Source: an uncultured Candidatus Saccharibacteria bacterium
GTDB taxonomy: Bacteria; Patescibacteriota; Minisyncoccia; Minisyncoccales; GWA2-38-27
DNA: 64,000 nucleotides
NCBI GenBank assembly: GCA_964394985.1
Contig: CAYMZK010000001.1
Span: 63,957-127,956 of the forward strand
Reading direction: 5' to 3'
In this document: piece by piece, positions 1 to 64,000 of the stretch
Layout: every line of letters starts with the position of its first letter
Position numbering within the stretch: the first letter of the stretch is position 1
Notes under the pieces: model-generated
What the model saw: the letters and a program-made list of their open reading frames with translations, nothing else
Databases searched by the model: none
Told to the model about the DNA's origin: nothing
Position numbers and translations under genes: made by a program

Positions 1-173
1 AAATATTATCCCTTCAAAGAAACTATCCAAAATCTATTGAAAAATTTGAAGAAATAATAGAAAAAGACAGTATCGTCAAAGAATATGCTATTGCTAACTA
101 TATTGAAGTTCTCAATGTCTACATTTACCAAAATCCAAGAAAAACTATTAACGCTACTCCTCGTGGAATAGAA

Positions 174-818
174 TTGTTAAAAGAAGCTTTAGAAATTAGA
201 CCAAAATATACCAGATACTGGCTATTATTAGGAACCTACTATAATTTATTATTAGAAAACTATTCTGAAATTTATCCTGAATTTGTAGAAGAATGGAAAA
301 ATGGAGCCGAAAGTGCTTTTGACAAAGCGGAAGAATTAAGCCCGAACAGACAAGAAACAGTTCTTAGATGGGCCAAAACAAATATCTTTGTTGGCAATTA
401 CGATAAAGCTGAAGAATTAATAAATAGATGTATTGAGATTAATTCTGATCTAGGAGATTGTTATTGGACTAAAGCTTTGTCTAGGTTTAAACAAAACAAA
501 GCCGAAGAGGCTTTAGAGGCTGTAGAGCTAGCCGAAAAAGCAGGTTATCCGGTCTATACCGATGAAGGAACTATGTTAGAATTGCGCAAAATGTATAGTT
601 ATCTAAAAGATTCTAGTAAATATATCCTTAATCTCTGTAAAGTTTATTACGGACTATTAAATAAAAATTTAGATAATCCGGATTATAGCGTTAGAGCTTT
701 AGCTTGCTACATTAAAGAAGGCAAGACAGAAGAAGCCGAAAAACTTGCTAAGTATCTACGAACTTATCATCCCCAAGTCAAGGAAACAGTAAACAACCTA
801 ATGAATCAAATCCAATAA
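174..818 (+). CDS. TPR-like helical repeat protein
   Basis: Composition typical of TPR/helical repeats (LLLGTYYNLL, YWTKALSRF). Convergent with the next gene, with a GC hairpin between them. Confidence 0.5.
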   Translation: MLKEALEIRPKYTRYWLLLGTYYNLLLENYSEIYPEFVEEWKNGAESAFDKAEELSPNRQETVLRWAKTNIFVGNYDKAEELINRCIEINSDLGDCYWTKALSRFKQNKAEEALEAVELAEKAGYPVYTDEGTMLELRKMYSYLKDSSKYILNLCKVYYGLLNKNLDNPDYSVRALACYIKEGKTEEAEKLAKYLRTYHPQVKETVNNLMNQIQ

Positions 819-821
819 GCA

Positions 822-844
822 GTTGCTCGGCTTGGCCGAGCAAC
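822..844. terminator. bidirectional stem-loop between convergent genes
   Basis: Palindrome gttgctcggc-ttg-gccgagcaac directly after the stop at 818 and before the stop at 848. The same palindrome recurs in reverse complement at 34141-34163. Confidence 0.5.
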
Positions 845-847
845 CTG

Positions 848-1903
848 TTATTGTAGTTGGGAGAGATAGATTTGGATTAGTTGGTTTAAGAGATCTATTA
901 TTTGTTGCTGAATAGCCTTTATTTGCTCTTCTAAGAGCTCTTGAGAGCTTTTGGATTCTTCTGGCTCTTCTTCTGGCTCCTCTGGTGTTTCCGGTTCTTT
1001 TGGGGTGTCTGGTTGAGGTGGTTCTGGAGCCTCAACGGTTATCTCTATTTTGTCTCCATTTTCTTCGGTGTTTCCTAGCCAATCTTCTGACTTTGTTTCT
1101 ATGGTATAAGTCCCCTCTTCTATATTATTCCATTGGTATTGCCAGGTAGCATAATTATCTCCGGTTGGCTTTACATCATACCAAGTATCATTTATTTTAA
1201 TTTGAACCCAGGCCGGGGTTGATCCTCCTTGATCTTTGGCTTTTCCTTGAATAGTGATGGTGTCTGATTGAGTTATTTTTTCGGAAGAAAGATTGGTAAT
1301 AACAGATTTTGGCGCAAGATCATCTCTAGAAATAAAATCTCTCAAAGTTTGCTTGCCTGAATTTAAAAGATCTTTGTCGGTTGGTCCATTTTCATCAGCC
1401 ATAAAAATTCCAGTATCTCCAAGATTAAATTTACCATTGTTATTTTTATCATAAAGCTTTGGTATTTTTATTTGAAAATAATTTCCAGCAGTTGCCGATT
1501 CAACTGTTTCGGTACTGATAAAAAATCTTAGCCCACTTTCTGGTGGTTTTACATAAATATCGGTTAAATACCAAGAGTTATTAGTAGAATCATAACTAAA
1601 ATCCCCTATTTTATTATCTTTACCCATTCCTTGAAAACCCTCTTTATCATCATCACTCCACAAGGTTAATTTACTAAAATCATATCTATTTTCAATACTC
1701 CCTTCGTCTTTAATGCTTAAAGAAATTAAATTTCCTTTACTAGGAAGAGTGAAATCTAAAACTAGTTTGTCATATTCTTGAGGATAAAAATAGCTATCTG
1801 GAACTAAATGAAGAGTAACTTCGTCGGCACTAAAACCCAAAGCCACTGTTGGGATTAATAAACAAACGAGTAGTAAAAGTTTACTTATCTGTGACATTGG
1901 CAT
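848..1903 (-). CDS. secreted hypothetical protein with acidic Pro-rich linker and C-terminal coiled coil
   Basis: N-terminal signal-peptide-like hydrophobic stretch (LLLLVCLLIPTVALG). PEPPQPDTPKEPETPEEPEEEPEE linker. Heptad-like C-terminus. Confidence 0.55.
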   Translation of the reverse strand: MPMSQISKLLLLVCLLIPTVALGFSADEVTLHLVPDSYFYPQEYDKLVLDFTLPSKGNLISLSIKDEGSIENRYDFSKLTLWSDDDKEGFQGMGKDNKIGDFSYDSTNNSWYLTDIYVKPPESGLRFFISTETVESATAGNYFQIKIPKLYDKNNNGKFNLGDTGIFMADENGPTDKDLLNSGKQTLRDFISRDDLAPKSVITNLSSEKITQSDTITIQGKAKDQGGSTPAWVQIKINDTWYDVKPTGDNYATWQYQWNNIEEGTYTIETKSEDWLGNTEENGDKIEITVEAPEPPQPDTPKEPETPEEPEEEPEESKSSQELLEEQIKAIQQQIIDLLNQLIQIYLSQLQ

Positions 1904-1904
1904 A

Positions 1905-2579
1905 TTACTTTAGTTTTTCTAGTTCTCTTTGAACCACTTTATTCTCCGGCATTATCTCTAGAGCTGTTTCATAATACTCAATTGCTTTTTGAGCTTGATC
2001 ATTTCTTTGATAGAAGGTCCCTAGCATAATATATAAATCAACTGGGGCATACTCGTTAATATCTGAGCCCTTTTCAATACCATCTAAAAAAATCTGTTCT
2101 ATGCCTGGATGCTTTTCTGGTATATGAAAACGATAAATCTTTTCTAGTTCTCTATAGGCATTCACCCATTTAGGGGTTTTTTCTATAATCGTTAAATACA
2201 TCTCTTCGGCTTTTTGATAATTTTTTTCAATTAGATAAATATTTCCTAGGTTTTGATAAACAAGGATGCTATCTGGATTAATCTCTAGCGCTTTATGATA
2301 TAATTCCTTGGCTCCATCATAATCTTCTAGCTGATATTTAATTCTGGCAATATCAACTATGGCGGTAACATCTTCTGGACTTTCTTTTAATTTTTCTTTA
2401 GCTTCATTAAGAATAGTTCTTTGATCTTCAGTCAAGTTATCATTTTTTAGCAACTCAACAATTTGTTTTTCGGTTGGAGTTTTGGCTAACTCATCTTTAT
2501 TAAAAATCAAATAAAGACCGCCGATTATAATAACAGCGACAACGATTATAGTGATTATCTTTTTAGTTTTATCATTCAT
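1905..2579 (-). CDS. membrane-anchored TPR repeat protein
   Basis: N-terminal TM helix (IITIIVVAVIIIGGLYLIF) followed by several TPR-like repeats (AKELYHKALEINP, AEEMYLTIIEKTP, AIEYYETALEIMP). Confidence 0.6.
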   Translation of the reverse strand: MNDKTKKIITIIVVAVIIIGGLYLIFNKDELAKTPTEKQIVELLKNDNLTEDQRTILNEAKEKLKESPEDVTAIVDIARIKYQLEDYDGAKELYHKALEINPDSILVYQNLGNIYLIEKNYQKAEEMYLTIIEKTPKWVNAYRELEKIYRFHIPEKHPGIEQIFLDGIEKGSDINEYAPVDLYIMLGTFYQRNDQAQKAIEYYETALEIMPENKVVQRELEKLK

Positions 2580-2688
2580 ATGCTCCTACGAATTACGAAT
2601 TTAATCGAATTGCGAATTTAATTAGTATCTTATTTTTAATTATACAAGATTATACCTTTATTGTAACACAACAAAACAAAAAGAAAAG

Positions 2689-2715
2689 ACCCCCGCTTGA
2701 CGGGAGTCCTTTCCA
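2689..2715 (-). terminator. intrinsic terminator of the giant surface-protein gene
   Basis: On the minus strand, gactccc-gtcaagc-gggggtc followed by ttttctttttgtttt, just downstream of the stop at 2740. Confidence 0.5.
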
Positions 2716-2739
2716 GCTGTGTAAAACGAGCTTACGAGA

Positions 2740-5700
2740 TTAGTACTCGAGAGCGCCACCAGTAATTGGTGTGTTATCGGTAATTGTCTCGTCTACATCG
2801 TTACTAGCAGTGTTTTGCCACTCAATACCTGAAGTTGTAGCATTTAAGCTTCCACTAGGGTTCTTCTTAAGCTCAACTTGTAAGGTCTTGGTGCTTGCAG
2901 CGCCGGTAGTATCACCAAACAATTTAACTGTCTTGGTGGTATCTTCAGCGATTTCTATGGTTGTAGTAAATGGTTCAACATTCTTGCCGTTCATTGTGGC
3001 GTAAGTACCTCCTGTTGGGTATTGATCACCAAATGAGAAACAGCTAGAACCATCGGCTACTGGATCCATTGGGTAGTAAGTACCAGCTCCGGCAATTACA
3101 TCCCAGAAAGAATCGTAACCACTTTGAGTTAATGTTGCGTAAGTTGTACTTTCGCTAACATCTTTCAAGGTTACACTGCCTGTACCAGTAACAGCTGTGG
3201 CACTACCAGTTACACAGAATTCCATTTCATTAATAGTAATTCTGTCACCAATAGCTTGTAAGTCTAATCTTAGAACTTCTTTACCAGCACCAGCGGTTTG
3301 TGAACCTGAAGGTGAACTGCTGTTCTTGCTTACAACTAAGATACCTTTGTATACTTTGTGGTTATAGGAAGCAATAATGTTTCCGGCACCAGTACCCAAA
3401 GAGTCAATGTTAGTTGCGGTTAAAGTAGTTCCAGAGTCAACACCTGTAGCAATCATGCCGTAACTTCCGGCAATAGCGCTACCGTCTTGACTTGCCCAAA
3501 CACTATCATCACCAGTATTATCACCTAGACCAATGGCCAAGGTGGTATTGTCAGTGATTTGGTCTTTAGCATTAAAGTCAACTTTAATGCTTAGAGTTGT
3601 CCAAGTGTCTTTAGGAATAACTATTTCACCAGCAGCAAGCTCAACTGTTGCATAACCGGTTTCATTTAGAGCGTATCCTCCATCGGCGCCAACTTGGTCG
3701 CCCTCAAAGTATACTTTTACTCTATTTACAGCAGCTCTTACAGCAGCGTCAGCTGAAACTCCTCCGCCTCCAGCAGCAACGTACAATCTAGTAATAGCGA
3801 CATTCTCATTTGATGCGTACATCTCATAAGTCATCATTTCATTACCATCTGTTCCGGCTACAAATTGTGCTTTTGCTGGTGTATCAGCAGCAGCAACAAT
3901 CTTTAGAGTTCCAGAAGTTGTAACTGTTTGAGCTTGACCAGTTCCATTATACCCTTCGGTAATAGCAGTTCCGGTTGACCAACCAGTTGAAGTAACAGTG
4001 GCCGTTGAGCCATCAATTAAAAACTGGTGAGGTTGTGCATCAGCACTAGCTGTTACATCGGCCTTTAAAGTCAATCTTGCGACTGTTCCCTTCTTAATTT
4101 TTAGAGGGGTCTTAAAGGTAAATGTAGTTATCGCAGTGGATGCTTGTGTTGCAGTAGATGTAGTTGTTTCAAGTTTTACAAACTCATCAACACCATCAGT
4201 AGTGTCTGGGTCGCCCCATAACTCTAAGTTGATAATGTCGTCTTCGTAACTTGTGTTAGCAGCACTACCATCAGAAGTATCTAAAGTTACGATTTGAGTA
4301 ACTTTTACATCTTCTCCAGATGTTGAAGTATCTAGATCGAAGTAAGCAAAAGTGTAATCTTGAGCGTTTCGAACTACATTACTTGCAGCTGGAGTACCAG
4401 CAGTAACAACCGTCAAGGATGGACCTTGAACAGTTTGAGTATTTCCTGTTCTAGCTGCGGTAGGAGGAACAGTATCACCACTTGATGTTGTGTAAGTGGT
4501 TTTTCCTGAACTAGCCCCTTTAGCAGTTACAGAACTGGCAGGAATCTCAAAGTCAACTGTTTCCTCAGCCTCTATAGAGCTTGAAACATTTGCCTTAATA
4601 TGAACAGTATTTGTTCCAATAGGCAAAGTATAAGCATCGGTAAAGGTTAATGTTTCATCAGTGCTTGCAGCTGTTGTTGATCCGTCTTTTGGACCAAAAA
4701 GAATGTTACCGTCATCATCGTAACCGGTGATGTTAGTAAAGTCTTCTGCGCTAGCAGTGGTTGGGTCAATTAATACTTGTGTTGAAGTAATATTAACTGA
4801 TTCACCGTAGACATTAAAGTCAAAAGCGGCAATTTCAACTTGGCTTGCGCCAATGGCAATATAACCAGTAGCTGGAGTTGCAGATGACTTTTGAACTGTT
4901 AAATAGCCTTGGTTGATTGTTTGTGTTTGACATGTACCAGCGGAAGTACAGAAATCACTTCTAGCTGGAGTTAATCCATAACTATAGGTGTTTCCAATTA
5001 CTTCAATGGTATATGCTGTTCCGTCATGAAGATCAAAAGCAACTGTTCTACCAGAGCCAGAATCGTTCATATCGGCAATAACACTTAACTCAACATAGCC
5101 ACCCTTAGCAACAGAAATATTTAAGTCATTAAAGACTGCTCTACCATCAGAGTTAAGAGAGTCAACAGTAGCTAAAGTTTCTCCTGTACCATCGTTAACT
5201 AATCTAATATTGGTTACATCAGAAGAGGCAACAGTACCGTTCTTAACGGCAGTTAGTTGCTTTACAGTAAGACCTTCAGCAGAACCTGCCACAATCTTAA
5301 CTTGGGTAAATCTAATGTCTTTGTCGTTAGGGTCAACCGTTAAGTTGGTTGTGTTCCTTGTTCCTAGTGAACCATTGTCCAGGGTTGCTGTACCAATAGT
5401 TACTGAAGAAGTAAGGGTTAAGTTATTTCCTTTTAAAGCGAAGTTTCCAGCAACTGAAGTTGCATCTGATGCAATATCATCAGCGGATTCAACACCAAAA
5501 GCTAAAACATTACCATCGTAAGAATCAGACTTTGTCATGCTTACTTTTACGGTAATAGTTTCGGTGGTATTAGCTGGAACCTCAATGGAAATGTTGCTGA
5601 AGTTGGCTTTATGGTTTGAACCAATGCTTTGGCTGTTTCCAATTTGATTACCATCTTCATCAAAAATCTTGATGTTATCAACAGCAGCGTCTTCACTAAT

Positions 5701-6441
5701 TCCTGATCTTAAAATCTTTAAGGCAGTAACCTCAACTGGGCCACCGTTTGCAGTAAGATCAAGTTTTATAGCTGGAACATTGTAGGCAGCAGCTGTAGCG
5801 TTAGCTGGGACGGTTGCAGCAGATGGTGTATCGCTAGCAACAGCAACAGTTAAAGATCCCGGTGAAGCTGTTGTGTCGTCACCAGTATCATCATCGCCTG
5901 TGTCATCATCGCCCGTATCGTCGTCACCGGTGTCATCACCAGTGTCGTCATCGCTAGTGCCGCTAGCAAGCAATTCATTTAACTTAGCTCTGGTTGTTGT
6001 TCCAACATAACCAGTTCCTGAAGTTAAACCATATACTGCTAAGACTTCATTAGCGTATTTTTCCTGAAACTTAATAACAGCACTTTTAGTTTTTGGACCA
6101 AAGTAGCTAGTTTCTTGTCCAGGGCTTCCAACGCCGGCTGAAAGTTGTGTGTCTGAATCAGAGTTAAGAACTATTTGTAAGCACTTAACATCTGCTCCAG
6201 ATTCACCGACTTTCAAGTTTCGGTCGAAAGAAGTAATTGTACAACCAGTTACTGTGCCCCCTCCTGATGAATCACCAGTCATATCAGCTAACTGATCTTG
6301 CAAAACGCTCAATTGATCCAATAAGGTATTAATTTGAGCTTGCAATTCAGCAGCTGTCAAAGCTGATGCAGGTACAGGAGCAACAATCATAGCAGCAACT
6401 GCTAATCCAGTAATAGTTGCAATAATTCTCTGTTTTATCAT
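2740..6441 (-). CDS. giant secreted cell-surface protein with peptidoglycan-binding-like domain
   Basis: 1233 aa with an N-terminal signal/TM segment. The segment GADVKCLQIVLNSD...FGPKTKSAVIKFQEKY resembles PG_binding_1. There is an acidic DDTGDD tandem-repeat linker, then a long Thr/Ser/Gly/Ala/Val-rich beta-rich region. Confidence 0.7.
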   Translation of the reverse strand: MIKQRIIATITGLAVAAMIVAPVPASALTAAELQAQINTLLDQLSVLQDQLADMTGDSSGGGTVTGCTITSFDRNLKVGESGADVKCLQIVLNSDSDTQLSAGVGSPGQETSYFGPKTKSAVIKFQEKYANEVLAVYGLTSGTGYVGTTTRAKLNELLASGTSDDDTGDDTGDDDTGDDDTGDDDTGDDTTASPGSLTVAVASDTPSAATVPANATAAAYNVPAIKLDLTANGGPVEVTALKILRSGISEDAAVDNIKIFDEDGNQIGNSQSIGSNHKANFSNISIEVPANTTETITVKVSMTKSDSYDGNVLAFGVESADDIASDATSVAGNFALKGNNLTLTSSVTIGTATLDNGSLGTRNTTNLTVDPNDKDIRFTQVKIVAGSAEGLTVKQLTAVKNGTVASSDVTNIRLVNDGTGETLATVDSLNSDGRAVFNDLNISVAKGGYVELSVIADMNDSGSGRTVAFDLHDGTAYTIEVIGNTYSYGLTPARSDFCTSAGTCQTQTINQGYLTVQKSSATPATGYIAIGASQVEIAAFDFNVYGESVNITSTQVLIDPTTASAEDFTNITGYDDDGNILFGPKDGSTTAASTDETLTFTDAYTLPIGTNTVHIKANVSSSIEAEETVDFEIPASSVTAKGASSGKTTYTTSSGDTVPPTAARTGNTQTVQGPSLTVVTAGTPAASNVVRNAQDYTFAYFDLDTSTSGEDVKVTQIVTLDTSDGSAANTSYEDDIINLELWGDPDTTDGVDEFVKLETTTSTATQASTAITTFTFKTPLKIKKGTVARLTLKADVTASADAQPHQFLIDGSTATVTSTGWSTGTAITEGYNGTGQAQTVTTSGTLKIVAAADTPAKAQFVAGTDGNEMMTYEMYASNENVAITRLYVAAGGGGVSADAAVRAAVNRVKVYFEGDQVGADGGYALNETGYATVELAAGEIVIPKDTWTTLSIKVDFNAKDQITDNTTLAIGLGDNTGDDSVWASQDGSAIAGSYGMIATGVDSGTTLTATNIDSLGTGAGNIIASYNHKVYKGILVVSKNSSSPSGSQTAGAGKEVLRLDLQAIGDRITINEMEFCVTGSATAVTGTGSVTLKDVSESTTYATLTQSGYDSFWDVIAGAGTYYPMDPVADGSSCFSFGDQYPTGGTYATMNGKNVEPFTTTIEIAEDTTKTVKLFGDTTGAASTKTLQVELKKNPSGSLNATTSGIEWQNTASNDVDETITDNTPITGGALEY
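5881..5955 (-). repeat. in-frame tandem repeat encoding (D)DTGDD units
   Basis: Nucleotide repeats gtcatcatcgcc / gtcgtcatc visible at 5881-5955; the protein shows DDTGDDTGDDDTGDDDTGDDDTGDD. Confidence 0.6.
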
Positions 6442-6578
6442 GTTTTATCTATCTTTGTTTAATTATTATTATTTGTTTCGCGACCATTAGTCGACCATAG
6501 TTCTTTGTCTTTTGAGTATAAATATTTAGCAGCCAGCCGAATACTCAAAAAATAAAGAGTTATTAATGACCTCCATTG

Positions 6579-7271
6579 TTATTTCAAGAGCAAAGATTCC
6601 AAAGCTTTGGAATACTCTCCTTGCTCATAGTCCGTTTTTATACTATTTAATAGTTCCTTCTCTTCTTCTGTTAAATCTTTGGCTTCCATCTCTTCAATTT
6701 CCCTTTTTACCATTTCAGCTAAATAATTATCTAATTTCTCATTATGGCTAATTTCTACTCCAAGAGATTTTACTTCTTCTTCTTTCTTTTCTAATTTCAC
6801 TAATTCATTAGCTATCTTTTTTTCTTCTCCTTCTTTTAGTTCGTTTACTACTTTTTCAACACTCTCTTTATACTCATTTATCGCTGAAGCTAACTTATTT
6901 ACATCATTATCTTTTGCTATCTTAGTTAAATCAGTCAATCTCTTGTTAGCTAATTCTAAATTATGTTTTGATTGATCTTCTTCAGAAACAAAAAAACTTT
7001 GACCTCTTTCAGTCATCTTTTTAATTGAATAAAGAGAACCGCCCGGTACAGAGTTTTGAGCAAAACCAAAAACCCCGATAAAAGCAACTAAAACAGCTAA
7101 TGTACTAAAGGCTAATTTATGTCCTCTTAACTGATCTAAAAAGAATAAAAAACCGAACTTCTCTGAAGTCTGGTCTTTTAGAATTTGACTCTTGGTCAAA
7201 GAAACCCAATCACTATCGGGCTTAATTGACTTGAGCTCCTTTAATTTTTCTGTGAGTTGTTTTTCAGTCAT
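6579..7271 (-). CDS. putative anti-sigma factor (single TM, coiled-coil C-terminus)
   Basis: Immediately downstream of an ECF sigma-factor gene, with a central TM helix (LAFSTLAVLVAFIGVFGF). Assignment is by context only. Confidence 0.4.
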   Translation of the reverse strand: MTEKQLTEKLKELKSIKPDSDWVSLTKSQILKDQTSEKFGFLFFLDQLRGHKLAFSTLAVLVAFIGVFGFAQNSVPGGSLYSIKKMTERGQSFFVSEEDQSKHNLELANKRLTDLTKIAKDNDVNKLASAINEYKESVEKVVNELKEGEEKKIANELVKLEKKEEEVKSLGVEISHNEKLDNYLAEMVKREIEEMEAKDLTEEEKELLNSIKTDYEQGEYSKALESLLLK

Positions 7272-7306
7272 GGTGTTATAGTTATGACGAAGAAATAGCG
7301 CTTCTG

Positions 7307-7834
7307 TTACACCTCTTTAACCTCATCTCTTATTGCTTTTAGCGCTCTATAAATTGTTACCCTAATATTACCCTCAGATTTATTTAAAATTTTAGCAATT
7401 TCTGAAACGCTTAAATCTTCTACATAGCGCATCGCTACTATATCTTGATATTCTGGCTTAATATTACTCATGGCCAATTGTATTTGTCCAAGGTCGGACA
7501 TTTCTAAGCTTTCCTCTTCTAATCCCTTGCTATCATCTACTACCGGAAGATTGTCTATTTGAACAGTTTGAACTTTCCCCTTCTCTCTATAGTGATCAGT
7601 AACTAAATTACGAGCTACTTGATAAAGAAAAGCTTGAGGATTGTCTATTTTCTTCTTATTACCTCTAAAATAATCCCAAGCCCGAACAAAAGTTTCCGAA
7701 CATAGGTCTTTGGCAATATCTTCTGAATTTACTTTTAGGAATATAAAGCGGTAAATTCTTTCTATATGATCATCGTATATTTTAGAAAATATCTTCTTTT
7801 GATTCATCTTAAATGATAGGACAAAAAATGTCAA
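7307..7834 (-). CDS. ECF-type sigma-70 family RNA polymerase sigma factor
   Basis: Region-2-like segment (IYRFIFLKV...AKDLCSETFVRAW) and region-4 HTH (LSVSEIAKILNKSEGNIRVTIYRALKAIR); size 175 aa. Confidence 0.75.
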   Translation of the reverse strand: MTFFVLSFKMNQKKIFSKIYDDHIERIYRFIFLKVNSEDIAKDLCSETFVRAWDYFRGNKKKIDNPQAFLYQVARNLVTDHYREKGKVQTVQIDNLPVVDDSKGLEEESLEMSDLGQIQLAMSNIKPEYQDIVAMRYVEDLSVSEIAKILNKSEGNIRVTIYRALKAIRDEVKEV

Positions 7835-7837
7835 TAT

Positions 7838-8365
7838 TTATGTCCGAGGCAGTGTCCTAACTAATTTATAAAAGGTTTTGTTTCTCTCGCCCATTCTTTT
7901 AACTACCCCCTCTTTCAGTAAGTATTCAAAGTCTCTTCTTAGGGTTCTTTTAGAAACATTGGTTAATATTTTGTTTATCTCCCAAACCTGAACTATTTCT
8001 TTTTTCTCTAATATCTTTATTATCTTTTTTTGTCTTTCTGAAATTTTAACTGAACTAGACTTTATTTCTTTTTGAACTATTTTTTCTTCTTTCTTTTCTG
8101 GTAAATTATCTTTTATTTTACCATACTGTTCTTTAAGACTCAATATGTCAAAATAGCTTACCCAATTCTGCCATTTAGCGATTTCAAAATAGCTATCCAT
8201 TAATTCCAAATCCGCCTTTACTGATTCTTTCTTTAAAGAAATGTAGTTTTCTAAAATCCGATTAGCCACCTCTCTCATTTTGTACCTTAAAGGCTCCTTT
8301 TTAGGGAAAAGTAAAGTAAGCTTGTAGAGCTTATTAGCAAGTTCCGTAATTTCTTCTTGATTCAT
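7838..8365 (-). CDS. hypothetical protein with C-terminal winged-helix (DeoR-like) DNA-binding domain
   Basis: C-terminus KRTLRRDFEYLLKEGVVKRMGERNKTFYKLV resembles a wHTH. Confidence 0.4.
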   Translation of the reverse strand: MNQEEITELANKLYKLTLLFPKKEPLRYKMREVANRILENYISLKKESVKADLELMDSYFEIAKWQNWVSYFDILSLKEQYGKIKDNLPEKKEEKIVQKEIKSSSVKISERQKKIIKILEKKEIVQVWEINKILTNVSKRTLRRDFEYLLKEGVVKRMGERNKTFYKLVRTLPRT

Positions 8366-8367
8366 TT

Positions 8368-8823
8368 TTAAGATTGTTGTGTTAACCGCTCTACTTCTTG
8401 AGTTATTCTTTCTACTTCTTTAGAGATTCGATCTATTTGTTCTTTAATTCTTAATAACTCTTGTTCAGAGTTATCCACAACTAAAGGAACTTCTTTTGTT
8501 TTTTCGTCTTCAGAAATAATTACCTCTTCGGTTGGTTCGTTTTTAATTATGGTGTCTAAATTTTCCAAGCCATCATCTTCTTCAACAACTGGATAATCTT
8601 TTTTCTTTTCAGAAAGCAGACTTTCCATGTCTATGCTCGTCATATCTAAATCGGGGTCTTCTTGAGTAAGATTTATTTCTGTGCCCAAGCCAACTATCTT
8701 AGTCTTTAACCAAGAAAAATATTTTTGTCCGGAGTTATTGTCTTGAAACAAGAAGACACCAACAAAAACAACAGCTAAAAAGACTAGGACAAGAAGTTTC
8801 TTTTTTAAGTTCTTAGAGTTCAT
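8368..8823 (-). CDS. membrane-anchored coiled-coil protein
   Basis: N-terminal TM helix and a C-terminal heptad region (RIKEQIDRISKEVERITQEVERLTQ). Confidence 0.45.
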   Translation of the reverse strand: MNSKNLKKKLLVLVFLAVVFVGVFLFQDNNSGQKYFSWLKTKIVGLGTEINLTQEDPDLDMTSIDMESLLSEKKKDYPVVEEDDGLENLDTIIKNEPTEEVIISEDEKTKEVPLVVDNSEQELLRIKEQIDRISKEVERITQEVERLTQQS

Positions 8824-8922
8824 ATGTCAACCTATTGTTAATCTTAATTAATATTTCATTATACATAACCTAATAGGTCGGTCAACCCCGCACCAATTTT
8901 TATCCTAGGATAGCTGTGTTGA

Positions 8923-11900
8923 TTATTCTTGTGGCAAAGGATTTAGACAACCATGACCATCTCTATACAAATTACACCTAGCATTATCGCTAAAGATTAA
9001 ATCATTTAAAGTTGGCTCTTTTTCTCCTGTAATGCTAATTCCGGTTCCTCCATATCTATCTATGCACTTTACTGTTCCAGAAACCGTCACTTTATCTAAA
9101 AGAGATCCTGAATTCCTTAAGACTATTCCATTATATAAACTATCTTTAACAATTGAGCTTGTTAAGGATATATCAGAATTATTAATATCTAAAGCAATCA
9201 TATCAGGAGAACAGGGTGTACCATAACCTCCTCCGGCATATTCAATAATAACATTATTTAATTCTGAATCTTTGCTTGAGGGACTAAAGGTTATTCCACC
9301 CCAACTACCAGGGTGCGGATCTTCAGTTAAGGCGGTAAATTTAACATTGTCTGCTTTTAATGTTCCATCTACATTAACATTAGAATATTTATCTAATCCC
9401 TTGACCACGCTACCAGAGCTTATCTCTAAAAAACCATTTCCAATGACACCTAGATGCCCTCTTAAAATATATGGTAATCCTTGTTGCCAAATAGTCTCTT
9501 GGCTTATTTTCCCAAAAGTAATAACTCCATTAGTTTCATTATTTTCTGCCGTATTATCTTTTTGATTAAAAGAAGAGTTTTTTAGAACAACGGGCGATTT
9601 ATTTTCAGAGAAAACATTATTCTCTATTTTGTTTAAAACATTATCAACAATACTAATTCCTTTATCGTTTTCAATAAAAGAAGAATTGGTAACTTCAAGA
9701 TTGCCACCGATGACAGCTATGGCCGATCCTCCGTAAGTGTCCATGCAGGCTTTGGTGTTTTTAAACTCGGTATTTTCAACTATTAAAGAAGATTCTATAG
9801 ATCGTATTCCATCGTAGTTAATATCTTGGATAACGGAATCTTTAATAACTAAGAAAGAATTATCTATTTCAATAGCAGCCATTTGCGGAGAGCATGGCGT
9901 TCCATATCCCCCGCCAGCGTATTCAATAATAACATTATTTAATTCTGAATCTTTGCTAGTTGGACCAAACTTTAATTTTCCCCAAGCTCCTCGATACGGC
10001 TCTAACCTGTTCGTAGTGAACTTAACTCCAGTTGCCCTTAGAGTTCCTTCAATATTAATCTCGCTATATTTATCGGTGAAATTTAAAGTAACTTCTGGCT
10101 TTATCTCTAAAAGCTTGTCTTCAAGAACATTAATTTTATTTACTGTATATTTGCCGGATTGAGGGTAGATGGTAATTTCATCAAAAAAATCGTAGAGAAG
10201 ACTTCCGATATTAGTTTCTTGGACAACACTATTTTCAGATCCAGGAGTCCCCCAAATAAAGTTATTGTCTGCGTCTCTACCCTTCTTGATAAACAAATTA
10301 TTGTTTCTCCAAACATCTATGTCTTTTTCCATTGAAATCCTTTTATCTTTATCTCCGGCCGGCCATCCAGCAGAAGCATCTATTTTATCTATTACATTAC
10401 CATAATTATCTTTTAACTCTAAAACACCGCCGTCATCATTTAAAGCTCCGGTAAACAAATAATCAGCGGTTACCTCCGATACCGACTGATCGTCCGTTCT
10501 TTCTAAAAGAAAGTGTGACAAACCATCAATCATCGGAGTAGTTGAATTTATTATAGCAAAGGTGTTAATTTTAGGATCGCCTTCGTTAGGAATAAAAACT
10601 AACTGCCAGTCAGTAAGATCTACTGGACTTTCTTCTTGATTGTATAGTTCAATCCATTCATCATTATATGAGGCATTAGTGCCCATCCAAGCAATTTCAT
10701 TGAATGAAATACTAGGGACAATATAGTCTTCGGGTTGATTTGTTTCGGGCTCGGGCTCGGGCTCGAGCTCTGGTTCAGGTTCCGGTTCTGGTTCAGGTTC
10801 CGGTTCAGGTTCGGGTTCCGGTTCAGGTTCGGGCTCCGGTTCAGGTTCCGGCTCCGGTTCCGGTTCAGGCCAAAAAGCAATATCTCTTAAAATACAATGA
10901 TCATCAAAAAGATAAAGAGTTTCTTTATCATTGTTTAGAGCGCCAGTGTATATAAGGTCAGCTGGCTCATCTGGAATTGAAGAATCGTCAGTTCTTTCCA
11001 TTAAAAACATTTTGTCTATCTTTCCATTTAAAATAACTTGGATTTGTTCAGCTTCGTCTAATATCTGCCAACCAGTAATGTCTAATTCCTCATTAGCTTT
11101 ATTTTTAATTCTAATCCATTCATCGTTAGAAGAATTAGCGGTTCCGTTCCACCCTATTTCATCAAAAACCACATCACTTTCTTCAGGAGTCTTTGAACCC
11201 GTTAGGGGGCAATAAGAAGGAAGAGCAGGCCCGCCTGATCGTCTAATATTTTTAACAACGATCTCTTTTTCTTCAGGCTCGGTTTCTTCTTCGGGCTCGG
11301 TTTCTTCTTCGGGCTCGGTTTCTTCCTCGGGCTCGGTTTCTTCTTCGGGCTCGGTTTCTTCTTCGGGCTCTTCTAACTCTTCTGGCTCTTCTTCAGTTTT
11401 TTTATCCGCTTCATTAGAGGTTTGAGCAAGAGCAGACGCCTTTAAAATATCTATAATTTCTTCAATATTGTCTAATGTGTCTTGAATTTTATTTAAATCT
11501 ACTTCTTGATCTTGTTTTTGAGGTTTTTGGGGTTTTTGAGGCTTATCAGGTAAAGGATTTTCCTCTTTTTCATCTTTTTCTTCTAAAATAATACTAGCGG
11601 GTTCTAAAATATTAACATCTTTTCTTTTGCTTACGGTTTCTGATAATGAAGCTTCAAGGGGATTTATTTTAGAAATAGTACTTTTAAGACCATCCCAAAG
11701 AATTTTAGCTCCACTTAAAAACTTATTATATGTCTTTTTGGCGTAATTGGTAACTTTATTTAAGGAAGATTCTATTTTATCTGAAAAAGTGGGCTCTTTA
11801 AACTCAAAACTAGGAACTGTCCTATCAAAATGAATATCTATTTCCGGCCCCTTAGTCCAAGTATACACATGGTCACCTTTATACACCTCCCCCTTTATCT

Positions 11901-12549
11901 CAACAATAAAAGGAGGTAACTCATCAATACCTCCTTCCCATTGCATGTCCATTCTCATTTCTGGTGATTTTATACTTCTTGAAGAATACACGCCAATTAC
12001 TAATCTGCTTTCTCTTCTATTAATCGGATACTCGACAATTATATAAGGAAAAATGCTATTTTCCCACCCACCACTTAAGGCGGGAAATGCAAGCTTTAAA
12101 TTCCCTTTACCGATCTTCATTTTTTCTTGATATAACCAATCTAAAACATGTTCTTTAGCCATATCCACCGAAACGTCCTCGATTTCTTTTATAATTAATC
12201 TTGGATCGGGGTTTATCAACAAATATATCAACTCCAGAGAAGATTTAACAGCTTTTCCACCTAGATCAGAAAGAATATATTCCAAAAAATTAATTTTGAA
12301 ACTTTTACTAAGAATAACTAAAACGGCTTGTTCTTTAACGTTCAAATTGAAAGATGTTGTTTTGTTAATTATGCTGTTTGTTATTTCTTGCGGCAATGAA
12401 CCCAAAATAAACTCCGAATCCTTCTTTTTAATTTCTATTAATTCTTGGTTTTTAACTAATTTTTCAATATCAATTTCAGCAAAAACATTAAAAGGCAAAA
12501 ATAAAACTACCGTTATTAAAATTAAAATAAATTTTTTAATAAAATTCAT
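8923..12549 (-). CDS. giant secreted protein with parallel beta-helix-like repeats, two lamin-tail-like domains and acidic PE tandem repeats
   Basis: 1208 aa with a signal peptide. Two LTD-like segments (FDEIGWNGT...NDEWIRIKN...DITGWQI and [27 protein letters not shown]). (EETEPE)n and (PE)n repeats. Duplicated C-terminal blocks ([18 protein letters not shown] occurs twice). Confidence 0.7.
10735..10870 (-). repeat. tandem 6-nt repeat (ggctcg/ggttcc) encoding (PE)n
   Basis: Seen directly: ggctcgggctcgggctcgagctctggttcaggttccggttc...; the protein shows [10 protein letters not shown]. Confidence 0.7.
11275..11400 (-). repeat. tandem 18-nt repeat encoding (EETEPE)n
   Basis: cggtttcttcttcgggct repeated about six times. 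Confidence 0.7.
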
Positions 12550-13157
12550 TTACCTATCTTTATTGAATTTAAAATAGCTTCAAATTGATTTCTACAATCA
12601 TCTTTGTCTTCTCCAAATAAATAATTTTCTATAATAAAAGCGCTGTTGTTTTTAGAAATTTGTACCCTAATATGTTCTCCAGAAACGTTATCATTATCTA
12701 CAAGAGAAATATGTTTTATTGCATCTTCATTATTAATTTTTATAATTTCGTAATCACATTTTTCAGGTAAATTTTCACACATCTCTATTACTCCTTTTAT
12801 ATATTGAGATGTACTATATGCATCTTCTGATTCTTCTATGGAAAAATTTAAAATACACCCTCTTTTGGGTAATGGCAAAATAGACCCACTTTCTTTATTA
12901 ATCTCAAAGTCTGGACTATCGCAATAAACGCTATTTCCTCCGTCCACAACTTCCCAGTCAGCTGGAATCGTAACCTCAAAACCAGTTTCGGGATGAGAAA
13001 TTAATTTTCCTTCTGATGTTTCTTTTACTTCAAACTCTTCAAACTTAACCATACCTGTTTCTATTTCTGGAGTCTCTCCCCAGGTTTTCCAAATAAAAAC
13101 GCCTAAAACGGCGAGCAATATAATTAGTATAACCCAAAAAACAATCTTTTTCACCAT
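12546..13157 (-). CDS. hypothetical membrane-anchored protein
   Basis: N-terminal TM helix ([19 protein letters not shown]). Start overlaps the upstream gene by 4 nt. Lies downstream of a long structured leader. Confidence 0.5.
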
Positions 13158-13235
13158 AATTTATTTTTTGAGCGAAGCATGGCTTCACCCAAGATTATTA
13201 GTTTATTATGTTATTATACATATTTTTAAAAAACT

Positions 13236-13530
13236 TAACAATAAAAAGTCCGGTAATTTATTTACCGGACATTGTTTTTTGGGCGCACTTTAAGTAACAT
13301 GGAGGCCTCACCCATGGAAAAGTGAGAGGAATTAAAGGAAGGAGTTGCTCAAGTGCGCCGTTAGACTCCCGATTAACGATCTCGGTCAGAGTGTAAATCA
13401 GGAAGTCGAGGCAAAGTATAAAAAGAACAAATAATGAATAGGGGCCTTTTACTATTTTCTAAAAAGGGTTCTAAGGGTTTTTGCATCGGTGTTTTCTAGT
13501 TTTTTCAAAAGACCCCTATTCTTTAATTTT
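13236..13530 (-). ncRNA. candidate ~290-nt structured RNA or long cis-regulatory leader (unclassified)
   Basis: Minus strand shows TTGACA-17nt-TATACT (plus-strand coordinates about 13531-13559). A long-range helix gggcgcactt...aagtgcgcc (13284-13373) encloses nested hairpins. The transcript ends at an intrinsic terminator (hairpin 13248-13270 plus a U-run). No convincing ORF or SD inside. Confidence 0.3.
13241..13270 (-). terminator. intrinsic terminator (bidirectional hairpin)
   Basis: gtccggtaa-attt-atttaccggac flanked by an A-run and a T-run. Confidence 0.55.
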
Positions 13531-13559
13531 AGTATAGTCCTATTTCAAAAATCTGTCAA
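13531..13559 (-). promoter_or_regulatory. sigma70-like promoter (TTGACA / 17 nt / TATACT)
   Basis: Perfect -35 and near-perfect -10 with a 17-nt spacer, read on the minus strand. Confidence 0.5.
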
Positions 13560-13574
13560 TACCCTGCTGACTAG

Positions 13575-15458
13575 TTAACGGCTAAAATAATAATTAAGAA
13601 TTTCATAAGCAGTCGGCAAGGCAGCTGCTTGAAGATCTTTTACATTTTCTATCATTACAACCAAAACTATCTCTGGGTCCTCATAAGGAGCAAAAACTCC
13701 CACCCAGTTATGATAAGAATTATCTATAGGTGTTTCAGCAGTTCCTGTTTTAGCAGCAGCCGAAACTGGCAAAGAGTTTAAAATTGTAGAAGAAGCATGA
13801 GGGCTATTTTGACCAGTAACCCCCCACCTCATTCCTTCTCTAACTATCGCTAAGTTATCTGAATCAATAAAATTGCTCTTTATTACCTCTGACTTAATCT
13901 CTTTAACTAAATTCTTATTTGAATCTATAACCTCTTTAACTATTCTAGGACTGTACAAAGTCCCTCCATTAGCAATGGCTGAATAAGCGGTAGCTAGCTG
14001 AAGAGGAGTTACCCCAATATCTCCTTGACCAATGGATAGGTTATAGGTGTCTCCATCAAACCAAGACTCCCCTTTCTTTTCTTTCTTCCATTCTGGATAA
14101 GGAATAAACCCCTCTGATTCTCCAAGCAAATCAATTCCTGTTTTTGCTCCCCAACCGAAAAGCTCAGTATACTTTTTAAGCCTTGATGGTCCCAATCCTT
14201 CTTGATCCTTATACCCTCCACCAATAGTATAGAAATAGACATTACAAGATTCAGCAATGGCTTTTCTTAAATCTGTCATTCCATGAACTGCCCAATCTTT
14301 AAAATAATAGGTAATATCTGGGTCATACTTGTGAGGAATGCTTATTTGACCACTACAATTTAAATATTTTTTGTAAGAAATAATATCTTCCTCCAGGGCC
14401 CCCAGAGCAACAATCGGCTTAATTGTCGAACCAGTTGGATAAACTCCGGAGATTACTCGATTAAAAAGAGGATTTTGATCATTTTTGAGCAATCTGTCTA
14501 GTTCTTCTTGATTTGATCCTTTATTAAAAAGATTATTATCATAGCTCGGAATATTAGCAAGAGCCATAACTCCTCCCGTTTTAGGATTTAAAGCAATAGC
14601 CACTGCTTTTTTAGACCCGGTTCTTTCTAGAGTTTTTCTAAGAGCTTCGTAGGATTTCTCTTGCAGCTCTGAATCCAACCATAAAACTAAATTATCTCCA
14701 ACTTCAGGATAAGACACTATTTCTTTAGACAAAACATTACCATAAACATCTCTTTCTATCTTAACTTTACCAGAATCTTTTCTTAAAACATCCTCATAAA
14801 CTTTTTCGATGCCATCAATTCCAACAATCTCTTGACCTTCACCTCTTCCGGTATAACCAATAATATGTGAATAATTAGAGCCATCTTTATAGTCACGAAC
14901 AGAGCTATAATTTAAATAAAAACCAGGAAGATCATTTATTCTTGATTCTAGCATTATTAGAGCTTCGTGATCTAGATTTTCTGAAATTAAAAATATCCTT
15001 TCTCCTGTATTTATTTTTTCATTTAATTGATTATAATCAGTTTTCAATAACTCAGACAGCTCTTTTAAAATATTTTCGTTGTCTTTCGGCAATTCTTTTT
15101 TATCTAAAATCAAATCAAAACTCGGCTTATTATAAACTAACTGCTTTCCATTAATATCATAAATCACTCCTCTGTCGGCTTTGATTGATTGAATTACAAA
15201 CTTATTTTTAGTAGATAAAGTATTATATTTATCTTTCTCAATAACATTGTAATAAAAAGTGATGCTAAAAAGAATCAAAAAAACCAAAAAGATAAAAAAA
15301 GCAAAGCCTTTTATTAGGGCATAAGAGAGAGGAACTTCAAATTTCTTTTCAGAAAGACCAAACTCTTCTTCTTTCTTGCGAGCCAGATTGTCTAAAAAAA
15401 CTTCTTGAGGTTCAATATCTTTAATTTTTCTAAATATTTTTAAAGGGGATTTGAACAT
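13575..15458 (-). CDS. mrdA: penicillin-binding protein 2 (peptidoglycan D,D-transpeptidase)
   Basis: SxxK (GSTIKP), SxN (ESCNVYF) and KTG (KTGTA) motifs. N-terminal TM anchor. 627 aa. Lies directly downstream of mreC-mreD. Confidence 0.85.
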   Translation of the reverse strand: MFKSPLKIFRKIKDIEPQEVFLDNLARKKEEEFGLSEKKFEVPLSYALIKGFAFFIFLVFLILFSITFYYNVIEKDKYNTLSTKNKFVIQSIKADRGVIYDINGKQLVYNKPSFDLILDKKELPKDNENILKELSELLKTDYNQLNEKINTGERIFLISENLDHEALIMLESRINDLPGFYLNYSSVRDYKDGSNYSHIIGYTGRGEGQEIVGIDGIEKVYEDVLRKDSGKVKIERDVYGNVLSKEIVSYPEVGDNLVLWLDSELQEKSYEALRKTLERTGSKKAVAIALNPKTGGVMALANIPSYDNNLFNKGSNQEELDRLLKNDQNPLFNRVISGVYPTGSTIKPIVALGALEEDIISYKKYLNCSGQISIPHKYDPDITYYFKDWAVHGMTDLRKAIAESCNVYFYTIGGGYKDQEGLGPSRLKKYTELFGWGAKTGIDLLGESEGFIPYPEWKKEKKGESWFDGDTYNLSIGQGDIGVTPLQLATAYSAIANGGTLYSPRIVKEVIDSNKNLVKEIKSEVIKSNFIDSDNLAIVREGMRWGVTGQNSPHASSTILNSLPVSAAAKTGTAETPIDNSYHNWVGVFAPYEDPEIVLVVMIENVKDLQAAALPTAYEILNYYFSR

Positions 15459-15735
15459 ATTTATTAGTAAGCATTTTAAGAATCAGAGCAATGAGTGATA
15501 AAATTAAAACATTTAAGCCGATTATCCCGCCAGAAAAAATATCTAAAAACAATCCAGCAAAAAAGGATACATAAAACCCATCATTTCTTTTTGGTTTTTC
15601 AAAGAAATTAAGAAGAATAATAAAAAGATAAATTAAATTTGGCGTCATTCCCCAAACAGGGAAATGAATCAAAAAACTAACCTGAAACAAAGCTAAAAAA
15701 TAAACACATAAGATAAGTAGTATTTTTCTAGTCAT
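15430..15735 (-). CDS. mreD: rod shape-determining protein MreD-like small membrane protein
   Basis: 101 aa and multi-TM. Its position between mreC and PBP2 is the classic mreCD-pbpA synteny. Confidence 0.55.
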   Translation of the reverse strand: MTRKILLILCVYFLALFQVSFLIHFPVWGMTPNLIYLFIILLNFFEKPKRNDGFYVSFFAGLFLDIFSGGIIGLNVLILSLIALILKMLTNKYVQIPFKNI

Positions 15736-16528
15736 TAAAATCTGTAATTATTAATAATCTTTCTGATTTCAAATAATCAAAAGCAATTTTAACATCAGCC
15801 TGCTTAAAAGTGCTAGCATCATTTTCTCTTACTCTTTCCACCCAACCAACCAATAATCCTCCCGGAAAAAGTCCGCTCTTGGAGCTGGTTCCAACCAAAT
15901 CGCCCCTTTTAACCTCTTTTTCTTTCGGAATTAAGTCAATTAAAAGAGATTTTTCAGTTCCTTTAGCCACTCCCAAAATTAAATCCTGTTCTGTTAATTC
16001 ATTATCTTCTTTTAAGATTTTAGCATCAAAAGAACTATCTTTATTGGTGATAAGCATTACTTTAGAAAAATTACCATAACTTTCAATGATTCGGCCAACT
16101 AAAACTTCTTCTTCAGTAATAACTGGCATATCCTTTAAGATGCCGTCTTCTGTCCCCTTGTTAATTAAAAGGATCTGATCTTCTTTGCCGGTTATTTTAG
16201 CAAAGCTAAAACTGTACTTTTTATCTAGTCCCGCGCTTATAGCTTCTCTTAAAAAGCTATTTTCTTCTTCAATCTCTTGAAAAGACAAGATTTGAGAAAA
16301 TAATTCTTGATTTTTAAGTTCCAGATAATCATTTCTTTCTTTTAAAGATCCGGAGGCTAGTATTCCCCAAAAGAAATTAGAAGTACTTTTTCCAGCTTTC
16401 CAAAAAGTCTCTTGAATTGGTGACGAAAAATTATAAAAAAACCCTCTCGCTTCGCTTTGAAAAACATTTAATAATAAAAAAATAACAATTAAAGCTATCC
16501 AAATTAAAATTTTCTTTTTATTTCTCAT
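15728..16528 (-). CDS. mreC: rod shape-determining protein MreC
   Basis: N-terminal TM, coiled coil, then a beta-rich C-terminus with an FPGGLLVGWVERV-type motif; synteny with PBP2. Confidence 0.75.
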   Translation of the reverse strand: MRNKKKILIWIALIVIFLLLNVFQSEARGFFYNFSSPIQETFWKAGKSTSNFFWGILASGSLKERNDYLELKNQELFSQILSFQEIEEENSFLREAISAGLDKKYSFSFAKITGKEDQILLINKGTEDGILKDMPVITEEEVLVGRIIESYGNFSKVMLITNKDSSFDAKILKEDNELTEQDLILGVAKGTEKSLLIDLIPKEKEVKRGDLVGTSSKSGLFPGGLLVGWVERVRENDASTFKQADVKIAFDYLKSERLLIITDFND

Positions 16529-16596
16529 TATCTTTTATTCTATCTTAAATTAATCAAAAATTAAAGCCTGCTTTTAGGCAGACTTAAATTTATCCT

Positions 16597-16711
16597 GAAC
16601 ATTGTAAGGGAGCGATCTACTTTCGCGCAAAGCACTATCATCGACCTTAAGAGATTTCACTTCCGTGTTCGGAATGGGAACGGGTGGAGCACTCTCAGTA
16701 TTACCCCCTTA
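16597..16711 (-). rRNA. rrf: 5S ribosomal RNA
   Basis: Minus strand contains CCACCCGUUCCCAUUCCGAACACGGAAGUGAAA. Terminal helix ttgtaaggg/cccttacaa. Confidence 0.8.
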
Positions 16712-16868
16712 CAATATCCACGATAAAAAGAATTACAATTACAATTATTAATTATTAGCCAACAAGTATGACATATTAGTACCACTCGGCTTAACTTGTT
16801 ACCAAGCTTATACCTGTGGCCTATCGCCTCGTAGTCTTCGAGGTGTCTATGAATCTTAATCTTGTGGG

Positions 16869-16902
<34 letters not shown>

Positions 16903-17111
16903 CGTCCCGACTTAGCTACCCAGCAGTGCTCCTGGCGGAACAACTGGTACACCAGAGGTCAGTTCAGTCCAGTCCTCTCGTCAAGTTTCTCTTGTATTTC
17001 TACAAGCTTAGACTATATCTTCTTCCATATTTTGGAAGCCGACGTATTATAATGGGTCTACCACTATCTTCTGTTATATATAACAGAAAGTCGTTACGGG
17101 GACTAATAAGT

Positions 17112-17624
17112 TTATATCTCTACAATTTTTTTAAGATCAGATTCTAATTTTTCTAATCTTTTTAATCCTGATTGATAGCTTTCTTTCCTAGCTTTAAAAA
17201 TTGCAGATGCAATTTTTTTCCGATCCTTTTTATTAAGATCAAAAAGGCTTTTACTAGATTCTAAAATTTTAAGAATCTTTAAAACATACTTAACTTGTTT
17301 TTTCTTAAATTTCAGATAAGGACTCATTGCTTCCAGGATTTTTCTTGTTTGTTGATATCCATTAATTCTTAATTCAGTCATCCCATCGTTACGATGAGAA
17401 ATATATCCAATTCCAAGCCTTCTTTTTATCCAAAAAAGTGGCTTTTCATGTCGAGTATCTTGATAAAAGCATATAGTAAACATTAATCTAAAAGGCCTTG
17501 AATTGTTTTTAACCTTTTTTATCTGAACCATAATACTTCCATCACCATCAAGAAATCCTGAAATATAAGCTAAATCAGTCTTTGCAATTTTAGAGATATT
17601 AATTTCTTTTATTAATCTTCCCAC
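17112..17624 (-). CDS. intron-encoded LAGLIDADG homing endonuclease
   Basis: LAYISGFLDGDGSI motif; located inside the 23S gene. Confidence 0.8.
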   Translation of the reverse strand: MGRLIKEINISKIAKTDLAYISGFLDGDGSIMVQIKKVKNNSRPFRLMFTICFYQDTRHEKPLFWIKRRLGIGYISHRNDGMTELRINGYQQTRKILEAMSPYLKFKKKQVKYVLKILKILESSKSLFDLNKKDRKKIASAIFKARKESYQSGLKRLEKLESDLKKIVEI

Positions 17625-18117
17625 GATATTGCCTTAATATTTTATTGTCCTCAAGTATATTGTACCATTTGAATCTTAGGACTGTAAAGATTAATGGTCA
17701 CTGCAACAATAAAACAATGAAGGTTTCATCGTTATTAGTCGGTTTGTCATCATAGATTGCTCTATGAAGTAGCAATTTCTTACTAAGACCAACTCCACTC
17801 AAGATTCGACGCCTGCAGTAGATAGGGACCAACCTGTCTCACGACGGTCTGACATATTAATCTTGTATTACTACAAGTACGGACTATATCTTTCCTTTTT
17901 TACAAGGACTAGCGTATTGTAATAGTTTGTACCTATTACCTCGTTTTAAAAAACTCAGTCTCTACGGGGACAAATTTATATCTCATTGAATCTGGGATAT
18001 AGAAAATTGTCTTCCCACGATATCATCCATTATTTCATTATATCATGAAATAATTAGGACTTCACCGTTATTAGCTAGTTTTATCTGGGCTCATGTTCAC
18101 TTACCCAGCTCGCGTGA

Positions 18118-18150
<33 letters not shown>

Positions 18151-19046
18151 GCGGTTCCACCCCCAGGATGCGCCGAGCCGACATCGCTGTCTTTGTTTTC
18201 TTCTATTTCTAGAAGGATCGGACTATATCTTCACCCAGTTGCAATCAACAACTTAGGGGCTGACGTATTATAGAAGGTTTAAAATCTTCCATCTGCTCTA
18301 TTTAGAGCAAGTCTCTACGGGGTCATTACCCAATGATGAGTAAGACTTCCCACGGTATTACCCATTATTTTATTATACCATAAAATAATTAGGGCTTCAC
18401 CGTTATAAGTCAGTTTTTTCGTCTCATTATTTAATGAGATATGATGTTACTATCATAGCACCCCGATATGTTAAGGTGCCGAACAGTGCCGTTGATATGG
18501 ACTCTCGGGCACTACTAGCCTGTTATCCCCGGGGTAACTTTTAGCTGATAATCTTCGAATTTTCTAAAAAAATTCGTCGGTTCACTAAGTTCTAGTTTCC
18601 TAACTGCGCAACAAATACGTTTTGCAGTAAAGCTGGCTTATGGCTTTGTCCGACCATTCCGATTTCCATCCGGAATTAGCCAACCTTTAAGCTTCTCCAT
18701 TACACTTTAGGAGAAAAGTGCCCCACTTAAACTACCCATTAAACACTGTCCTCCGAAAAAATCAGAGTTAGAATTAAGCCTTTAAAAGAGTGGTATTTCA
18801 CTGGCGACTCCGCTCCAACCGAAATCGGAGTTTCAAAGTCTCCCACCTATGCTACGCATCTAAAAACAAAACCCAATATCTAACTATAGTAAAGCTCCCG
18901 GGGTCTTTCCGTCTAGCTGCAGGTAACCGGCATCTTTACCGGTATTGCATTTTCACCGAGCGGTTCTTGGAGACAGTCCTCCAGTCGTGAAGCCTTTCAT
19001 GCGGGCCAGAACTTCATGTTAATTCCATTATTTCTAATGGCATAGA

Positions 19047-19511
19047 CTATATCTTCATCTCATTAAAAGAATCAAGAATCTTCTTTTTGTTGTATATTCG
19101 TTTTCCAGAAGAATTCATTACAGATACTAAATCCATAATTTCGATTATCCCTTTTTTAGTTAAATGATCTCCGTTTTTCATCTTTCGGCAAATAATTTCA
19201 AAAGTTTCAAAATCTTTTTGCTTGCTAGATAATAATGGATATCTTTTAAAATGGGGGATAATTTTTGTTAATAGAGCATTAAGATTTCTCGTTTCAAATT
19301 TTAAAGTTTTATCACAAACATTTTTTCTGATAAAGCCACACTTGAAATAATTTTTAATTAATCTTAATACTTCTGCTCTATTTTCATTTTGAGCTACTGA
19401 AAAACCAGCTACAACTTCCCAACGAAGTTTATTCTTATTTCGCGGACGAATAGAGACGCAAAAGCATCCCTCTCCATCTATATATCCGCTAATATATGAT
19501 TCTAAATTCAT
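19047..19511 (-). CDS. intron-encoded LAGLIDADG homing endonuclease
   Basis: YISGYIDGEGCFCVSI motif; located inside the 23S gene. Confidence 0.8.
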   Translation of the reverse strand: MNLESYISGYIDGEGCFCVSIRPRNKNKLRWEVVAGFSVAQNENRAEVLRLIKNYFKCGFIRKNVCDKTLKFETRNLNALLTKIIPHFKRYPLLSSKQKDFETFEIICRKMKNGDHLTKKGIIEIMDLVSVMNSSGKRIYNKKKILDSFNEMKI

Positions 19512-19844
19512 AATAAGAGTCGGCGTTTTATGATGGTTAATTTACTCCCCACCATCTTAACTAGATAGTTAAAGTCGTTACGGGGTCATTTAAGACTTCC
19601 CACGGTATTACCCATTACTTTATTATACCATAAAATAATTAGGGCTTCACCGTTATAAGCCGAATTCCTACTAGAAATCACTTTCTAGACAGGCAATTTC
19701 TTACCTGGCAAGAGATTACGCTACCTTTGGACGGTTATAGTTCATATACCGTATTTCCCTATATCGCTATAAGGCTTGGACTATATCTTCACCCACTCCC
19801 GTGATGGGAGTTAGGGGCTTGACGTGTAGTCTCTGAGGATTCTT

Positions 19845-20360
19845 CTAATAAGAGCTCAAGATTTGTTTCTTGGAGTATTTCCGTTCTCGGCCGACTAGGA
19901 TAAGATCTCTTAACTTTAAGATTTCTTCCATGCCGGTTTTTTTGAGATGTCTCTTCTTTTTAAGTATGTCTGTGATTTTACAAAAAACTTCAAACACTTT
20001 TTTCTTATTCTCTGATAACAGAGGATAATTTCTGAAAAAAGGAATGACAATTTTTATAATATCTTCCAGTTTTCTTGTTTCAAAATAACATATCCCATCC
20101 TTACGATAACGAATTGTTCCACAATTTAAGAATTTCTTAAATATTTCAGGAACCGTATCGTCTTTCTGAGAAATATTGAACGATAATGAAACCTTCCATC
20201 CATACCTATAATCATCTCTTTTGATTAGAGAGACATTAAAACTTCCTTCTCCATCCGCAAATCCACTCAAATAATAACCGAGGCTCTTACTAGCAGTCTT
20301 TCCTGCTGATTGTCCGCAATTGTACATTTTCACTGCCATAATCTTACTATTATTATACAA
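19845..20360 (-). CDS. intron-encoded LAGLIDADG homing endonuclease
   Basis: YLSGFADGEGSFNVSL motif; located inside the 23S gene. Confidence 0.8.
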   Translation of the reverse strand: MYNNSKIMAVKMYNCGQSAGKTASKSLGYYLSGFADGEGSFNVSLIKRDDYRYGWKVSLSFNISQKDDTVPEIFKKFLNCGTIRYRKDGICYFETRKLEDIIKIVIPFFRNYPLLSENKKKVFEVFCKITDILKKKRHLKKTGMEEILKLRDLILVGRERKYSKKQILSSY

Positions 20361-21822
20361 GATAACGGCGAGTAGTACAATATGCCCGGAGTTTCCAGCA
20401 TATGGTCAAGTTATTTTTTCTAAGAATTACTTCTTAGTGCGGCAACTTTCTTACCGCCGACGTTCACTGGCGCTTCGAGCAGTCAGCCCAAGTGATAAAT
20501 CACTAGGACCGCCACTGTTAACGTTCCAGCACTGGTCAGGCCTCAACCCCTATACATCTTCTTACGAATTAAGCAGGGATCTGTGTTTTTGATAAACAGT
20601 CGCCAGAGGTCTTTCGCTGCGGCCTCGCTTAAGCGAGGCAAGGCATATCCCGAAGTTACGCCTGCTGTTTTGCCGAGTTCCTTCAAGAACTTTCACTCGT
20701 TCACCTTAGTACACTAATACCAACCCACCTGTGTCGGTTTGCGGTACGGATTTCATATCCCTAACTTTTAAGAACTTTTCCAGGTAGCTTGATCACACAA
20801 GTTTGCTTCATCCGAAGAATCAGCTCAACTGCAAATCCAATAATGCACCTTGTTTCACAAACTACGTCATCCTTAAAAAAAGATATGAAAGGGCCGGAAT
20901 ATTAACCGGCTGTCCATCCCTTACTACCCTTCGGTAGCAAAGTTAGGACCGCCTAACCCTTGGCTGATTGCCATTGCCAAGGAAACCTTGGGTTTTCGGT
21001 GTGCGGGGCTTTCACCCGCATTGCGGTTACTCATGCCAACATTCTCTCTTCTTAACGCTCCACCAAACCTCACGATTTAGCTTCAGTGCATTAAGAATGC
21101 TCCCCTACCGATTATTGTAAACAATAATCCCTTATCTTCGGCATATAACTTGAGTCCCGTAAATTTTTGGCGCAAAATTCCTTAGCTAGTAAGCTGTTAC
21201 GCACTTTTTGAAAGATAGCTGCTTCTAAGCTAACTTCCTAGCTATCAATGGAGTTTCACTTCCTTCAAAACACTTAGTTATAATTTAGGGGCCTTAGATG
21301 AAGATCTGGGCTGTTTCCCTTTCGACCATGGAGCTTAGCCCCCACAGTCTAACTGTTTGTAAACATTTTCCGGCATTCGGAGTTTGATTGGAAGATCCGA
21401 GCGAAAGCCCAAGAAATTCCATTCAGTGCTCTACCTCCAGAAAACTATATACAAATGCTAGCCCTAAAGCTATTTCGGGGAGAACCAGCTATTACCAAGC
21501 TCGATTAGCTTTTCACTCCTTACCACAACTCATCCCAGAGTATTGCACGGCTCAAGGGTTCGGGCCTCCTTCTATCTTTCGATAGAGTTCACCCTGGTCA
21601 TGGCAAGCTCGCTTGGCTTCGGGTCTTAAGCATTCTCTCAATTGTTCGCGCTTTTAACACTCGCTTTCGCTACGCCTCAATCCCGGAAGGATTCAGACAA
21701 AGAAAACACTTAAACTCGTTGGCTCATTCTTCAATAGGCACGCCATCACCCCGCTAAAAGCGGAGCTCTGACTCCTTGTAAGCAAAATGGTTTCAGGTAC
21801 TATTTCACCGCCCTCACCGGGC

Positions 21823-21862
<40 letters not shown>

Positions 21863-22602
21863 AGATATCGTAGTATTTAGCCTTGGCCGATTAGTCCGGC
21901 CTGTTTCCTACAGGGTTTTCTTTCCCCATAGTACTCAAGTAAAATAACAAGGAGCACGAATAAATTTTTAAGTACAGGACTATTACCTTCTATGGTCACC
22001 CTTTCCAGGGATGTTCCTCTAACCTATTCGCCTTTTTATTCTCCCTCGGCAAACATTCTATTTCCCAAAAAGAGAAATAGAATACTCCCGACGTTATTCC
22101 CTTACAACCCCACATTAAAAAATATGGTTTGGGCTTTTCCCTTTTCGCTCGCCGCTACTTGGGGAATAAAATTATTTTTCTTTTCCTCCGCTTACTGGGA
22201 TGTTTCACTTCAGCGGGTTCGCCATCCGACATACATCGGATTAATATGGGTTTACCATATTGCGTTTACGCATTCGGAAATCTCCGGGTCAAAGGTTGCT
22301 AAACACCTCACCGAAGCTTATCGCAGTCACGCCACGTCCTTCATCGCCTTGATATCCCTAGGCATCCACCATTTGCTCTTAATAATGTTGGCTAATAATT
22401 AATAATTGTAATTGCTAGACAGTATTCAATTGACAACGTTCTTACCCATTCAGGATAAATAAAAAACCGCTTGGGGAGCGATTATTCGGACATACTATAA
22501 AATTCAGACTATATCCTACTCCCTTAGTTTTTTATATTTTATTTTCTTTATCATTGCACTATCAATCTTAACAAAACCAAGAAAGAGTGTCAATAGCAAA
22601 AA

Positions 22603-22635
22603 GAAAACCGCTTGAATTGTTCAAGCGGTTTTTTG
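22603..22635. terminator. bidirectional intrinsic terminator
   Basis: aaaaccgcttgaa-ttg-ttcaagcggtttttt is a perfect hairpin with A/T runs on both sides. It lies just downstream of the minus-strand gene ending at 22638. Confidence 0.6.
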
Positions 22636-22637
22636 TC

Positions 22638-23222
22638 TCAAGACCTACAAGACCTATCAGAAGCAATTAGCCAGCTGCCAATTGCTTTCCAAAAAGACAG
22701 AGAGAATAAATATTTAAGTCCGGCTGCTAGCCCGCATACTAGTCCGTATACTAGTCCAACTGCTAGTCCGTATACTAGTCCGGCTGCTAGTCCGTATACT
22801 AGTCCGGCTGCTAGTCCGTATACTAGTCCGGCTGCTAGTCCGTATACTAGTCCGAATGCTAGTCCGGCTACTAGTCCGAAGGCTAGTCCGAATGCTAGTC
22901 CGAATGCTAGTCCGAATGCTAGTCCGACTGCTAGTCCGACTGCTAGTCCGACTACTAGTCCGACTGCTATATTTTCATTATCCATAATCTTGCTGGTAAA
23001 CAACCAAACAAAAATTATAGAAAAGATGGGTCCTATGAGAATATCCCACCAACGGGAAACCTCAAAGGGGAGCTGAATAATTACTTGTTCGTTCCACTGG
23101 ATTTGAGCGACCGAAGGAACACTCCCAGCCACCAAATACCAGATTGCCCAAAAAAGAGCAATTAGCACTGCCGAAACCAGAGAGAATCGGCACATCATTG
23201 AAATCCTTCTTTCTTTTTCCAT
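22638..23222 (-). CDS. small membrane protein with (GLAx)n repeats
   Basis: N-terminal TM helices plus a GLAVGLAVGLAFGLAFGL... repeat. A terminator lies downstream. The plus-strand ORF 22612-23076, which encodes ASPYTSP repeats, is the mirror of the same repeat and overlaps the terminator, so the minus ORF is preferred. Confidence 0.45.
   Translation of the reverse strand: MEKERRISMMCRFSLVSAVLIALFWAIWYLVAGSVPSVAQIQWNEQVIIQLPFEVSRWWDILIGPIFSIIFVWLFTSKIMDNENIAVGLVVGLAVGLAVGLAFGLAFGLAFGLAFGLVAGLAFGLVYGLAAGLVYGLAAGLVYGLAAGLVYGLAVGLVYGLVCGLAAGLKYLFSLSFWKAIGSWLIASDRSCRS
22729..22960. repeat. 12/24-nt periodic tandem repeat (gctagtccg...)
   Basis: Seen directly: actagtccggctgctagtccgtatactagtccg repeated. 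Open frames exist on both strands. Confidence 0.65.
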
Positions 23223-23355
23223 GATTAACTCCTTTCTTCTTGTATTGCTTATTAGTAAAGAACCAATTTGATTATATATTAAATATTATTATTTGTCAAT
23301 AGCAAAAAAAGAAGCCCTTGATAAAAAGGGCTCCTTTTTCTTTTCTAAGATCAAA

Positions 23356-24036
23356 CTAGGAAAGTTTGTCTTTTAAGTCTTTAACAATTTCACCAGCAAC
23401 TTCCTTTCCGCCAAGTCCAAACGCAAGACCAACAGCAATAACAATCATGGCAACAATTCCTTTGAATAGATCAGCCATAAACACAGCTCCAATTCCAAGT
23501 TGGTGTAAAATAGTCAAAATAGCAAAAATTAAGATAGACCACTTTATAATGAGTCCCACCATTCCACCGTATCCAGATTTTACGCCTTCTACGGATGCCC
23601 TTACTACCTTCTCTAAAATGTCAGCAATAACTACTGCTACAACGAAAATGAAAGCAGCAACCACTACATTAGGAAGATATGGGAGAACGTCTGCCGTTAA
23701 GAAAACTGTTAACTGATTAAAGCCAAGTATTTCAATAGCTGCAGCTATAAAGACAATCAATAAAACCCATTTAATGATTGACCCTACAAATTCAGATGCA
23801 TCTACTTTAATATCTGCTTTCTCTAGAGCTGATTTCCATCCTCCTCTTTCAAAAATCTGATTAAATCGAATTTTCTTTAAAACTTCAGCAACAACCTTTC
23901 CAACAGCCAAAGCTATTAACCATCCAATAACAAAAACTATTAAAGCTCCGATTAAACTTGGGATGAAATCAATAAAACCAATCCAAAGATTACTTAAAGC
24001 ATCAAAAGTAGTATCAAGCCAATTTGTTAAAATCAT
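23356..24036 (-). CDS. multi-TM membrane protein built from repeated TM-helix units (possibly mechanosensitive-channel related)
   Basis: Four or five hydrophobic helices of similar composition (IGALIVFVIGWLIALAVGKVVAEVLKK / VAAFIFVVAVVIADILEKVV). Confidence 0.45.
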   Translation of the reverse strand: MILTNWLDTTFDALSNLWIGFIDFIPSLIGALIVFVIGWLIALAVGKVVAEVLKKIRFNQIFERGGWKSALEKADIKVDASEFVGSIIKWVLLIVFIAAAIEILGFNQLTVFLTADVLPYLPNVVVAAFIFVVAVVIADILEKVVRASVEGVKSGYGGMVGLIIKWSILIFAILTILHQLGIGAVFMADLFKGIVAMIVIAVGLAFGLGGKEVAGEIVKDLKDKLS

Positions 24037-24149
24037 ATTTATTTGCTTTTTGCTTTATGTTTATATTAACGACCTTTTTAATTGTTCTTTATTTAATTAT
24101 ACCAAAATCAAGAAGATTAAACACTATACAACTGTGGATAACCTTAAAC

Positions 24150-24440
24150 CTACTTTTTTAATATAATCTTATAAAAACTTTCCAAAAAATCTCCGCCGGC
24201 ATAAGCAGCAATTAAAGCAATAGCTGGAGTTAAAGGAATAGCTAAATGATCAGGTCCTACTTCGTTTAAAGCGCTGGCAATAATTACACCGATAGTTCCA
24301 GAAATAAAAGTCATCGCTAAAAAATACTTTAAATCAAAGCCAACATTTTTATAAGAATACTGATGTTTGATGAAGCCCAAAAGTCCCCTAATAGCTCCTC
24401 CCCCAAACCCTGCTATTAAAATAGCTACATAATAGCTCAT
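24150..24440 (-). CDS. small hypothetical membrane protein
   Basis: 96 aa with two or three TM helices. Confidence 0.4.
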   Translation of the reverse strand: MSYYVAILIAGFGGGAIRGLLGFIKHQYSYKNVGFDLKYFLAMTFISGTIGVIIASALNEVGPDHLAIPLTPAIALIAAYAGGDFLESFYKIILKK

Positions 24441-24471
24441 AATACTTTTTAATTATTATCTTTTGATTAAA

Positions 24472-24948
24472 TTAATTTAAAAGCCAAATGGAATAATTTA
24501 AATAAATAGCAAGGCTGACCCATAAAAGATAGGGCAAAAGCAATATTGCTGACCACTTAGAAACTCTAAAGAAATAAATAATTGTTAACAATATTGCCAA
24601 CCAAAAAATGATTATTTCTACTAAGGCCAGGCCCGGATTTTGCGAGCCAAAAAAGATTATAGACCATAAAGAATTTAAAACTAACTGAAGCGCAAAAAAT
24701 AAAAGACCGATTTTTGAATCTCTTTCTTTAAATCCCCTTTTCCAAACTAAAAATAAAGCAATCCCCATAAGTAAATACAAAAGAGTCCAAACTGGACCAA
24801 AAACCCAACCAGGCGGATTTATCTCTGGCTTTACTAGACCCGCATACCAGCTACTAATTGCTGGTGCCGTGAAAAAAGAACCAACAACACCTGCTAGCTC
24901 ACAAATTCCGATAGAAATAAATAATTTTACAATATTTTTTTTACTCAT
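24472..24948 (-). CDS. TspO/MBR family (tryptophan-rich sensory protein)
   Basis: WYAGLVKPEINPPGWVFGPVWTLLYLLMGIALFLVW matches the conserved TspO N-terminal signature; five-TM, 158 aa. Confidence 0.7.
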   Translation of the reverse strand: MSKKNIVKLFISIGICELAGVVGSFFTAPAISSWYAGLVKPEINPPGWVFGPVWTLLYLLMGIALFLVWKRGFKERDSKIGLLFFALQLVLNSLWSIIFFGSQNPGLALVEIIIFWLAILLTIIYFFRVSKWSAILLLPYLLWVSLAIYLNYSIWLLN

Positions 24949-25152
24949 ATTATATTAATTATACAAATTAATTACCAATATTTCAAGTAATTAATCTCTT
25001 TTTATACTCTTTTAATATTTTAAAACTAGGAAAGAATACTGGTTTTTTATTTCTCGTTCCAATCCTTTCTCTCTCCTTCTCTTTGAGCTTCTTTTAAATC
25101 CATATTCTTATACTTAGATTAACATTTTAGACACAAAAAAACAATTTATTTT

Positions 25153-25929
25153 TTATTTTTGAGAATTAAGTGTTGCACTTGAAGATTGAATGCAGCGTAC
25201 CTTTAATTCTATTCCAATAGGAATCTTTTTAAATCTATTGATTGTTTTTTGCTTTGTTAGTTCAGCTGTGGCCCTTCCTAATTTATCAGCTAAGATAAAT
25301 CCTGATTTTCTCTCAACGTGAGTAAGAATATGTTGTCTATCTTTTCCTAGGATAGTATCTCCTTCCCAGTCTCCAATTCTTGCCCTTTGATTTACAATCT
25401 CTGGTCGAGTATCAATTCTTCTCTTTTTAAGCTTCTCTCGCTCTTTCTCACGTATTCTAGTGCCATATCTACGTCGATACTTACCTTTTTGACATCTCAA
25501 ATATTTAACCAGATCTTTTCTTTCATTGTAGATATATTTGTAAATAGTATCTTTCCCAATATATTTCTTTTTATGGTTTTCATTCCATTTGCCAGCTATT
25601 TGATCCGGAGACCAATATTTCTTTAATTTCCTAATAATGTATTTTCTTAAAGATTTATCATTCTCTATCTTTCTAAATCTAGCATTAGCTTCAAGTCTTT
25701 TCTCTTTAGCTAATCTTTTAGATTTACTTACATAATACTTTCCATTTATTCCTTCTCCTCGTTTACGTTCTCGCCAGAGAGTAGTCCGACTTTTTCTTAA
25801 AAGCTTAGCTATTTCTTTCTTCTTTGCTTTAGTTCTTAACAGAACAGATAGCTGATTTTTCTGTTCTGGGGTAAAATGTTTGTAGGGCATGTTGTTTATC
25901 AAGTTAGTTATTAATTCCTTAATAATCAT
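25153..25929 (-). pseudogene. IS30-family transposase, C-terminally truncated (DDE domain largely missing)
   Basis: HTH region plus RIGDWEGDTILGK, an IS30-type motif. The protein stops about 40 aa later, so most of the catalytic domain is absent. The likely true start is MIIKE at 25929. The ORF-track extension to 26154 is hydrophobic junk. Confidence 0.65.
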
Positions 25930-25983
25930 TTTACTTGAAAACACTTGCCCTTTTAAGTTACCTTGATGTTTCACTTCGGAGTA

Positions 25984-26052
25984 GAATGTACCTACAAAAG
26001 ATTGACAAATCAAGAAAAAAGATGTAAGTTTGTATATTAACAGGAAATAGTT
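25984..26052. repeat. left copy of a ~65-bp inverted repeat (partner at 29072-29133)
   Basis: acaaaagattgacaaatcaagaaaaaagatgtaagtttgtatattaacaggaaatag matches the reverse complement of 29072-29133 with about 5 mismatches. Contains TTGACA-17nt-TAAGTT reading toward the flanked genes. Confidence 0.7.
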
Positions 26053-26098
26053 TCTTATTAAAAACAGTACTTTAACAAATAAATAGGAGGTATAAGCT

Positions 26099-26368
26099 AT
26101 GCAACGATCTTCAAAAGAGATTAAAGCACGGTGTGCTTGCATCCTCAGCAGCAAGAGTATTGTTACTCTTGTGGAAGCAAGCAGTAGTCCATCGGCTGCC
26201 TATGAGATGGTTTTTGCGGAAAGCAAAGACATTTTAATGGCAAAAGCTAGCAGATGGCTTGCGGTATTGCGTCGGAATTACCCCACCGAGTATCGTAGAC
26301 TCGTTCCAGCCCAACTCGGCCACGTCAGTAATGACACGGTACAGACAGAAAAGGAGACAAGGTTATGA
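26099..26368 (+). CDS. small hypothetical protein, translationally coupled to the PheRS-like gene
   Basis: AGGAGG sits 8 nt upstream of the ATG. The stop overlaps the next start (ATGA). GC-rich like the rest of the cassette. Confidence 0.4.
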   Translation: MQRSSKEIKARCACILSSKSIVTLVEASSSPSAAYEMVFAESKDILMAKASRWLAVLRRNYPTEYRRLVPAQLGHVSNDTVQTEKETRL

Positions 26369-27480
26369 AAAAGGAAGTCATGTCAGCAGAACGTCTGGAG
26401 GCCTCATTGGCAATACCAGACCTAACCGATCCCAAGAATGGGGTCCATGCCATCAATATTGTTGTCTATAACATTATGACGGCATTGCAGAGGGCGTATC
26501 CCGGAACGGCAGTTGAAGAAGTCCGACTGAACCCCGAGGTGTCCGTCAAAGAGAACTTCGACGACCTACTCTTCCCATCAGATAATGCTGGGAGGTCGTC
26601 TCGCTACACGAGATACGTCACCGAGAACACCGTCTTGAGAACCCACACTTCTTCCGCGATTCCGGGATGGCTCAAGAAAGTATCCCAAAACAGTGTCAAG
26701 GATACAATCGTCGTTTTGCCGGGTATGTGCTATCGCCGTGATGTGGTCGACAAGACACATTGTGGTGAACCGCACCAGATGGATGTGTGGCGAATCAAAT
26801 GTGGTCAACCACACTTCACCAGAAAAGACCTGATCTCTCTGGTGGAAACAATTCTTAACTGCATTGTTCCGGGTTGTGAATACCGGGCCAACGAGGTCAA
26901 ACATCCATACACCCTGAACGGCCTCGAGGTGGAAGTTTTGATGAATAGATCATGGCTGGAGATTCTGGAGTGCGGTGAGGCTCATCCAACCGTACTCAAA
27001 AACGCCGGTCTTGATTCGGAAGAATACTCCGGGCTTGCACTGGGCATGGGGCTGGATCGTCTCGTCATGATCATCAAGGGAATTGATGATATTCGAGTTC
27101 TGAGATCGGACGATGCGCGAATTAAAAGCCAAATGACAAATCTGGAGAAGTTCACCACCGTATCCGATCAGCCTGCGACCAAAAGGGTCCTCTCATATTC
27201 CACTTCGGTTGAAAAAACCGAGGAGGATATTTGCGAAGAAATTCGCGACGAGTTAGGTCCTGACGCTGTCTTTATTGAAAAGATCAAATACTCAGAGATT
27301 CCCTATGAACAGCTATCAGAGAAGGCTCGAACCAACCTTGGCATTCATCCTGACCAGAAAAATGTGGTGGCAACACTGACATTCCGATCGCTGAAAGGAT
27401 CTCTTCCTCGAACGATGGTCAACGATTGGATGCAACGTCTCTACCCGAAGTTAAACAGAGGGAGTCGAGGCTATATGTAA
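26365..27480 (+). CDS. PheRS alpha-like class-II aaRS paralog (catalytic core plus C-terminal FDX-ACB-like domain), divergent
   Basis: LRTHTSSAIPGW as motif 1. CYRRDVVDKTHCGEPHQMDVW as motif 2, with Pro replacing the usual Phe. GLALGMGLDRLVMIIKGIDDIRVL as motif 3. C-terminal ~100 aa resembles the ferredoxin-fold anticodon-binding domain. GC content is clearly higher than the flanks. Confidence 0.6.
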   Translation: MKKEVMSAERLEASLAIPDLTDPKNGVHAINIVVYNIMTALQRAYPGTAVEEVRLNPEVSVKENFDDLLFPSDNAGRSSRYTRYVTENTVLRTHTSSAIPGWLKKVSQNSVKDTIVVLPGMCYRRDVVDKTHCGEPHQMDVWRIKCGQPHFTRKDLISLVETILNCIVPGCEYRANEVKHPYTLNGLEVEVLMNRSWLEILECGEAHPTVLKNAGLDSEEYSGLALGMGLDRLVMIIKGIDDIRVLRSDDARIKSQMTNLEKFTTVSDQPATKRVLSYSTSVEKTEEDICEEIRDELGPDAVFIEKIKYSEIPYEQLSEKARTNLGIHPDQKNVVATLTFRSLKGSLPRTMVNDWMQRLYPKLNRGSRGYM

Positions 27481-27551
27481 TTGCCTGCTTATGCGGTAAA
27501 CTACATCATGAGGTTATGGACAAAAAATGTCTGTAGCCTCTTTTTTAATAT

Positions 27552-27585
27552 TAAAACCCCGTGTCAGTTTCCTGACACGAGGTTA
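27552..27585. terminator. bidirectional terminator between convergent aaRS-like genes
   Basis: aaaaccccgtgtcag-tttc-ctgacacgaggtt. Confidence 0.5.
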
Positions 27586-27587
27586 AG

Positions 27588-29036
27588 TTAAAATACTGGG
27601 AAAAGTTCGACATCCCTTATATCCTTTGCGTTAAGCAAAAGCATAAGAAGACGTTCCATCCCCATGCCAATTCCTCTGCAAGGAGGAAGCCCAAATTTCA
27701 TCGCTTCGATGATATCTTTGTTAATATCTCTATTCTGATCATCTCTGCGATAAGATAGCTGTTCCTCCATTCGGTGTTTGATAACCCTAGGATCACGCTC
27801 CGGGTTAACTAAGTCAGCAACCAGCATTCCATTAATTACAAGCAAGGTCTCATCGATAGTTGAACCATCGTCATTGACTTTGAAAAGCGGAGATTGGGCT
27901 GCCGGCAAATTTCTTAGAAAAACAGGTCCAGTGATGTTGGACATCATATGCGCATACAGTGACGTAGTCACTGTATACTTGTTCAACTTTGCGGGATGAG
28001 TAATTCCTGCTTTGTCTAGTAGATGCACGAGTTCTTCGATAGGACGTGATTCGTCATACCGGAGACCTGTGCATTTTTCGAGCTCATCATTAAAGTCACA
28101 TGATGGCCATTCGCCAGTGCAGTCAATCGACCCTTCAGTAGTTGGAATCGATATTGAACCGTAAAGTTGGACAAGAATTTCACATATCATGTCCCGCATC
28201 AGATTCTCCATTTCTTCCCTCGTCGCATATGCTCGATACAGCTCAAGAATCGTGAACTGGGGAAGCATGTCTGCAGTTGCACCCTGATTCCTGAATGATT
28301 TGCCGATCTCAAATACTTTTGAAAAACCAGCAATAATCAGTTTTCTAAGAAACAACTCGGACGTCAACCTCAGATACATATCCTTGTCATGTTCGGTCAC
28401 GTGCGTAACAAAAGGATCAGCCAACCCTGCTTCAAAGCTTTCCTGAAGCAATGTCATACTTAGCTCCTCATAGCCGTTGCTATAGAGGAACTGACGGATC
28501 ACTCTGAAGACTGTTGAACATTTGCGAAAGTGCAGAATCTTTTCTCGGTCTCGGATCATTTGAAGATGTCGATGAGCATACAAATTTGACCTCTTACAGA
28601 AATCGATATTGCTGTCATAGACATCTCCTGTTGCTTTGGAAAGTAACAAGACTTTCTCGCCAAGAAAAACATCGCCATTGGCTGTGCCAATCTTCACACC
28701 GTTCAACACCACGATGTCTCCATAATGAATCATGAAGTTTACCATGTTAATGTTTTTGGGTGTTCGAACAAGAAATGCCGGGATGGATGAACCGTTTCCT
28801 TCAATCCTTTCGAAATTGATGACTTCTTTGTCATACAGCTTGCTGAATACTCCGAGTTTGGAGATTTTACCAGTATTATCGGAAAGCATCAACCTCCCGA
28901 CAAGTGTAGCTCTTTCACCATTCCGAAGATTACCAAATGCATCGACTTCGATTGATCCCCTTGGTGCCTCGCGGCGATACGCAAAAGAATCATTTTCGAG
29001 GGCAAAAACCCTCTTTCTCTCGCTTTTTTTGGCCAT
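27588..29036 (-). CDS. class-II lysyl-tRNA synthetase-like protein with divergent active-site residues
   Basis: N-terminal OB-fold-like segment. The segment DMYLRLTSELFLRKLIIAGFSKVFEIGKSFRNQGATADMLPQFTILELYRAY aligns to LysS motifs 1/2; GLPPCRGIGMGMERLLMLLL..IRDVELFP aligns to motif 3. Several normally invariant residues are substituted. GGAGGTG SD. GC-rich. Confidence 0.7.
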   Translation of the reverse strand: MAKKSERKRVFALENDSFAYRREAPRGSIEVDAFGNLRNGERATLVGRLMLSDNTGKISKLGVFSKLYDKEVINFERIEGNGSSIPAFLVRTPKNINMVNFMIHYGDIVVLNGVKIGTANGDVFLGEKVLLLSKATGDVYDSNIDFCKRSNLYAHRHLQMIRDREKILHFRKCSTVFRVIRQFLYSNGYEELSMTLLQESFEAGLADPFVTHVTEHDKDMYLRLTSELFLRKLIIAGFSKVFEIGKSFRNQGATADMLPQFTILELYRAYATREEMENLMRDMICEILVQLYGSISIPTTEGSIDCTGEWPSCDFNDELEKCTGLRYDESRPIEELVHLLDKAGITHPAKLNKYTVTTSLYAHMMSNITGPVFLRNLPAAQSPLFKVNDDGSTIDETLLVINGMLVADLVNPERDPRVIKHRMEEQLSYRRDDQNRDINKDIIEAMKFGLPPCRGIGMGMERLLMLLLNAKDIRDVELFPVF

Positions 29037-29071
29037 AAGACACCTCCTCTGATTGGTTTGTTAATGAACTA

Positions 29072-29133
29072 TTTATAACAAAAACCTATTTCCTATTAAT
29101 ATACAAACCTACATCTTTTTTCTTGATTTGTCA
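29072..29133. repeat. right copy of the ~65-bp inverted repeat
   Basis: Reverse complement matches 25984-26052; sits immediately upstream of the minus-strand LysRS-like start. Confidence 0.7.
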
Positions 29134-29146
29134 ATCTTTTGTTGGC

Positions 29147-29686
29147 CTAATTCTTTTTAAAAATATCGTATTTAAAATCCTTGTATGTCATAGATGGACG
29201 CGGCCCAGTGCTATTTTGATATTTTCCCTCGTATAAAACTATGTCACCCAAGGGAACCCAAAAACTTACTTGGGCTATCAGCATGCCCGGGTATAACCTG
29301 ACAGGAAGAGTTGCATACAATTGGAATGTTGTAACTCCATGAGAGCCTATATCAATTAGGTCAGCGGTGACATGAACAAATAAACCCATTCTTGCCGTGC
29401 CAGATTTACCATGTATTAAGGGAACATAGAAATCACTACCTATACTCTCTCTGGAATGTCCCAACACAAAATCACCGGCATTAAGTACTAACCCATCCTC
29501 AGGAATAGTTATCTCTTCATAAGATGCTTGGCGTTTCGGATCAATTATGTCTTGTTTGTACCGAACAATTGTGTTTCCAAGTGATAAATCGTATGAATTA
29601 GTCGTTACACGGATTTTGTCAAATGGATCGATGTCAATTTTTCTTTTTTTAACTTCTACTATTATTTTTTTACCAGTGAGTATCAT
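29147..29686 (-). CDS. dCTP deaminase/dUTPase-superfamily paralog, probably catalytically degenerate
   Basis: Same fold signature as the upstream paralog (GMLIAQVSFW; HGKSGTARMGLFVHVTADLID). The conserved Arg/Ser of GRSS and the Glu of LEF are replaced (GKSGTAR; FQLYA). Confidence 0.55.
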   Translation of the reverse strand: MILTGKKIIVEVKKRKIDIDPFDKIRVTTNSYDLSLGNTIVRYKQDIIDPKRQASYEEITIPEDGLVLNAGDFVLGHSRESIGSDFYVPLIHGKSGTARMGLFVHVTADLIDIGSHGVTTFQLYATLPVRLYPGMLIAQVSFWVPLGDIVLYEGKYQNSTGPRPSMTYKDFKYDIFKKN

Positions 29687-30201
29687 ATACTTTGGTGTTT
29701 GATTAACGGTACGTAAGATTCTTGTGGGTGATTGAGATGTCCATATCTTCCGTCATATTTTCTCACTGTTCCAAAATTCTTCCAGAAAGATACCTGCCCA
29801 ATGATCATTCCTGGGTATAATTTAATTGGTATTGCGGCAACAATTTCCAATGTCCATTTATGCTCGGAAGTCGTATGACCAAGATTGGCTGATGCCTGCA
29901 AAAATAAACCGTATCTACCCATAGAGCTTCTTCCGATTAGAGACATAGCATATTTTGAACTGCCAATCACTTCTTTGGTGGTAGCCAGGTACATTTTTCT
30001 TGGTTCCAAAACATACCCATCTTCGGGCATTTTTACTTCCTTAAATAGAGCTTTTTTACCATCAAACCCATTAAAGACCTTAATAGTTGAATCGAGTCGG
30101 TAATTGTAACTATTTGGATTAACCTGATTTTGGGAAAACGGCTCAATAACAATATTTCTAGAATTAATCTCTTCTTTGATTTTACTTCCGGTTAAAATCA
30201 T
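29683..30201 (-). CDS. dCTP deaminase (Dcd) family protein
   Basis: MILTGSKIKEE...IEPF N-terminus. GRSSMGRYGL, TLEIVAA and PGMIIGQVSFW align to the Dcd catalytic region. 4-nt overlap with the next gene. Confidence 0.65.
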   Translation of the reverse strand: MILTGSKIKEEINSRNIVIEPFSQNQVNPNSYNYRLDSTIKVFNGFDGKKALFKEVKMPEDGYVLEPRKMYLATTKEVIGSSKYAMSLIGRSSMGRYGLFLQASANLGHTTSEHKWTLEIVAAIPIKLYPGMIIGQVSFWKNFGTVRKYDGRYGHLNHPQESYVPLIKHQSI

Positions 30202-30203
30202 AA

Positions 30204-31028
30204 TTAAAATAATTCAACAAATCTGTTGGGATATACATTTTTTCTATACCTTAAAACCAAGACGCTATACATCTGATATGGACGCAGATCATTCGACATT
30301 TTTTTGACTTCATAAAGTCTGTTATACATGGTTTTATAAACATCCTTGTCTTCAATTTTTAACATCTTACATGCACGGTCTATTGTACTTTTACAGTAAT
30401 AATGAAGCTCATCCTCTGTTTCTTGAACTAGATCATTTCGCTCTTCGAATACAACCTCAAGCTTGTTGTACAATTTCATAATCTCTTTGTATGGAACGGA
30501 TGTCGGTGTAATTTCAAATACTTTTTGTGCTATCTTGATCAATGCTTCTGGCATCGGTTTTGTCACATAAAAAGGCGATGCTAAAATATAACCACCATCG
30601 GTCAGCATACTTATGCATTTTTCTAGCATTTTTACAGGATCAGGAAAGAATCCAAGTGATGCCCCAACCACTATATGAGTAAATTGTTTTTTTGTTTCGA
30701 ATTTGTAGCCGTCCGCAACTTTATAGGAAAGATTTATATTAGGAGCATATTTTTCTTTATTATAATTAGCCATTTTTACAGACTTTACCGAAAGGTCAAA
30801 ACCTTCTCCCTTACACCCTGAAAGCAATGCCAGCTCTCGCGAAGAAAAACCAGTAGTACAGGCTATTTCTAATAAATTAGATTTTTTATTCAGATCGGAA
30901 AAGCGAGCCCATTTTGAAAGAGTGACGTACGATCCAGGCAAGACATTCCATTGATTAATTAAACCGACAAAATCCGTGTAAGAAAGATTTTTGATGTAAT
31001 CTGGTGTAATCGATGATTCTTTTTTCAT
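30204..31028 (-). CDS. class I SAM-dependent methyltransferase-fold protein (MccD-like by size and context)
   Basis: Motif I LLEIACTTGFSS, acidic post-I residue (GFD), motif LTDGGYIL; 274 aa. Confidence 0.55.
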   Translation of the reverse strand: MKKESSITPDYIKNLSYTDFVGLINQWNVLPGSYVTLSKWARFSDLNKKSNLLEIACTTGFSSRELALLSGCKGEGFDLSVKSVKMANYNKEKYAPNINLSYKVADGYKFETKKQFTHIVVGASLGFFPDPVKMLEKCISMLTDGGYILASPFYVTKPMPEALIKIAQKVFEITPTSVPYKEIMKLYNKLEVVFEERNDLVQETEDELHYYCKSTIDRACKMLKIEDKDVYKTMYNRLYEVKKMSNDLRPYQMYSVLVLRYRKNVYPNRFVELF

Positions 31029-31106
31029 AATTTTATTAAATTATAATTTGTATACCGGTGGTATTGGTTGAATAAAATTCTGTGCCAGAGAATATGTGAG
31101 TGCACC

Positions 31107-32279
31107 TTAATTTGGCACAACGATAAAATCACTCTCCCTTATTTTTTTAGAGTAGCAACCATAACCCCAGATATCCCAAGTCGTGCATAGATTGCCCCAC
31201 ATATTACACCCGATTTCTTTTTTTGAAGGGTTAGATATGTTAACCAGCGGAAAGTATTCATATTCAAAACGTTGCCAGCCCACCATATTTACTCCACCAT
31301 CTAGAACCACATTGTTATCATCTTTCCTATCTGCAACTGATAAAACTACAAACATAGAATCATTACAAATAATTCTTCCTGGTTCTGAGTAATACGTGGT
31401 ATCTAAAATCGGGCTTAAATAGGTTCGAATTGCCGTGCCTATCCTTTTTGCATATGCTTCAATCTTTATAGCATTACGGACCAGATAATCATGTCCTTGT
31501 TTAGTTTTTTTTATGATGCCCTCCGATTCGTAGACTTCGAATCCTCCTCCAAAATCAATATACTTAATCTTTCTCAGATCGTCCGTTTTAATCTTATTCT
31601 TAAGATAGATACCAAGCTCTTTGATAGTATTCTCGTAAAAAGAAGCGTCCTTATTTCTCGACATATGAAAATGTATTCCGCTGAGATCGATAAAAGGATA
31701 TTTTTTGGCTCTTTCCCAGAACTTTTTTAGATTTGTTATATGAATGCCATATTTTTTCCAGTCTCCAGATAAATCCGTATGCACTCTGATTCCTGCTTTG
31801 ATCTTGTTTTTAAGATGATTGGTTAATCTACCAAGTTTATCCAACTCACTAAAACTATCCATATTGATGGTAATGACTGATGAGTATTTTAGGGCATGCT
31901 TTAAATCATCCTCTGTTTTACCAGGACTAAAATACAAGATATCCTTACATCCAGCCTCAATGGCCATATCTATCTCTCTAGGACTACCAACATCCAAACC
32001 AAGACCTTTTTCTACGACATATTTAATGATGAAAGGATGATGATTAATCTTCATGGCGTAATAAGCATTGAATGAGGGTAATTCTTTTTTGAAAGAATTT
32101 AAAAACAAGTCGGTGGAATCATTAAGAGTTTTTTCGTCAAAAACGTAGAAAGGGGTCTTATATTTATTGGTCAGATTTAAAATGCCTCTTTTATTTTTGA
32201 GGACGCAACTGACTACATGATAAAGTTTATTTTCTTTATTGGACAGTATTTTATTTGATTTTATGCCGGTATTTTTCAT
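31107..32279 (-). CDS. fold-III PLP-dependent decarboxylase (Orn/DAP/carboxynorspermidine decarboxylase family; MccE N-domain-like)
   Basis: TPFYVFDEKTL...NAYYAMKINHHPFIIKYVVEKGLGLDVGSPREIDMAIEAG matches the N-terminal TIM-barrel signature with the PLP-binding Lys in YAMK. FGGGFEV glycine-rich loop. Confidence 0.7.
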   Translation of the reverse strand: MKNTGIKSNKILSNKENKLYHVVSCVLKNKRGILNLTNKYKTPFYVFDEKTLNDSTDLFLNSFKKELPSFNAYYAMKINHHPFIIKYVVEKGLGLDVGSPREIDMAIEAGCKDILYFSPGKTEDDLKHALKYSSVITINMDSFSELDKLGRLTNHLKNKIKAGIRVHTDLSGDWKKYGIHITNLKKFWERAKKYPFIDLSGIHFHMSRNKDASFYENTIKELGIYLKNKIKTDDLRKIKYIDFGGGFEVYESEGIIKKTKQGHDYLVRNAIKIEAYAKRIGTAIRTYLSPILDTTYYSEPGRIICNDSMFVVLSVADRKDDNNVVLDGGVNMVGWQRFEYEYFPLVNISNPSKKEIGCNMWGNLCTTWDIWGYGCYSKKIRESDFIVVPN

Positions 32280-32297
32280 ATGTCGTTTAGTAGTCAG

Positions 32298-33305
32298 CTA
32301 TACTACAGCTTTTTTGAAAGTTATTCGTTTTTCTTTTGTGTTAATTTCGGCAATTCCTCCATTTGGTATAGTTATCAAAGGATCAGAATGTCCAAAATCT
32401 ACGTTATAAAACACTGGAAACTTAGCGTCAGAAAAATACTCTTTAAACATATCTTTCAGAGAATCCTCTGGCGAGAAACTGGATTGTTCGGTAAATCTCC
32501 CCACAACTAAACCTGCGATTTTATCGAACCACCCGAGCTGCTTGCATTGACAAAGAAACCTATCAATATGAGATGGCGTACTTGTTTCATCCTCTTCAAT
32601 AAAAAGGATTTTACTCGTCATATCGGGTAAATACTGAGTTCCTTGTAAAATCAATAAAGTTTGAAGGTTGCCAACAACCACCTCACCGATCGCATCCCCC
32701 TGATTAAATACCTTTATACCCTGGTTAGCTTTTTTAATGCGATGATCATTGTCTTTTCTTAAGAAATAAAGGTCGTCAGCGTATTCTTTAGATGGTTCAA
32801 TCGTTATGTCTTCTCGAGGCTCAATACACATTTTTTCAAAATAATCCCATGTGTAATCGAATGGTTCTGGTTTTGCGAAAGAAATAACCCCGGGTCCGGA
32901 GAATGTGATCAATCCCGTTTTAGTTGTAATGGCGGTTGTTAATGCTGTCACATCAGAATAACCAATAAAAATTTTTGGATTCTTCTTGATTAGTTCATAA
33001 TCTAATTGATCAAGAAGTTGATTGGTATTAAAACCACCCCAGAAAGCCATAATACATCCTATGTCATCTCTCTTTGCGAAATTATGAATATCCTCAATTC
33101 TAAAAGAGGCTGTTCCGGCTGTATGTTTTTGTGTGAGCAGTTTTACGGAACGACCTTCGACAATTGAAAATCCTTTACTTTTTAAATACTCATAACCTCT
33201 TTTAATAGTATTTTCGGGACACACGCCAGCGACAGGATCAGCCGGAGCAATAATGCCCATCGATTTATTTTTATCAAGCCTTGGAGGTAATATTTTTTTC
33301 ATCAT
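32298..33305 (-). CDS. S66 family LD-carboxypeptidase-like serine peptidase (LdcA/MccF family)
   Basis: MGIIAPADPV start, FWGGFNTNQLL, and IFIGYSDVTAL with the nucleophilic Ser in a GxSD context; 335 aa. Confidence 0.7.
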   Translation of the reverse strand: MMKKILPPRLDKNKSMGIIAPADPVAGVCPENTIKRGYEYLKSKGFSIVEGRSVKLLTQKHTAGTASFRIEDIHNFAKRDDIGCIMAFWGGFNTNQLLDQLDYELIKKNPKIFIGYSDVTALTTAITTKTGLITFSGPGVISFAKPEPFDYTWDYFEKMCIEPREDITIEPSKEYADDLYFLRKDNDHRIKKANQGIKVFNQGDAIGEVVVGNLQTLLILQGTQYLPDMTSKILFIEEDETSTPSHIDRFLCQCKQLGWFDKIAGLVVGRFTEQSSFSPEDSLKDMFKEYFSDAKFPVFYNVDFGHSDPLITIPNGGIAEINTKEKRITFKKAVV

Positions 33306-33536
33306 ATTTTTAATTCACTAATTCATTAATTAAAATATATAGTGCTACATAATTTATAATTAGACGCATTAACCCTATTAGTCATAAAACACATTTTCGT
33401 TTGCTTTTTTCTGTTCTGTGTTTTTCAGCATAAAACTTATTATTTTAGAATACCATTATTAGACAAAAAATCAACTTTTATTTACAAAAAAGCCCATTCT
33501 TTGATGATATAAAAATGGGCTATAATTTTTAGAGAT

Positions 33537-33848
33537 TTATTTTACTTCAATTATCGGTTCCGTATTTATTGGATAGCAGTAGCTAAGTTTAATTTCCACG
33601 TATTCGCCTTCAAGATTTTTTGCTTTCGCTATAACTATTGTCGTGCTACTACTAACCCACACATCTTGATCACGGTTACTTTTTGTCTCTTTATTGATAA
33701 TTTCTATGTCAGTATATCCTTTTTCTTGAAGAGTTTTTATTACATTGGGCTCATCTGGAATACTAGCCACGAAAGAAACAATAAAAAACACAAAGATAAT
33801 CAAAATAATCACACCAGATAATACTTTACGCATAATCATCCCTTTCAA
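33537..33848 (-). CDS. hypothetical membrane-anchored small protein
   Basis: N-terminal TM helix; 103 aa. Confidence 0.4.
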   Translation of the reverse strand: MKGMIMRKVLSGVIILIIFVFFIVSFVASIPDEPNVIKTLQEKGYTDIEIINKETKSNRDQDVWVSSSTTIVIAKAKNLEGEYVEIKLSYCYPINTEPIIEVK

Positions 33849-33862
33849 TTATTAAATTGTTA

Positions 33863-34043
33863 AAACTGAGAAATCTCAGCACTGTCTGCACTATAGCAAT
33901 AATTATCTCAAAAGTCAAATTTCTGTACTAGTCCATATGATATGATACACCAAAAGACCCTTGAAAAACATAAAGACCGACGCATCGAAGACCATCTTCG
34001 ACACATAGTTCAGTTAAATGTATGAAGGTTCAACCTTCATACT
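33863..34043. repeat. copy 1 of a ~180-bp intergenic repeat (identical copy at 53688-53868)
   Basis: Identical read-through ttaaaactgagaaatctcagcactgtctgcactatagc...gtatgaaggttcaaccttcata. Three internal palindromes: ctgagaaatctcag, tcgaagaccatcttcga, tatgaaggttcaaccttcata. Confidence 0.8.
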
Positions 34044-34315
34044 AAAAATAGTCCCATGGATCGGTCAATCGAACAAAATCAGATGTGTAATATCTATCTG
34101 AACCTAGTTCTGAATCTAGACACCCCTCGTTAGGTTGCTCGGCCAAGCCGAGCAACCTAGTTACAAACGTAAGAAACTAACTAAGTGTATCATACGTATC
34201 TGAACCTAGACATTACTTTCTTGTGGTTATGCTAAAAATTTGCCATAATAGCTAGTATAAATATCTTCTTAAAAAGAGCGATCGTTTTACTAATTAAGCG
34301 GTCTGAAAAGTATTA

Positions 34316-35458
34316 TTATCGTAAGATCGCATTTAAGTCCTTTTTTGTTTTCTCGCGGATTCTATCCTGAATTTTATTGATTTCCTCGCTAGTCAAAGTC
34401 CTTTCAAATGAACGGTACATAATCCGAAATGTATAAGATTTTTTATTTTTACCAAATTTATTTTCATCCTCATATTCGTCCAGCAACTTTACTTCTTCAA
34501 TTAAGTTGTCGGCAAAATCTCTTACAATTTCGTAATAATTGTTTATATTTATATCTTTATCGATTATAAAAGAAATATCTCTTGACGTTACAGGGTATTT
34601 ACTAACTTCTTCATACTTGCTATTGATGTCTTTAAACTGTTTGGTTATCCGCGGATCGTCCGACCATAAAATTCTTATATCAGGAATGCCCATTTTTATC
34701 ATGGCTAATCTGTCGCCAAACCCAAAGGCCCAGCCGTTGTAAATTTTTGGATCTAATCCAAAATTTTTAAGACATTGGGGGTGCACAAGACCAGCTCCAT
34801 TTACTTCCATCCATTCACCGTTAAATTTAATATCCATTTCTAGGCTTTCGGTTGTATAGGGGAATTTGTCAGGAATAAATTTCCATTCAATATCGGGACC
34901 AAAAATTCCTTTTGCTAGTTTAACCTGTACGTCTTTTAAATCTTCTTGTGTAATTGTTTTTTTTGACTTTTCACATATTAATAAACCATCAATTTGATGA
35001 AAAGCTGGGTAATGATTTCTATCAATTTCATCTTTTCTAAAAACAATCCCATAGGATAACGCTTTTATTTCTCCGTCCTTTTTTAATCTTTCTAAAACTT
35101 CTGAGTCTTTCAAATAAAAAGACCAAAAAGCTGTTGTGTGTGTACGCAAAAGATGAATATCATCTAAATAATAGGTATCTGTCTCTCGTCTAGCAGAATG
35201 GTTTTTTGGCATATTCAAAAGATCAAAACATTCCTCAATAGTTACAATTTTAGGAAAGTCAACAAGATCAAAATCTTTAAACATCGGTAGGTTTATTATT
35301 TGATCAAATAAAATTTTTACAGGAGATTTTTCTTTTTTTGTTAAGTCTGGAAGTGCTAAAAATCTCTTGATGCGCTCTGCCTTAACATCTTTTCTTTTAT
35401 TCAACTCTTCTAGCAAAAGCTTTTTATTCTTATTTTTTATTATAATTTTTCTATTCAT
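34316..35458 (-). CDS. PheRS alpha-like protein with C-terminal FDX-ACB-like domain (monomeric, mitochondrial-type architecture)
   Basis: HSARRETDTYYLDDIHLLRTHTTA as motif 1. YGIVFRKDEIDRNHYPAFHQIDGLLI as motif 2. GWAFGFGDRLAMIKMGIPDIRIL as motif 3. C-terminus YPVTSRDISFIID...KKSYTFRIMYRSFERTLTSEEINKI resembles the anticodon-binding domain found at PheT and mitochondrial PheRS C-termini. Short N-terminus without the bacterial PheS coiled coil. Confidence 0.65.
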   Translation of the reverse strand: MNRKIIIKNKNKKLLLEELNKRKDVKAERIKRFLALPDLTKKEKSPVKILFDQIINLPMFKDFDLVDFPKIVTIEECFDLLNMPKNHSARRETDTYYLDDIHLLRTHTTAFWSFYLKDSEVLERLKKDGEIKALSYGIVFRKDEIDRNHYPAFHQIDGLLICEKSKKTITQEDLKDVQVKLAKGIFGPDIEWKFIPDKFPYTTESLEMDIKFNGEWMEVNGAGLVHPQCLKNFGLDPKIYNGWAFGFGDRLAMIKMGIPDIRILWSDDPRITKQFKDINSKYEEVSKYPVTSRDISFIIDKDININNYYEIVRDFADNLIEEVKLLDEYEDENKFGKNKKSYTFRIMYRSFERTLTSEEINKIQDRIREKTKKDLNAILR

Positions 35459-35603
35459 GAATTTTTATTTATAATTTTATTTGAAAATCATTTTTCTTTT
35501 ATCCTTGTCACAACAAAAATATTAACGTTAAACACGGTACATTCAACTTATGAGTGCAACGCTTGGCATTAATGCATTAATATTAACACGACTATTGATA
35601 AGT

Positions 35604-35645
35604 TTCAATTCTTTTCTTTCCACTACAACCTCCCATGCTTTTTCT
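35604..35645 (-). pseudogene. remnant of a HAD-hydrolase gene 3' end
   Basis: Minus-strand translation AKEKAWEVVVERK matches the C-terminus of the HAD gene at 53865-54566 (AKEKGWEVVVERK); the nucleotide match is ~40 bp. Confidence 0.5.
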
Positions 35646-35776
35646 TTTGCCCACTAATTACCCGCCAAAAGGGGACGGCCAAAGGGGGACGCATCACTTT
35701 TAAACGGGGTTTTAGGCTTTTTGTATTTTTCCCTTAATTTTTCGGTTCAACTTCCCTACCTTCGTATTTTTAATTT

Positions 35777-36364
35777 TTAATTTGATTTAAATATTTCTTC
35801 TCCTTTTTTTAATTGAACCTCCAATTCAAAAACTATCTCACTCTTTAATCTTTCTTTCAAAACCTTAAATACATTTTTGTGAAACTCCATTCTTTGCTCA
35901 ATAGAAGAATTAAATTTATTGAAAGCCGACAATCCCCTTTCTTTATACGCTTCAATCATGGAATTTATATTATGTATTTTATCCGCCGCACAAACCATTA
36001 AAGATTCTTGACTGTCAGTTTTTAATCTTTCAACGTAATTATTCTTTCTATCTTTCCAAGACTCTTTTTCATCTTTATTTTCATTATTTGGATCATTTTC
36101 TTCTGAAACTCCTTTCACTATTTCTGTTATCTTCTCTCCAAAATCCCTAATCATATCTGATTCATAATAATTAGGAACATCTTCCAAGACATCGTGAAGC
36201 AAAGCACCAATAATAACATCTTCATCGTCAGTGTAATTAGACACAATCATAGCCACTGAATAAGGATGAACAATAAAAGGAACATCCCCTTCTTTTCTTT
36301 CCTGATCTTTATGTAAGACAGCAGCTTTAATTATCGCTTTTTGAATATTTTTTGTTAATTTCAT
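35777..36364 (-). CDS. HD-domain hydrolase resembling the (p)ppGpp-hydrolase domain of RelA/SpoT (small alarmone hydrolase-like)
   Basis: AAVLHKDQERKEGDVPFIVHPYSVAMIV...ALLHDVLEDV aligns with the SpoT HD domain (H...HD...D); 195 aa. Confidence 0.6.
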   Translation of the reverse strand: MKLTKNIQKAIIKAAVLHKDQERKEGDVPFIVHPYSVAMIVSNYTDDEDVIIGALLHDVLEDVPNYYESDMIRDFGEKITEIVKGVSEENDPNNENKDEKESWKDRKNNYVERLKTDSQESLMVCAADKIHNINSMIEAYKERGLSAFNKFNSSIEQRMEFHKNVFKVLKERLKSEIVFELEVQLKKGEEIFKSN

Positions 36365-36384
36365 ATATTTATTTTTTTACTTTA

Positions 36385-36675
36385 TTATTCTTTGGGTAAT
36401 TTTTCACAAGCCCTGTAAAGGCAAGAATGACTATTATCGTAAACTCTAACATCGTAAGTTCCGCCTTCAATCCATTCTTCTTGAGTTTTTGATAAAGGAT
36501 TAAAAGCCCAAAATAATCTATCCGCCATAGCAACAACAGTTTCATAACTATCATATGGGTATGGCCCTCCAGTTAGCCAGGCATACCTCCATTCTTCCCC
36601 ATAAACATCGGCAAAATGATAATTAACAAGAAACATGTCTATAATAGCTATTTTATATGTTTTTTTCTTTTTCAT
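36385..36675 (-). CDS. hypothetical small protein
   Basis: 96 aa ORF immediately downstream of the HD gene; no recognisable motif. Confidence 0.35.
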   Translation of the reverse strand: MKKKKTYKIAIIDMFLVNYHFADVYGEEWRYAWLTGGPYPYDSYETVVAMADRLFWAFNPLSKTQEEWIEGGTYDVRVYDNSHSCLYRACEKLPKE

Positions 36676-37007
36676 ATATTTAATTTATTATTTATTATTT
36701 ATAATTCGACCTTAAATAAAAAAAGTGACCAGAAGATTACACCCAAGAATTATACCTCTTGAGGGGTGAAATCTTCCAATCACTTTATGATTAGTCGCTT
36801 ATTTCATATGGTTAACCACAGATTTCCTAGTTTGCCTATCCGCCAAGGCGGAAGAAATAAACGGTTTGTCTTAATTATGCGCACAAACGAACGCTATTCA
36901 ATTATTAATTTTCTAAAAAATCTCTTCTCTATTATCTATATTTCTATTATAGCACAAAATTTCCGAAACTCCAAATCCAATAAAAAACATGAAAATTAAA
37001 CTTTTAT

Positions 37008-37066
37008 AACTGCCATGGATTTATTACCTCATCTTGTTTGGCGAAATCAGTATTAAGGAAATGTGA
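37008..37066. repeat. copy 1 of a 57-bp direct repeat (copy 2 at 39781-39838 is the 3' end of an HD gene)
   Basis: actgccatggatttattacctcatcttgtttggcgaaatcagtattaaggaaatgt is nearly identical to 39781-39838. Copy 1 is therefore a gene-end remnant. Confidence 0.7.
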
Positions 37067-37438
37067 AACATCTCTTGGATCTTTTCTCTTTCCTCAACCG
37101 TTAAATGTATATATTTCATAGCACCTTGATAATACATTATTATGTATCATTTAATCAAAGTGTTGCACTTCGGAGTAGAATGTACCTTTTCCCACTTAAC
37201 AGGTGTTCGTTATTTATATACACTGAGTATGTAGAAGAAATTCCACTAATCACGCGGTCCCGCCCTTGGCGGGATTTTCTTTTTTAATTAGGTGTTAGAC
37301 GTCCAGCGTCTAACACTTCGTCTACAATTTGGCTCGCTTAGCGAGACAAAGTATAATTCCTTGACTAGAAGTGAAGTGTCCTCTTTTTATCCGACTTTTT
37401 TTATTTGATTTTATTATACTCTCGTATTATTATAAAGA

Positions 37439-38314
37439 ATGAACCATTTTAAAGGAGAAAATTGTGGTTTGGAAGAAACAATACAAACATTAAAGAAAAA
37501 AGGTTTCAGTATTGGTATTATAATTCCTACCTATAATGAAGAGAAAACTATAAGTAAAATTATTTTTACTTTTTTATCTTCAGAATTAGTCAGCAATGTG
37601 TATATAATTGATGATGGTAGTCATGATAATACAATTATGAGAGCTAGGTCGGCCGGAGCGATAACATTTAATAGAAAAAGGGGAGGTGAGCCGAAATACA
37701 GAAAATATAATGGGAAGGGATTTGCTATTTGGGAAGCCTTGGCGCTTGCGAAGGAAGACATTCTTATTGTCTATGATGGTGACATACAAAACCCCGATAT
37801 AAATCATATAATTGAATTAACTTTCCCCTTGATAAATAATCCAAACATAATTTTAACCAAGGCAAGTTTTGACAGAAATTTATATTTACAAAATCATTCA
37901 TTAAAAAGAGAAGGAGGAAGGATAACAGAACTTCTCGTAAAACCTTTATTGGGTTTTCTATTCCCCGAATTAATACTATTTGAACAACCAACTGGAGGAA
38001 TTTACGGAATAAAGAAAGAGCGGTTGTTAGAAATTGAAATTCTTGGAGAAACGGGAGCAGATATTTCAATACTTATAAATTTATATAAGAAAAATGGTTT
38101 AAGTAGTTTATGTGAAGTATATCTTGGAGAAATAATACATAATAATAAAGACCTTAAAAACTTATCTAAAATAACATTCAAACTAATCCAATCTATATTT
38201 TTTCTATATAATAATAAAATTAGTGATTTTGAAAAATATTCATATCTTTCATTTGGTAAGAAAATGGATGTTAATTCCCCATTAATAATTCTAAAACCGA
38301 GAAATTTTAAATAA
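37439..38314 (+). CDS. GT2-like glycosyltransferase resembling glucosyl-3-phosphoglycerate synthase (GpgS-like)
   Basis: IIIPTYNEEKTI...YIIDDGSHDNT. The segment GGRITELLVKPLLGFLFPELILFEQPTGGIYGIKKERL...GADISILINL resembles the GpgS core. Confidence 0.55.
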   Translation: MNHFKGENCGLEETIQTLKKKGFSIGIIIPTYNEEKTISKIIFTFLSSELVSNVYIIDDGSHDNTIMRARSAGAITFNRKRGGEPKYRKYNGKGFAIWEALALAKEDILIVYDGDIQNPDINHIIELTFPLINNPNIILTKASFDRNLYLQNHSLKREGGRITELLVKPLLGFLFPELILFEQPTGGIYGIKKERLLEIEILGETGADISILINLYKKNGLSSLCEVYLGEIIHNNKDLKNLSKITFKLIQSIFFLYNNKISDFEKYSYLSFGKKMDVNSPLIILKPRNFK

Positions 38315-38321
38315 TTAAAAT

Positions 38322-38744
38322 ATGTATAAACACACTGATGTCTCTAAAATAATAATTTACAATAACAGCAAGGAGTTTTTATTACAATTAAGGGATAATA
38401 ATCCGAACATTGAATTCCCCCTTCATTGGAATCTTTTGGGTGGTGTTATTGAGGAAAATGAAGATCCAAAAAAAACTATTGTCAGAGAATTAAAAGAAGA
38501 ATTAGGAATCAAGGTTGAAAATATTAATTTATTTAAAGTATATGAAAGTAATGGTATAAAACAATATATTTATTTTTTAAATATGGAATTAGATCCTAAT
38601 AAGATTGATTTAAAAGAAGGGCTATCATTAAAATGGTTTAATGTTTTAGAAATAGACGGTCTAAAAATAGGATTTAATTACTATCAGATATTAAAGGAGT
38701 TTCAGAATGATAACGGGAATAATTTTAGCGGCAGGTCAGAGTAA
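38322..38744 (+). CDS. NUDIX hydrolase
   Basis: Nudix box GGVIEENEDPKKTIVRELKEELGI; 140 aa. Confidence 0.7.
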   Translation: MYKHTDVSKIIIYNNSKEFLLQLRDNNPNIEFPLHWNLLGGVIEENEDPKKTIVRELKEELGIKVENINLFKVYESNGIKQYIYFLNMELDPNKIDLKEGLSLKWFNVLEIDGLKIGFNYYQILKEFQNDNGNNFSGRSE

Positions 38745-39396
38745 AAGATATGATTCAAAAAATAAGCATGGCAAGTGTTTCACCAGAATCAATGAAAGGC
38801 TTCTTATTAATTACCCTGTTTGCACATTAAAAAATATCGGCATTAGTCCTATAATAATTGGTGTCAATGCTAAAAGCGAATCGATTGCAAAGTCTGTTTT
38901 TCGCGGACTAAAGAATGTTGAAATAAGGATTAGCTCATCAAAAGGAACAGCTGGGTGTTTAAGGGATGTTCTCTCTCCAGAGATAACTAGAGGTATAGTT
39001 CTTTACGGTGACACTGTATACCTAGATTCTATTGCAGAGTTCGGAAAAACACTATCAATGATAAAAAGAGGTTGGGCAGTTATTGGTGTTCAACAAACCA
39101 ATAATCTTCAAAAATATATGGCTATAGTACAGACCGGTAAAGGATATGATCCAATAATAAAACCCCACTATTTAAAAAAGGGGCTGGCCTATATAGGATT
39201 ATTCGGCTTCAATGATCCTTTAATCTTAAACAAAATTTCTAATTTGATTTCCTCAAAAAGAAACGAATTGGAATTAACAGATCTGATTAAAAAATACGCA
39301 GAGTTAAACAGATTAAGACTAGGGTTTTATCGCTCTAAGTTTATAGATTGCAATACCAAAGAAAGAATTTCAGAACTTAAAGATCTTTTAAAATAG
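38707..39396 (+). CDS. nucleotidyltransferase (MobA-like NTP-transferase fold)
   Basis: N-terminal GIILAAGQSKR signature of sugar/cofactor nucleotidyltransferases; overlaps the NUDIX gene. Confidence 0.55.
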   Translation: MITGIILAAGQSKRYDSKNKHGKCFTRINERLLINYPVCTLKNIGISPIIIGVNAKSESIAKSVFRGLKNVEIRISSSKGTAGCLRDVLSPEITRGIVLYGDTVYLDSIAEFGKTLSMIKRGWAVIGVQQTNNLQKYMAIVQTGKGYDPIIKPHYLKKGLAYIGLFGFNDPLILNKISNLISSKRNELELTDLIKKYAELNRLRLGFYRSKFIDCNTKERISELKDLLK

Positions 39397-39419
39397 AAAA
39401 CTAATAGCACTTATTAAAA

Positions 39420-39450
39420 ACCCTTATACTATGATATAAGGGTTTTTTAA
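39420..39450 (+). terminator. intrinsic terminator
   Basis: aaaacccttatactatgatataagggtttttt. Confidence 0.6.
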
Positions 39451-39772
39451 ATTAAAGTCTATATTATTGGATATTGGACATCGGATGTTTGATATTTTTG
39501 TGATTTTTAACTTATTTTTCTTTGTTTATTTTATTTACCATTAATTCGCTTCAACAAAAAATCGCTGAAAAGGCGATTTTTTGACGAGAACTATTTTTTT
39601 AAAATTAAAAACCACAAAAATTCACAAATTTACGAAAGCTCAATCTTCGTATTTAAGCCCTCGTATATGTTCAAGCTAGTCTACCGAGGCGTAGCCTCGG
39701 CAGACTGGTAATTAGCTTTTAATTGGTACTGTTTAAAAGTGATGCGTCCCCTTTTCCCTACTATATGGTTAA

Positions 39773-40249
39773 TCAATACTGCCATAGATTTATTACCTCA
39801 TCTTGTTTGGCGAAATCAGTATTAAGGAAATGTTTATGAGGCATAATGCCAACTCTCCATAAGTCAAGCCTATCTGCATCCCAGCAGGTTTGTATAGTGA
39901 TATCCTTACTTTTTATATTTGAGTTGTTGTGATATTCGCAAGCAAATAACAACCTATCTAATTGACTCTTTGAGATATGAAACAACTTTTTATTATATAA
40001 TTCTTTAATAAAAACACTTGCTCTTTTGCCATGCCACAGATCATCGCTTTCATTTTCTCTTTTTGAATCATGAAGAAAAGCAAAAAAATTTATAACTTCA
40101 ATGTCCGCCTTTGTTTCTTTAGCTAAATAATTACCAATTTCCCTTACTCTGCGCCAGTGTTTTATTCCGTGGACTGTATTAATATCTAATTTAAATTGGT
40201 TTATTATTAAATTAATAAGATTTAAATGTTTTGATTCAAATTTCTCCAT
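39773..40249 (-). CDS. HD-domain phosphohydrolase
   Basis: HGIKHWRRV...FFAFLHDSKR...CWDADRLD (H..HD..D pattern); 158 aa. Confidence 0.5.
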   Translation of the reverse strand: MEKFESKHLNLINLIINQFKLDINTVHGIKHWRRVREIGNYLAKETKADIEVINFFAFLHDSKRENESDDLWHGKRASVFIKELYNKKLFHISKSQLDRLLFACEYHNNSNIKSKDITIQTCWDADRLDLWRVGIMPHKHFLNTDFAKQDEVINLWQY

Positions 40250-40502
40250 GGCATTTCTTTTGTCTTTATCTCGTGGTATCCTTTTTTCTCGGTAAAAGCA
40301 ACATAATTTTTAACCAAAGCCGTAACCTTAAAAATATATTTTTTATCCATTTCTCTGGCTTTAATCACACGCATATTATTATTTCAATTATTATTTTAAT
40401 TATTATTTATTGCTTAAATTCTCCATATTTTTATTTTATATTTTTTTTATTAATTCTTGTTGACGCATTTTAAATTTTTCGTATTTTCCGTATTTTTTTT
40501 GT

Positions 40503-41363
40503 TTATTCATAGGGATCAAGTGAATTATAAGGTTTTTGATTTAGTTGTTTCTTTTGCCTTTCTTGAAAATCTAAATCCCAATGTAATTGCTCTCGAAGTA
40601 ATTTAATATCTCTGTTTTCTAAATCTTGTAAAAATGAATCTAATTTGTCAAAACCCACTATATCAATTAAAAAATACTTTGACACATCTATTGGAGTGCC
40701 ATCATTTTTTAATTGCTTATAAGAGTAATCTACCTCTTGCTGAAATGGTTCACTAATAACAACATGTCCATTCTCAACATCGCGCTTATGTATGTTCTGA
40801 AATGAATCAGTAATAATAATAGGAAAATCAATAGTATAATAATCACTACTTTTATCGGCAAAGAAAATAAGCCCATTGAGACATTGATTTATCGCTTTAA
40901 AAAAATCATCACGATTTCCGCTCTTATCAGATATCTTTGCAACTTGAATATTATCTGCATAATGATGTTTCGCCGATGCTTGATTCTGACTAATATAATA
41001 ATCTTGTTTATCTAATAAAATATTATTATCCTTTGCTAATTTCATCGCAGATAACATATTTTTCTCCATAAACCAAAATACTACCGGGTCTTTAATGTGT
41101 TTACATTCAATAAATAATCGAATAACAAGTTCACCTAGCTGATAATCTCCGAAAGCGTCTTTTATCGGCCATTTACGAGAAGCAATAATATCGATTTCTC
41201 TCGGTTTTCCTGTTGCTGGATCGTTATAATAAGGACTGACAGATGTTTCCCACTCATGACTATTCAAATAGTCAATAACTTTAAATTGCAAATCGTTTCC
41301 GCTTTTATTTATTATATCTTGAACCTTATCTTTTTTTGAATTAAATTTTGGCATATCTTTCAT
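40503..41363 (-). CDS. hypothetical protein co-transcribed with the type III res gene; possible PD-(D/E)xK nuclease
   Basis: REIDIIASRKW...LFIECKH can be read as a D...E.K nuclease motif. Only a 19-nt gap separates it from res. Confidence 0.35.
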   Translation of the reverse strand: MKDMPKFNSKKDKVQDIINKSGNDLQFKVIDYLNSHEWETSVSPYYNDPATGKPREIDIIASRKWPIKDAFGDYQLGELVIRLFIECKHIKDPVVFWFMEKNMLSAMKLAKDNNILLDKQDYYISQNQASAKHHYADNIQVAKISDKSGNRDDFFKAINQCLNGLIFFADKSSDYYTIDFPIIITDSFQNIHKRDVENGHVVISEPFQQEVDYSYKQLKNDGTPIDVSKYFLIDIVGFDKLDSFLQDLENRDIKLLREQLHWDLDFQERQKKQLNQKPYNSLDPYE

Positions 41364-41382
41364 ATTAAATTTTATTCATAAT

Positions 41383-44058
41383 CTATGTTTTACTAAAATT
41401 TTTCACCAATTCCTCAAAATTCTTCGGGGCGTATTTTTCATAGTCCTCTTGTTTGATATAAAGAGCGGTGAATTTAACTTTATTTTGTACGGAATTTATA
41501 TCATCGCACCATTGATAAAGGCGTTTTATCTTCTCTACATCGTCTAAGTCTTCTCGCCCTTTTGTTTCCACGATATAAATTTCCTTTTCGGAAACTTTTA
41601 CAAAAAAGTCGGGATAATAATCTTTGATATTTCCGTCCGCGTCTTTGTAATCAATCTTGAAATGCACCGCAAAATAATTTTTGGCGTAGGAAACTATGTC
41701 ATCGCATTCTTCAAGAAAATTGGCAAACTGAAGCTCAAAATAGCTGTCGCCAACAATTTTATTGAACACGCTCTTTTTCGGCACAATAAAACCTTGTTCC
41801 TTAATAACAAATGGCCTTGATTTGCTGATTTTTATGTAGTCTTTTATTTCCGCTTCGCCTTTATCAACAACAGTCAGATCGTTAATTTCTTTTTTGAAAG
41901 TTTCAATAATCGTTTTTGTCGCTTCAAGCTCCGACAAATTCCGCAAGATATTCAAGTCTTCTAAATCAACCTTCTTATCAAAAAGATGATTGGTTACAAA
42001 CTCTTTTACTTTTTCATACAAAATATCATGTCCACCAACTAAGCGAAGCTCTTTTCTGATTATTTGTGCAAAGTAACCAACAACACTTTGATAATTGGGC
42101 ACAAAATCACTATCAAGCTCAGTGGTATGCGTTACTTCACCAGAAGCTATGTCCCGAAAAACAATTTCCTTTTTTTCCTTTTCGCTAAATTCTTTTATTT
42201 TCAGTTTCTTATGATTAAAACTTGCGGTGTTAAGCTCTGAAATATTTTTATATTCGCGATAAATCCTAGGGGTTAAAATCGGGATTTGAATATCTAGGCT
42301 CTCAATATCTTTTTTGGTATTTTCTTTATCCACTTCAACCACCAACGGAGCTTTTGGCTCTGTTCCTTCGCCCATTTTCTTTTTCTCAAGTTCAACGCCC
42401 TCGTTCTTAATAGACTCTACAAAATCCATAAAAGCGTCCGTTCCAACCACGCTTACATATTCCGTAACATCTGAAGTTCTATACATACGCCTCAAACCTC
42501 GTCCCAAAGTCTGTTCCGGCAAGATATTGCTCTTTGACGAATAAGGACGCAAGCCGACAATCGTAGTTACATTTTTTACATCCCAACCCTCTTTAAGCAT
42601 TAAAACCGAAACAATCGCTTTGTGCGGGCTTTCCCAATTATCAATCTCATTTGAGGCTTTTCTAAGCTCTTTTAATTCTTCCTCTTTTTTACCTGTTACT
42701 GTTTCCGAAATCTCACCATTATTTTTTGTGTGAATAGTTAAAACAGCGTCTTTAAATTCTGGATAGGTATTTTGCAGATATTCATTTACGTCATCACAGT
42801 TTTTTGTGTCGTCGGTCATTACGAAAAATACCGCTTTCTTGCCGAGTTTTTTATGTTCATCATAAACTTTTTTCCATTCAAGATAACCGAGATGAATATA
42901 ATCCTTGTATTTTTCCGTGAACTTTGCGCTTTTATGTTCTTGTAATTTGGCACGACTGGCAGAATCTGGAAGCACAGGGTGTTTTACAACGTCCTGATAA
43001 ATTGCCTCAACGAGTGGATAATCAGAAATTGTTTGTACAAAAATTGATCCGTTGTTGTGTTTTGGCGTGGCAGTAACATCAATCTGTAAAGATAAAAAAT
43101 TGTCTTTCATCTTCATTCTGTTGCTAATGTCTTCAATTGACTTAAACCACGCCAAACGCTCATCGTGGATATGATGTGCTTCGTCGTTTAGTACCATAAG
43201 TTCATCAACATCCCTCACAATTTCACCAATATTAACTTTTGAGTCGCTTGTCTTGGCAACGGGCTTATCTCCCAAAAAATAATCCATTGTATTTTCATCG
43301 TCAAAACTTGGAATATTATCTTTGCTGTTATAGACGCGATGAATATTGGTCAAAAAAATGTTTCCGGTTTTGCGAACAGTATTTATGTCGTCCTGCATAT
43401 GAATAGTAATTTGGAAATCATCTTTCCAGTTTTGTCCGCCGAAACCGTTATCAGGCAAGATCGGATCATCATAAAATATTTTAAGCCCTGTAAAGTCGGT
43501 TTTGATACGATCTAACACAATAATATTTGGAGTGATCAATAAAAAGTTTCTTGCCAGTTTTGAATCTTCTTCATACATTTTATGGAAATAACTCCAAGCT
43601 ATGAGCAAGCTCATCACTTTTGTTTTTCCGCTTCCTGTCGCCATTTTAATAACCAACCTAAGCCAGTCTTCCGGAAACATACTTGAAGAAACCGCACCGG
43701 AGCTGTCATAGCGAATAAGATCATACTTATCTTTTACTCCTGCAACTTCATAGAGATAAATGACTGTTTCAATCGCTTCTCTTTGCGCGAAGTAGTATTG
43801 AAAATTAACCATTCCGTCCGGTGTTTCCGTTGGGTGTTCAGTTTGAAACCACCATTGCAATAAAGCACGAGAAGTATCACTTACGCCTTCATAATTATTA
43901 TCACGCCATTTTTTTATTTCTTGCCGTAGCGTATGCACAAGAGGCGGAAGCAGTTTTTCATACCCCTTTTCCCGCAATGCTTCATCAGCCGGAAACCAAC
44001 GGATTTTTGGGTCAAGTATTGCATGCGGTGATTTTGGAAAATTTTTATGTAGTGCCAT
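41383..44058 (-). CDS. type III restriction enzyme Res subunit (SF2 helicase-nuclease)
   Basis: Walker A MATGSGKTKV and DEAH box LNDEAHHIHD; 891 aa. Confidence 0.8.
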   Translation of the reverse strand: MALHKNFPKSPHAILDPKIRWFPADEALREKGYEKLLPPLVHTLRQEIKKWRDNNYEGVSDTSRALLQWWFQTEHPTETPDGMVNFQYYFAQREAIETVIYLYEVAGVKDKYDLIRYDSSGAVSSSMFPEDWLRLVIKMATGSGKTKVMSLLIAWSYFHKMYEEDSKLARNFLLITPNIIVLDRIKTDFTGLKIFYDDPILPDNGFGGQNWKDDFQITIHMQDDINTVRKTGNIFLTNIHRVYNSKDNIPSFDDENTMDYFLGDKPVAKTSDSKVNIGEIVRDVDELMVLNDEAHHIHDERLAWFKSIEDISNRMKMKDNFLSLQIDVTATPKHNNGSIFVQTISDYPLVEAIYQDVVKHPVLPDSASRAKLQEHKSAKFTEKYKDYIHLGYLEWKKVYDEHKKLGKKAVFFVMTDDTKNCDDVNEYLQNTYPEFKDAVLTIHTKNNGEISETVTGKKEEELKELRKASNEIDNWESPHKAIVSVLMLKEGWDVKNVTTIVGLRPYSSKSNILPEQTLGRGLRRMYRTSDVTEYVSVVGTDAFMDFVESIKNEGVELEKKKMGEGTEPKAPLVVEVDKENTKKDIESLDIQIPILTPRIYREYKNISELNTASFNHKKLKIKEFSEKEKKEIVFRDIASGEVTHTTELDSDFVPNYQSVVGYFAQIIRKELRLVGGHDILYEKVKEFVTNHLFDKKVDLEDLNILRNLSELEATKTIIETFKKEINDLTVVDKGEAEIKDYIKISKSRPFVIKEQGFIVPKKSVFNKIVGDSYFELQFANFLEECDDIVSYAKNYFAVHFKIDYKDADGNIKDYYPDFFVKVSEKEIYIVETKGREDLDDVEKIKRLYQWCDDINSVQNKVKFTALYIKQEDYEKYAPKNFEELVKNFSKT

Positions 44059-44059
44059 A

Positions 44060-44248
44060 TTATTTATTGTTAAGCAATTCTAATATCTGATCTTGTTGCT
44101 TGATAATTAATTCCTGATTCTGCTTGTTTTGATCAAGTAGCTCCTGGTTTGTTTTTTGTATCATCTCAATCGATTTAGTTTTTTGAGAATATTCTTTATA
44201 TATCGCAGAATTTATATGAAAAGAATCAATGATTAAAGTAGCTACCAT
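44060..44248 (-). CDS. small hypothetical membrane protein
   Basis: 62 aa with one TM helix; sits between mod and res. Confidence 0.3.
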   Translation of the reverse strand: MVATLIIDSFHINSAIYKEYSQKTKSIEMIQKTNQELLDQNKQNQELIIKQQDQILELLNNK

Positions 44249-44383
44249 TACTACTAAAATTACAATAACACTAAGTAAAATAAAATTTACATCTTTAAAT
44301 CTAGAGTCTGTCTCTTTTTTAGTTCGGGTGCGGTAACGCCTCCGCTCTCAGGTATTTCAATTTGTGGTCTCTCTTTTTCCATA

Positions 44384-44596
44384 TCAATATATTCCAGTTA
44401 TGACATAGATATCATTTTCCACTCTTACCTCTAAATCTCTACCAATTAACACGGATGAATTTATGCCACCAAAGGAAACATTATTAAATCTAGCGCCGGG
44501 CCCAAATTGAACACCGCCAATTCTTATGGTTTTTTCTTTAGACGAAATACTACCATCCGAATGTACATTAAAGATTTGATGAAAATTTATACGCAT
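44384..44596 (-). CDS. small hypothetical protein
   Basis: 70 aa ORF between mod and res. Confidence 0.3.
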   Translation of the reverse strand: MRINFHQIFNVHSDGSISSKEKTIRIGGVQFGPGARFNNVSFGGINSSVLIGRDLEVRVENDIYVITGIY

Positions 44597-44599
44597 ATT

Positions 44600-46750
44600 T
44601 TAAATATTAACTTCAATTACTTTCATTGTATCATTTCCAAAAATGTCCACGACTTTAACGGCAATTTTACGCCGTCCTTTCTCGCATTCGCGGGAAACGC
44701 TTTTCAGTTCAATGGAGCGGTCTTTTTTCGTTCGGAAAGACTGCCACTCATTCTCAAAAATATAATTTCCCGTCCACGCTTCCTCAATTTCTCCGTTTTC
44801 TTTTTTTACGCGGACAAGCTCTTTTTTACTTTCAAAATCAAAATCAACCGCCCAATAGTCAATCCAATCCGTCCATTTTTTAGTCAAAACCTCTCGCTTT
44901 ACAATTCCGTCTTTGTCTTTGGAAATTTTAATGATATTGCCTTGTTCAACTAAAACTTTATCAGAGCCTTTTTTGAGACTGGCAATAACATTGTCAACAA
45001 TATCCTGATTATAATAAACGGAAAAATCAGTCAGCTCTATTGCCACTGTTCCGGGTGTTCGCTTTCCGGCAGATTTGATATGCGGTTTAACTTCTATATA
45101 GCTCACATCATGAAATTGAATTTGATTTTTCTCAATCGCTCGCTTATCAAAAACTTCTCGTGGAATATGCTTAAGGGCTAAATCAATTCCTTTTGCTTTG
45201 GCTTCTTCCTGGATTTTCGGAAACAACCCCATTTCATATTCAAAAGAAAGAATATCAACTTTGGTGATCTGTTTTTCAATACACTCTTTGATTACTTCCT
45301 CTACAAAAAGCCGTGAAGCGGGTAAGTTTATTGGTCCAATAGCCACCAATCGCCCCGCTTTTTTAGCGGCAAAAGTTTTGAAATTATTTGTGCTTTCCGC
45401 TTTATACGCTTTGACAATCAGCTTTACAAAATCAGTTTCTTTTTTAGCAAGCTGTTTTTGCTTTTGTTCTTCTCGTAAGTCAGGATTGACACCAATATAA
45501 TGTTGGCGTTCGTATTTACCAAGGTTCAGTATTTCAAAGGCTCGGAAATCTGTTCCCGTTTTCTTCATTTCACGCTGGACGCTGATCATTCTTTTTCGCG
45601 TGGTGTGAATAGAAAATTTACCAAGATCAGAACCAATCCATTTTCTGCCTAGTTTTTCCGCAACAGCAAGTGTCGTTCCTGAACCGCAAAAAAAATCAGC
45701 AACAAGATCGCCCTCATTGGAAGAAGCTTTTATTATGCGTTCAAGGAGTTTTTCTGGCTTTTGGGTTGGATAATTAAGTATTTCTGGAGAATTAACAATC
45801 GTCTGAAAATTTGCTATATCATTCCACACGTCAGAAACGGGCACGCCTTTTGACTCATCCAAATAAACCCTTCTTGTTTTTGTTATGGGTTTATATCGCC
45901 TTCCGTCTTCATCAACTTTTGTAAACCTCTTTAATTGTGCCTCCGAATAGTCTTCAAATGGCTTGTTAAAAATTATATCTTCTGATGATTTAGAGTAGTA
46001 AAGAATATTTTCATGTCCTCTTACATAATTTTGCACCATACCTTTATATCCAGACGCAGCAGACATTGTCCAAACAATATTTCTTCTGAAATTATCTTTT
46101 CCAAAAACCTCATCCAAAACCAATCTCATATATCCACTAACGCGCCAATCACAATGCACATAAATACTGCCGTCATCGGCAAGTAAATCTTTCATCAAAC
46201 TTAGTCGTTCATAAATCATGGCGATAAAACTATCCGCACCCTTGCCCCAAGTGTCGCGATAAGCAAGCTCCTCCAATACATTCGGCTTTTTGGTTAGTTC
46301 ATCTTCGCCAATTTCCACTTTCATTGAAAAATCTGCACCCACATCAAACGGCGGATCAATATAAATAAGTTTTAGACCGCCTTCTTTTTCAATTTCCTCA
46401 CGCAATACACCGCTTTTTAAACTGGATAAAATAAGTTTGTTGTCTCCCCAAATCAGCTTGTTTGTCCAACCAGCAATTTGCCTACCTCTGTCATCAAAAT
46501 CAAAAAGCATTTGCTGGGCTTGTTTTTTGGTATCTTTTGTATTTTCCGCTCTTGGCTCATCAACCATTTCAATTGTTTGAAAGGGTAAGACAACATTAGA
46601 CACTTCAGAACTTTTCTCATTCCATACAAGCTCAACCTCTTTTTTATCCGCAAAAAGCAAAAAACGAAATTTGTCCGGAAGTGGCTTCCCGGATTCAATA
46701 TATTTGATAATATCTCGTTTCTCGTTTTCGGTTAGATTAATTTTATCCAT
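44600..46750 (-). CDS. type III R-M Mod subunit (beta-class N6-adenine or N4-cytosine DNA methyltransferase)
   Basis: Motif [12 protein letters not shown] precedes motif [25 protein letters not shown], the beta-class order. 716 aa. Confidence 0.8.
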
Positions 46751-46847
46751 AATTTTATTTTATTAATCGCCAATCAACTATTTTCATTGCTTTTGTTTAG
46801 AATACTTTTTTCTTGGTCTAAAATCAAGGAATTAATAAGATTTAAAA

Positions 46848-46870
46848 TGGCCAACACTCAGTGTTGGCCA
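46848..46870 (-). terminator. intrinsic terminator
   Basis: ggccaacact-cag-tgttggcc followed by a T-rich run on the minus strand. Confidence 0.55.
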
Positions 46871-46874
46871 CTTA

Positions 46875-47261
46875 TTATTTTAATTCTTTTTTGAGGATTT
46901 CCACTAATTGAGTGGGGGTGTGTTGAGATTTGGTGAGACACTTTTGGTTTCCGAGATCGTAGCCCAACTTTTTAAGTTCGGTATCAGTGTTATTGCTTAA
47001 AACAATAAGTTTAATGTTTTTAGTTTTCTCGTTTTCTTTGATTTGTTTCAATAAATCTGTTCCGTTAATATCCGGGAGAACGATGTCTAATAAAATTAAA
47101 TCTGGAGCTTTGGTTTTTCCAGATTGAATCTCTTGTATCTTATTTAACATAGATTGACCATCGCTTAAAGTTTCTACATTAAACCCCGCGGCCTTAAAAG
47201 CTATTTGATAAATATCAATGATAGCGGAATCATCTTCTACTAATAATATATTTTTAGGCAT
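46875..47261 (-). CDS. response-regulator receiver-domain protein (CheY-like, standalone)
   Basis: DD acidic pocket (LLVEDDSAII), phospho-acceptor Asp in ILLDIVLPD, conserved Lys in KLIVLSN; 128 aa. Confidence 0.75.
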   Translation of the reverse strand: MPKNILLVEDDSAIIDIYQIAFKAAGFNVETLSDGQSMLNKIQEIQSGKTKAPDLILLDIVLPDINGTDLLKQIKENEKTKNIKLIVLSNNTDTELKKLGYDLGNQKCLTKSQHTPTQLVEILKKELK

Positions 47262-47265
47262 ATAT

Positions 47266-49497
47266 TTATGTTATTGGTAATTGAATAAAGAAAGATGAGC
47301 CCTTATCTTGGCCTTGAGATTCAGCCCAGATCTTTCCGTTGTGTGCTTCAATTATTAAGGTGGACATAAACAAACCGATTCCTCTTCCGGTGGCATAAAA
47401 TTTATCTGCTTTCTCTCCCCTTTCAAACAACTTCTTAAAGATAAGTTTGAGATTTTTTTGAGGAATTCCTCTTCCAGTGTCTTTAATTTCTATTTGAATA
47501 TTATTATTTACTACTGAAGGAATAATAGTTACTCCTCCTTTGGTGGTATATTTAACGGCGTTATCAACTATATTGAAAATGGCTGTTTTAAGTTTTTCGG
47601 GGTCGGCGTTAATTTTAGGCAATGCTCTCCCTTTCTCTAATTTAATAGTTAATTTTTTTCTTTCAGCCTCTATACTAACTTCTTCTATAATCTCATCTAA
47701 GAGAGAATCTACTTCTATCTCTGGAACTATAGCCACCACTTTTCTTCCCAGTTGAAGTTGAGATATATCTAAAAATTCATCAATTAATCTAGATAATACT
47801 TTTGTGGCTGATTGAAGTTTTTCTAATCCCTCTTTCATTTTTTTAGATACTTTTCCAAAACTTCCCCCAAGCATTAAATCTAAATATCCAGACATCCCCG
47901 AAACCGGAGTTCTTAAATGATGTTGAGTAGCTAGTATAAACTGATCTTTAGCTTTATCTAACTTTTTTAATTCTTCATGGGCTTTCTTTTCTATTTCATA
48001 TGCTTTTTGAATCTCTTCTTTTTGTTGCTTTATTTCCGCAGTTTGTTCATTTACTTTTTGTTTTAAAGTTTTATTAAAATTCCGAACCTGATTATACAAT
48101 TTAGCATTTTCTATGGCAACAGCAGCTTGACTTGAAAGCATTTCTAATAATTGAAGGTCTTCTTTACTATATGCGTCACCTGAGTTTTTAGAACCTAAAA
48201 CAACTATCCCAATCAATCTAGAAGCAGAGATTAGAGGCAAACACAAAGAAGCTTCTATTTTTTCTAAATTCTTAGCTAGTTTTTCAAAACTCTTTTTCTC
48301 TTCTTGATTTTTAAATTCTTTAGCTAATATATGTAACTCCTCTCTAATTAACGCTTTTTTAGTTTTTTCTAAATATCTCGTTAGAAAACTATCTTGAACC
48401 AAACTAATTCCATTTGACTCATTAAAACCAATAACCTTGGCTATTTTATAGTGAATCTTTTCTTTTTCTTTGCTTATTAATAAAACCCCGGCTCTATTTA
48501 AATTCATTGTTTCTTTAATGGTGTCCACAATAGAATCAACTATTTTGTTTAAATCTATACTAGCACTTAATTCTTTGGCTAATTTATTAATTGCTTCTTG
48601 ATAGTTATACAAATCATAAAAAAGATACCTACTGGTAATTTTTTTAAACCACTTATTTATTAAAATAAATATTGCAACAAAAACAGGAGCAACTGCCAAA
48701 CCCACAACATATGTTTTTACAGTATATGCTCCTCCCAAAAAACTATTGTAGAACCAAAGCAAAAGATAAAAGAATCCATATACTAAACCAGCCATTATTA
48801 CATAAAAAACAAATTTTCTTATTATAATCCTGATATCCATTAATCTATATTTTAAGATTGCGTAAGATATCATTAATACTGCGATAAATATTGTTCCATT
48901 CCAAACAGGATAAATTGATTCTATTCCATAAACAGGAGGATAAGAAGTAACTCCACCCGAAAAACCAATAAAAAGAGCTAATATTAAATATTTTATTTGA
49001 GTTCTTATTATTCCTTTGCTCCTCTCATAAACTCTATTCAATTCGTATATCGCATAAATAACAGCTAAAACAAAAAATAATATAAGAGCAGTATAAAAAG
49101 GAGTACCTTTTATATAATAAAACTGATTGAATGCAAAATATAAATCATGTATTAAATAGTTTGTGAATAAGTCTAAATAAATAAAAAACGCCCCTATTAA
49201 ATAAGAAGCGAATAAAAGGATTTTTCTTTTTAATCCCAAAAATGCTATAACGAAATGAATTAAAAATACTGGAATCAAAATAACTCCAACTTCTGCAATC
49301 CGCCACCAAAAAAGAGATTTTTCGAGAGTTACACTTGTGGAGACCTTAAACATACCAATTCCCCAAATCACGACTGAAGCTAAAAAGGCAGACCAGGCTA
49401 GATGAACTTTTTTTCTACCTTTTAATAAGCAAAAAATTCCCAATATAGCAGATGGGATGGCCACAAAAAATAATCCCGTAATACCAAATCCATTCAT
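47266..49497 (-). CDS. membrane sensor histidine kinase with GAF domain
   Basis: About eight N-terminal TM helices, a GAF-like middle region, H-box QHHLRTPVSGMSGY, and HATPase motifs (N-box, DTGRGIP, GRGIGL). Confidence 0.8.
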   Translation of the reverse strand: MNGFGITGLFFVAIPSAILGIFCLLKGRKKVHLAWSAFLASVVIWGIGMFKVSTSVTLEKSLFWWRIAEVGVILIPVFLIHFVIAFLGLKRKILLFASYLIGAFFIYLDLFTNYLIHDLYFAFNQFYYIKGTPFYTALILFFVLAVIYAIYELNRVYERSKGIIRTQIKYLILALFIGFSGGVTSYPPVYGIESIYPVWNGTIFIAVLMISYAILKYRLMDIRIIIRKFVFYVIMAGLVYGFFYLLLWFYNSFLGGAYTVKTYVVGLAVAPVFVAIFILINKWFKKITSRYLFYDLYNYQEAINKLAKELSASIDLNKIVDSIVDTIKETMNLNRAGVLLISKEKEKIHYKIAKVIGFNESNGISLVQDSFLTRYLEKTKKALIREELHILAKEFKNQEEKKSFEKLAKNLEKIEASLCLPLISASRLIGIVVLGSKNSGDAYSKEDLQLLEMLSSQAAVAIENAKLYNQVRNFNKTLKQKVNEQTAEIKQQKEEIQKAYEIEKKAHEELKKLDKAKDQFILATQHHLRTPVSGMSGYLDLMLGGSFGKVSKKMKEGLEKLQSATKVLSRLIDEFLDISQLQLGRKVVAIVPEIEVDSLLDEIIEEVSIEAERKKLTIKLEKGRALPKINADPEKLKTAIFNIVDNAVKYTTKGGVTIIPSVVNNNIQIEIKDTGRGIPQKNLKLIFKKLFERGEKADKFYATGRGIGLFMSTLIIEAHNGKIWAESQGQDKGSSFFIQLPIT

Positions 49498-49583
49498 TAA
49501 TATATTATACTATTAATAAAAATAAAATAAAAGCGATCTGCTGATGTAAAAAAGCCGTTTCTTTTTGCGAAACGGCTTTCGTA

Positions 49584-50741
49584 TTAGGCTTTGTAGTCTA
49601 TAGCCCTAACGTTTTCTTCTTTCTGATTATACTTAGTAAAAACCTTATTCTTAATAGGGACTAATCTCAGTCCATTCGGAACAGTTCTTCCAGGAGCAAT
49701 AATGATTCCTGAACCAAGATATACTCCATGGCCCAAACATGAACCGAGAAAAAGATTTCCCGAATCTTCCCTACAACTATTGCTCTCTACAAGAACATTC
49801 TTTCTATCGAAGCGAAAATCAGTCAAGCTAACATTTGCCCCGATAAAAACATTCTTTCCTGTTAGGGTGGCCGAAACAAATCCCGTCACAGAGAAAGTCT
49901 CAGGATAAAGGGCCGAGAAAAGAATGTGCCCATGCAAAATTTTACAACCAGCTCCTATGACTGATTCTTCAACAACAACTCTGTTGCCAATATGAGCATT
50001 GTCGCCAATCACAGAGGCCCTAATGACTGCACCGGCCTCAATTGTGACATTCCTACCGACAATGCTAGCCTCTACAACAGCTGATTTGTGAATTTTGCAG
50101 TTTTTCCCCACCTTGTTAAGATTTCGGAAAACTTTCCACGGCAGAAGCACCACCTTAGACATTTTCTTAATCCTAGCAAGATTTGCCAAGGTAAATAGCA
50201 CATTCGCCACCCACAAGTTAACCCAGTGATTAATCAGGATAGCAAATATATCAGTCATCGGCACCGCATATCCATTATGATCGCCACACATATGATGCGG
50301 CGCAGGAACCCGGCAATCAAACTGATCGCAATCAATCACTACCACAGCTTCCACTTTTTTGCCACTTTTCGACGGAAAATACCATAATGGCATTTCTATA
50401 GAATCTTCACAGTCTTTTGTTTCCTGCAGAGAAGCTGCCGTTCGTAGCGTAGTTATTCCCTTTTTTAATCGGCACACAACAGGACCTCGCAATAACCTTG
50501 CTTTGACTATAAATTGCGACAGAAATTCTGGAGTAAAACACAAACACTCACTAAAAACAATACACTCTTCCTCAAAATCACCGCTAGGAAAATCCATGAC
50601 TACATTAAAATCAATACCCAATTTAAATAAGGTTTCTTTTTGATAATCATACAATTTCCTGTTTCCAACTAGGCATTCTCTGGGATGTTCTCCAAACGGC
50701 TCGATCTTCTTATCCAAATCAACTAACAGATATGCTTTCAT
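49584..50741 (-). CDS. left-handed beta-helix (hexapeptide-repeat) protein, GlmU-like nucleotidyl/acyltransferase family
   Basis: Many [LIV]G..x..[LIV] hexapeptide turns (IGNRVVVEESVIGAGCKILHGHIL...). GC content above neighbours. Confidence 0.5.
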   Translation of the reverse strand: MKAYLLVDLDKKIEPFGEHPRECLVGNRKLYDYQKETLFKLGIDFNVVMDFPSGDFEEECIVFSECLCFTPEFLSQFIVKARLLRGPVVCRLKKGITTLRTAASLQETKDCEDSIEMPLWYFPSKSGKKVEAVVVIDCDQFDCRVPAPHHMCGDHNGYAVPMTDIFAILINHWVNLWVANVLFTLANLARIKKMSKVVLLPWKVFRNLNKVGKNCKIHKSAVVEASIVGRNVTIEAGAVIRASVIGDNAHIGNRVVVEESVIGAGCKILHGHILFSALYPETFSVTGFVSATLTGKNVFIGANVSLTDFRFDRKNVLVESNSCREDSGNLFLGSCLGHGVYLGSGIIIAPGRTVPNGLRLVPIKNKVFTKYNQKEENVRAIDYKA

Positions 50742-50775
50742 TTTTTATCTCCTAAATCAATAGTTATTCAATTGT

Positions 50776-50827
50776 TTAAGTGCTATCAACACTATACTAA
50801 AATATTAATTTAAAGTCAAATTTTTGG
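50776..50827. repeat. copy 1 of a ~52-bp direct repeat (copy 2 at 52421-52472)
   Basis: ttaagtgctatcaacactatactaaaatattaatttaaagtcaaatttt against ttaagtactaccaatactatactaaaatattaatttaaagtcaaatttt. Confidence 0.75.
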
Positions 50828-50859
50828 CAAAAACTGATATTTTTTGGTAATATGAATGA

Positions 50860-51483
50860 ATGAAGGTTACCAATAAATTATTGTTCGACAAAAAGGAAAT
50901 CGGGAAAATAATTTTTGATTCGAATGATTTTTGTATTTCCAAAATAAAAAAACAGATAAACAGAAGCATATCAGAATTAAATAAATTTTATAAAATAAAA
51001 ATTCCAAAAATAAATATTGAATTAATTTATTCCAAGACCAAATTCGATGAGATAATAAAAAGAAAGTCTCCAAATTGGCTTGTGGGAATTACTATTAAGA
51101 ATAAGATATACATATTCAGCCCGCTCTGTATGGAAAAATACACCTCGCACAATAAAAAAGATTTTAACAAAAATTTAAACCATGAAATTTGTCATCTTTT
51201 TAACATGGCTATAAATAAAAAACTACCAACATGGATAGATGAGGGCTCAGCCCTATACTTATCAAAACAAAAAAAGAATCATAGTTTTAATAAATCCGAC
51301 TGGCTGTTTTTTATAAATAAATTGAATAGCAGAATGACTATAAAGACATTCACGGATCATAATGGCTATAAAATAGCATATCATATGACCGATAAAATAG
51401 TTAAAAAAAGGGGGCTAAAATATTTACTGAAATTAATAAAAGAGCCTTCTCGTCTTGGACGAGAAGGCTTGTTTGAAAGCTAG
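50860..51483 (+). CDS. hypothetical HExxH (zinc-metallopeptidase-motif) protein
   Basis: NHEICHLFNMA contains HExxH with a downstream Glu (IDEGSALY); 207 aa; very AT-rich. Confidence 0.45.
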   Translation: MKVTNKLLFDKKEIGKIIFDSNDFCISKIKKQINRSISELNKFYKIKIPKINIELIYSKTKFDEIIKRKSPNWLVGITIKNKIYIFSPLCMEKYTSHNKKDFNKNLNHEICHLFNMAINKKLPTWIDEGSALYLSKQKKNHSFNKSDWLFFINKLNSRMTIKTFTDHNGYKIAYHMTDKIVKKRGLKYLLKLIKEPSRLGREGLFES

Positions 51484-51599
51484 CTGTTGTCGCATCCGCG
51501 ACAATCACAACTAACTCCACTAGTTGAAACAGACTTGGGAACTGGTTTTGTTAAACGATTCCAGCCCTTGCGTCGTTTCAATACGACTTTTGCCTTCAT
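51480..51599 (-). CDS. 39-aa Cys-containing peptide (candidate RiPP precursor), absent from the ORF track
   Basis: Hand translation of the minus strand gives MKAKVVLKRRKGWNRLTKPVPKSVSTSGVSCDCRGCDNS. AGGAGGTG SD with a 6-nt spacer. Lies immediately downstream of the SPASM-domain ORF. Confidence 0.45.
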   Translation of the reverse strand: MKAKVVLKRRKGWNRLTKPVPKSVSTSGVSCDCRGCDNS

Positions 51600-51616
51600 T
51601 GATATCACCTCCTTTC

Positions 51617-52438
51617 TTATTGTATAAAGGTTGCAGGGTCAAAATGTGTCCACAATAAAGGGCAACCACCTATACAGGTTCCCCAATATTTGCATTTCAT
51701 ACATTTCTCAACCGGATAGCGCCAAAGATCTTTTCTAAATTCAAATGGAACGCTATCAGGGTTATTCCATTCCTTAAGAAAATCATTTTTTAGAAAGAAA
51801 TTTCCATTTCTTCCTCTAACATTATTAATTAATGGAGCATCGGAAAAGTGAGTGCATGGGAGAATAGACCCGTTTGTGTCAAAAACCGCACCTTCTCCTT
51901 CGTACATATGGCATCCCACAGATATCCATTTCAAAGCAATCATTTCATTCAAAACATCTTTATCTATAAGACATATAGGAAATGTTGCGTTTAGATGAAA
52001 GGATAAATTTGCGACTCTAGCCTTACGAAATAAAGAGGTGACTGTCTCGCCCAATTCTTTCGGAGATAAGCACTGGTCAGCAAAAACTCCTTTCTCGGAA
52101 ACTACTGGTATAGCACAGTTAAAAACACTTTTTTCAACTCCTAGTTTCTGAGTTAATCTTACAATATCTAACAAATGATGATAGTTATTCTTGGTTATTG
52201 TCGTTAAAGAGCTGACAGACCCAACAACAGAACAGTTTTTGATTCCTGCCAACGTTTCTGCGAAACTACCATAGCAACAAGTCGCCATGTCATGCTCTTC
52301 GGAGCTGGCTGATATCAAGGAAATAGTCAACTTATTCAACCCGCACCGGAAAATGTCTCGAGCAAAAACCGGATTGGAAAATTTTCTTCCGTTACTCACA
52401 ATTCGTTGTCGGTTATTCAATTGGTTAAGTACTACCAA
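51617..52438 (-). pseudogene. radical-SAM/SPASM protein fragment (SPASM half only; no CxxxCxxC cluster)
   Basis: C-terminus CMKCKYWGTCIGGCP is a textbook SPASM CxxCx5CxGGC motif. The ORF begins with TTG directly after an upstream terminator and the 52-bp repeat, and has no radical-SAM Cys triad. Confidence 0.55.
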
Positions 52439-52513
52439 TACTATACTAAAATATTAATTTAAAGTCAAATTTTACTAAAATAAAAGGCGGTGAAGATTGT
52501 TTTCTTTTGGAGA

Positions 52514-53650
52514 TTAAATCTTCACCGCTTTGAGCTTTTGCTCTTTTCTGCCAAAGTCAACTGACTTAGCATACTTTAGTATTTTGGCAAGAAATGCCTC
52601 GTTAATGTCTGGGAGCCATTCATATTCTCCCAAAAGGGTTTGAGGGGCGTTCACTACCTGAAATTGGCATTCGTGAGTTATGTACGGAACATATTGAGCT
52701 GTAGCTCTGTCAAAGATTCTTTGTAACTTGCTCAACAAAGATCTTGAGCTGTAGTCAGCTGAATCGCCGTAGTAAAAACCCTTAATGCCAAGATGCTTTA
52801 GGGAGATATCGTTAATCCAGCGAATACACTTGGGTCTGGGATGAACAACATGAAATGCTTGGTTGGTTGACGGAACGTCAATCAGCTTAGTTAAAGTTCT
52901 TCCTGCCCAGTCAATTGGCACTATGTTCAGAGTAGAAGTTGGAGAAAGACCAATATAGATTGGCAATGTAAGCATTCCATCGGAGTCAAAGAAGACTCCT
53001 TCTATCTTATATTTTTCTAGTTCCTGTCTACTTTTGGCGAGTAAACTTTGCCTTAAGTGCCACAACGCACCCTCAAACGCATAATACCCATCAAAAGAGG
53101 ATATATGGCCCGTTTTAGAGTCGCCCACCATAATGGCTAAGCGATAAATAGAATAGCTTCCGTTCTTCCGTGCTCTGACTAATCGTTCAGCTTCTTTCTT
53201 TGTTCTTTCATAGACATTGCGACATGTCTGACCTTTGTCAAAGTCATCTTCCGCGAAGAAAGAAGAATCTCCTGCCACATAAGCCGTGCTAACTTGATGG
53301 AATTCTTCAATCCCCAACTCTTCTGCTAAATGCAAAAGGTTTTTAACTCCACCAACATTAACTTTGCTTATCTGCTCGGCTAAAGATTCCTTAAACTTGA
53401 TTGAAGCTGCGCAATTAACAAGCTTGTCAATTTTTCCTTTCCACAAATCCCTTTGAGAAAGAAGCACCCCGCAATTAGGCAAAGTTACATCACCTTGCCA
53501 AGCAACATTTCCTGCTAAAATACGCTCTTTGGCCTGCTGGCCGTTTTTGGCTCTGGTTAGACAAATAATCTTGTGCCCTCTCTTTTCTAAGAGAGGAGCA
53601 AGAGTAGAGCCGACTGTTCCAGTAGCCCCAGTTAACAGAATGGTTGACAT
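52514..53650 (-). CDS. NAD(P)-dependent SDR-family reductase/epimerase (thioester-reductase-like)
   Basis: Rossmann LLTGATGTVGSTL, catalytic YxxxK (YERTK); 378 aa. Terminator hairpin gcggtgaagat...atcttcaccgc overlaps the stop. Confidence 0.6.
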   Translation of the reverse strand: MSTILLTGATGTVGSTLAPLLEKRGHKIICLTRAKNGQQAKERILAGNVAWQGDVTLPNCGVLLSQRDLWKGKIDKLVNCAASIKFKESLAEQISKVNVGGVKNLLHLAEELGIEEFHQVSTAYVAGDSSFFAEDDFDKGQTCRNVYERTKKEAERLVRARKNGSYSIYRLAIMVGDSKTGHISSFDGYYAFEGALWHLRQSLLAKSRQELEKYKIEGVFFDSDGMLTLPIYIGLSPTSTLNIVPIDWAGRTLTKLIDVPSTNQAFHVVHPRPKCIRWINDISLKHLGIKGFYYGDSADYSSRSLLSKLQRIFDRATAQYVPYITHECQFQVVNAPQTLLGEYEWLPDINEAFLAKILKYAKSVDFGRKEQKLKAVKI

Positions 53651-53687
53651 AATACACCTCTCTTTCTATTCTTGCCTTATTATATTT

Positions 53688-53868
53688 TTAAAACTGAGAA
53701 ATCTCAGCACTGTCTGCACTATAGCAATAATTATCTCAAAAGTCAAATTTCTGTACTAGTCCATATGATATGATACACCAAAAGACCCTTGAAAAACATA
53801 AAGACCGACGCATCGAAGACCATCTTCGACACATAGTTCAGTTAAATGTATGAAGGTTCAACCTTCAT
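53688..53868. repeat. copy 2 of the ~180-bp intergenic repeat
   Basis: Identical to 33863-34043. Confidence 0.8.
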
Positions 53869-54566
53869 ATATTTGAGTTTAGATAAATAACGTCTTTTCT
53901 TTCCACTACAACTTCCCATCCTTTTTCTTTTGCATGATCATATAGCTTCTGATTTGGATTAAAGCAAATTGGCCTTTCTACTATTTCTAAAAAGGGAATG
54001 TCACTTTCGGTATCACCCATGCCAATTGATTCCTTCAAGCTAAGTTTTTCTTTTTCAATCGCCCTTCTTAAAACCTCCGCTTTATCTTCAATAAAATCAA
54101 GATAAAGAACTTCTCCAGTAAGCTTTTTTTGATTGTCTATTTCAAGTATTCGGCCATATGATTTATCAAAGCCCATTTTCTCACAAAATTCTTCAACTAA
54201 TATTTTGGGAGAATGAGAAATAGCTAAAAGATAATAGTTTTTCTTTTTTAATTCCTCTATAAAATCTCTGGAGTATTTATAAACCCGGTTTCCGTGAAAA
54301 GAAATAACCTTTTTAGATATTTCTAAAAAATCATCATATTTAACTCCCTTAATGTTTTCTATAAAAGCAGTAATAACCGCATGAATATAATTATCATAAG
54401 AACCGCTTCTGTTGAGCCAGTTATTATATGCTTCTTGGTATGACTCTTTTGTTTCTTTAGAAAAAATCCCCTCTTGAATAAGAGCATCTGTTAACTCTAT
54501 TAATAGACTAGATCTAAAGATAGTCCCGTCAATATCAAAAATAGCCACCTTCTTCTTTTCTTCCAT
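53865..54566 (-). CDS. HAD-superfamily hydrolase
   Basis: Motif I VAIFDIDGTIF; 233 aa. Confidence 0.7.
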   Translation of the reverse strand: MEEKKKVAIFDIDGTIFRSSLLIELTDALIQEGIFSKETKESYQEAYNNWLNRSGSYDNYIHAVITAFIENIKGVKYDDFLEISKKVISFHGNRVYKYSRDFIEELKKKNYYLLAISHSPKILVEEFCEKMGFDKSYGRILEIDNQKKLTGEVLYLDFIEDKAEVLRRAIEKEKLSLKESIGMGDTESDIPFLEIVERPICFNPNQKLYDHAKEKGWEVVVERKDVIYLNSNI

Positions 54567-54890
54567 AAATTTAATTATTTATTTTTATCCTCTAGAAATT
54601 TTTCAAAAGACCGGTCGTAGGTCTTTTCTGCTTCTTTTGAAAAATAGCAACCCGGCAACTCCCCTCTTTCCCGATGATATTTCACACACTCACAACAAAG
54701 CCCTTTCCTCTCACAAGGATAACTACAATTACAATTATTTAAATTTTCCTCTCTTCTGCACTCCATAATTTTTTATTATTTGAGTAAAGCCGGACTTCAC
54801 CCAAGACTTACTTTCTTTAAGATTAACACTTTAGATGCCAAAAAACAACTTACCTACTTCTTTTTATTTTTTTACTCCTGACCCCTTTTT
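54560..54890. repeat. ~330-bp exact duplication unit (copy 2 at 60487-60825)
   Basis: Identical sequence including the Cys-rich ORF and the upstream leader with the ctcctgacccc motif. Confidence 0.8.
54575..54766 (-). CDS. 63-aa Cys-rich small protein (8 Cys); identical duplicate at 60502-60693
   Basis: [42 protein letters not shown]... Gene and ~130 bp of upstream sequence are duplicated exactly. Confidence 0.55.
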
Positions 54891-55134
54891 ACTTTTTTAT
54901 ATAATTTCTGTTTAAATAGACATTTGCGACTTCTGGTAACTATTTTGACTGCTTGGATCTTCCGGTAATTTTAAATATTTTGACGCCCAATTTTTCATGA
55001 AAAAGTATATCTTCTGGTCTTATTATGCTTGCTTTTAAAATTTCTCTTGGTTACATTAATTTTTTATTTTTATTAAAAAAACCTGAAGCAATAGGAGTTT
55101 GCTCATCAGTAAAATTATTACCGAAAAAATAAAA

Positions 55135-55165
55135 GGGCCGTAGTTTTTTTACTACGGCCTTTGAT
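55135..55165 (-). terminator. intrinsic terminator
   Basis: ggccgtagt-ttttttt-actacggcc with a U-run on the minus strand. Confidence 0.55.
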
Positions 55166-55182
55166 CGAACACTAGATACAAT

Positions 55183-56349
55183 TTAGAAAAATCCGGTTAT
55201 TTCACGATATTGATGCTGCTCTAAAATGTGAAGGATACGTTCGTTGTCAAAAATAACGACAACAATCATAGAACGAAACCGATTAGGATGTTTAAAGTTT
55301 CGCAAACGACTTATGTCCAAATATCGTCTACCCAAACCATCTTCACAAAAAATACTATAAGCGGGAGAAGTAGACATAAGCATGCCATTTTTTGTCCACG
55401 GACGCTCTAATGATATTTCAAAAACTCGTAAAGCTGTGTCGCCATTACTATTCTTGGCATACTTCACAAAAGGAAGCCAGTGCATCCATTCCCCTATTTT
55501 TTCTCCGTTAGAAAGGATAAAACCAACGGGACCATAACCTTTTTGTAGTTCCGAAAGATAAAGCACTCTTGGAGGGCCAGGAGGTTCTGAATGATGAAGA
55601 AAGTTACTTGGATTATCTATAAAAATCATACTATCTTCAAAATTTTCCTTATAACCGCTCTTGCCCAAAAAAGTTACAAAGTGCCTACATTCGTCAAACG
55701 AATAGCCAAGCTCCTTAGAGCTAATAAAGCACAAGGAGTTTCCTTTCTTAATGATTTCGGACAAAGTAACTTCTTCGCTTTTAACGGAGGCAAATTCCTC
55801 AAACTGATACCAGTATATTCCGGTATCCGAAGCTACAAAAATAACTGCCGTTATGTAGTTAAAAATAACGGAAAAAACCACTTCTCCTTTTCTAACACAG
55901 GTGATAGAGCCAGTAGCTCCCGTTATAGAAACAGGTGATTCAAACATCTCCTCCCAGAGGGTTTCAGCATCGCAATCCTTCAGAAGATCCCCTACTTTTG
56001 CCAACTGATTTCCATCGGAGACCTTTTCAAGAAATAATTTAAGTTGCTTAGATCTGTCAGTAGGATCAGAAAAAAACATTAATGGTTGTCTGGTAGGATC
56101 TGCCCCTGTTGGCCAACGTTTGTGAGCGAACTCATCCAGTTCTTCGGTTATAAGAATGCTGTGACGATCAAAATCTCGAAGACGTTCAGAAATAACAAGC
56201 TCTGGTATAGCATCAAGCCCAAGAGTATCTCCTTTTCCGTAATTAACCTTACGTAAAGTTTCAGCACAATCAACATCCATTAATTCTTGCCAAGCCCTTA
56301 AAAGAGCTTTAATGCAAACATCACAATACTGTCTTTCTATTCCTTGCAT
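55183..56349 (-). CDS. hypothetical protein (388 aa), GC-richer than surroundings
   Basis: Long ORF with SD. A weak IMPase-like signal (ITEEL...FSDPTDRS) is not enough for a call. Confidence 0.45.
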   Translation of the reverse strand: MQGIERQYCDVCIKALLRAWQELMDVDCAETLRKVNYGKGDTLGLDAIPELVISERLRDFDRHSILITEELDEFAHKRWPTGADPTRQPLMFFSDPTDRSKQLKLFLEKVSDGNQLAKVGDLLKDCDAETLWEEMFESPVSITGATGSITCVRKGEVVFSVIFNYITAVIFVASDTGIYWYQFEEFASVKSEEVTLSEIIKKGNSLCFISSKELGYSFDECRHFVTFLGKSGYKENFEDSMIFIDNPSNFLHHSEPPGPPRVLYLSELQKGYGPVGFILSNGEKIGEWMHWLPFVKYAKNSNGDTALRVFEISLERPWTKNGMLMSTSPAYSIFCEDGLGRRYLDISRLRNFKHPNRFRSMIVVVIFDNERILHILEQHQYREITGFF

Positions 56350-56520
56350 GATATATTCTCCTTTCTATTTTTTATTGTAAAGGTTCTTTATTCTACCAAC
56401 TTAAGATTAGCTCAATAAAAAGAAAATTTCAAGTTTAATTTGAGAAAATAGCATCAACTCTGATTTTCCTAATATAAAAAAGCTCCTGACCCCTTTTTCT
56501 GCAAAAATTAATCTATTAAA

Positions 56521-56560
56521 AAGGCCGTAGCGGAATAATTTCCGAAACGGCCATAGCGAA
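56521..56560 (-). terminator. intrinsic terminator
   Basis: ggccgtagcggaaat-a-atttccgaaacggcc. Confidence 0.5.
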
Positions 56561-56573
56561 TTAATTCGCATTA

Positions 56574-56774
56574 TCATTTATTGCCGATAATGCGACCATC
56601 GACATCCCGGATAAAAACTGGATTTCGAGATGAATCGAACACAGCGTGTCCGCCACGATCACCCGGCAAACCCGTTCTCACAATCTTGAGATCTGTCTTT
56701 CCATCAGAGCGATTGCGATGGATCAGTGTCTCGCCACTGCGAGAATTGTGAAAAACAACATCACCTTTACTCAT
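56574..56774 (-). CDS. small hypothetical protein (66 aa), GC-rich
   Basis: AAGGAG SD; no Cys. Pattern KGDVVFHNSRSGETLIH resembles small Tudor/SH3-like DUF proteins (low-confidence guess). Confidence 0.4.
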   Translation of the reverse strand: MSKGDVVFHNSRSGETLIHRNRSDGKTDLKIVRTGLPGDRGGHAVFDSSRNPVFIRDVDGRIIGNK

Positions 56775-57053
56775 TTTTCTACTCCTTAATTAGTAATGAC
56801 ATCTTTCAACCGAAAACAATTTTCGGTTTTTGTGCTATTTTTAGTATAGCAAATAACAATGCTTTTTTCAACATTTCATATTAACTCATAAAATTCAGAG
56901 TTGACACCATTTTTTGAGCCCGGTCCTCTTCATTATACCTCACCTCAATATCAATATAATTTAAACAAAAAATGTGCTTAACCCGGTTAAGCACATTTTG
57001 TATAAAAGACGGATCCCTAGCTTAAAAAAGCTCCTGGCCCCTTTTACTCCCTT

Positions 57054-57725
57054 TTACGCTCCCCTTTTACACTTCTTTATAATTGTATTTAGAGAATTAA
57101 CTAAACTTATTATTTTAAAATCACTTATTATTTTTTTTAAATCATAGCCCCCTAACCACATCTTTTCAATTATTTCTCTAATTTCTTGATGAACTTGATA
57201 CCCCCTATCTTCAATATTTTTGAATTCTGAATTATTAATTACTGTAAGGACTTCTTTTAATTCCTGAATTCCATTATTTGTATAGCCTAATTTTTTGCAA
57301 AAATCCATCCATTTGTCTAAAAAGGCAATATGAGAAAATTCATGTATAATTGTGCTAGGGATGGGGTTAGAAAAATTATAAGAAGAAGCTTTTACCGAAA
57401 GCAAAATGCATTTCTTCTCAAGATATATGGCCGATGTTTTGGTAGTAACGATATAACACTTAAGGATTTCTGGGAGATTGTATTCATAAATTTTAAAAAT
57501 AGTTTTCTTAAGATCCTCATCTCTATTCCATAAAGTATAATATTCTAGAATTTTTTCTTGGGCTATTTTTTTATCTTCTTCTGTAATAGAAATCTTATCT
57601 GGAAATTTCTTCCCAAACATTTCTTTATATTTTAGAGTTGATTCCCAAGCCCTCTTATTTATTTGTTCATCATATTTAAAATCCATAAAATTAGAAGGGT
57701 GGACCATCAATGCTTGACAGTCCAC
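57054..57725 (-). CDS. hypothetical HExxH (zinc-metallopeptidase-motif) protein
   Basis: TIIHEFSHIAF contains HExxH; 223 aa. Sits directly downstream of the candidate precursor peptide and the radical-SAM maturase. Confidence 0.5.
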   Translation of the reverse strand: MDCQALMVHPSNFMDFKYDEQINKRAWESTLKYKEMFGKKFPDKISITEEDKKIAQEKILEYYTLWNRDEDLKKTIFKIYEYNLPEILKCYIVTTKTSAIYLEKKCILLSVKASSYNFSNPIPSTIIHEFSHIAFLDKWMDFCKKLGYTNNGIQELKEVLTVINNSEFKNIEDRGYQVHQEIREIIEKMWLGGYDLKKIISDFKIISLVNSLNTIIKKCKRGA

Positions 57726-57742
57726 CCCTTGCTAAGAAGGGC

Positions 57743-57868
57743 AAGGCATAAGTTAAACGCAACCGTCACAGTTGCATTCGTAACATGGGGAAGGACAACC
57801 ATCATTGGATGTCCTTATTCCTTGCGGAATTTCGCTGAGCACCTCAGTAATCTTCAGCATTTTAATTA
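57743..57868 (-). CDS. 41-aa Cys-rich peptide, candidate RiPP precursor, absent from the ORF track
   Basis: Hand translation of the minus strand gives MEELIKMLKITEVLSEIPQGIRTSNDGCPSPCYECNCDGCV. GGAG lies 8 nt upstream of the ATG. It is 22 nt downstream of the rSAM/SPASM stop. Local GC is above background. Confidence 0.5.
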
Positions 57869-57889
57869 ATTCTTCCATGATACTTTCTC

Positions 57890-58936
57890 CTACTCAATAA
57901 ATGGTTTTACAATGTCTTCTGGGTTATCGATCGCCCATCTTAAAGGACATCCTCCGCCACAATCTTGATACATTATACAATCTCTACACTTGAACGAAGG
58001 ATATGATCCTACCTGGTTGTAATAACCCAACACAGTTTCTGAATTTATCCACTGCCTTAATGAATCAGCGTTAACAAAATCGGTTCCGTAATGCCCTATT
58101 GGATAACCAAATAGAGCGTTACACATTAAAATACTTCCACGCTCGTCCCATATCAAGCCCTTACCCTTCCTAAGCTGACATACGCTAATGATTTGATCTT
58201 TTTTCTTAAGCTGTTTGATAAATTCACGTTCGAAGAGACAAAAAGGAATCATCATTTCAAACACTAACTTGCCTTTTGTAATTTTATCCAACTCAGGATA
58301 ATCCCTCATAATATTGGATGCCAACTCACGAGAGGGAACCATGTAAGTTGAGTCTGGCTTATTGTCCGTAAAAGTCGTGGAACAAAAATTAATCTGAACT
58401 CCTTTCGCTCCACAATCCATTGCAAATTGAACCATCTCCGGAAGACTGCCACAGTAGAAAGAATTATAGGTAATTGCGATTTGGCAATAAAACGCAACAC
58501 AAGCTCTTTCTACCCCTTTTTTCATTTTGTCAAAATCAGCTGAGCCAGAAACTTCTTTAAATTGTTGTGGACCCCAAGCTTTGAGGGAAAGCCCCATTTT
58601 GTCATTTGGATTTCTTTGATATTCTTCCCAAAATTCATCATCTCCAAAACGAAGAGCGTTTGTTACTAAAATACTCTTTATCCCTATCTCTTTACAGAAA
58701 CGATTATATTTAGGAAGAGCATCCCACAAAGTAGGCTCTCCCCCAATAGGAAGCATCCCTTCAACCCCTATTTCTTTTGACAAGAGCGTTAAATCTCTTG
58801 CCAACTGAAAAGACATTTCGTTTGCCTGATAATCTGTCCCTTCAGCATAGCACCAACGACATCTCAGATTACATCTCCTGTTAACTGTAAGCCAAGACAT
58901 TTTTGGTTCAATTCTATTCTTCTTTCCTTCAAACAT
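57890..58936 (-). CDS. radical SAM enzyme with C-terminal SPASM domain (RiPP-maturase-like)
   Basis: CNLRCRWCY is the CxxxCxxC radical-SAM cluster. C-terminal CRDCIMYQDCGGGCP is the SPASM CxxCx5CxGGC motif. 348 aa. Confidence 0.8.
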   Translation of the reverse strand: MFEGKKNRIEPKMSWLTVNRRCNLRCRWCYAEGTDYQANEMSFQLARDLTLLSKEIGVEGMLPIGGEPTLWDALPKYNRFCKEIGIKSILVTNALRFGDDEFWEEYQRNPNDKMGLSLKAWGPQQFKEVSGSADFDKMKKGVERACVAFYCQIAITYNSFYCGSLPEMVQFAMDCGAKGVQINFCSTTFTDNKPDSTYMVPSRELASNIMRDYPELDKITKGKLVFEMMIPFCLFEREFIKQLKKKDQIISVCQLRKGKGLIWDERGSILMCNALFGYPIGHYGTDFVNADSLRQWINSETVLGYYNQVGSYPSFKCRDCIMYQDCGGGCPLRWAIDNPEDIVKPFIE

Positions 58937-59092
58937 TCTACACCCTACCTTTCTTATTTTAAAGAGCTAAGGAGCTAAAAATATTCTTTAGCTATTACCT
59001 TAATTTAACCACATTTTAAGAGCAATTGCAAACCATCCGGACTGGGTTCAAGGAATTAACGCACAATCAGACTAGTGGTATAGTAAGAGTAT

Positions 59093-59401
59093 ATGAAAAA
59101 GAAATACCACCGTCTAACTCTAGCTGATCGAGTTCCTAGGGGAGAGCTTAAGAAGGAATTAATGAGAGGATTAAGAAGAGAAAGAAGATTAAGACAGAGT
59201 AGAAAATATGCTCATTATCGCAAACAGAGAATTAAAGACATAGTAAGCATCTCTGAAAGGCCTAAAGAAGTAAAAGATAGAATTGTTCCTGGACACTGGG
59301 AAGGAGACCTAATAGTGGGAAAACAACACAGTAGCGCACTAGGAACATTGGTAGAAAGGACCACTAGATTAACTCTTTCTACGAGAAGTTTTATCAATTA
59401 A
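59093..59401 (+). pseudogene. IS30-family transposase fragment
   Basis: [12 protein letters not shown], the IS30 signature. Only 102 aa, with no DDE domain. Confidence 0.6.
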
Positions 59402-59514
59402 TTACTGGTCGGAAATGTGCACTAGAAACTTAAGTTCAGCTCCTGACCCTTTTTTCCCAATTAATAATATTTTATTTTTCTAAGAAAAAAAACTCCTGAC
59501 CCCTTTTTTCAAAT

Positions 59515-60489
59515 TTAAATATTTGGGTTTAATATTTTTTCGGCTGGAGAAATTCCTCCCAAAACCTTGTGAGGGAAATAATTCCAGACATCGTTTATTA
59601 AGTATAACATTCTTTCAAATTCTTCCGGACTTTGATTTTGATCAAGCTTTTTTACTATTTCATCTAATTCTTTATGGCTTTTTTCATTATAAATAATTTC
59701 TTTAATCTCATCTATAGTTATATTCGCTTTATATTTTTTGATTAAAGCCAGAAGGTTTTTTTCTATTTCTTTTCTTTTTTTAGCGATACTTTCTTTTGTC
59801 TCTTTTTTCACCGATTTTGCCATATCTGGATATACAAACATTTTGTCATCAAGACCGCTCATTTCAAGCTCATCCATCAACTCATTAGCAATATCGCCCT
59901 TAATACCCTCTTCTCTCCCAAAATTTTTTTCTAAGGCAGCAAGTCGCATCTGCTTTCTGGTTTCTGGGTTATTCTTTTCTTTTTTTATTTTTTCTTGCTC
60001 TTTTTTACTTAAATTTAAAAAGGATTTTTTTGTTTCTTGAGCAACCTCATAATTTTTTTTAACAAACTCACTTCCTAAACTTAGGCTTTTCGCTCGATTT
60101 ATCCACGCAAGACCTTCTTCAAAATCAAATTCACTAATATAACTACTGCCTAAATCAAGATATGCCTTGTAATCCATTAAATTTAAATTTACAGCATTTC
60201 TTAAATCCTTTCTTCCTTCCTCTGTCTTTCCTAGCATAATTTTTGTCCAGCCCAAACTTCTAATAACTTCCGGGTGATTAGGATCTAATCTATCTGCCTC
60301 TAAAAAAGATTTTTCTGCCAAAGAGAATAACCCTGTTTTTAATCTGGCGACTCCTAAAAGATAATACCCATAGGCATTATTTGGAAATTTTTTAATAATT
60401 TTTTTCAAAGCCAAAATTGCTTCAATAAATTTATTTTCATTCATTAAAGAATCTACTTCTTCAATATATTTTTCAAAATCTTTTTTCAT
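59515..60489 (-). CDS. TPR repeat protein
   Basis: Multiple TPR-like units (AYGYYLLGVARLKTGLFSLAEKSFLEADRLDPNH...). Confidence 0.6.
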   Translation of the reverse strand: MKKDFEKYIEEVDSLMNENKFIEAILALKKIIKKFPNNAYGYYLLGVARLKTGLFSLAEKSFLEADRLDPNHPEVIRSLGWTKIMLGKTEEGRKDLRNAVNLNLMDYKAYLDLGSSYISEFDFEEGLAWINRAKSLSLGSEFVKKNYEVAQETKKSFLNLSKKEQEKIKKEKNNPETRKQMRLAALEKNFGREEGIKGDIANELMDELEMSGLDDKMFVYPDMAKSVKKETKESIAKKRKEIEKNLLALIKKYKANITIDEIKEIIYNEKSHKELDEIVKKLDQNQSPEEFERMLYLINDVWNYFPHKVLGGISPAEKILNPNI

Positions 60490-60501
60490 AAGTTTACTTA
60501 T

Positions 60502-60693
60502 TTATTTATTTTTATCCTCTAGAAATTTTTCAAAAGACCGGTCGTAGGTCTTTTCTGCTTCTTTTGAAAAATAGCAACCCGGCAACTCCCCTCTTTCCCG
60601 ATGATATTTCACACACTCACAACAAAGCCCTTTCCTCTCACAAGGATAACTACAATTACAATTATTTAAATTTTCCTCTCTTCTGCACTCCAT
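60502..60693 (-). CDS. 63-aa Cys-rich small protein (duplicate)
   Basis: Identical to 54575-54766. Confidence 0.55.
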
Positions 60694-60836
60694 AATTTTT
60701 TATTATTTGAGTAAAGCCGGACTTCACCCAAGACTTACTTTCTTTAAGATTAACACTTTAGATGCCAAAAAACAACTTACCTACTTCTTTTTATTTTTTT
60801 ACTCCTGACCCCTTTTTTATTTGTGTAGTGCCATGG

Positions 60837-61973
60837 TTATTTAATAAAAATATTAATGTAATTCTTGTATGCATAACTTCTGTCGTATGTTCCTTTCTCG
60901 TCTTGTGCATACAAAATTCCTATCTTTATAAACCTATCTATAACTTTTTGAGCCCCTGCACGAGTAAAACCTGTCCAATCCATGACTTTTTTTGTATTCA
61001 CAATTGGTGAACCAAAAAGTTTTTGCAATACCAAAACGCCACTCTCAGATTCTCTTTTTGCAAGAGTTTGTATTTTAAGTATATCGATATCTCTTAGTTT
61101 CCTAATCTGACTTGTTATTTCTATTGATTCTTCTGCCGTTTCAATAACACCATCAAGGAAGAAATCTGCCCAGCTCTCAACATTACCATCATGATAATCA
61201 TCAAGTTTTTGATAATACACCTTTTGGTGTTTTTTAAAATAAGAAGACAGAAACAAGACAGGGTTCTCCAATAGATTCCTATGACATAATAAAAGTGTTA
61301 TCAGCAAACGCCCGGTTCTTCCGTTACCATCCAAAAATGGATGTATGGTTTCAAATTGTGCGTGCATAATTCCAATGTGTAATAACGGGAGTACTTTTTC
61401 CTCTTCATGAAGAAACCTTTCCAAATCATTTAGCGTGCGTTGCATTTCATCAACAGGAGACGGAACAAAATGTGCGTTATCCGGTCTTGTGCCCCCGATC
61501 CAATTTTGAGTTTTTCTAAATTCACCTGGATCAGAAAAATGTGTAGCTCGCGCCCCGGTCATCAGCTCTTTATGTATTTCTCTTATTAATCGCAGAGACA
61601 GCGGTAAATCCTTAAGACGACTTAAACCGTAATTCATTGCTTTTATATAATACAAAATGTCATCAGCATCTGTATCGTCTACACTAATACCCGCGTCCTT
61701 TTCAAGAGCATCAATGATGGTCGCCTTTGTCCCTTCTATCTGCGCTGAAGAAGTCGCGTCTTTCGCCACGAACATTTTCAAAAAGAAATCAACATCAGGA
61801 AGAGCACTTTCTGTAGTAGTTCCATCAAGCTTACCTACCAAACGGTCTGCTTTAGCGATTTTTAGTAAAATGTTTTGAGGTATTTCAAAAAGTCCTTTTG
61901 GAGGGAAAGGATTAGGAATAAGAGCTGAATACCCTTCTTTTTGCTTTATTTTTTTACCTATTTCTGTATTCAT
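60837..61973 (-). CDS. Fic/DOC family protein
   Basis: Fic motif HPFLDGNGRTGRLL; 378 aa. Confidence 0.8.
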   Translation of the reverse strand: MNTEIGKKIKQKEGYSALIPNPFPPKGLFEIPQNILLKIAKADRLVGKLDGTTTESALPDVDFFLKMFVAKDATSSAQIEGTKATIIDALEKDAGISVDDTDADDILYYIKAMNYGLSRLKDLPLSLRLIREIHKELMTGARATHFSDPGEFRKTQNWIGGTRPDNAHFVPSPVDEMQRTLNDLERFLHEEEKVLPLLHIGIMHAQFETIHPFLDGNGRTGRLLITLLLCHRNLLENPVLFLSSYFKKHQKVYYQKLDDYHDGNVESWADFFLDGVIETAEESIEITSQIRKLRDIDILKIQTLAKRESESGVLVLQKLFGSPIVNTKKVMDWTGFTRAGAQKVIDRFIKIGILYAQDEKGTYDRSYAYKNYINIFIK

Positions 61974-62044
61974 ATACTTAGTATCTATTGTCTTTATAGA
62001 TATATACTATCTTACATTATAGTATATATTTCGTCAATACATAC

Positions 62045-62093
62045 ATACTATCTCTCAAAACTTCATTCTCAAAAATATAATTTCCCGTCCACG
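62045..62093 (-). other. 43-bp remnant identical to part of the type III mod gene (44748-44795)
   Basis: cattctcaaaaatataatttcccgtccacgcttcctcaatttc is identical in both places. Translated on the minus strand it encodes [15 protein letters not shown], as in Mod. Confidence 0.55.
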
Positions 62094-62104
62094 CTTCCTC
62101 AATT

Positions 62105-63502
62105 TCATAATTTTATTTTTAGCTCGGATAATTTGCTCACGATCCATTTTTTCGCTTCTTGTTCGTCTTTTTCAATCGCCATTTCCACGCCTCGCTTGGC
62201 AATTTCAAGTAAAAATTTTGATAATTTTCTATCATTAAACGATTTTTCAATTAACTTTTTGATTTCTTTTTGTTTATCTACTTTTAAAATAGGAATTAAG
62301 GTTGCTTTTACTTGATCTGGTCTCCAATGGTTGATAATTGATCCGCCAGCGTCACGCTCAATTTGTTTCTGCACGATTACGGAATTTAAAACAAGTGTTA
62401 AGTACTCTGGTATTATCTGTTTGTTATCCATTTTTAATCTCAAAATACCACCAGATACAATCATTTTTTGCGGTTCTTCGTTCAAAAAATAGGCCGTGCC
62501 GGGCGTTGCGTCTTTTGAAAGCAGAATTTCACCTTTCTTTGGCTGATGTGTTTTTAATGTTTCGTATATTTCTTTGGATAAAAATTGCTGATTATTGGTA
62601 GAAAGCTCAAATTTTGAAAGATTGCTCACGCGGACAAAGGGCACACCGTTTTCTTGATATGCTTCGCTTCCCGGTTCAACACTCTTTTTCACTTTTACCA
62701 AATTTCCCAGCTCATCAAATCCGCTCTTGTATTTTTTCACCGCTTTAACGATTTCGTCATATTTCGGCTGAAAATATTCTGCGTCAAAACGATCTGATTC
62801 TTTGGTGTTGGAAAAGTTTTTGACAAAAGCGAGTTCGTGTTTTGGCTTCCAGCTTAAAAGTCTGAGTTCGGAAAGGAGTAATTGCTCGGCTTGGGAATAG
62901 AGATAGTCTGATTCTAAAACTAACTTGCAACATTGAGAAACTATTTTGTTTAATATTTCTCTTAACGCCAAAATATTTTTAGGTATCGGTAAATTTAATA
63001 AATCGTGTTCTTGAAATCTTGGGTGCTGAGTTCCGCCCTGTCCCCAAAATAAAATCTTTTGAACAAACTTGGTTAATAAAAAGGGAGTCAAGAAAGATAT
63101 ATTACCTTTATCCTTACCTCTCAATACAAAAAATTCAGTTGTTAAATATGCTTTATTAAGAAAGGTTGGTATGTATGCGATTTGTTTTAAATACGGTCTA
63201 AGTCTTGAGATTATGACATCTCCGCTTTTCGCCCTTCTTTTTAGGCTAATTCTTTCCTCTGTTTGTGCAAGATTCTTTGTAAGAATATGTGAAAATGCTG
63301 CTCCTGTATCATAAATTTCAACATTAGAATCTTTTGGAATTTCGTTTTTTTTAATACTTAAGATAATATCACTCAAAGAAATATTTGAGTTATCTTTTAA
63401 AATTCTGAGAGTATCCAGCTTTTCCGGATGATAATATTCCGAATCAATTCTAAAATCAGAATTTTCTTTTACCGTTTTATAATTTACAACTGAATATTGC
63501 AT
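62105..63502 (-). CDS. restriction-modification specificity subunit (HsdS-like, two target-recognition domains)
   Basis: Two internally similar halves (DFRIDSEYYHPEKLD against DRFDAEYFQPKYDE) and a conserved central spacer (PIPKNILALREILNKIV); 465 aa. Confidence 0.55.
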   Translation of the reverse strand: MQYSVVNYKTVKENSDFRIDSEYYHPEKLDTLRILKDNSNISLSDIILSIKKNEIPKDSNVEIYDTGAAFSHILTKNLAQTEERISLKRRAKSGDVIISRLRPYLKQIAYIPTFLNKAYLTTEFFVLRGKDKGNISFLTPFLLTKFVQKILFWGQGGTQHPRFQEHDLLNLPIPKNILALREILNKIVSQCCKLVLESDYLYSQAEQLLLSELRLLSWKPKHELAFVKNFSNTKESDRFDAEYFQPKYDEIVKAVKKYKSGFDELGNLVKVKKSVEPGSEAYQENGVPFVRVSNLSKFELSTNNQQFLSKEIYETLKTHQPKKGEILLSKDATPGTAYFLNEEPQKMIVSGGILRLKMDNKQIIPEYLTLVLNSVIVQKQIERDAGGSIINHWRPDQVKATLIPILKVDKQKEIKKLIEKSFNDRKLSKFLLEIAKRGVEMAIEKDEQEAKKWIVSKLSELKIKL

Positions 63503-63504
63503 AG

Positions 63505-63927
63505 TTATTTTTGAGTATTACCTAAAAAAATTTCCAAATCACAGATAGTCTGATAATTCGGGTTTCTTAATTCATAATCAAACCAAAAGTAGCTACTTAT
63601 ACGTAGCTTTTTTATTATAGTTCCCAGATTTTTTATATAATCATCCTTTAAATACAAATCTGTAGCACCTGCAGCATCGCTAAGATGTTTATTTTTGTGT
63701 GCCGCTGATTGATGACGAATTTTATGAAAATTATTTTGTTCAAATTCATTTTTTATTTTCTCTAACTTCTCTAAGCCCGACTGTCTTTTTTTCTTACGAA
63801 TATCTGCCAAAATATCACCGATTAGCCTTTCATCGTTATCAGAAAGAAAAGTATATAAAAAATAATCAGGGCAAGGGTAATCTTCGGATATTTTTTTAAC
63901 AAATTCATCAATCTTTTTATCTTCCAT
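63505..63927 (-). CDS. hypothetical protein
   Basis: 140 aa ORF, 3-nt gap to hsdS. Confidence 0.35.
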   Translation of the reverse strand: MEDKKIDEFVKKISEDYPCPDYFLYTFLSDNDERLIGDILADIRKKKRQSGLEKLEKIKNEFEQNNFHKIRHQSAAHKNKHLSDAAGATDLYLKDDYIKNLGTIIKKLRISSYFWFDYELRNPNYQTICDLEIFLGNTQK

Positions 63928-64000
63928 TGAAACACTAATAGATTTTTCTTTGTTAATTATTCCCCCAAGAAGTGGCTTTATTATTAACTCTTCTTTTTTG

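What the first reader, a model, noticed from the sequence alone, without database searches (positions are those of the whole stretch)
34044..35645. Monomeric, mitochondrial-type PheRS-like gene that looks inserted between a 180-bp repeat and the orphaned 3' end of a HAD gene
The 380-aa protein has the PheS catalytic motifs and retains the FHQ phenylalanine-pocket residues. It lacks the bacterial PheS N-terminal coiled coil. It ends in a ~100-aa domain matching the ferredoxin-fold anticodon-binding domain of PheT and mitochondrial PheRS. That is the single-chain mitochondrial/chloroplast architecture rather than the bacterial (alpha-beta)2 enzyme. At the other locus (53688-54566) the 180-bp repeat abuts the HAD gene directly. 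Here the repeat (33863-34043) and a 40-bp HAD 3'-end remnant (35604-35645) are separated by this gene and its flanks, as if a ~1.6-kb cassette had been inserted. Short direct repeats (tatctgaacctag..tctagaca) flank a palindrome in the left junction at 34096-34215.
Basis: partly seen in the sequence, partly recalled or inferred. Interest (0 to 1): 0.65.

Follow-up and report, generated by a model that had tools for sequence, protein, structure and literature searches.

The report
Bacterial single-chain phenylalanyl-tRNA synthetase
This ultra-small (Patescibacteria) bacterium encodes a one-piece enzyme for loading phenylalanine onto tRNA, built like the mitochondrial enzyme; in related genomes it sits exactly where the normal two-subunit bacterial enzyme genes should be, so it has probably replaced them.

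Summary
Window 34316-35458 (-) is an intact 380-aa gene with a PheRS class II catalytic core (aa 39-275) and a C-terminal FDX-ACB anticodon-binding domain (aa 286-380). It lies between a 193-nt repeat (99% identical to 53677-53869) and a 22-codon relic of a HAD gene.

It is not a contaminant and not a recent foreign cassette. The window is Patescibacteria. At least 64 GTDB species of that group carry the gene at 54-86% identity. Synonymous sites are saturated (dN/dS about 0.05). The protein is more conserved than the adjacent GyrB in 32 of 33 genomes.

The PheRS active-site residues and the four residues that read G34 of tRNAPhe in human mitochondrial PheRS are all kept. A paralogue in the same window, SrmL, has lost them.

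The key result comes from relatives. A secA-secDF-...-valS block carries pheS-pheT in one genome. In two others the same block carries a 145-aa relic of PheT (domains B1-B2) plus this gene.

The best reading is that this is the housekeeping, editing-less, single-chain PheRS of the lineage. It resembles the mitochondrial enzyme in architecture but forms its own clade.

The "insertion" idea is only partly supported. The flanks are derived, but the 193-nt repeat is a terminator-promoter module, one of several duplicated in this genome. Whole-genome absence of pheST could not be checked.

The parts
34316..35458 (-). Single-chain PheRS gene (380 aa), here called WIN-type
   Evidence: ORF. Pfam tRNA-synt_2d + FDX-ACB. 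Human mitochondrial PheRS is the best PDB match by sequence and by fold. dN/dS 0.04-0.06 against homologues.
34634..35344 (-). Class II PheRS catalytic core, aa 39-275 (HTT 107-109, motif 2 R141, FHQ 153-155, FPYT 199-202, GAG 221-223, GWAFGFG-DR 242-250)
   Evidence: These residues are invariant in 30 family members.
34319..34603 (-). FDX-ACB anticodon-binding domain, aa 286-380, with the G34-reading residues D327, Y329, S341, R380
   Evidence: Residues mapped onto human D364/F366/S375/R414 using the alignment and PMC7540514. Family columns.
35585..35650 (-). Relic of the last 22 codons of a HAD-family gene (matches HAD 53865-54566, aa 212-233)
   Evidence: blastn 41 nt at 95%; tblastn 64% over 22 aa, E 6e-4.
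35580..35608 (-). Promoter-like site upstream of the gene (TTGAAA-17-TAATAT, with TG), overlapping the end of the HAD relic
   Evidence: Consensus scan only. Function is inferred.
34131..34159 (.). G+C-rich perfect palindrome (13-nt arms) about 160 nt downstream of the gene. Probably a terminator-like hairpin. An identical 25-nt core lies at 822-846 between convergent genes.
   Evidence: There is no U-tract, so function is inferred.
34084..34209 (.). 24-nt direct repeats (34084-34107 and 34186-34209, 83%) around the palindrome; three local copies of TCTGAAYCTAG
   Evidence: Not enriched across the window.
33849..34041 (-). 193-nt intergenic module, copy 1. Read on the minus strand: hairpin 34042-34020, terminator-like stem-loop 34006-33980, sigma-70 promoter TTGACT-17-TATAGT at 33918-33890, then a leader. 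It drives the small membrane-protein gene 33537-33848.
53677..53869 (-). 193-nt intergenic module, copy 2 (99% identical). It lies between the HAD gene (53865-54566) and the NAD-dependent reductase/epimerase gene (52514-53650).

Best explanation
The gene encodes the working phenylalanyl-tRNA synthetase of this Patescibacteria (Paceibacteria) lineage, probably its only one. I call this gene type WIN-type.

One polypeptide does the job that pheS and pheT share in other bacteria. The class II core (aa ~39-275) binds ATP and phenylalanine and makes Phe-AMP. The C-terminal ferredoxin-fold domain (aa 286-380) docks on the anticodon of tRNAPhe and reads G34 with Asp327, Tyr329, Ser341 and Arg380. A flexible linker (aa ~261-285) would allow the closed-to-open domain rotation described for the human mitochondrial enzyme. 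Domains B3/B4, B5 and B6/7 of PheT are absent, so the enzyme should have no post-transfer editing of Tyr-tRNAPhe.

In one branch of the family, a stand-alone 142-169-aa relic of PheT (domains B1-B2, the tRNA-binding OB fold; here called mini-beta) is encoded 20 nt upstream. It may help tRNA binding in trans.

Shown: the architecture, residue conservation, strong purifying selection, core-genome synteny, and occupation of the pheS-pheT locus in relatives. Inferred: catalytic activity, monomeric state, lack of editing, a role for the PheT relic, and absence of pheST from the rest of this genome.

The local repeat structure reflects rearrangement of the gene's flanks in this genome. The rearrangement involves a duplicated terminator-promoter module and a HAD relic. 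It does not reflect recent acquisition of the gene.
For: (1) Architecture and fold match human mitochondrial PheRS.

(2) The active-site signature of PheRS is kept and is invariant across the family: HTT, motif 2 Arg, FHQ, FPYT, GAG, GWAFG, motif 3 Arg. The paralogue SrmL in the same window has changed these positions (EPHQ, HPYT, ECG, GLALG).

(3) All four G34-recognition residues of human mitochondrial PheRS (D364, F366, S375, R414; PMC7540514) are conserved as D327, Y329, S341 and R380. They are invariant in the family and lost in SrmL.

(4) This is an old resident gene. dS is 1.5 to saturated, dN/dS is 0.04-0.06, and gene GC tracks the host (0.31-0.42). It occurs in 64 GTDB Patescibacteria species. 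gyrB lies directly downstream in 38 of 68 loci, followed by secE-nusG-rplK in 13. The protein is more conserved than the adjacent GyrB in 32 of 33 genomes (median 71% against 55%) and about as conserved as NusG and L11.

(5) In-situ replacement. The canonical Moraniibacteriota locus L157 reads DUF333-secA-NUDIX-secD-secF-hyp-pheS-pheT-NDT-valS-Bac_transf-GT4. Loci L021 and L022 read DUF333-secA-secD-secF-hyp-tyrS-[PheT aa 1-150 relic, 58-59% id]-[this gene]-valS-Bac_transf-GT4, with SecA 73%, SecD 68% and GT4 75% identical.

(6) No canonical pheS and no B3_4/B5/B6-7 part of pheT was found in 0.96 Mb around the gene in 68 loci, or in the 64-kb window. Searches used general bacterial and CPR-specific queries. 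No contig is shared between the lists of canonical-PheS contigs and of contigs carrying this gene or the PheT relic.

(7) Other contexts are housekeeping: alaS lies 20 nt downstream in L008 and valS is downstream in L022 and L025.
Against: The complete genome of this organism, and the complete relatives (OY969557.1 at 876 kb, JBBTWE010000001.1 at 702 kb, the JGI 804-kb contig), could not be scanned. Absence of pheST is therefore inferred. With about 2% of each genome sampled and non-random synteny, zero hits is weak on its own.

The protein scores below every curated cut-off: pheS_mito 237/258, pheS 178/237, SrmL 256/300.

Two departures from canonical PheRS exist. Asp replaces the Glu of FHQxEG, although some mitochondrial-clade sequences also have Asp. 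There is also a one-residue deletion in motif 3, specific to the Paceibacteria core.

No PheT relic lies near the gene in this window. No obvious Shine-Dalgarno sequence precedes the start codon. A second PheS-like ligase of unknown function (SrmL) in the same genome shows that such paralogues can have non-PheRS roles.
Confidence: 0.78

Rival explanations
1. The gene is an accessory PheS-like paralogue that coexists with a canonical (alpha-beta)2 PheRS encoded elsewhere in the genome. It could be an inhibitor-resistant or stress-specific PheRS, or a ligase supplying Phe-tRNA or another acyl product for a non-ribosomal use, as is presumed for SrmL.
For: The whole genome was not inspected. Scores are below the curated PheRS cut-offs and the best NCBIfam hit by score is the 'mystery ligase' SrmL model. 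A true SrmL paralogue is present in the same window. Canonical pheS-pheT does exist in some Patescibacteria, including Moranbacteria.
Against: The gene occupies the pheS-pheT slot in a conserved syntenic block, next to a truncated PheT relic. No pheS or pheT was found in 0.96 Mb of flanks. Its conservation is at the level of ribosomal proteins and NusG, with core-genome synteny. The PheRS pocket and G34-reading residues are intact, unlike in SrmL.
Confidence: 0.12
2. The 1.57-kb segment 34042-35609 (gene plus its own promoter and hairpin) was physically inserted or translocated into a duplicated copy of the 'HAD 3' end + 193-nt module' junction.
For: The HAD relic and the 193-nt module flank the gene in the same order and orientation as at 53677-53933, where they are 23 nt apart. 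The closest relative (90% aa) is alignable only from -21 to +31 around the gene. It shares an upstream ORF with L007, L011 and L012 that the window lacks. None of the window's neighbours is syntenic with any relative. gyrB is the usual downstream neighbour but is absent from the window.
Against: There is no transposase, integrase, terminal inverted repeat or target-site duplication at 34041/34042 or 35609/35610. The module begins exactly at its terminator hairpin, so it is a self-contained unit and not part of a HAD duplication. The two homology tracts differ in identity (99% against 95%, the latter decaying to protein-level similarity only), which suggests separate events. Similar duplicated promoter modules occur elsewhere (300 nt at 54556/60483; about 100 nt upstream of both SrmL and the LysRS-like gene; 62 nt at 50763/52412). 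The junction between 34130 and the repeat is not confirmed by the independent assembly, which stops at 34130. A repeat-mediated mis-join therefore cannot be excluded.
Confidence: 0.3
3. The gene is a eukaryotic or organellar contaminant, or a recent transfer from a eukaryote.
For: The best PDB hits are human mitochondrial PheRS.
Against: The window carries bacterial 23S/5S rRNA with CPR-style intervening sequences. Gene GC equals that of the window. The gene is conserved with bacterial neighbours in 64 Patescibacteria species. It never nests inside the eukaryotic clade (0/100 bootstraps) and has a different indel state.
Confidence: 0.01

Closest known systems
Mitochondrial PheRS (human FARS2, PDB 3CMQ/3TUP; yeast MSF1; NCBIfam TIGR00469; 'PheRS-M' of AARS Online)
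   Same: Both are a single chain made of the PheS-type class II core plus a C-terminal FDX-ACB (B8-like) anticodon-binding domain. Neither has a B3/B4 editing domain. The Phe pocket and the G34-reading tetrad (D, aromatic, S, R) are the same. A flexible inter-domain linker is present. The predicted fold superposes over the full length (TM 0.66).
   Different: This gene is bacterial and chromosomal and forms its own clade (97% bootstrap). The clade never falls inside the mitochondrial clade. It keeps the two residues before GWAFG that the mitochondrial clade has deleted. It lacks the ~33-aa insertion of the human enzyme between motifs 2 and 3. It has a one-residue deletion in motif 3. It scores below the TIGR00469 cut-off. 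In some genomes it is paired with a stand-alone PheT B1-B2 relic.
Canonical bacterial PheRS, (alpha-beta)2, pheS + pheT (TIGR00468/TIGR00472)
   Same: The catalytic core is homologous (30-35% identity). The C-terminal domain is homologous to B8 of PheT. In relatives the gene sits at the same chromosomal position as pheS-pheT.
   Different: The N-terminal coiled-coil domain (PF02912) is missing. There is no separate beta subunit, and domains B3/B4 (editing), B5 and B6/7 are absent. The anticodon-binding domain is fused to the alpha chain.
SrmL, 'PheS-related mystery ligase' (NCBIfam NF051887)
   Same: Size and two-domain layout are the same. It gives the best NCBIfam score (256 bits). It shares 33% identity with the true SrmL encoded at 26365-27480 of the same window.
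   Different: This gene scores below the SrmL cut-off of 300, whereas the window's real SrmL scores 400. SrmL has altered pocket residues and has lost the G34-reading residues; this gene keeps them. The two are separate clades (100% and 97% bootstrap).
Stand-alone tRNA-binding OB-fold proteins (Trbp111 / CsaA / YtpR; Pfam PF01588)
   Same: The 142-169-aa protein encoded upstream of the gene in L021, L022, L025 and L062 is a tRNA_bind domain protein.
   Different: It begins with the PheT B1 N-terminus (MKxxxNWLK). It is 56-61% identical to residues 1-150 of full-length Moraniibacteriota PheT at the orthologous locus. It is therefore a truncated PheT, not a Trbp111 orthologue. None was found in this window.

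Membership tests
Mitochondrial-type single-chain PheRS (TIGR00469 / PheRS-M) | One polypeptide with the PheRS class II core followed by a C-terminal FDX-ACB domain | tested here: met
   PF01409 at aa 39-275 and PF03147 at aa 286-380. Full-length fold match to 3CMQ/5MGH.
Mitochondrial-type single-chain PheRS (TIGR00469 / PheRS-M) | Score at or above the curated equivalog cut-off | tested here: not met
   236.9 bits against a cut-off of 258.35.
Mitochondrial-type single-chain PheRS (TIGR00469 / PheRS-M) | Phylogenetic placement inside the mitochondrial clade | tested here: not met
   NJ tree of the catalytic core with 100 bootstraps: grouping with the eukaryotic + short single-chain clade 0/100; own clade 97/100. 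Indel before GWAFG is in the bacterial state. This is NJ only; no ML tree or outgroup was available.
Mitochondrial-type single-chain PheRS (TIGR00469 / PheRS-M) | G34 of tRNAPhe read by Asp, an aromatic residue, Ser and Arg of the FDX-ACB domain | tested here: met
   D327, Y329, S341, R380 correspond to human D364, F366, S375, R414 and are invariant in 30 homologues.
Mitochondrial-type single-chain PheRS (TIGR00469 / PheRS-M) | Active as a monomer; charges tRNAPhe without a beta subunit | not testable with these tools
   Needs biochemistry.
Phenylalanyl-tRNA synthetase in general (EC 6.1.1.20) | Class II motifs 2 and 3 and the Phe-pocket residues (HTS/T, FHQ, F-P-F/Y-T, G-x-G, G-W/F-A-F-G) | tested here: met
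   Column comparison with canonical PheS and the mitochondrial clade. Deviations: Asp for Glu after FHQ, and a one-residue deletion in motif 3.
Phenylalanyl-tRNA synthetase in general (EC 6.1.1.20) | It is the PheRS of the organism, with no other PheRS in the genome | tested here: inconclusive
   The pheS-pheT locus is replaced in situ in L021 and L022. No pheS or pheT was found in 0.96 Mb of flanks or in the window. No complete genome could be scanned.
Bacterial PheS alpha subunit (TIGR00468) | N-terminal coiled-coil domain PF02912, score above cut-off, adjacent full-length pheT | tested here: not met
   No PF02912. 177.7 bits against 237.45. No pheT in the window.
SrmL (NF051887) | Score above the cut-off of 300, and the SrmL-type pocket | tested here: not met
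   256.4 bits. The true SrmL in the window scores 400. The pocket and anticodon-domain residues differ.
Mobile cassette / insertion element | Recombinase gene, terminal repeats, target-site duplication, foreign composition | tested here: not met
   None found. Gene GC is 0.31 against about 0.33 for the window.

The most novel reading that the evidence does not exclude
A large bacterial lineage (Paceibacteria and relatives) has discarded the otherwise universal heterotetrameric, editing-competent PheRS. It now runs translation on a single-chain, editing-less enzyme. In this reading the alpha-B8 fusion arose once among prokaryotes or their viruses, and it gave rise to this clade, to SrmL and to the clade that contains mitochondrial PheRS. 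The mitochondrial enzyme would then be inherited from a pre-existing prokaryotic single-chain form rather than invented by eukaryotes.
Probability: 0.3. Interest if true: 0.8.

Novelty: new variant of a known kind. Interest (0 to 1): 0.62.

Why it matters
PheRS is the textbook exception among aminoacyl-tRNA synthetases. It is an (alpha-beta)2 heterotetramer with an editing site in the beta subunit in bacteria, in archaea and in the eukaryotic cytosol. The monomeric form has been characterised only in organelles.

A widespread bacterial clade that has swapped pheS-pheT for a single-chain enzyme at the same locus would matter in four ways:
- It would show that the minimal form supports a free genome's whole proteome.
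- It would predict translation without Tyr-tRNAPhe proofreading in these ultra-small bacteria.
- It would affect genome-quality and phylogeny pipelines that count pheS and pheT as universal markers. NCBI currently calls these proteins 'hypothetical'.
- It would provide prokaryotic relatives with which the unresolved origin of mitochondrial PheRS can be tested.

I found no paper linking PheRS with Patescibacteria, Parcubacteria or CPR in this sense. The sequences themselves are already in public databases.

Tried and rejected
- Contaminant or recent transfer. Rejected on dS saturation, matching GC, bacterial synteny and phylogeny.
- Membership of SrmL. Rejected on score and residues.
- pheS or pheT elsewhere in the window. 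All ORFs of 120 aa or more in three stretches were scanned with Pfam, and the whole window was searched by tblastn. None was found.
- Direct genome-level co-occurrence test. This is not possible with these tools. As a proxy I compared 'longest contig' lengths between the lists for canonical PheS, this gene and the PheT relic. There was no overlap, but each list shows only the top 120 hits.
- A degenerate second copy of the 193-nt module between HD_4 and the HAD relic. Local alignment scored no better than shuffles.
- TCTGAAYCTAG as a dispersed element. Not enriched.
- Rfam at gathering threshold found only 23S and 5S rRNA, with no T-box or other leader near the gene. No tRNA genes are in the window.
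- The SrmL region as a foreign island (GC 0.455, IS30 nearby, 100-nt inverted repeat). Rejected. The block small ORF-SrmL / LysRS-like / dCTP deaminase is conserved in 15 related contigs. The 'inverted repeat' is a shared promoter-leader upstream of two convergent genes.
- Literature searches for SrmL, 'mystery ligase', and monomeric PheRS in CPR returned nothing relevant.
Full report
**What is there.** The finding's interval contains one intact gene, 34316-35458 on the minus strand (380 aa). Pfam finds the PheRS class II core (tRNA-synt_2d, aa 39-275, E 2.7e-54) and the ferredoxin-fold anticodon-binding domain (FDX-ACB, aa 286-380, E 6.9e-26). It does not find the N-terminal coiled-coil domain of bacterial PheS. 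NCBIfam places the protein between three models and below the cut-off of each: SrmL 'PheS-related mystery ligase' 256/300, pheS_mito 237/258, pheS 178/237. Human mitochondrial PheRS is the best solved relative by sequence (E 2e-55, both domains). It is also the best by fold: an AF2 model (pLDDT 78) matches 5MGH/3CMQ over its full length at TM 0.66/0.62. The only very-low-confidence segments, 261-267 and 278-285, lie in the inter-domain linker.

- A 193-nt repeat, 33849-34041 = 53677-53869, 99% identical.
- A 41-nt match at 95%, extending as 22 codons of HAD C-terminus at 35650-35585.
- A perfect palindrome at 34131-34159 flanked by 24-nt direct repeats.

**Whose genome.** The window carries a bacterial 23S rRNA gene stretched to 4.36 kb by insertions with LAGLIDADG ORFs, plus a 5S gene. 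GC is about 0.33. All close homologues of the protein come from Patescibacteria (CPR) assemblies. A scan of one genome per GTDB species found the gene in 64 species at 54-86% identity. These include Nealson-, Staskawicz-, Taylor- and Moran-bacteria and Paceibacterota, among them an 876-kb complete chromosome. I call this gene type WIN-type below.

**Old resident or newcomer.** Against four homologues, synonymous sites are saturated or nearly so (dS 1.5 to infinity). dN/dS is 0.04-0.06, and gene GC follows each host (0.31-0.42). In 38 of 68 non-redundant loci gyrB lies directly downstream. In 13 of these secE-nusG-rplK follow. The protein is more conserved than the neighbouring GyrB in 32 of 33 genome pairs (median 71% against 55%) and about as conserved as NusG and L11. 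This is the behaviour of an essential core gene. It is not the behaviour of a recent transfer or a contaminant.

**Is it a PheRS?** The residues that define the PheRS active site are present and invariant in a 30-sequence family alignment: HTT, motif 2 Arg141, FHQ153-155, FPYT, GAG, GWAFG and motif 3 Arg250.

Anticodon recognition was checked using a published study. In human mitochondrial PheRS, G34 of tRNAPhe is read by Asp364, Phe366, Ser375 and Arg414, and D364G abolishes activity (PMC7540514). Using the HMMER alignment, these residues map to Asp327, Tyr329, Ser341 and Arg380 here. All four are invariant in the family.

The window also encodes a second single-chain PheS-like protein at 26365-27480. 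It is a true SrmL (400 bits) and is 33% identical to the gene under study. SrmL has changed the pocket (EPHQ, HPYT, ECG, GLALG) and lost the G34-reading residues. The contrast shows that the gene under study has stayed under PheRS-type constraint.

Two deviations are noted:
- Asp replaces the Glu after FHQ. This is also seen in some mitochondrial-clade sequences.
- There is a one-residue deletion in motif 3, specific to the Paceibacteria core of the clade.

**Is it the PheRS of the organism?** I could not scan whole genomes, so I used four indirect tests.

(i) No canonical genes nearby. Neither canonical pheS nor the B3/B4-B5-B6/7 part of pheT occurs in the window or in 0.96 Mb around the gene in 68 loci. 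I searched with three diverse bacterial PheS/PheT pairs and then with CPR-specific PheS and PheT. Only about 2% of each genome is sampled, so this test is weak alone.

(ii) A PheT relic next to the gene. In four loci (L021, L022, L025, L062) a 142-169-aa gene lies 10-20 nt upstream. It starts with the PheT N-terminus and consists of domains B1-B2 (tRNA_bind). I call it mini-beta. Such proteins are widespread in Moran- and Parcubacteria. They are 59-62% identical to the N-termini of full-length CPR PheT.

(iii) Replacement at the same locus. This is the decisive comparison.
- A Moraniibacteriota genome with canonical genes reads DUF333-secA-NUDIX-secD-secF-hyp-pheS-pheT-NDT-valS-Bac_transf-GT4-hyp (L157).
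- L021 and L022 read DUF333-secA-secD-secF-hyp-tyrS-[mini-beta]-[WIN-type gene]-valS-Bac_transf-GT4-hyp.
- SecA is 73% identical, SecD 68%, SecF 71-73% and GT4 75% between the two types.

The pheS-pheT slot is therefore occupied by the single-chain gene plus a truncated PheT. This is hard to explain unless the single-chain enzyme took over the function.

(iv) No shared contigs. Lists of contigs carrying canonical PheS (up to 559 kb) share no contig with lists for the single-chain gene (up to 876 kb) or mini-beta. These lists are top-120 only, so this is supportive and not conclusive.

I put 'functional PheRS' at about 0.9 and 'sole PheRS of this organism' at about 0.7.

**Relation to mitochondrial PheRS.** A search of 1.84 billion cluster representatives returned 246 proteins at E below 1e-30. 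In NJ trees of the catalytic core with 100 bootstraps, support is as follows:

| Group | Bootstrap support |
|---|---|
| WIN clade (also includes an Oligoflexia MAG protein) | 97 |
| SrmL | 100 |
| Canonical PheS | 100 |
| Eukaryotic mitochondrial PheRS + short prokaryotic/viral single-chain proteins | 69 |
| WIN clade inside the mitochondrial clade | 0 |
| WIN clade + canonical PheS | 65 |

An indel agrees with this. The mitochondrial clade lacks two residues before GWAFG that the WIN clade, SrmL and canonical PheS all keep. 'Mitochondrial-type' is therefore correct for architecture and mechanism but not for membership. Canonical PheS is monophyletic, so a single origin of the alpha-B8 fusion remains compatible with the unrooted tree. 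Only NJ was available, and deep relationships are tentative.

**The local repeat structure.** Read on the gene's strand, the 193-nt repeat starts exactly at an 11-bp hairpin. At locus 2 this hairpin contains the HAD stop codon. The repeat continues with a terminator-like stem-loop, a near-consensus promoter (TTGACT-17-TATAGT with TG) and a leader. It then diverges just before each downstream gene's ribosome-binding site. It is therefore a terminator-promoter module serving two unrelated genes.

The window holds other such duplicated modules:
- 300 nt at 54556 and 60483.
- 62 nt at 50763 and 52412.
- About 100 nt with TTGACA and AGGAGG upstream of both SrmL's operon and the convergent LysRS-like gene.

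The palindrome downstream of the gene has an identical 25-nt copy between two convergent genes at 822-846. This fits a terminator-like hairpin.

Comparative data show that the flanks are derived. The closest relative (90% aa, 83% nt) aligns only from -21 to +31 around the gene. It shares an upstream ORF with three other relatives that the window lacks. None of the window's neighbours is syntenic with any relative, and gyrB is missing.

The gene's surroundings were therefore rearranged in this lineage. The co-linear HAD relic and module make an insertion into a duplicated HAD-module junction plausible (about 0.3). However, there are no hallmarks of a mobile element. The two homology tracts differ in age. 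The independent assembly ends at 34130, inside the palindrome, so the join to the repeat is unconfirmed.

**Verdict.** The functional reading (single-chain PheRS) is supported and strengthened. The 'mitochondrial-type' label holds for architecture only. The 'inserted cassette' idea is at best a local rearrangement of an ancient core gene.

No paper in the searchable library links PheRS with Patescibacteria in this sense. NCBI annotates these proteins as hypothetical. I rate this a new variant of a known kind, with moderately high interest.

Noticed in passing
window 26099-27480 (+), 27588-29036 (-), 29147-30201 (-): A true SrmL 'PheS-related mystery ligase' (26365-27480; NF051887, 400 bits) is preceded by a conserved 89-aa ORF (26099-26368). 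That ORF has no Pfam family, and its stop codon overlaps the SrmL start (ATGA). It is conserved at 50-78% identity in at least 16 related contigs, always ending at the SrmL start. It may be a partner or substrate protein. SrmL is convergent with a LysRS-like class II gene that aligns over its full length to LysRS models but scores below cut-off (264/468); this is probably the real LysRS. The block SrmL / LysRS-like / dCTP deaminase is conserved in 15 contigs.
   Followed up: partly
window 25991-26090 and 29046-29145: The 100-nt 'inverted repeat' (86%) is the same promoter-leader (TTGACA ... AGGAGG) placed upstream of the small-ORF-SrmL operon and of the convergent LysRS-like gene. This suggests co-regulation. 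The first arm lies inside the N-terminal part of the ORF called as an IS30 transposase (25153-26154, TTG start), whose true start is probably further downstream.
   Followed up: partly
L021 9548-9976, L022 9540-9977, L025 2190-2699, L062 1883-2314: A stand-alone 142-169-aa relic of PheT (domains B1-B2, tRNA_bind) lies immediately upstream of the single-chain PheRS gene. It is widespread in Moran- and Parcubacteria, with more than 100 clusters of 130-170 aa.
   Followed up: yes
L159 (Logan SRR32456865 contig, 160 kb), gene at 8001-9065: A 354-aa single-chain PheRS-like protein (P0133) belongs to the clade that also holds eukaryotic mitochondrial PheRS. It sits on a contig of tightly packed, mostly unannotated same-strand genes, with IF-1-like, dCMP deaminase and dNMP kinase genes. 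The contig looks like a large phage or virus genome.
   Followed up: no
window 16604-22387 (-): The 23S rRNA gene spans 4362 nt against a 2925-nt model. It has LAGLIDADG ORFs inside it (19047-19511, 19845-20360) and another between 5S and 23S (17112-17624). A 69-nt repeat occurs three times (18006, 18341, 19591), probably at intron or IVS boundaries.
   Followed up: no
window 54556-54855 and 60483-60782: A 300-nt repeat (97-99.6% identical) lies upstream of the HAD gene and of gene 59515-60489. About 180 nt of it is 74% similar to an intergenic stretch in a different species (L016 8654-8833). It could be a conserved leader or small RNA rather than only a promoter.
   Followed up: no
window 822-846 and 34132-34156: An identical 25-nt G+C-rich hairpin (GTTGCTCGGC-loop-GCCGAGCAAC) occurs in two 3' intergenic regions of an AT-rich genome. 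It lacks a U-tract and may be a factor-dependent or bidirectional terminator element.
   Followed up: partly
L081 1478-2128 (-): In the closest relative, the ORF convergent with the PheRS gene ends in an SrmL-like C-terminus (…VILRSHERSLRYEEANGIRDRLY…). Its N-terminal part is unrelated and basic, with no Pfam hit. It may be an SrmL gene disrupted or fused by an insertion.
   Followed up: no
L078 1-4903: A Patescibacteria genome has a canonical but fragmented system. pheS is separated from pheT by three genes, one of them of the 23S rRNA IVP family. PheT is split into a 245-aa B1-B2 ORF and a 564-aa B3/4-B5-B6/7-B8 ORF. This could be an intermediate towards the stand-alone B1-B2 relic.
   Followed up: no
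window 22693-22992 and 10732-11403: A 12-nt-period tandem array lies inside ORF 22638-23222. Long GS/PE-type 18-nt repeats lie inside the 1208-aa lamin-tail-domain protein 8923-12549.
   Followed up: no
window 41383-46750 (-): A type III restriction-like helicase/endonuclease (891 aa) lies next to an N6/N4 DNA methylase (716 aa). This is a restriction-modification pair.
   Followed up: no

What the first reader, a model, noticed from the sequence alone, without database searches (positions are those of the whole stretch)
50776..52475. Second, decayed copy of the same module: SPASM-only fragment, a second CxCxGC peptide and an HExxH gene
ORF 51617-52438 ends with CMKCKYWGTCIGGCP (SPASM) but has no radical-SAM Cys triad. 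It begins with TTG right after the upstream gene's terminator and a 52-bp repeat. Directly downstream is another hand-found peptide (51480-51599, minus; MKAKVVLKRRKGWNRLTKPVPKSVSTSGVSCDCRGCDNS) with a perfect AGGAGGTG SD. Its CDCRGC C-terminus parallels the CNCDGC of the intact module's peptide. The neighbouring plus-strand gene 50860-51483 carries HEICH. The same three parts recurring 6 kb apart argues that they are a functional unit. The shared C(N/D)C(D/R)GC motif looks like the conserved modification site.
Basis: partly seen in the sequence, partly recalled or inferred. Interest (0 to 1): 0.7.

Follow-up and report, generated by a model that had tools for sequence, protein, structure and literature searches.

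The report
Truncated peptide-maturase cassette in a Patescibacteria genome
This is a rare three-gene cassette for making a modified cysteine-rich peptide whose key enzyme gene has lost its first 80 codons, so it records gene loss in a tiny-genome bacterium rather than a new kind of system.

Summary
ORF 51617-52438(-) is a radical-SAM/SPASM gene missing its first ~80 codons, including the CxxxCxxC cluster site and the GGEPT motif. A 39-aa peptide gene with a perfect SD follows it, then a convergent HExxH gene. A 62-nt direct repeat (58/62 identical) brackets all three.

- **Not a decayed duplicate.** The two enzymes are 21-27% identical. Full-length orthologues (337-357 aa, 45-56% identical) sit in the same synteny in other Patescibacteria metagenomes.
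- **The peptide is real.** Eleven orthologues all end in CDC[RK]GCD.
- **The HExxH gene is a conserved neighbour.** It is an M1-like gluzincin peptidase, at most remotely related to the intact module's HExxH protein.
- **Truncated rather than eroded.** The fragment has no stops and keeps 78 of 86 invariant residues and all SPASM cysteines.
- **The repeat is a promoter copy.** It is a near-identical copy of the neighbouring gene's promoter and 5'UTR, and it now abuts codon 81.
- **CxCxGC is not family-wide.** It is fixed in this subfamily only. Relatives of the intact module have other Cys-rich cores.

The broader architecture (enzyme, Cys-rich peptide, small zincin) recurs in dozens of genomes. 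It is an uncharacterised RiPP-like family, and thioether chemistry is inferred, not shown.

The parts
52412..52473 (-). Repeat copy B. It holds a sigma-70-like promoter (TTGACT 52468-52463, 17-nt spacer, TATAGT 52445-52440) and the start of a 5'UTR with the motif TTAACCAATTGAATAAC. It abuts the truncated enzyme gene.
   Evidence: 62-nt direct repeat, 94% identical; 10/12 promoter match, joint best on this strand; 34-nt perfect core, 0 expected by chance.
50763..50824 (-). Repeat copy A. It is the native promoter and 5'UTR of the hexapeptide-repeat transferase gene 49584-50741(-). An SD (AGGAGA) and the ATG at 50741 follow it.
   Evidence: The orthologous intergenic region in L001 carries the same TTTAACAATTGAA motif.
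51617..52402 (-). 5'-truncated radical-SAM/SPASM maturase gene, corresponding to residues 81-337 of its orthologues. The CxxxCxxC cluster site, the GGEPT motif, the native RBS and the native promoter are missing. All seven SPASM cysteines are kept. The mechanical ORF extends to the TTG at 52438, inside the repeat.
51606..51613 (-). Shine-Dalgarno AGGAGGTG of the peptide gene.
   Evidence: Orthologues have AGGAGGTG at the same place.
51480..51599 (-). Precursor peptide gene (39 aa) with the C-terminal core SCDCRGCDNS.
   Evidence: Eleven orthologous peptides share G(W)N...CDC[RK]GCD.
51443..51469 (-). Intrinsic-terminator-like hairpin (12 bp, 7 GC) directly after the peptide stop codon. It overlaps the 3' end of the convergent peptidase gene.
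50860..51483 (+). Convergent 207-aa gluzincin metallopeptidase (HEICH at 108-112, third ligand E128 in WIDEG). It has the fold of a stand-alone M1-like catalytic domain.
   Evidence: Peptidase_MA_2, weak; 25 of 34 relatives hit Peptidase_MA_2, best E 1e-11. H108, E109, H112 and E128 invariant. AlphaFold2 pLDDT 95.6. Foldseek hits to M61, EryP, LTA4H and ERAP/APN.
52475..52513 (-). Hairpin (GCGGTGAAGATT...AATCTTCACCGC) followed by a T-run at the end of the SDR gene 52514-53650(-). It separates that gene from repeat copy B.
   Evidence: Read directly from the sequence. The scan did not report it because the loop is longer than 8 nt.
57890..58936 (-). Intact paralogous radical-SAM/SPASM maturase (type 1, 348 aa).
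57753..57878 (-). Type-1 precursor peptide MEELIKMLKITEVLSEIPQGIRTSNDGCPSPCYECNCDGCV.
57054..57686 (-). Type-1 HExxH protein (HEFSH). The probable start is MDFKYD.

Best explanation
The locus is the syntenic orthologue of a rare three-gene cassette found in a few Patescibacteria. The cassette has three parts:
- a small radical-SAM/SPASM maturase with no RRE (RiPP recognition element) domain;
- a 44-aa precursor peptide ending GCDC[K/R]GCD, translationally coupled to the maturase gene;
- a convergent ~207-aa M1-like zinc peptidase.

In this genome a deletion removed the maturase's promoter-proximal leader, its RBS and codons 1-80. The remaining codons 81-337 now directly follow a near-identical copy of the neighbouring transferase gene's promoter and 5'UTR start. 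Without the CxxxCxxC [4Fe-4S] site and the SAM-binding GGEPT motif the product cannot make a 5'-deoxyadenosyl radical, and it has no ribosome-binding site. The maturase is therefore a pseudogene.

The event looks recent, because the remnant shows no further erosion. The peptide gene keeps its SD and terminator, and the peptidase gene is intact. The peptide is probably still transcribed from the promoter copy, but its cognate enzyme cannot modify it.

Shown: the truncation, the orthology and synteny, peptide conservation, the peptidase fold, and the identity of the repeat.

Inferred: that intact cassettes make a RiPP in which the enzyme cross-links or otherwise modifies the Cys-rich core (most likely thioether bonds, as in sacti- and ranthipeptides) and the zincin trims the leader; that promoter copy B is active; and that the deletion is recent.
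For: Truncation. No rSAM motif and no PF04055 hit; the SPASM model is passed; profile matches start at ~75-119. Homology to orthologues starts at residue 81.

Orthology and synteny. Full-length orthologues P0002-P0007 are 337-357 aa, 45-56% identical, and carry PF04055. L001-L006 show the same gene order as window 53650-47266: SDR, rSAM, 44-aa peptide, convergent 207-aa peptidase, hexapeptide transferase, 7TM/GAF kinase.

Cassette constancy. The same three genes occur in a different outer context in L007-L009, and also in L097, L098 (peptidase ORF cut at the contig end) and L103.

Peptide family. There are 11 members with invariant CDC.GCD.

No erosion. The fragment keeps 78 of 86 orthologue-invariant residues (91%). 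Leave-one-out values for real orthologues are 89-100%.

Repeat. It holds the joint-best promoter match on the strand, and copy A is followed by the transferase's SD and ATG.

Independent assembly. A separately built assembly contig, L010 from run SRR7048227, spans window 50795-52469 exactly, including the junction between the fragment and the repeat.

Peptidase..

Architecture in the sister family..
Against: - No expression or chemistry data exist for any member.
- The modification type is unknown. Every curated maturase model scores far below its cut-off, and no precursor model matches.
- The peptidase family (532 clusters at 50% identity) is far larger than the maturase family (7 clusters at 90% identity). 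The peptidase may therefore have a general role and be only a neighbour.
- The lack of erosion could equally mean that the fragment is still under selection.
- The outer side of repeat copy B (its junction with the SDR terminator) is supported only by the deposited assembly and by synteny, not by an independent contig.
Confidence: 0.85

Rival explanations
1. Trans-maturation. The orphan type-2 precursor is still a substrate and is now modified by the intact type-1 maturase 6 kb away, whose own peptide ends in the same CxCxGC motif. The captured promoter keeps the orphan peptide expressed.
For: The peptide keeps its SD, its terminator and the invariant CDCRGCD core. A strong promoter copy sits upstream. 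The type-1 peptide of this genome ends CNCDGCV. The window peptide's leader is unusual for its family: it has a 5-aa deletion, has lost the ELP..QEG motif, and has net charge +8 against -5 to -1 in two orthologues.
Against: The enzymes are only 21-27% identical. The leaders are dissimilar, and the pairwise peptide match rests on the Cys motif alone. CxCxGC is not conserved in type-1 relatives, so the match may be coincidence. The odd leader fits relaxed constraint equally well.
Confidence: 0.08
2. The fragment is a working SPASM-only protein, for example an Fe-S or peptide-binding partner, expressed from an internal start.
For: There are no stop codons in 273 codons. All seven SPASM cysteines and 91% of invariant residues are kept. 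An automated gene call in the public assembly predicted a 260-aa product from an internal GTG.
Against: There is no SD before the TTG or the GTG, although neighbouring genes have strong ones. The first ~80 residues, which carry the start of the radical-SAM core, are gone, so stable folding is doubtful (inference). No other truncated member was found among the type-2 relatives, apart from ORFs cut at contig ends.
Confidence: 0.05
3. Assembly artefact. The repeat caused a mis-join, and the real genome has a full-length gene or lacks the cassette (the 1.65-kb segment could also close into a circle on the repeat).
For: A 34-nt perfect repeat core is longer than common k-mers. The independent contig L010 starts and ends inside that core.
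Against: The junction between enzyme codon 81 and the diverged part of copy B lies inside L010, so it is present in reads. The assembled gene order matches the synteny of six related loci. No N-terminal piece exists elsewhere in the 64-kb window.
Confidence: 0.04

Closest known systems
Radical-SAM/SPASM thioether RiPP maturases: ranthipeptide PapB (freyrasin), SCIFF/CteB, and sactipeptide StsB (streptosactin)
   Same: Both have a radical-SAM core plus a 7-Cys SPASM domain. A short precursor with a Cys-rich C-terminal core is encoded next to the enzyme. PapB is of similar size (its profile is 330 positions) and links Cys to Asp/Glu (PMC9413430); the cores here are rich in Cys-Asp. StsA has an alternating CxCxC core (PMC10288494). 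The closest solved structures by sequence are SuiB, PqqE, CteB, SkfB and anSME.
   Different: Every curated model scores 15-57 bits against cut-offs of 131-650. No RRE domain or RRE partner gene was seen. The precursors match no curated family. The chemistry is untested. In the window copy the radical-SAM half is deleted.
The type-1 cassette of the same window (57054-58936) and its large, mostly Patescibacteria family
   Same: Same enzyme clade: shared N-terminal WL..xCNxxCxxCYA and C-terminal YPxxKCxxC...GGCPLxW motifs, and 27% identity over the full length. Both have a coupled Cys-rich peptide with a strong SD and a small HExxH protein as the third gene.
   Different: They are distinct subfamilies. 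The type-1 zincin is co-directional and at best remotely related to the type-2 one. Type-1 cores are variable CxC repeats, whereas type 2 has a fixed GCDC[KR]GCD. The type-1 search returned 524 proteins with E <= 0.001, against 7 for type 2.
M1-family RiPP leader peptidases (EryP/AplP type) and Pfam Peptidase_MA_2
   Same: Gluzincin HExxH...E motif. The predicted fold matches M1/M61 catalytic domains, including the lanthipeptide peptidase EryP (7v9o). 25 of 34 family members hit Peptidase_MA_2.
   Different: It is only 207 aa, a bare catalytic domain without the N- and C-terminal M1 domains. Foldseek E-values are marginal (best 5.6e-4; TM 0.42-0.57 normalised to the query). The window protein alone is below the Pfam cut-off (17.1 against 32.4 bits). 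No activity is known.

Membership tests
Radical SAM superfamily (PF04055) | CxxxCxxC motif binding the [4Fe-4S] cluster that cleaves SAM | tested here: not met
   The window fragment has no such motif and no PF04055 hit. The orthologues P0002-P0007 and the intact paralogue do have it.
Radical SAM superfamily (PF04055) | SAM-binding GGEPT/L motif | tested here: not met
   The motif lies at residues ~56-60 of the orthologues, inside the deleted 80 residues.
SPASM domain proteins (TIGR04085) | C-terminal 7-Cys auxiliary-cluster domain scoring above the curated cut-off | tested here: met
   35.9 bits against a cut-off of 27. All seven Cys align with those of the orthologues.
Ranthipeptide / SCIFF system (TIGR03974 maturase, PapB NF047865) | Maturase scores above the family cut-off | tested here: not met
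   PapB model: 15.3 bits (fragment) and 39.3 bits (intact paralogue) against 340. SCIFF maturase model: 26.3 bits against 425.
Ranthipeptide / SCIFF system | Precursor matches a curated precursor model | tested here: not met
   No NCBIfam or Pfam hit for either window peptide, or for ten family peptides at E <= 1.
Ranthipeptide / sactipeptide (chemical definition) | Cys sulfur to carbon thioether cross-links in the mature peptide | not testable with these tools
   This needs mass spectrometry or NMR of a peptide co-expressed with an intact maturase.
Anaerobic sulfatase-maturating enzymes (TIGR03942) | Score above the cut-off, and a C/S-x-P/A-x-R substrate motif | tested here: not met
   30.8 and 41.6 bits against 349. 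The peptides have no CxPxR motif.
Gluzincin, clan MA (Peptidase_MA_2, PF13485) | HExxH plus a downstream Glu as third zinc ligand | tested here: met
   H108, E109, H112 and E128 are invariant in 34 relatives.
Gluzincin, clan MA (Peptidase_MA_2, PF13485) | Score above the Pfam gathering cut-off | tested here: inconclusive
   The window protein scores 17.1 bits against 32.4, but 25 of 34 relatives match with best E 1e-11. The fold search supports an M1-like domain.
Type-2 cassette (defined here) | Enzyme, then a coupled peptide ending CDC[KR]GCD, then a convergent HE[ILV]CH peptidase | tested here: met
   All three are present in the window in the same order and orientation as in L001-L009, L097 and L103. 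The enzyme is truncated only in the window.

The most novel reading that the evidence does not exclude
After losing its own maturase, the type-2 precursor was kept, placed under a captured strong promoter, and re-targeted to the paralogous type-1 maturase, whose substrate shares the CxCxGC end. Its re-shaped, highly basic leader would reflect that adaptation. This would be a natural case of RiPP substrate hand-over between divergent radical-SAM enzymes.
Probability: 0.08. Interest if true: 0.6.

Novelty: new member of a known kind. Interest (0 to 1): 0.38.

Why it matters
For the window itself the result is modest: a recently disabled maturase gene, which shows ongoing gene loss in a reduced Patescibacteria genome and a promoter duplication at the breakpoint.

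The wider value lies in what the comparison exposed. A compact cassette without an RRE domain (enzyme, Cys-rich CxC peptide, small zincin) is common in Patescibacteria and present in some Firmicutes, Myxococcales and Nitrospirota. No curated maturase model reaches its cut-off, no curated precursor model matches at all, and my paper searches found no description of the family.

The rare type-2 branch has an almost invariant core (QEGTGCDC[KR]GCDKD). That makes it a clean target for finding out what these enzymes do to cysteine-rich peptides in organisms that are thought to have little secondary metabolism.

Tried and rejected
- **Strict C.C.GC search.** Across the 80 type-1 loci, six ORFs carry it near their C-terminus, and only two of those lie directly after the enzyme gene. 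I rejected it as a family signature.
- **HExxH comparison.** BLASTP and a small-profile hhalign of the two HExxH proteins showed no relation. Larger profiles gave only a 64.5% probability over the zincin core. I treat them as the same clan at most.
- **HExxH profiles against PDB sequences.** Nothing useful.
- **Single-sequence AlphaFold2 of the peptidase.** pLDDT 36.7, discarded.
- **Rfam on 50000-53000.** Only a chance-level hit, so the repeated 5'UTR is not a known RNA element.
- **Operator-like motif TTAAACAATTGAATAA.** Its count in the window is not above chance apart from the two repeat copies.
- **Search for a closer relative with an intact gene.** The metagenome scan for the promoter core found nothing. 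The metagenome scan with the type-2 profile found five loci, none above 55% identity. The protein search found none above 56% apart from the identical sequence. The ancestral state of the breakpoint could therefore not be reconstructed.
- **tblastn for the missing N-terminus elsewhere in the window.** It hit only the paralogue.
- **Literature searches.** No description of this family was found.
Full report
**What is there**

On the minus strand, window 52473 to 51443 reads in this order:
- a sigma-70-like promoter (TTGACT, 17-nt spacer, TATAGT; 10/12 match, joint best on the strand);
- an ORF of 273 codons, 51617-52438;
- 3 nt, then AGGAGGTG, then 6 nt;
- a 39-codon ORF, 51480-51599, encoding MKAKVVLKRRKGWNRLTKPVPKSVSTSGVSCDCRGCDNS;
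- a 12-bp GC-rich hairpin with a T-run, 51469-51443.

Convergent with these is a 207-codon gene, 50860-51483, carrying HEICH. A 62-nt direct repeat (50763-50824 and 52412-52473; 58/62 identical, 34-nt perfect core) brackets the three genes. None is expected by chance.

**The large ORF is a 5'-truncated radical-SAM/SPASM gene**

It passes the SPASM model TIGR04085 (35.9 bits, cut-off 27). It has no PF04055 hit and no CxxxCxxC, and its matches to radical-SAM/SPASM profiles begin at profile positions ~75-119.

A database search found seven clusters. One is the identical sequence. The other six are full-length proteins of 337-357 aa, 45-56% identical, all with PF04055. In a multiple alignment, homology starts at orthologue residue 81 (IVSNGR, window 52402). 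The deleted part holds the C13-x3-C17-x2-C20 cluster site and the GGEPT motif.

The nominal TTG start at 52438 lies inside the repeat, 2 nt after the -10 hexamer, so it is upstream of any likely transcription start. No SD precedes it or the internal GTG. This contrasts with AGGAGGTG before the peptide gene and AGGAGA before the neighbouring transferase gene. That the TTG is not a real start is my inference.

The missing N-terminus is not encoded elsewhere in the 64-kb window; tblastn hits only the paralogue.

**The remnant is truncated, not eroded**

It has no stop codons and keeps all seven SPASM cysteines. It also keeps 78 of the 86 positions that are invariant among the six orthologues (91%). 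The same leave-one-out measure for the orthologues themselves gives 89-100%. Either the deletion is recent or the remnant is still constrained. I favour a recent deletion because the fragment lacks a ribosome-binding site and the start of the radical-SAM core.

**It is an orthologue at a conserved position, not a duplicate of the intact module**

Six metagenome contigs (L001-L006) show this gene order: SDR, radical-SAM (337 aa), 44-aa ORF, convergent 207-aa HExxH gene, hexapeptide-repeat transferase, 7TM/GAF histidine kinase. That is exactly the order of window 53650 to 47266.

Other contigs place the enzyme, peptide and HExxH genes in a different outer context (L007-L009), and the trio is also seen in L097, L103 and, with the peptidase ORF cut at the contig end, L098. 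The trio therefore travels together.

The intact enzyme at 57890-58936 is only 21% identical to the fragment and 27% identical to a full-length type-2 orthologue. It belongs to a separate and much larger family: 524 proteins with E <= 0.001, mostly Patescibacteria.

**The peptide is real**

The small ORF follows the enzyme gene in every type-2 locus, and AGGAGGTG precedes it wherever I read the upstream sequence. A profile search recovered only eight clusters in 5.8 billion proteins. Together with L096, L098 and the window, there are eleven distinct sequences. The consensus is M.A..VL..L.GWNKPT..V.E.ELP..L.QEGTGCDC[KR]GCDKD, and CDC.GCD is invariant.

The window's peptide is the outlier. It is 39 aa rather than 44-59, it has lost the ELP and QEG motifs, and its net charge is +8 against -5 and -1 in two orthologues. 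This fits relaxed constraint on the leader after loss of the enzyme. It could also reflect adaptation to something else.

**The HExxH gene**

Its family is large: 532 clusters at 50% identity with E <= 0.001. H108, E109, H112, E128, W73, G129 and Y170 are invariant in 34 sampled members. 25 of those 34 match Pfam Peptidase_MA_2 (best E 1e-11), although the window protein alone is below the cut-off.

An AlphaFold2 model built with that alignment has pLDDT 95.6. Foldseek against the PDB returns M61 and M1 catalytic domains, including LTA4H, ERAP, aminopeptidase N and the lanthipeptide leader peptidase EryP. E-values are marginal but probabilities are 0.9-1.0. The protein is a minimal gluzincin.

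The HExxH protein of the intact module (HEFSH) is not detectably similar by BLASTP. With deep profiles the two align only over the strand-plus-HExxH core (hhalign probability 64.5%, E 6e-5). They are analogous parts and at best remote homologues.

**The architecture is general**

I fetched 80 genomic loci of the type-1 family.
- About 45 have an SD-preceded ORF of 25-110 aa with at least 3 Cys in its last 25 residues, starting within a few tens of bases of the enzyme's stop codon.
- 37 of the 65 loci in which an enzyme ORF was recognised have an HExxH ORF within 1.6 kb. Of these, 33 that lie directly downstream on the same strand were aligned with the window's type-1 protein.

Typical cores are CDCKCDCGYCPCCQCK, CDCDCAPPH and CPCKCQCQCDCPKD.

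It does not support a shared CxCxGC site. In the window's own type-1 subclade the cores are CYECNCDGCV (77%-identical enzyme), CCECSSCFD (66%) and CENCNCEW (68%).

**The repeat**

Copy A is the promoter and the first ~30 nt of the 5'UTR of the transferase gene 49584-50741; its SD and ATG follow. Copy B has the same promoter and the same UTR start (TTAACCAATTGAATAAC) and then runs straight into enzyme codon ~78-81.

In L001 the regions upstream of the enzyme gene and of the transferase gene both carry TTTAACAATTGAA but are otherwise dissimilar. The motif is therefore an ancestral shared feature, and possibly a common operator, which is my inference. The near-identity over 62 nt is specific to this genome.

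The simplest history is a deletion from just after the motif to codon 80, together with or preceded by conversion or duplication of the promoter. I could not resolve the order of events, because no relative closer than 55-56% identity exists in the collections searched.

A separately built assembly contig from run SRR7048227 equals window 50795-52469 exactly. It therefore contains the junction between the fragment and the repeat. It ends in the perfect repeat core on both sides, as expected for a k-mer assembler. Synteny supports the outer joins.

**Mechanism**

In intact cassettes I expect the following sequence of events:
1. The precursor is translated, coupled to the enzyme.
2. The radical-SAM/SPASM enzyme abstracts a hydrogen atom in or near the CDC[KR]GCD core and forms Cys-derived cross-links.
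3. The zincin removes the leader.

Thioether bonds are the most likely product, by analogy with PapB (Cys-Asp/Glu links, PMC9413430) and with the CxCxC sactipeptide streptosactin (PMC10288494). All of this is inference. Curated maturase models score far below their cut-offs, no precursor model matches, and the closest solved structures (SuiB, PqqE, CteB, SkfB, anSME) are distant.

In the window the first chemical step is impossible for the cognate enzyme.

**Verdict**

This is a genuine, well-observed locus. It is a recently truncated member of an uncharacterised but recognisable kind of RiPP-like cassette. It is not a decayed duplicate, and the shared motif is not a family signature. Interest is moderate to low for the locus itself and somewhat higher for the family it points to.

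Noticed in passing
window 54556-54855 and 60483-60782: A 300-nt direct repeat (97% identical). Each copy carries a 63-aa Cys-rich DUF6485 ORF (54575-54766 and 60502-60693). The two copies bracket a 5.9-kb segment that holds the intact rSAM module, a 102-aa ORF at 59093-59401 that resembles a transposase fragment (by eye; no Pfam hit) and a TPR gene. This may be a segmental duplication or a mobile island.
   Followed up: partly
window 54874, 56482, 57030, 59439, 59492, 60801 (all minus strand): A 15-nt element, AAAGGGGYCAGGAGC, occurs six times within 6 kb. At the copies I read it is followed by a T-run, and it tends to lie near the 3' ends of minus-strand genes. Zero copies are expected by chance. 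Its function is unknown; it may be a terminator-associated or repeated intergenic element.
   Followed up: partly
window 44748-44805 and 62063-62120: A 58-nt repeat (91% identical). A piece of the 3' coding end of the large methylase-like gene 44600-46750 recurs just past the end of the 465-aa gene 62105-63502. I read these two as type III Mod-like and type I S-subunit-like by eye, without a test. The repeat suggests recombination among restriction-modification genes.
   Followed up: no
L001 5895-6003 and 7815-7920; window 50764-50779 and 52413-52428: The palindrome-containing motif TTTAACAATTGAA lies in the 5'UTR of both the maturase gene and the hexapeptide-transferase gene in a related genome as well as in the window. 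This hints at co-regulation of the cassette with the transferase/kinase operon.
   Followed up: partly
L091 3340-4335; L007 8017-9051: A Peptidase_S66 (LD-carboxypeptidase/MccF-like) gene sits next to the HExxH gene in one type-1 locus and one type-2 locus. It could be an accessory or immunity function.
   Followed up: no
L046, L048, L055 (one Myxococcales MAG, JBNKEI01): Three type-1-like maturase loci occur in a single genome, and two of them (L048, L055) have long Cys-rich precursors. Multiple paralogous cassettes per genome are therefore not unusual.
   Followed up: no
L087 3369-3578; L089 3368-3577: Chloroflexi-type loci have an ORF upstream of the distant rSAM homologue that ends ...HSCACACACAGCACACAGGGR. 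This is a different Cys-Ala repeat core.
   Followed up: no
window 57687-57725: The mechanical ORF of the type-1 HExxH gene starts at a GTG 13 codons upstream of the conserved MDFKYD start used by its relatives. The true start is probably 57686.
   Followed up: yes

Follow-up and report, generated by a model that had tools for sequence, protein, structure and literature searches.

DUF6485 (PF20095) is a catalogued, uncharacterised protein family, whose members are annotated at NCBI as 'DUF6485 family protein' or 'cytosolic protein'. No paper on DUF6485 or PF20095 came up in the literature search. Among the described small Cys-rich proteins, the clostridial 2[4Fe-4S] ferredoxins also have about eight Cys in about 60 residues, but DUF6485 is without their CxxCxxCxxxCP motifs and gave no Fer4 match even at E <= 5. 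The zinc-ribbon protein eL37 shows a weak, sub-threshold likeness to DUF6485 around CxxC...H...C...tY.RS (PDB profile E = 0.12), and the Pfam model L37e was hit below its threshold in 5 of 36 members (best E = 0.018). The predicted fold of DUF6485 is all-helical, and Foldseek found no match to the model in the PDB even at E <= 10. No match was found among viral structures either.

With regard to the genomic setting, SCIFF and other precursors modified by rSAM/SPASM enzymes (sactipeptides, ranthipeptides) are to be compared. Like DUF6485 they are small, Cys-rich and widely conserved, and in the window (the whole stretch of DNA that was analysed, 64,000 nucleotides) DUF6485 is located near an rSAM/SPASM gene, as SCIFF-type precursors are. 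To our knowledge, essentially every genome with a SCIFF-type precursor encodes it beside its maturase, and such precursors consist of a leader and a C-terminal core. DUF6485 differs from them in having no maturase linkage, in its end-to-end conservation and in being predicted to be folded.

A third comparison concerns promoter-carrying cassettes and segmental duplications which create operon heads. In the window, too, a promoter together with a gene is set before a second, unrelated gene. Unlike cassettes, however, the DUF6485 unit came with neither a recombinase nor an attC-like hairpin, and there was no sign of its occurrence in other contexts. No integrase was detected among the scanned ORFs of 49.5-64 kb, where only a 102-aa IS30 transposase fragment was found. 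The unit boundary has no attC-like hairpin, the regions around the motif described below folding at 0 to -4 kcal/mol. A 24-nt probe of the leader had no match in JGI metagenome contigs, nor had the whole unit in phage records. Other loci with homologous DUF6485 genes share the ORF only.

The 63-aa product matches the Pfam model of DUF6485 with 30.1 bits (gathering 24, E = 6.8e-07, residues 7-58) and is a regular member of this family, with the same length of ~60-70 aa, the same Cys8/His1 pattern and the same C-terminal helix; no difference was seen at the protein level. NCBIfam, PHROGs and PADLOC profiles gave no match to it. A sequence search revealed 208 close relatives with 55-80% identity among the matches listed. 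They belong to Patescibacteria, DPANN including Woesearchaeota, Thermoplasmatota, Asgard (Promethearchaeota), Desulfobacteraceae, Spirochaetota, Verrucomicrobiota and Planctomycetes, and judged by their organism names the carriers are mostly anaerobic lineages. Cultured carriers include Christensenella sp. Marseille-P2438 (LT700187.1, locus L031) and Perlabentimonas gracilis (NZ_JAANIG010000015.1, locus L083). In a scan of GTDB with one genome per species, DUF6485 was found in at least 600 species of bacteria and archaea, and an exhaustive profile search resulted in 522 clusters at 50% identity. The best 150 of these 522 clusters all contain proteins of 50-132 aa, one being a tandem two-domain form. 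Judged by these lengths, DUF6485 is a small standalone protein and not a domain of larger enzymes.

For 36 diverse homologues, all of which match the Pfam model, an alignment was used to identify invariant residues. These are C3, C12, C14, C18, C24, C25, C27, H31 and C40, and in addition N8, G22, P38, F42, E47 and R52. The resulting pattern C-x8-C-x-C-x3-4-C-x5-CC-x-C-x3-H-x8-C is present in the protein of the window, one of the 36 sequences, and its 'CNC', in which an earlier note on this DNA had seen a reminder of rSAM-associated peptides, is part of the family-wide invariant CxC. The Cys of the 63-aa protein are located at residues 3-40; the Cys-free C-terminal third is conserved too and includes a conserved helix, E-x2-YDRSF. 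The AlphaFold2 (AF2) model is compact and consists of four helices, with a mean pLDDT of 89.3 and no segment below 50. The earlier note had considered both a disordered core peptide and a metal-binding partner. The model does not agree with the former, and the latter is plausible in view of the compact predicted fold and the eight Cys and one His invariant in the 36 homologues. The product is probably a folded, cytosolic, small protein, and the conservation of these nine residues suggests that it binds metal (Zn or Fe-S). DUF6485 merits biochemistry, being a protein of ~65 aa with nine invariant candidate metal-ligand residues and no solved structural relative found. The identity given above is reached between bacteria and archaea among the matches listed, including reduced CPR/DPANN genomes.

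Two identical DUF6485 genes with identical leaders were found less than 6 kb apart in the window. Positions 54575-54890 and 60502-60817 are 100% identical over 316 bp and form a direct repeat with an offset of 5927, and straight outside the repeat the similarity is at background on both sides. With an exact match of 316 nt, an origin by chance is impossible. The low end of the block is the stop codon of the DUF6485 gene, which lies on the minus strand, and the high end is located 124 nt before the ATG and two bases past the motif AAAGGGGTCAGGAG (also written AAAAGGGGTCAGGAGCTTTTTT; in the following, boundary motif). The duplicated small-gene unit had been described in the earlier note and is confirmed here as two direct copies, and the ORF check of both copies gave the translation quoted there, with 63 aa and eight Cys. 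The gaps to the unrelated genes, described as 8-12 nt, were found as well, with HAD at 8 nt and TPR at 12 nt. The limits proposed for the unit, in contrast, need correction: 54560 and 60487 at the low ends and, in the second copy, 60825 at the high end are 8-15 nt too far out, the two intervals are of unequal length and thus cannot be fully identical, and the leader of ~130 bp measures 124 nt. Such a pair of copies is unusual for DUF6485. Two copies within 5 kb were observed at one other locus of the 83 surveyed (L086 and its duplicates).

Table 1. Features of the DUF6485 repeat and the segment between its copies (positions in the window)
Feature	Position	Strand	Remarks
Terminator-like hairpin after HAD gene	53834..53808	-	Terminator scan
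HAD-IB family hydrolase	53865..54566	-	Pfam HAD; TIGR01490 108 bits vs cut-off 98.3; 8 nt after copy A stop
DUF6485 gene copy A	54575..54766	-	ORF, 63 aa, 8 Cys + 1 His; directly upstream of HAD
Leader of copy A, 124 nt	54767..54890	-	Exact-identity block
5'-UTR hairpin in leader A	about 54804..54780		-11.2 kcal/mol, z = -2.3
Promoter-like element, leader A	54848..54820	-	TTGTTT-N17-TGTTAATCT
Boundary motif, leader A	54888..54875	-	Motif scan
Intervening segment	54891..60501	-	5,611 bp between copies A and B
388-aa conserved Patescibacteria protein	55183..56349	-	In intervening segment
Boundary motif	56483..56496	-	134 nt upstream of 388-aa gene
66-aa ORF	between 223-aa and 388-aa genes	-	In intervening segment
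Boundary motif, C variant	57031-57044	-	Motif scan
223-aa HExxH protein	57054..57725	-	In intervening segment
41-aa Cys-rich peptide ORF	57753..57878	-	In intervening segment
rSAM/SPASM gene	57890..58936	-	In intervening segment
IS30 transposase fragment, 102 aa	59093-59401	+	In intervening segment
Boundary motif	59440-59453	-	Motif scan
Boundary motif	59493-59506	-	Motif scan
TPR-repeat protein	59515..60489	-	Pfam TPR families; 12 nt after copy B stop
DUF6485 gene copy B	60502..60693	-	Same sequence as copy A; directly upstream of TPR gene
Leader of copy B, 124 nt	60694..60817	-	Same sequence as leader A
Promoter-like element, leader B	60775..60747	-	TTGTTT-N17-TGTTAATCT
Boundary motif, leader B	60815..60802	-	Motif scan

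The promoter-like element in the leaders resembles an extended -10 promoter and is close to another intergenic site at 25144. It was not listed by a generic sigma-70 scan. A promoter pattern tailored to it was found 12 times vs 5.2 expected from shuffles, which is a modest, about twofold enrichment. If transcription starts from this element, the 5' UTR would measure ~47 nt and contain a small hairpin. Rfam revealed nothing credible over 50-64 kb and no riboswitch in the leader, and the terminator scan showed no terminator-like site between DUF6485 and HAD or TPR. As each copy has a predicted promoter of its own and the short gaps leave no room for a terminator, each would head a short operon, DUF6485-HAD in one case and DUF6485-TPR in the other, and probably drives co-transcription of the gene behind it. 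The earlier note had proposed a portable promoter plus small-ORF cassette. Its promoter part agrees with the putative promoter in the leader, and a unit of leader and ORF is indeed located before two unrelated genes; its portability is not borne out by what appears to be a single local duplication.

For the direction of the duplication, the closest GTDB relative (L007) is informative. Its DUF6485 protein is 82% identical to that of the window and its gene is followed by genes for a HAD homologue, for a histidine kinase with 48% identity to that of the window and for a response regulator with 42% identity. On the minus strand of the window, copy A and the HAD gene are followed by ~4.3 kb of extra genes, namely an SDR gene, a truncated rSAM/SPASM module lying between 62-nt repeats and a gene for a hexapeptide-repeat protein, and only then by the histidine kinase and the response regulator. 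L007 has a single DUF6485 copy within 5 kb either side. Because the order DUF6485, HAD, histidine kinase, response regulator is common to L007 and the window, we infer from synteny that copy A is ancestral and that copy B, located before the TPR gene at a distance of 5.9 kb, is derived.

These data are best explained by a recent local duplication of a promoter and its DUF6485 gene in a Patescibacteria (CPR) chromosome, which is not related to rSAM; we assign this reading as a whole a probability of about 0.72. A discrete segment of 316 bp, reaching from the A-rich stretch at the boundary motif over the extended -10 type promoter and the UTR to the end of the complete DUF6485 gene, would have been copied once and recently. 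The location of the copies on either side of an rSAM/SPASM module would then be incidental, brought about by local rearrangement in a plastic region, and would not reflect a functional RiPP relationship. The duplication itself is ordinary. It illustrates how, in a small CPR genome, the copying of a promoter and a first gene may give a further operon its head, here in a region where IS and defence genes have already caused rearrangements. Of more use is a negative point, namely that annotation of the Cys-rich 63-aa ORF as a RiPP precursor should be avoided. DUF6485 itself and the boundary motif are the parts worth further work.

The repeat is supported by raw reads. Three Logan contigs of SRR7048227 are 100% identical to the window: L087 corresponds to 56996..54861, L088 to 60531..56970, running through the TPR gene, and L108 to 62092..60788. 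Each of them ends exactly 30 nt inside the repeat unit. The Logan assembly graph presumably uses k=31, and we read the 30-nt stops as the expected behaviour of such a graph at a true branching repeat. The contig ends thus indicate that three of the four junctions between unit and flank are present in the raw reads, with two contexts upstream (the Fic side and the side of the 388-aa gene) and at least the TPR context downstream; the fourth junction, from the unit to HAD, was absent from the Logan contigs retrieved, and the contig index has no entry for the exact 63-aa and HAD products. As these junctions were obtained independently, a simple duplication by the assembler, considered as an artefact in the earlier note, is excluded. 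The two-in, two-out node at the unit would equally fit integrated and episomal forms. In an alternative reading the genome would have a single copy and the assembled order would be one path through an ambiguous graph, either with a chromosome Fic-unit-HAD and a separate circle of 5,927 bp (the unit and TPR ... 388-aa gene), or with a mixed population showing Campbell-type excision and integration between the repeats. The 100% identity and the direct orientation would also be expected if a circle with the same unit had been integrated by homologous recombination. Nevertheless, we consider this explanation unlikely. Among the genes of the segment none was recognised as serving replication, integration or partition, the IS30 fragment being the only find of this sort. 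The composition of the segment shows no break, and both in a public 143-kb contig with these genes and in the window the segment is part of the chromosome. Its 388-aa gene, moreover, is conserved across Patescibacteria (661 homologues, 56-75% identity among the matches listed) in varied chromosomal contexts, which argues for a chromosomal segment. In the relatives L089 and L093 the neighbours of this gene differ, so that its synteny there gave no information.

The two copies might also be old paralogues which were lately homogenised by gene conversion. Another Patescibacterium, L086, carries two DUF6485 paralogues 5.3 kb apart with ~92% nucleotide identity, so that the pair may pre-date the genome studied here, and the boundary motif at the 5' end could have been a shared anchor. 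A conversion tract, however, normally sits in a wider zone of partial similarity, and no diverged homology was found beyond the identical block on either side, which favours a fresh copy over conversion. The paralogues of L086 share only the ORF +/- about 20 nt and no leader, and L007, as described above, has one copy within 5 kb either side. An origin of the identity by gene conversion is therefore improbable, and a fresh duplication remains the preferred reading.

For a possible link between DUF6485 and rSAM enzymes, ORFs were called at 83 DUF6485 loci and Pfam was applied to the immediate neighbours, 75 downstream and 73 upstream. The commonest neighbour family is RidA (7 of 75 loci), mostly in Elusimicrobia by record names. 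The other neighbours are mostly housekeeping genes, like tRNA synthetases, DNA ligase, PEPCK and peptide deformylase. No recurrent Radical_SAM was found among the immediate neighbours of these 75 and 73 loci, and no conserved partner gene of DUF6485 across the surveyed loci. Within ~5 kb of the 83 loci, the CxxxCxxC motif occurs in 8 of 749 ORFs, six of which are Radical_SAM. An rSAM gene is located within ~5 kb at 6 of 83 loci; two of these six ORFs are immediate neighbours of DUF6485, and a SPASM domain was detected by Pfam in none of them. With respect to the co-occurrence raised in the earlier note, DUF6485 is a widespread family without rSAM enrichment, an outcome which the note itself had named as refuting its RiPP reading. 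The ubiquity of the family, the absence of rSAM linkage and the folded model together argue that DUF6485 is not a RiPP precursor.

A narrower proposal is that in this lineage the rSAM/SPASM maturase has DUF6485 as its functional partner, for example as small Fe-S electron donor or as metal/cluster chaperone, and that the extra copy was recruited beside the RiPP module. The eight Cys in 63 aa and the mostly anaerobic carriers, judged by name, would fit such a role. In L086 the second DUF6485 gene is located 466 nt upstream of a cluster of rSAM, HExxH protein, small ORFs and rSAM/SPASM, so that both Patescibacteria contigs with DUF6485 pairs (the window and L086; 2 of 2) have an rSAM cluster on the same strand downstream of one copy, compared to the background of 6 of 83 loci. 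This two-of-two count, however, is post hoc and the rSAM clusters of L086 and the window are not orthologous. We regard the neighbourhood in L086 as a post-hoc coincidence, which leaves a lineage-specific link alive at low probability. There is no family-wide enrichment of rSAM and no conserved partner, about ten other Patescibacteria loci are without rSAM neighbours, and in the window two copies of the boundary motif and the IS30 fragment on the opposite strand lie between the operon of copy B and the rSAM gene. The Cys pattern is unlike that of ferredoxins and has no Fer4 match. A role as maturase partner is thus very unlikely.

The 5' end of the repeat coincides with the boundary motif, which is present six times in a 6-kb stretch. 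Its six matches in the window (0.01 expected by chance) share the minus strand and fall within 54875-60815. Behind the Fic, TPR and HExxH genes the motif follows the stop codon at 9-22 nt, and it is also located upstream of the genes for DUF6485 and the 388-aa protein. A function as hairpin or terminator stem was rejected, as the motif folds no better than shuffles (0 to -4 kcal/mol), and a fixed -35 or activator site was rejected as well, as the motif is not at a constant distance from the TAATCT box (49, 68 and 73 nt). In L007, a variant with one mismatch is located between DUF6485 and HAD. A 22-nt probe of the motif identified 13 metagenome sites on contigs with a GC of 0.27-0.66, all of them with T at the first degenerate position and mostly at gene 3' ends, either just past stop codons or between convergent ORFs. 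In viral contigs the probe had no match, and a literature search for the motif string returned unrelated primer sequences only. The motif could be a recombination or regulatory site delimiting expression units, by which the promoter-DUF6485 unit was brought to the head of the TPR/rSAM region in motif-directed recombination; DUF6485 would then be the Fe-S/metal partner of Patescibacteria rSAM/SPASM maturases and L086 a second lineage with the same association. We give this combined scenario little credence.

The earlier note had suggested the 63-aa products as further precursors for the rSAM/SPASM enzyme to modify, which is extremely improbable. They are Cys-rich with a CxC and superficially resemble the tails of the 41-aa (…CYECNCDGCV) and 42-aa (…CDCRGCDNS) peptides beside two rSAM genes, but belong to a ubiquitous family (with rSAM in 6 of 749 nearby ORFs) which is conserved over its whole length without linkage to a maturase, has a confidently predicted compact fold (AF2) and carries its Cys in the N-terminal two-thirds, without a leader/core layout.

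The segment between the copies contains, in minus-strand order from 60501 down, the TPR gene, the IS30 fragment, the rSAM/SPASM gene and the 41-aa, 223-aa, 66-aa and 388-aa genes. The copies had been described in the earlier note as flanking an intact RiPP-like module; what they enclose is wider, with 5.6 kb that also hold a conserved Patescibacteria gene, the TPR gene and the IS30 fragment. A mobile island of 5.6 kb was rejected as main reading, as the segment shows no composition break and holds a conserved core gene. Further features of the plastic region around it are 23S rRNA introns with their LAGLIDADG genes, SoFic, and restriction-modification genes of Type III and probably of Type I.

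At its 5' end, the duplicated block, which carries the leader and the gene of the Cys-rich DUF6485 protein, is delimited by the motif AAAGGGGTCAGGAG. Six copies of this motif were found in the window (0.01 expected), all of them confined to one 6-kb stretch, and they are often directly followed by C/T plus a T-run. The motif itself forms no hairpin. In JGI metagenome contigs with a GC content of 0.27-0.66, a 22-nt version of the motif occurs 13 times, mostly directly 3' of stop codons.

A near match to the motif was also found in L007, the locus of the closest relative. There, the DUF6485 gene has its own terminator-like hairpin on the 3' side (L007 5193-5400), followed by the motif copy AAGAGGTCAGGAG, which has one mismatch to AAAGGGGTCAGGAG, then by two GGGGTATAAT boxes and finally by the HAD gene. 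The DUF6485 and HAD genes of L007 look to be transcribed separately from each other, whereas in the window they are only 8 nt apart. Inside both DUF6485 ORFs of the window, a perfect 8-bp inverted repeat, AAAAGACC ... GGTCTTTT, was detected (54605-54627 and 60532-60554). It was scored as terminator-like by the scan on the plus strand only and spans the codons for the conserved EKTYDRSF segment. This repeat is probably incidental.

Coordinates of the features identified in the window
Feature	Position	Strand	Remark
23S rRNA gene region	16604-22387	minus	
62-nt direct repeat	50763-50824 and 52412-52473		94% identical
207-aa HExxH protein, decayed module	50860-51483	plus	
42-aa Cys-rich peptide ORF, decayed module	51480..51608		
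rSAM/SPASM gene, decayed module	51617..52438		
Motif AAAGGGGTCAGGAG, six copies	54875-54888, 56483-56496, 57031-57044, 59440-59453, 59493-59506, 60802-60815	minus	
388-aa protein gene	55183-56349	minus	
RiPP-like module, apparently intact	57753-58936 and 57054-57725	minus	
IS30 family transposase fragment, 102 aa	59093-59401	plus	NF033563, model positions 88-163 of 267

Between the two copies of the block lies the apparently intact RiPP-like module. Its 41-aa peptide ends with the residues CPSPCYECNCDGCV, and its 348-aa radical SAM (rSAM)/SPASM enzyme matches no NCBIfam maturase family above the cut-off. The 223-aa protein of the module contains a HEFSH motif and is without a Pfam domain. A second RiPP-like module, which is decayed, is enclosed by the pair of 62-nt direct repeats. 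The N-terminal radical SAM core of its rSAM/SPASM gene appears to be missing. The decayed module is a second instance of an rSAM module with flanking repeats in the same region.

DUF6485 paralogues were also found in L086, a contig of another Patescibacterium, at 4624-4815 and 9894-10085, 5.3 kb apart. They share about 92% nucleotide identity, with seven synonymous and seven non-synonymous codon differences, and repeated intergenic palindromes are located nearby. A cluster of rSAM, HExxH protein, small ORFs and rSAM/SPASM (10551-14815) starts 466 nt past the second copy. L002 and L003, other assemblies of this region, both stop shortly past that copy.

The 388-aa protein has no match in Pfam, PHROGs or PADLOC. 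A total of 661 homologues were identified, with a length of about 387 aa and, among the matches listed, 56-75% identity; every named case belongs to the Patescibacteria. It is a conserved, lineage-specific protein. The IS30 fragment is located between the TPR and rSAM genes, beside the double copy of motif AAAGGGGTCAGGAG.

A neighbourhood of defence genes was observed at 41383-46750 and 60837-63502. Among its products are ResIII, a Type III restriction enzyme of 891 aa, the corresponding methylase of 716 aa and a Fic protein of the SoFic type (PADLOC, E = 1.7e-104). The neighbourhood also includes a 465-aa ORF that resembles the specificity subunit of a Type I system but has no Pfam match at E <= 0.001.

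rRNA genes rich in introns are typical of CPR bacteria. The 23S rRNA gene of the window has a length of 4,362 nt, compared with 2,925 nt for the model. Within it lie two ORFs for LAGLIDADG endonucleases (19047-19511 and 19845-20360), and another LAGLIDADG ORF (17112-17624) is located between the 23S and 5S genes.

What the first reader, a model, noticed from the sequence alone, without database searches (positions are those of the whole stretch)
57054..58936. Compact RiPP-like module with an unannotated 41-aa Cys-rich precursor next to a radical-SAM/SPASM maturase
The maturase at 57890-58936 has both the CxxxCxxC radical-SAM cluster and a C-terminal SPASM CxxCx5CxGGC motif. It is followed 22 nt downstream by a hand-found 41-aa ORF (57743-57868, minus) with a GGAG SD. 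Its C-terminal core is GCPSPCYECNCDGCV (5 Cys in 15 residues), which is the shape of a sacti-/ranthipeptide-type precursor (leader plus Cys-rich core). Next comes an HExxH protein (57054-57725) that could be the leader peptidase. The peptide falls below the 60-aa cut-off of the ORF track, which instead lists a probably spurious opposite-strand 68-aa ORF. The locus is GC-richer than the surrounding AT-rich DNA. A radical-SAM/SPASM + CxC..GC peptide + HExxH trio in a CPR-like genome is, as far as I know, not described.
Basis: partly seen in the sequence, partly recalled or inferred. Interest (0 to 1): 0.85.

Follow-up and report, generated by a model that had tools for sequence, protein, structure and literature searches.

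The report
Cys-rich peptide cassette in CPR bacteria
The small cysteine-rich gene is real: with its radical-SAM enzyme and a zinc-protease-like partner it forms a three-gene modified-peptide cassette that recurs widely in the tiny-genome "candidate phyla radiation" bacteria and matches no curated family, though its chemistry is still unknown.

Summary
The 41-aa ORF lies at 57753-57878(-), not 57743-57868. It starts 11 nt after the rSAM stop, not 22. The cassette is not GC-richer than the window.

The peptide is a genuine gene. An ortholog beside a 77%-identical rSAM keeps the 20-residue C-terminal stretch RTSNDGCPSPCYECNCDGCV unchanged. That stretch shows 8 synonymous and 0 non-synonymous codon changes. 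The opposite-strand 68-aa ORF is broken by stops in orthologs.

In 65 of 85 related loci, mostly Patescibacteria MAGs, a small ORF with a homologous leader lies next to the rSAM. The leader pattern is roughly M-x-x-L-L-x-x-L-x-V-[ST]-G-...-P-x-G-[LI]. The cores are hypervariable and metallothionein-like: 31% Cys, 14% Asp, and CxC the commonest spacing. In 52 of 85 loci an HExxH protein follows.

The HExxH family (322 representatives at 50% identity) has invariant HExxH plus a Glu 25 residues later, and its model has a zincin fold. No Pfam or NCBIfam model covers the peptide, the HExxH protein or this rSAM subfamily.

Best reading: an RRE-less rSAM/SPASM maturase, a RiPP precursor and a leader peptidase. 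Thioether chemistry is inferred, not shown. I rate it a new variant of a known kind, of moderate-to-good interest.

The parts
57890..58936 (-). Radical SAM/SPASM enzyme, 348 aa, the putative peptide maturase. The CxxxCxxC motif is at residues 22-29, so there is no N-terminal RRE domain. The SPASM motifs are C253-x13-G-x4-C272 and C317-x2-C-x5-C-x3-C330. The usual final Cys is absent. Two additional conserved Cys lie at positions 185 and 233.
   Evidence: Pfam PF04055 2.3e-13. TIGR04085 27.6 bits against a cut-off of 27, and every NCBIfam equivalog far below its cut-off. The 120 best-listed of 524 hits share 35-100% identity with it. Cys conservation in 119 homologs. AF2 model with pLDDT 92; the best structural matches are anSME and SuiB at TM 0.66-0.69.
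57753..57878 (-). Precursor peptide gene, 41 aa. The leader is roughly residues 1-24 to 27 (MEELIKMLKITEVLSEIPQGIRTSNDG). The Cys-rich core is CPSPCYECNCDGCV. The SD GGAG lies at 57887-57890 and overlaps the rSAM stop codon.
   Evidence: ORF and sequence. Orthologs beside rSAMs of 66-77% identity keep the ORF. Between the window and L085, residues 22-41 show 8 synonymous and 0 non-synonymous codon changes, while the leader shows 7 non-synonymous changes. Leader homology across 65 of 85 loci. An independent leader HMM gives E = 3.5e-5.
57695..57729 (-). Conserved 16-bp RNA hairpin between the precursor stop and the HExxH start codon. A U-rich stretch follows it. It is probably a partial terminator or mRNA-stabilising element that sets the ratio of precursor to downstream gene.
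   Evidence: Terminator-like hit. Strong hairpins sit at the same position in 5 orthologous loci. Eight of the 16 pairs show compensatory changes on both sides.
57054..57686 (-). HExxH zincin-like protein, 210 aa from the ATG at 57686. The HEFSH motif is encoded at 57330-57344. It is the putative leader peptidase.
56969..56999 (-). Intrinsic-terminator-like hairpin plus T-run that closes the three-gene unit.
   Evidence: 14-bp stem followed by TTGTTTAAAT. The sequence is visible.

Best explanation
This is a three-gene RiPP cassette in the order rSAM/SPASM, then precursor, then HExxH. The short precursor has a family-wide conserved leader and a hypervariable, metallothionein-like Cys/Asp-rich core.

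Proposed mechanism:
1. The RRE-less rSAM/SPASM enzyme recognises the leader directly. It uses 5'-deoxyadenosyl-radical chemistry, with its auxiliary Fe-S clusters, to modify the core.
2. The most likely modification is intramolecular Cys-S-to-carbon thioether cross-links onto neighbouring residues, with Asp or Asn the commonest acceptors. This is the chemistry of ranthi- and sactipeptides.
3. The cytoplasmic HExxH...E zincin-like protein then removes the leader.
4. A conserved hairpin after the precursor gene tunes expression of the downstream gene.

Shown: the gene is real and under purifying selection; the three components co-occur; the domains and folds are as stated.
Inferred: the peptide is the enzyme's substrate (high confidence); the modification is thioether formation (about 40%); the HExxH protein acts as a peptidase (about 60%).
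For: - The ORF is conserved, with synonymous-only change in the core against an ortholog whose rSAM is 77% identical.
- A leader-homologous small ORF lies next to the rSAM in 65 of 85 loci. It usually starts within about 30 nt of the rSAM stop and has a strong SD.
- An independent leader HMM recovers the window peptide at E = 3.5e-5.
- The cores are hypervariable but always Cys-rich: 31.5% Cys, and 51% of consecutive Cys pairs are spaced CxC. The middle residue of CxC is Asp in 39% and Asn in 11%.
- The enzyme has the rSAM and SPASM motifs. Its model superposes on the peptide-modifying enzymes anSME, SuiB, CteB and ChlB.
- HExxH proteins of three sequence clusters follow the peptide in 52 of 85 loci. 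Each cluster tends to pair with a particular leader and core type.
- The wider HExxH family has invariant HExxH plus a Glu 25 residues downstream and a zincin fold.
- The hairpin after the precursor gene is conserved with compensatory changes.
Against: - No chemistry has been observed.
- No curated sacti-, ranthi- or SCIFF maturase or precursor model is matched.
- There is no RRE domain, so leader recognition is unexplained.
- Some cores have only 2-3 Cys (for example CGSQGSCQRC and KCKICH). Others are almost pure CxC repeats, which leaves few acceptor residues per Cys.
- No exporter lies in the window's cassette, and an ABC transporter is found near only about 6 of 81 related loci. A secreted product is therefore not evident.
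- Eleven of the 71 loci with enough flanking DNA show neither partner under the first, Cys-count screen. Most of the loci without a partner carry Firmicutes labels.
Confidence: 0.55

Rival explanations
1. The cassette is the same, but the rSAM performs chemistry other than S-C thioether formation on the Cys-rich core. Candidates are anSME-like oxidation of Cys to formylglycine or a thioaldehyde, epimerisation, C-C cross-links, or a new reaction on CxC motifs. The product would act as a metal- or Fe-S-binding peptide resembling metallothionein, possibly inside the cell.
For: - The enzyme's architecture is anSME-like. The only full-length NCBIfam alignment is to the anSME model (residues 19-335 against model positions 8-329 of 363), and TM is 0.66-0.69 to anSME.
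- The core composition resembles metallothionein: 31% Cys with CxC dominant.
- The SPASM Cys pattern is a variant. The final Cys is missing in 103 of 116 homologs, and two other conserved Cys lie upstream.
- No exporter lies in most loci.
- YydG-type epimerases appear among the distant PDB matches.
Against: - The score on the anSME equivalog is 41.6 bits against a cut-off of 349.
- Hypervariable cores argue against a single fixed cofactor-like product.
- Among characterised rSAM/SPASM enzymes acting on Cys-rich RiPP cores, thioether formation is the usual outcome. This rests on background knowledge of AlbA, SkfB, CteB, PapB and QhpD.
Confidence: 0.25
2. The HExxH protein is a tailoring oxygenase of the alpha-KG/Fe(II) HExxH type, or another non-proteolytic enzyme. 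It would hydroxylate Asp or Asn in the core. Leader removal would then be done by a protease encoded elsewhere, or not at all.
For: - alpha-KG HExxH enzymes are recurrent partners or fusions of rSAM/SPASM RiPP enzymes and hydroxylate Asp, His, Gln and Pro (PMC12636437, PMC13060819).
- The cores here are Asp-rich.
- An invariant or near-invariant Arg170 and a frequent His166 could in principle bind alpha-KG or metal.
Against: - The window protein gives no hit to TIGR04267 at E <= 0.1, and only 1 of 58 family members gives a weak hit (0.0039).
- The invariant set is HExxH plus Glu145, which is the gluzincin ligand pattern. His166 is not invariant in the wider family.
- Most carriers are Patescibacteria, which are generally anaerobic fermenters (background knowledge). 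An O2-dependent enzyme would fit poorly there, next to an O2-labile rSAM.
Confidence: 0.15
3. The small Cys-rich protein is not a substrate. It would be an accessory metal- or Fe-S-binding partner of the rSAM, such as an electron donor or scaffold, and the enzyme's true substrate lies elsewhere. Alternatively the ORF is a chance reading frame.
For: Cys-rich small proteins can bind metals. No product has been observed.
Against: - The conserved N-terminal leader combined with a C-terminus hypervariable in length and sequence is the opposite of what a cluster-binding partner would show.
- Some loci carry two precursor copies (L035).
- Chance is excluded by synonymous-only divergence and by conservation across 65 loci.
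Confidence: 0.05

Closest known systems
Ranthipeptides and sactipeptides (for example freyrasin PapA/PapB, SCIFF CteA/CteB, subtilosin AlbA)
   Same: An rSAM/SPASM enzyme is encoded next to a short precursor with a leader and a Cys-rich core. The Asp/Asn-rich cores recall the Cys-Asp thioethers made by PapB (background knowledge). Partial NCBIfam and PDB similarity to PapB, StsB, the SCIFF maturase, CteB and SkfB.
   Different: All of those equivalog models score far below their cut-offs, for example PapB 39 against 340 and the SCIFF maturase 26 against 425. There is no N-terminal RRE. The last SPASM Cys is missing. The precursors match no curated peptide family. The cores are far richer in Cys (about 31%, CxC repeats) than the known classes. 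The chemistry is untested.
Epipeptide system yydFGHIJ / LiaK (rSAM epimerase YydG plus HExxH metalloprotease YydH)
   Same: The same three-part logic: a small peptide, an rSAM enzyme and a dedicated HExxH protease in one operon. YydG is a distant PDB match of the rSAM family, at 2e-4. One family member weakly hits NF058609, the 'YydH/LiaK epipeptide maturation metalloprotease' model.
   Different: Only 1 of 58 HExxH members hits that model, at E = 0.0012. The window protein is soluble with no evident membrane segments. The substrates here are Cys-rich. No yydIJ-like transporter is present.
Fused or adjacent rSAM-SPASM plus alpha-KG-HExxH enzymes of triceptides (ChlB/ChlH, FxsB family; TIGR04267/IPR026337)
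   Different: The window protein does not match TIGR04267. The precursors here lack the aromatic three-residue cyclophane motifs and are Cys-rich instead. The invariant Glu145 fits a gluzincin protease.
Anaerobic sulfatase-maturating enzyme (anSME)
   Same: Similar size and domain layout: about 350-370 aa, an rSAM core followed directly by SPASM, no RRE, acting on Cys in a peptide. It has the highest query TM-scores, 0.66-0.69.
   Different: TIGR03942 scores 41.6 bits against a cut-off of 349. A dedicated adjacent leader-bearing peptide replaces a sulfatase substrate. The final SPASM Cys is absent.
Metallothioneins
   Same: About 30% Cys, with dominant CxC and CxxC spacing, and small size.
   Different: Metallothioneins have no cleavable conserved leader and no dedicated rSAM or HExxH partners. 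The resemblance is compositional only.

Membership tests
Radical SAM superfamily (PF04055) | A CxxxCxxC cluster motif and a Pfam score above the gathering threshold | tested here: met
   C22xxxC26xxC29. PF04055 scores 51.1 bits against 29.5. The motif is conserved in 111 of 119 homologs; the other 8 have gaps at these columns.
SPASM-domain rSAM enzymes (TIGR04085) | The C-terminal 7-Cys motif CX9-15GX4C ... CX2CX5CX3C ... C, which binds two auxiliary 4Fe-4S clusters | tested here: inconclusive
   TIGR04085 scores 27.6 bits against a cut-off of 27. C253-x13-G-x4-C272 and C317-x2-C-x5-C-x3-C330 are present and about 100% conserved. The final Cys is absent (103 of 116 tails are Cys-free), while C185 and C233 are conserved upstream. 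The fold matches SPASM enzymes. Cluster content is not testable here.
Sactipeptide / ranthipeptide class | Cys sulfur to alpha-carbon (sacti) or to beta/gamma-carbon (ranthi) thioether cross-links in the mature peptide | not testable with these tools
   Needs MS/NMR of the modified peptide.
Sactipeptide / ranthipeptide class | The maturase belongs to a curated maturase family (StsB, PapB, SCIFF maturase TIGR03974, and others), or the precursor belongs to a curated peptide family | tested here: not met
   StsB 39.5 against 625, PapB 39.3 against 340, TIGR03974 26.3 against 425. No NCBIfam or Pfam hit for the window peptide or 5 homologous peptides at E <= 1.
RRE-dependent RiPP maturases | A PqqD-like RiPP recognition element, either fused N-terminally or encoded as a separate small protein | tested here: not met
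   The rSAM motif starts at residue 22. The AF2 model shows only one strand before it. Structural matches to SuiB and CteB cover their catalytic and SPASM parts only. No PqqD-like ORF lies in the cassette.
Anaerobic sulfatase maturase (TIGR03942) | A score above the equivalog cut-off | tested here: not met
   41.6 bits against 349.45.
alpha-KG-HExxH peptide beta-hydroxylases (TIGR04267 / IPR026337) | A match to the family model | tested here: not met
Gluzincin-type zinc metallopeptidases | HExxH on the active-site helix, a Glu ligand on a following helix, and a zincin alpha/beta fold | tested here: met
YydH/LiaK epipeptide maturation metalloprotease (NF058609) | A match to the family model | tested here: not met
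   Only 1 of 58 members hits, at E = 0.0012. The window protein does not hit.
Prokaryotic viperins (pVip) or other defence rSAM enzymes | A full-length match to pVip models | tested here: not met
   PADLOC pVip hits cover only residues 18-125, the generic rSAM core, at 42 bits. NF038283 scores 41.8 against 180.

The most novel reading that the evidence does not exclude
Patescibacteria are often reported to have no biosynthetic gene clusters. Under this reading they carry a phylum-wide, previously unrecognised RiPP class. An RRE-less rSAM enzyme with a non-canonical SPASM Cys pattern would perform a new reaction on CxC-repeat, metallothionein-like cores. The product would act as a metal- or redox-active or signalling peptide in the episymbiotic lifestyle, possibly inside the cell because most loci lack an exporter. 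It would not be a classical secreted thioether antibiotic.
Probability: 0.2. Interest if true: 0.8.

Novelty: new variant of a known kind. Interest (0 to 1): 0.58.

Why it matters
CPR/Patescibacteria have genomes of about 1 Mb. Two antiSMASH-based surveys report them as lacking biosynthetic gene clusters (PMC12282132, PMC11613949).

A compact cassette that standard gene calling mostly misses recurs across Saccharibacteria, Parcubacteria-type lineages, WWE3 and CPR2. The peptide is unannotated here and in most related loci. If the cassette works as proposed, these organisms do invest in modified peptides.

The family offers several things:
- a set of at least 65 natural leader-core pairs with extreme Cys content;
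- an rSAM/SPASM enzyme that must recognise its leader without an RRE;
- an uncurated HExxH family of 322 representatives at 50% identity, whose activity (protease or oxygenase) can be tested directly.

The cassette is small enough, about 1.9 kb, for immediate heterologous reconstitution.

Tried and rejected
- Pfam, NCBIfam and PADLOC scans of all three genes, 5 homologous peptides, 3 HExxH cluster representatives and 58 HExxH family members found no curated family.
- Profile searches of the HExxH family against PDB sequences gave nothing significant. The best hits were astacin at E 0.34 and IrrE at E 3.3.
- A peptide-profile search of 5.8 billion proteins gave 8 hits at E <= 0.01. Seven carry no name and one is annotated 'hypothetical protein'.
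- The metagenome scan with the single rSAM protein returned only 2 loci.
- The afdb50 fold library was unavailable.
- The Morishita 2024 paper on ChlBH is not held, so the alpha-KG HExxH ligand set could not be compared residue by residue.
- Seven literature searches found no description of this family.
- The DUF6485 Cys-rich gene that flanks the segment in two identical copies was tested as a possible fourth component. It is absent from all 89 related loci and was rejected.
- A viperin or defence reading of the rSAM was rejected, because only the generic N-terminal core matches.
- The anSME reading was rejected on score.
- The 388-aa neighbour (55183-56349) and the 66-aa ORF were rejected as cassette members. 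They are not conserved in orthologous loci, and a terminator follows the HExxH gene.
Full report
**1. What is in the window**

On the minus strand, one search lists three consecutive ORFs:
- a 348-aa ORF at 57890-58936;
- a 41-aa ORF at 57753-57878 (MEELIKMLKITEVLSEIPQGIRTSNDGCPSPCYECNCDGCV);
- an ORF at 57054-57725, 223 aa if read from its GTG.

The sequence shows that the rSAM stop codon TAG (57890-57892) overlaps a GGAG (57887-57890). That GGAG lies 8 nt upstream of the peptide ATG (57876-57878).

The intergenic gap is 11 nt, not 22.

The cassette is not GC-rich. It is 35.2% GC against 35.1% for the whole window. The rSAM gene is 38.5%, the peptide gene 41.3% and the HExxH gene 27.3%.

**2. 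The enzyme**

The 348-aa protein scores above threshold on Pfam Radical_SAM (51.1 bits against 29.5). It scores just above threshold on the SPASM model TIGR04085 (27.6 against 27).

Every NCBIfam equivalog is far below its cut-off:
- MoaA 56 against 325;
- anSME 41.6 against 349;
- StsB 39.5 against 625;
- PapB 39.3 against 340;
- SCIFF maturase 26.3 against 425.

So it belongs to no curated subfamily.

The CxxxCxxC motif starts at residue 22, which leaves no room for an N-terminal RRE. The AF2 model (pLDDT 92) confirms this.

The model superposes best on anSME and SuiB (TM 0.66-0.69), then ChlB (0.64) and CteB (0.62). A family profile hits SuiB, PqqE, CteB, Tes, SkfB, MoaA and anSME in the PDB, at 1e-15 to 4e-9.

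One search examined 119 homologs:
- The conserved non-RS cysteines are C185 (92%), C233 (99%), and C253, C272, C317, C320, C326 and C330 (98-100%).
- The tail after CX2CX5CX3C has a median length of 18 residues and is Cys-free in 103 of 116 sequences.
- The canonical last SPASM Cys is therefore missing, and two upstream Cys are conserved instead.

Which residues ligate which cluster cannot be decided here.

**3. The small ORF is a real gene**

Orthologous loci were recovered through the closest rSAM homologs. All carry a small ORF in the same place.

In L085 the rSAM is 77% identical to the window's. Its peptide differs at 7 leader positions. Residues 22-41 (RTSNDGCPSPCYECNCDGCV) are identical despite 8 synonymous codon changes.

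The 68-aa ORF on the opposite strand, which the ORF track lists, is interrupted by stops in L085, L088 and L089.

The exact 41-aa sequence is not in a collection of about 15 billion predicted proteins. Relatives are either uncalled or labelled 'hypothetical protein'.

**4. The pair is a family**

The rSAM protein has 524 database relatives. The 120 best-listed ones share 35-100% identity over at least 81% of its length, with one truncated exception. Named examples are Patescibacteria, Pacebacteria, Vogelbacteria and similar.

A scan of one genome per GTDB species found 203 loci, of which 80 were kept. By their record titles:
- 44 are CPR/Patescibacteria lineages (Saccharibacteria, Parcubacteria-type groups, WWE3, CPR2);
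- 9 are unclassified 'bacterium';
- 15 are Firmicutes;
- the rest are labelled Gammaproteobacteria, Myxococcales, Nitrospirota or other groups.

A first screen found a Cys-rich small ORF with a strong SD (typically AAAGGAGGTGAT) immediately downstream of the rSAM gene in about 55 loci.

Aligning only the parts before the first core Cys reveals a shared leader: M-[DEK]-x-[LF]-[LI]-x-x-[LF]-x-[VLI]-[ST]-G-[IV]-x(4-6)-P-x-G-[LI].

An HMM of these leaders finds a precursor in 65 of 85 loci. This includes loci where the gene sits after the HExxH gene, on the other strand, or upstream of the rSAM.

A leader HMM rebuilt without the window's clade still picks the window ORF as the only significant hit among 1230 window segments (E = 3.5e-5). 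The homology therefore does not depend on Cys-richness.

**5. The cores**

Across 68 cores:
- Cys makes up 31.5% of residues, Asp 14.2% and Gly 9.6%.
- Cores hold 2-24 Cys, with a median of 6.
- 51% of consecutive Cys pairs are spaced CxC and 20% CxxC.
- The residue inside CxC is Asp in 39%, Asn 11%, Lys 10%, Arg 8% and Gln 7%.
- The first Cys is often preceded by G-D.
- Few residues follow the last Cys.

Length and sequence are otherwise hypervariable. Examples are CGSQGSCQRC, CKCRCANCKCNCYCSQCKNC and CDPPPDDCANPDDCDCDCAPPH.

A conserved leader with a diversifying core is the signature of a RiPP precursor. It is not the signature of a fixed cofactor precursor or a cluster-binding partner.

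**6. The third gene**

BLAST clustering of neighbouring ORFs gave three downstream clusters:
- 22 loci with proteins of about 155-240 aa;
- 20 loci, including the window, with proteins of about 200-290 aa;
- 10 loci with proteins of about 130 aa.

All three carry HExxH. In total, 52 of 85 loci have an HExxH ORF within 2.5 kb downstream on the same strand.

The clusters track leader and core types:
- ...HEIxHLEHPEA pairs with K/R/N-rich CxC cores;
- ...HEIIHLHIQ pairs with DCDCDCAP-type cores;
- ...LHE[GA]LHFQF pairs with short Saccharibacteria cores.

The window protein's homologs all start at M-[IDN]-F-[KE]-Y, which places its start at the ATG at 57686 and gives 210 aa.

An exhaustive profile search found 322 representatives at 50% identity. 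In 58 of them, at 17% mean identity, the invariant residues are H115, E116, H119 and E145. K144, N152, D160, R170 and W177 are nearly invariant.

No Pfam or NCBIfam family is matched by the window protein. Among the 58 members there are only isolated sub-threshold hits:
- Peptidase_M78 in 2 members;
- YydH/LiaK epipeptide protease in 1 member;
- TIGR04267 alpha-KG-HExxH in 1 member.

The HExxH...E pattern and the mostly gluzincin neighbours favour a Zn peptidase. The literature shows that HExxH zincin-fold proteins in RiPP clusters can be Fe/alpha-KG hydroxylases, and can even do both jobs (PMC12636437, PMC13060819). The peptidase role therefore remains an inference.

**7. Operon features**

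A 16-bp hairpin (57695-57729) sits between the precursor stop and the HExxH ATG. Equivalent hairpins occur in four orthologous loci, and 8 of the 16 pairs show compensatory double changes.

A terminator-like hairpin with a T-run follows the HExxH gene at 56969-56999.

This arrangement resembles the attenuating stem-loops after precursor genes in other RiPP operons (background knowledge). It argues that the three genes form one unit ending at about 56970.

**8. Mechanism and comparison**

The best-supported model is a leader-guided rSAM/SPASM modification of the Cys-rich core, followed by leader removal by the HExxH protein.

Thioether (ranthi- or sacti-type) cross-linking is the most likely chemistry. 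Characterised rSAM/SPASM enzymes acting on Cys-rich cores make S-C bonds, and Asp and Asn are known acceptors (PapB, QhpD, NxxcB; background knowledge). The cores here are enriched in exactly those residues next to Cys.

None of this was tested here. Class membership cannot be claimed for four reasons:
- no curated maturase or precursor model is met;
- there is no RRE;
- the SPASM Cys pattern is atypical;
- the CxC-repeat cores have no characterised counterpart that I could find.

Architecturally, a trio of rSAM, peptide and HExxH is not unprecedented. Precedents are the epipeptide yydFGH system and the rSAM-alpha-KG-HExxH fusions of triceptides.

Most loci lack a dedicated exporter. An ABC transporter lies near about 6 loci. 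Sensor kinases lie near 6-7 loci, and a second, RRE-type rSAM near 13. The biological role (antibiotic, signal, or metal or redox function) is open.

**9. Novelty**

Seven literature searches found no description of this family. Two antiSMASH-based surveys state that their Patescibacteria genomes contained no BGCs.

I rate it a new variant of a known kind. It is a widespread, uncurated rSAM/SPASM RiPP-like family centred on CPR bacteria, with unusual precursor composition and an uncurated HExxH partner.

It is interesting to RiPP and CPR specialists and can be tested directly. It is not categorically new.

Noticed in passing
window 54556-54855 and 60483-60782: A 300-nt direct repeat (97% identity), spaced 5927 nt apart. 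Each copy carries an identical 63-aa Cys-rich DUF6485 gene (54575-54766 and 60502-60693). The repeats bracket a segment holding a 388-aa orphan gene, the RiPP cassette, an IS30 transposase fragment (59093-59401) and a TPR protein. This suggests a duplicated or mobile segment. DUF6485 is absent from all related loci.
   Followed up: partly
window 60837-63502: A SoFic-type Fic protein (60837-61973, PADLOC 348 bits) and a type I restriction-modification specificity subunit (62105-63502) lie immediately beside the segment. The context looks like a defence island.
   Followed up: partly
window 18026-22387: The 23S rRNA match spans 4362 nt against a 2925-nt model. ORFs at 19047-19511 and 19845-20360 lie inside it. 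These are probably intron or insertion elements, of the kind reported in CPR rRNA genes. A 5S rRNA is at 16604-16711.
   Followed up: no
related loci L005, L007, L008, L016, L017, L031, L073, L077 and others: A second, longer rSAM/SPASM gene (about 435-490 aa, with an N-terminal extension that could be an RRE) recurs within 3 kb of the cassette in 13 loci.
   Followed up: no
related loci L088 2622-4088; L070, L009, L014, L023, L027, L034: HisKA_7TM-type sensor histidine kinases recur near the cassette in 6-7 loci. An ABC exporter lies near it in about 6 loci. These may hint at a signalling or export link.
   Followed up: no
window 57890-58936 (protein residues 185, 233, 330-348): The rSAM family lacks the final Cys of the 7-Cys SPASM motif and conserves C185 and C233 instead. 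This may be a non-canonical ligation of the auxiliary clusters.
   Followed up: partly
window 55183-56349: A 388-aa ORF with no Pfam, NCBIfam or PADLOC match. It is not conserved next to the cassette in orthologous loci.
   Followed up: partly
L035 3313-3468 and 3527-3649: Two tandem precursor genes with related leaders and different cores lie downstream of one rSAM gene in a Saccharimonas MAG.
   Followed up: no
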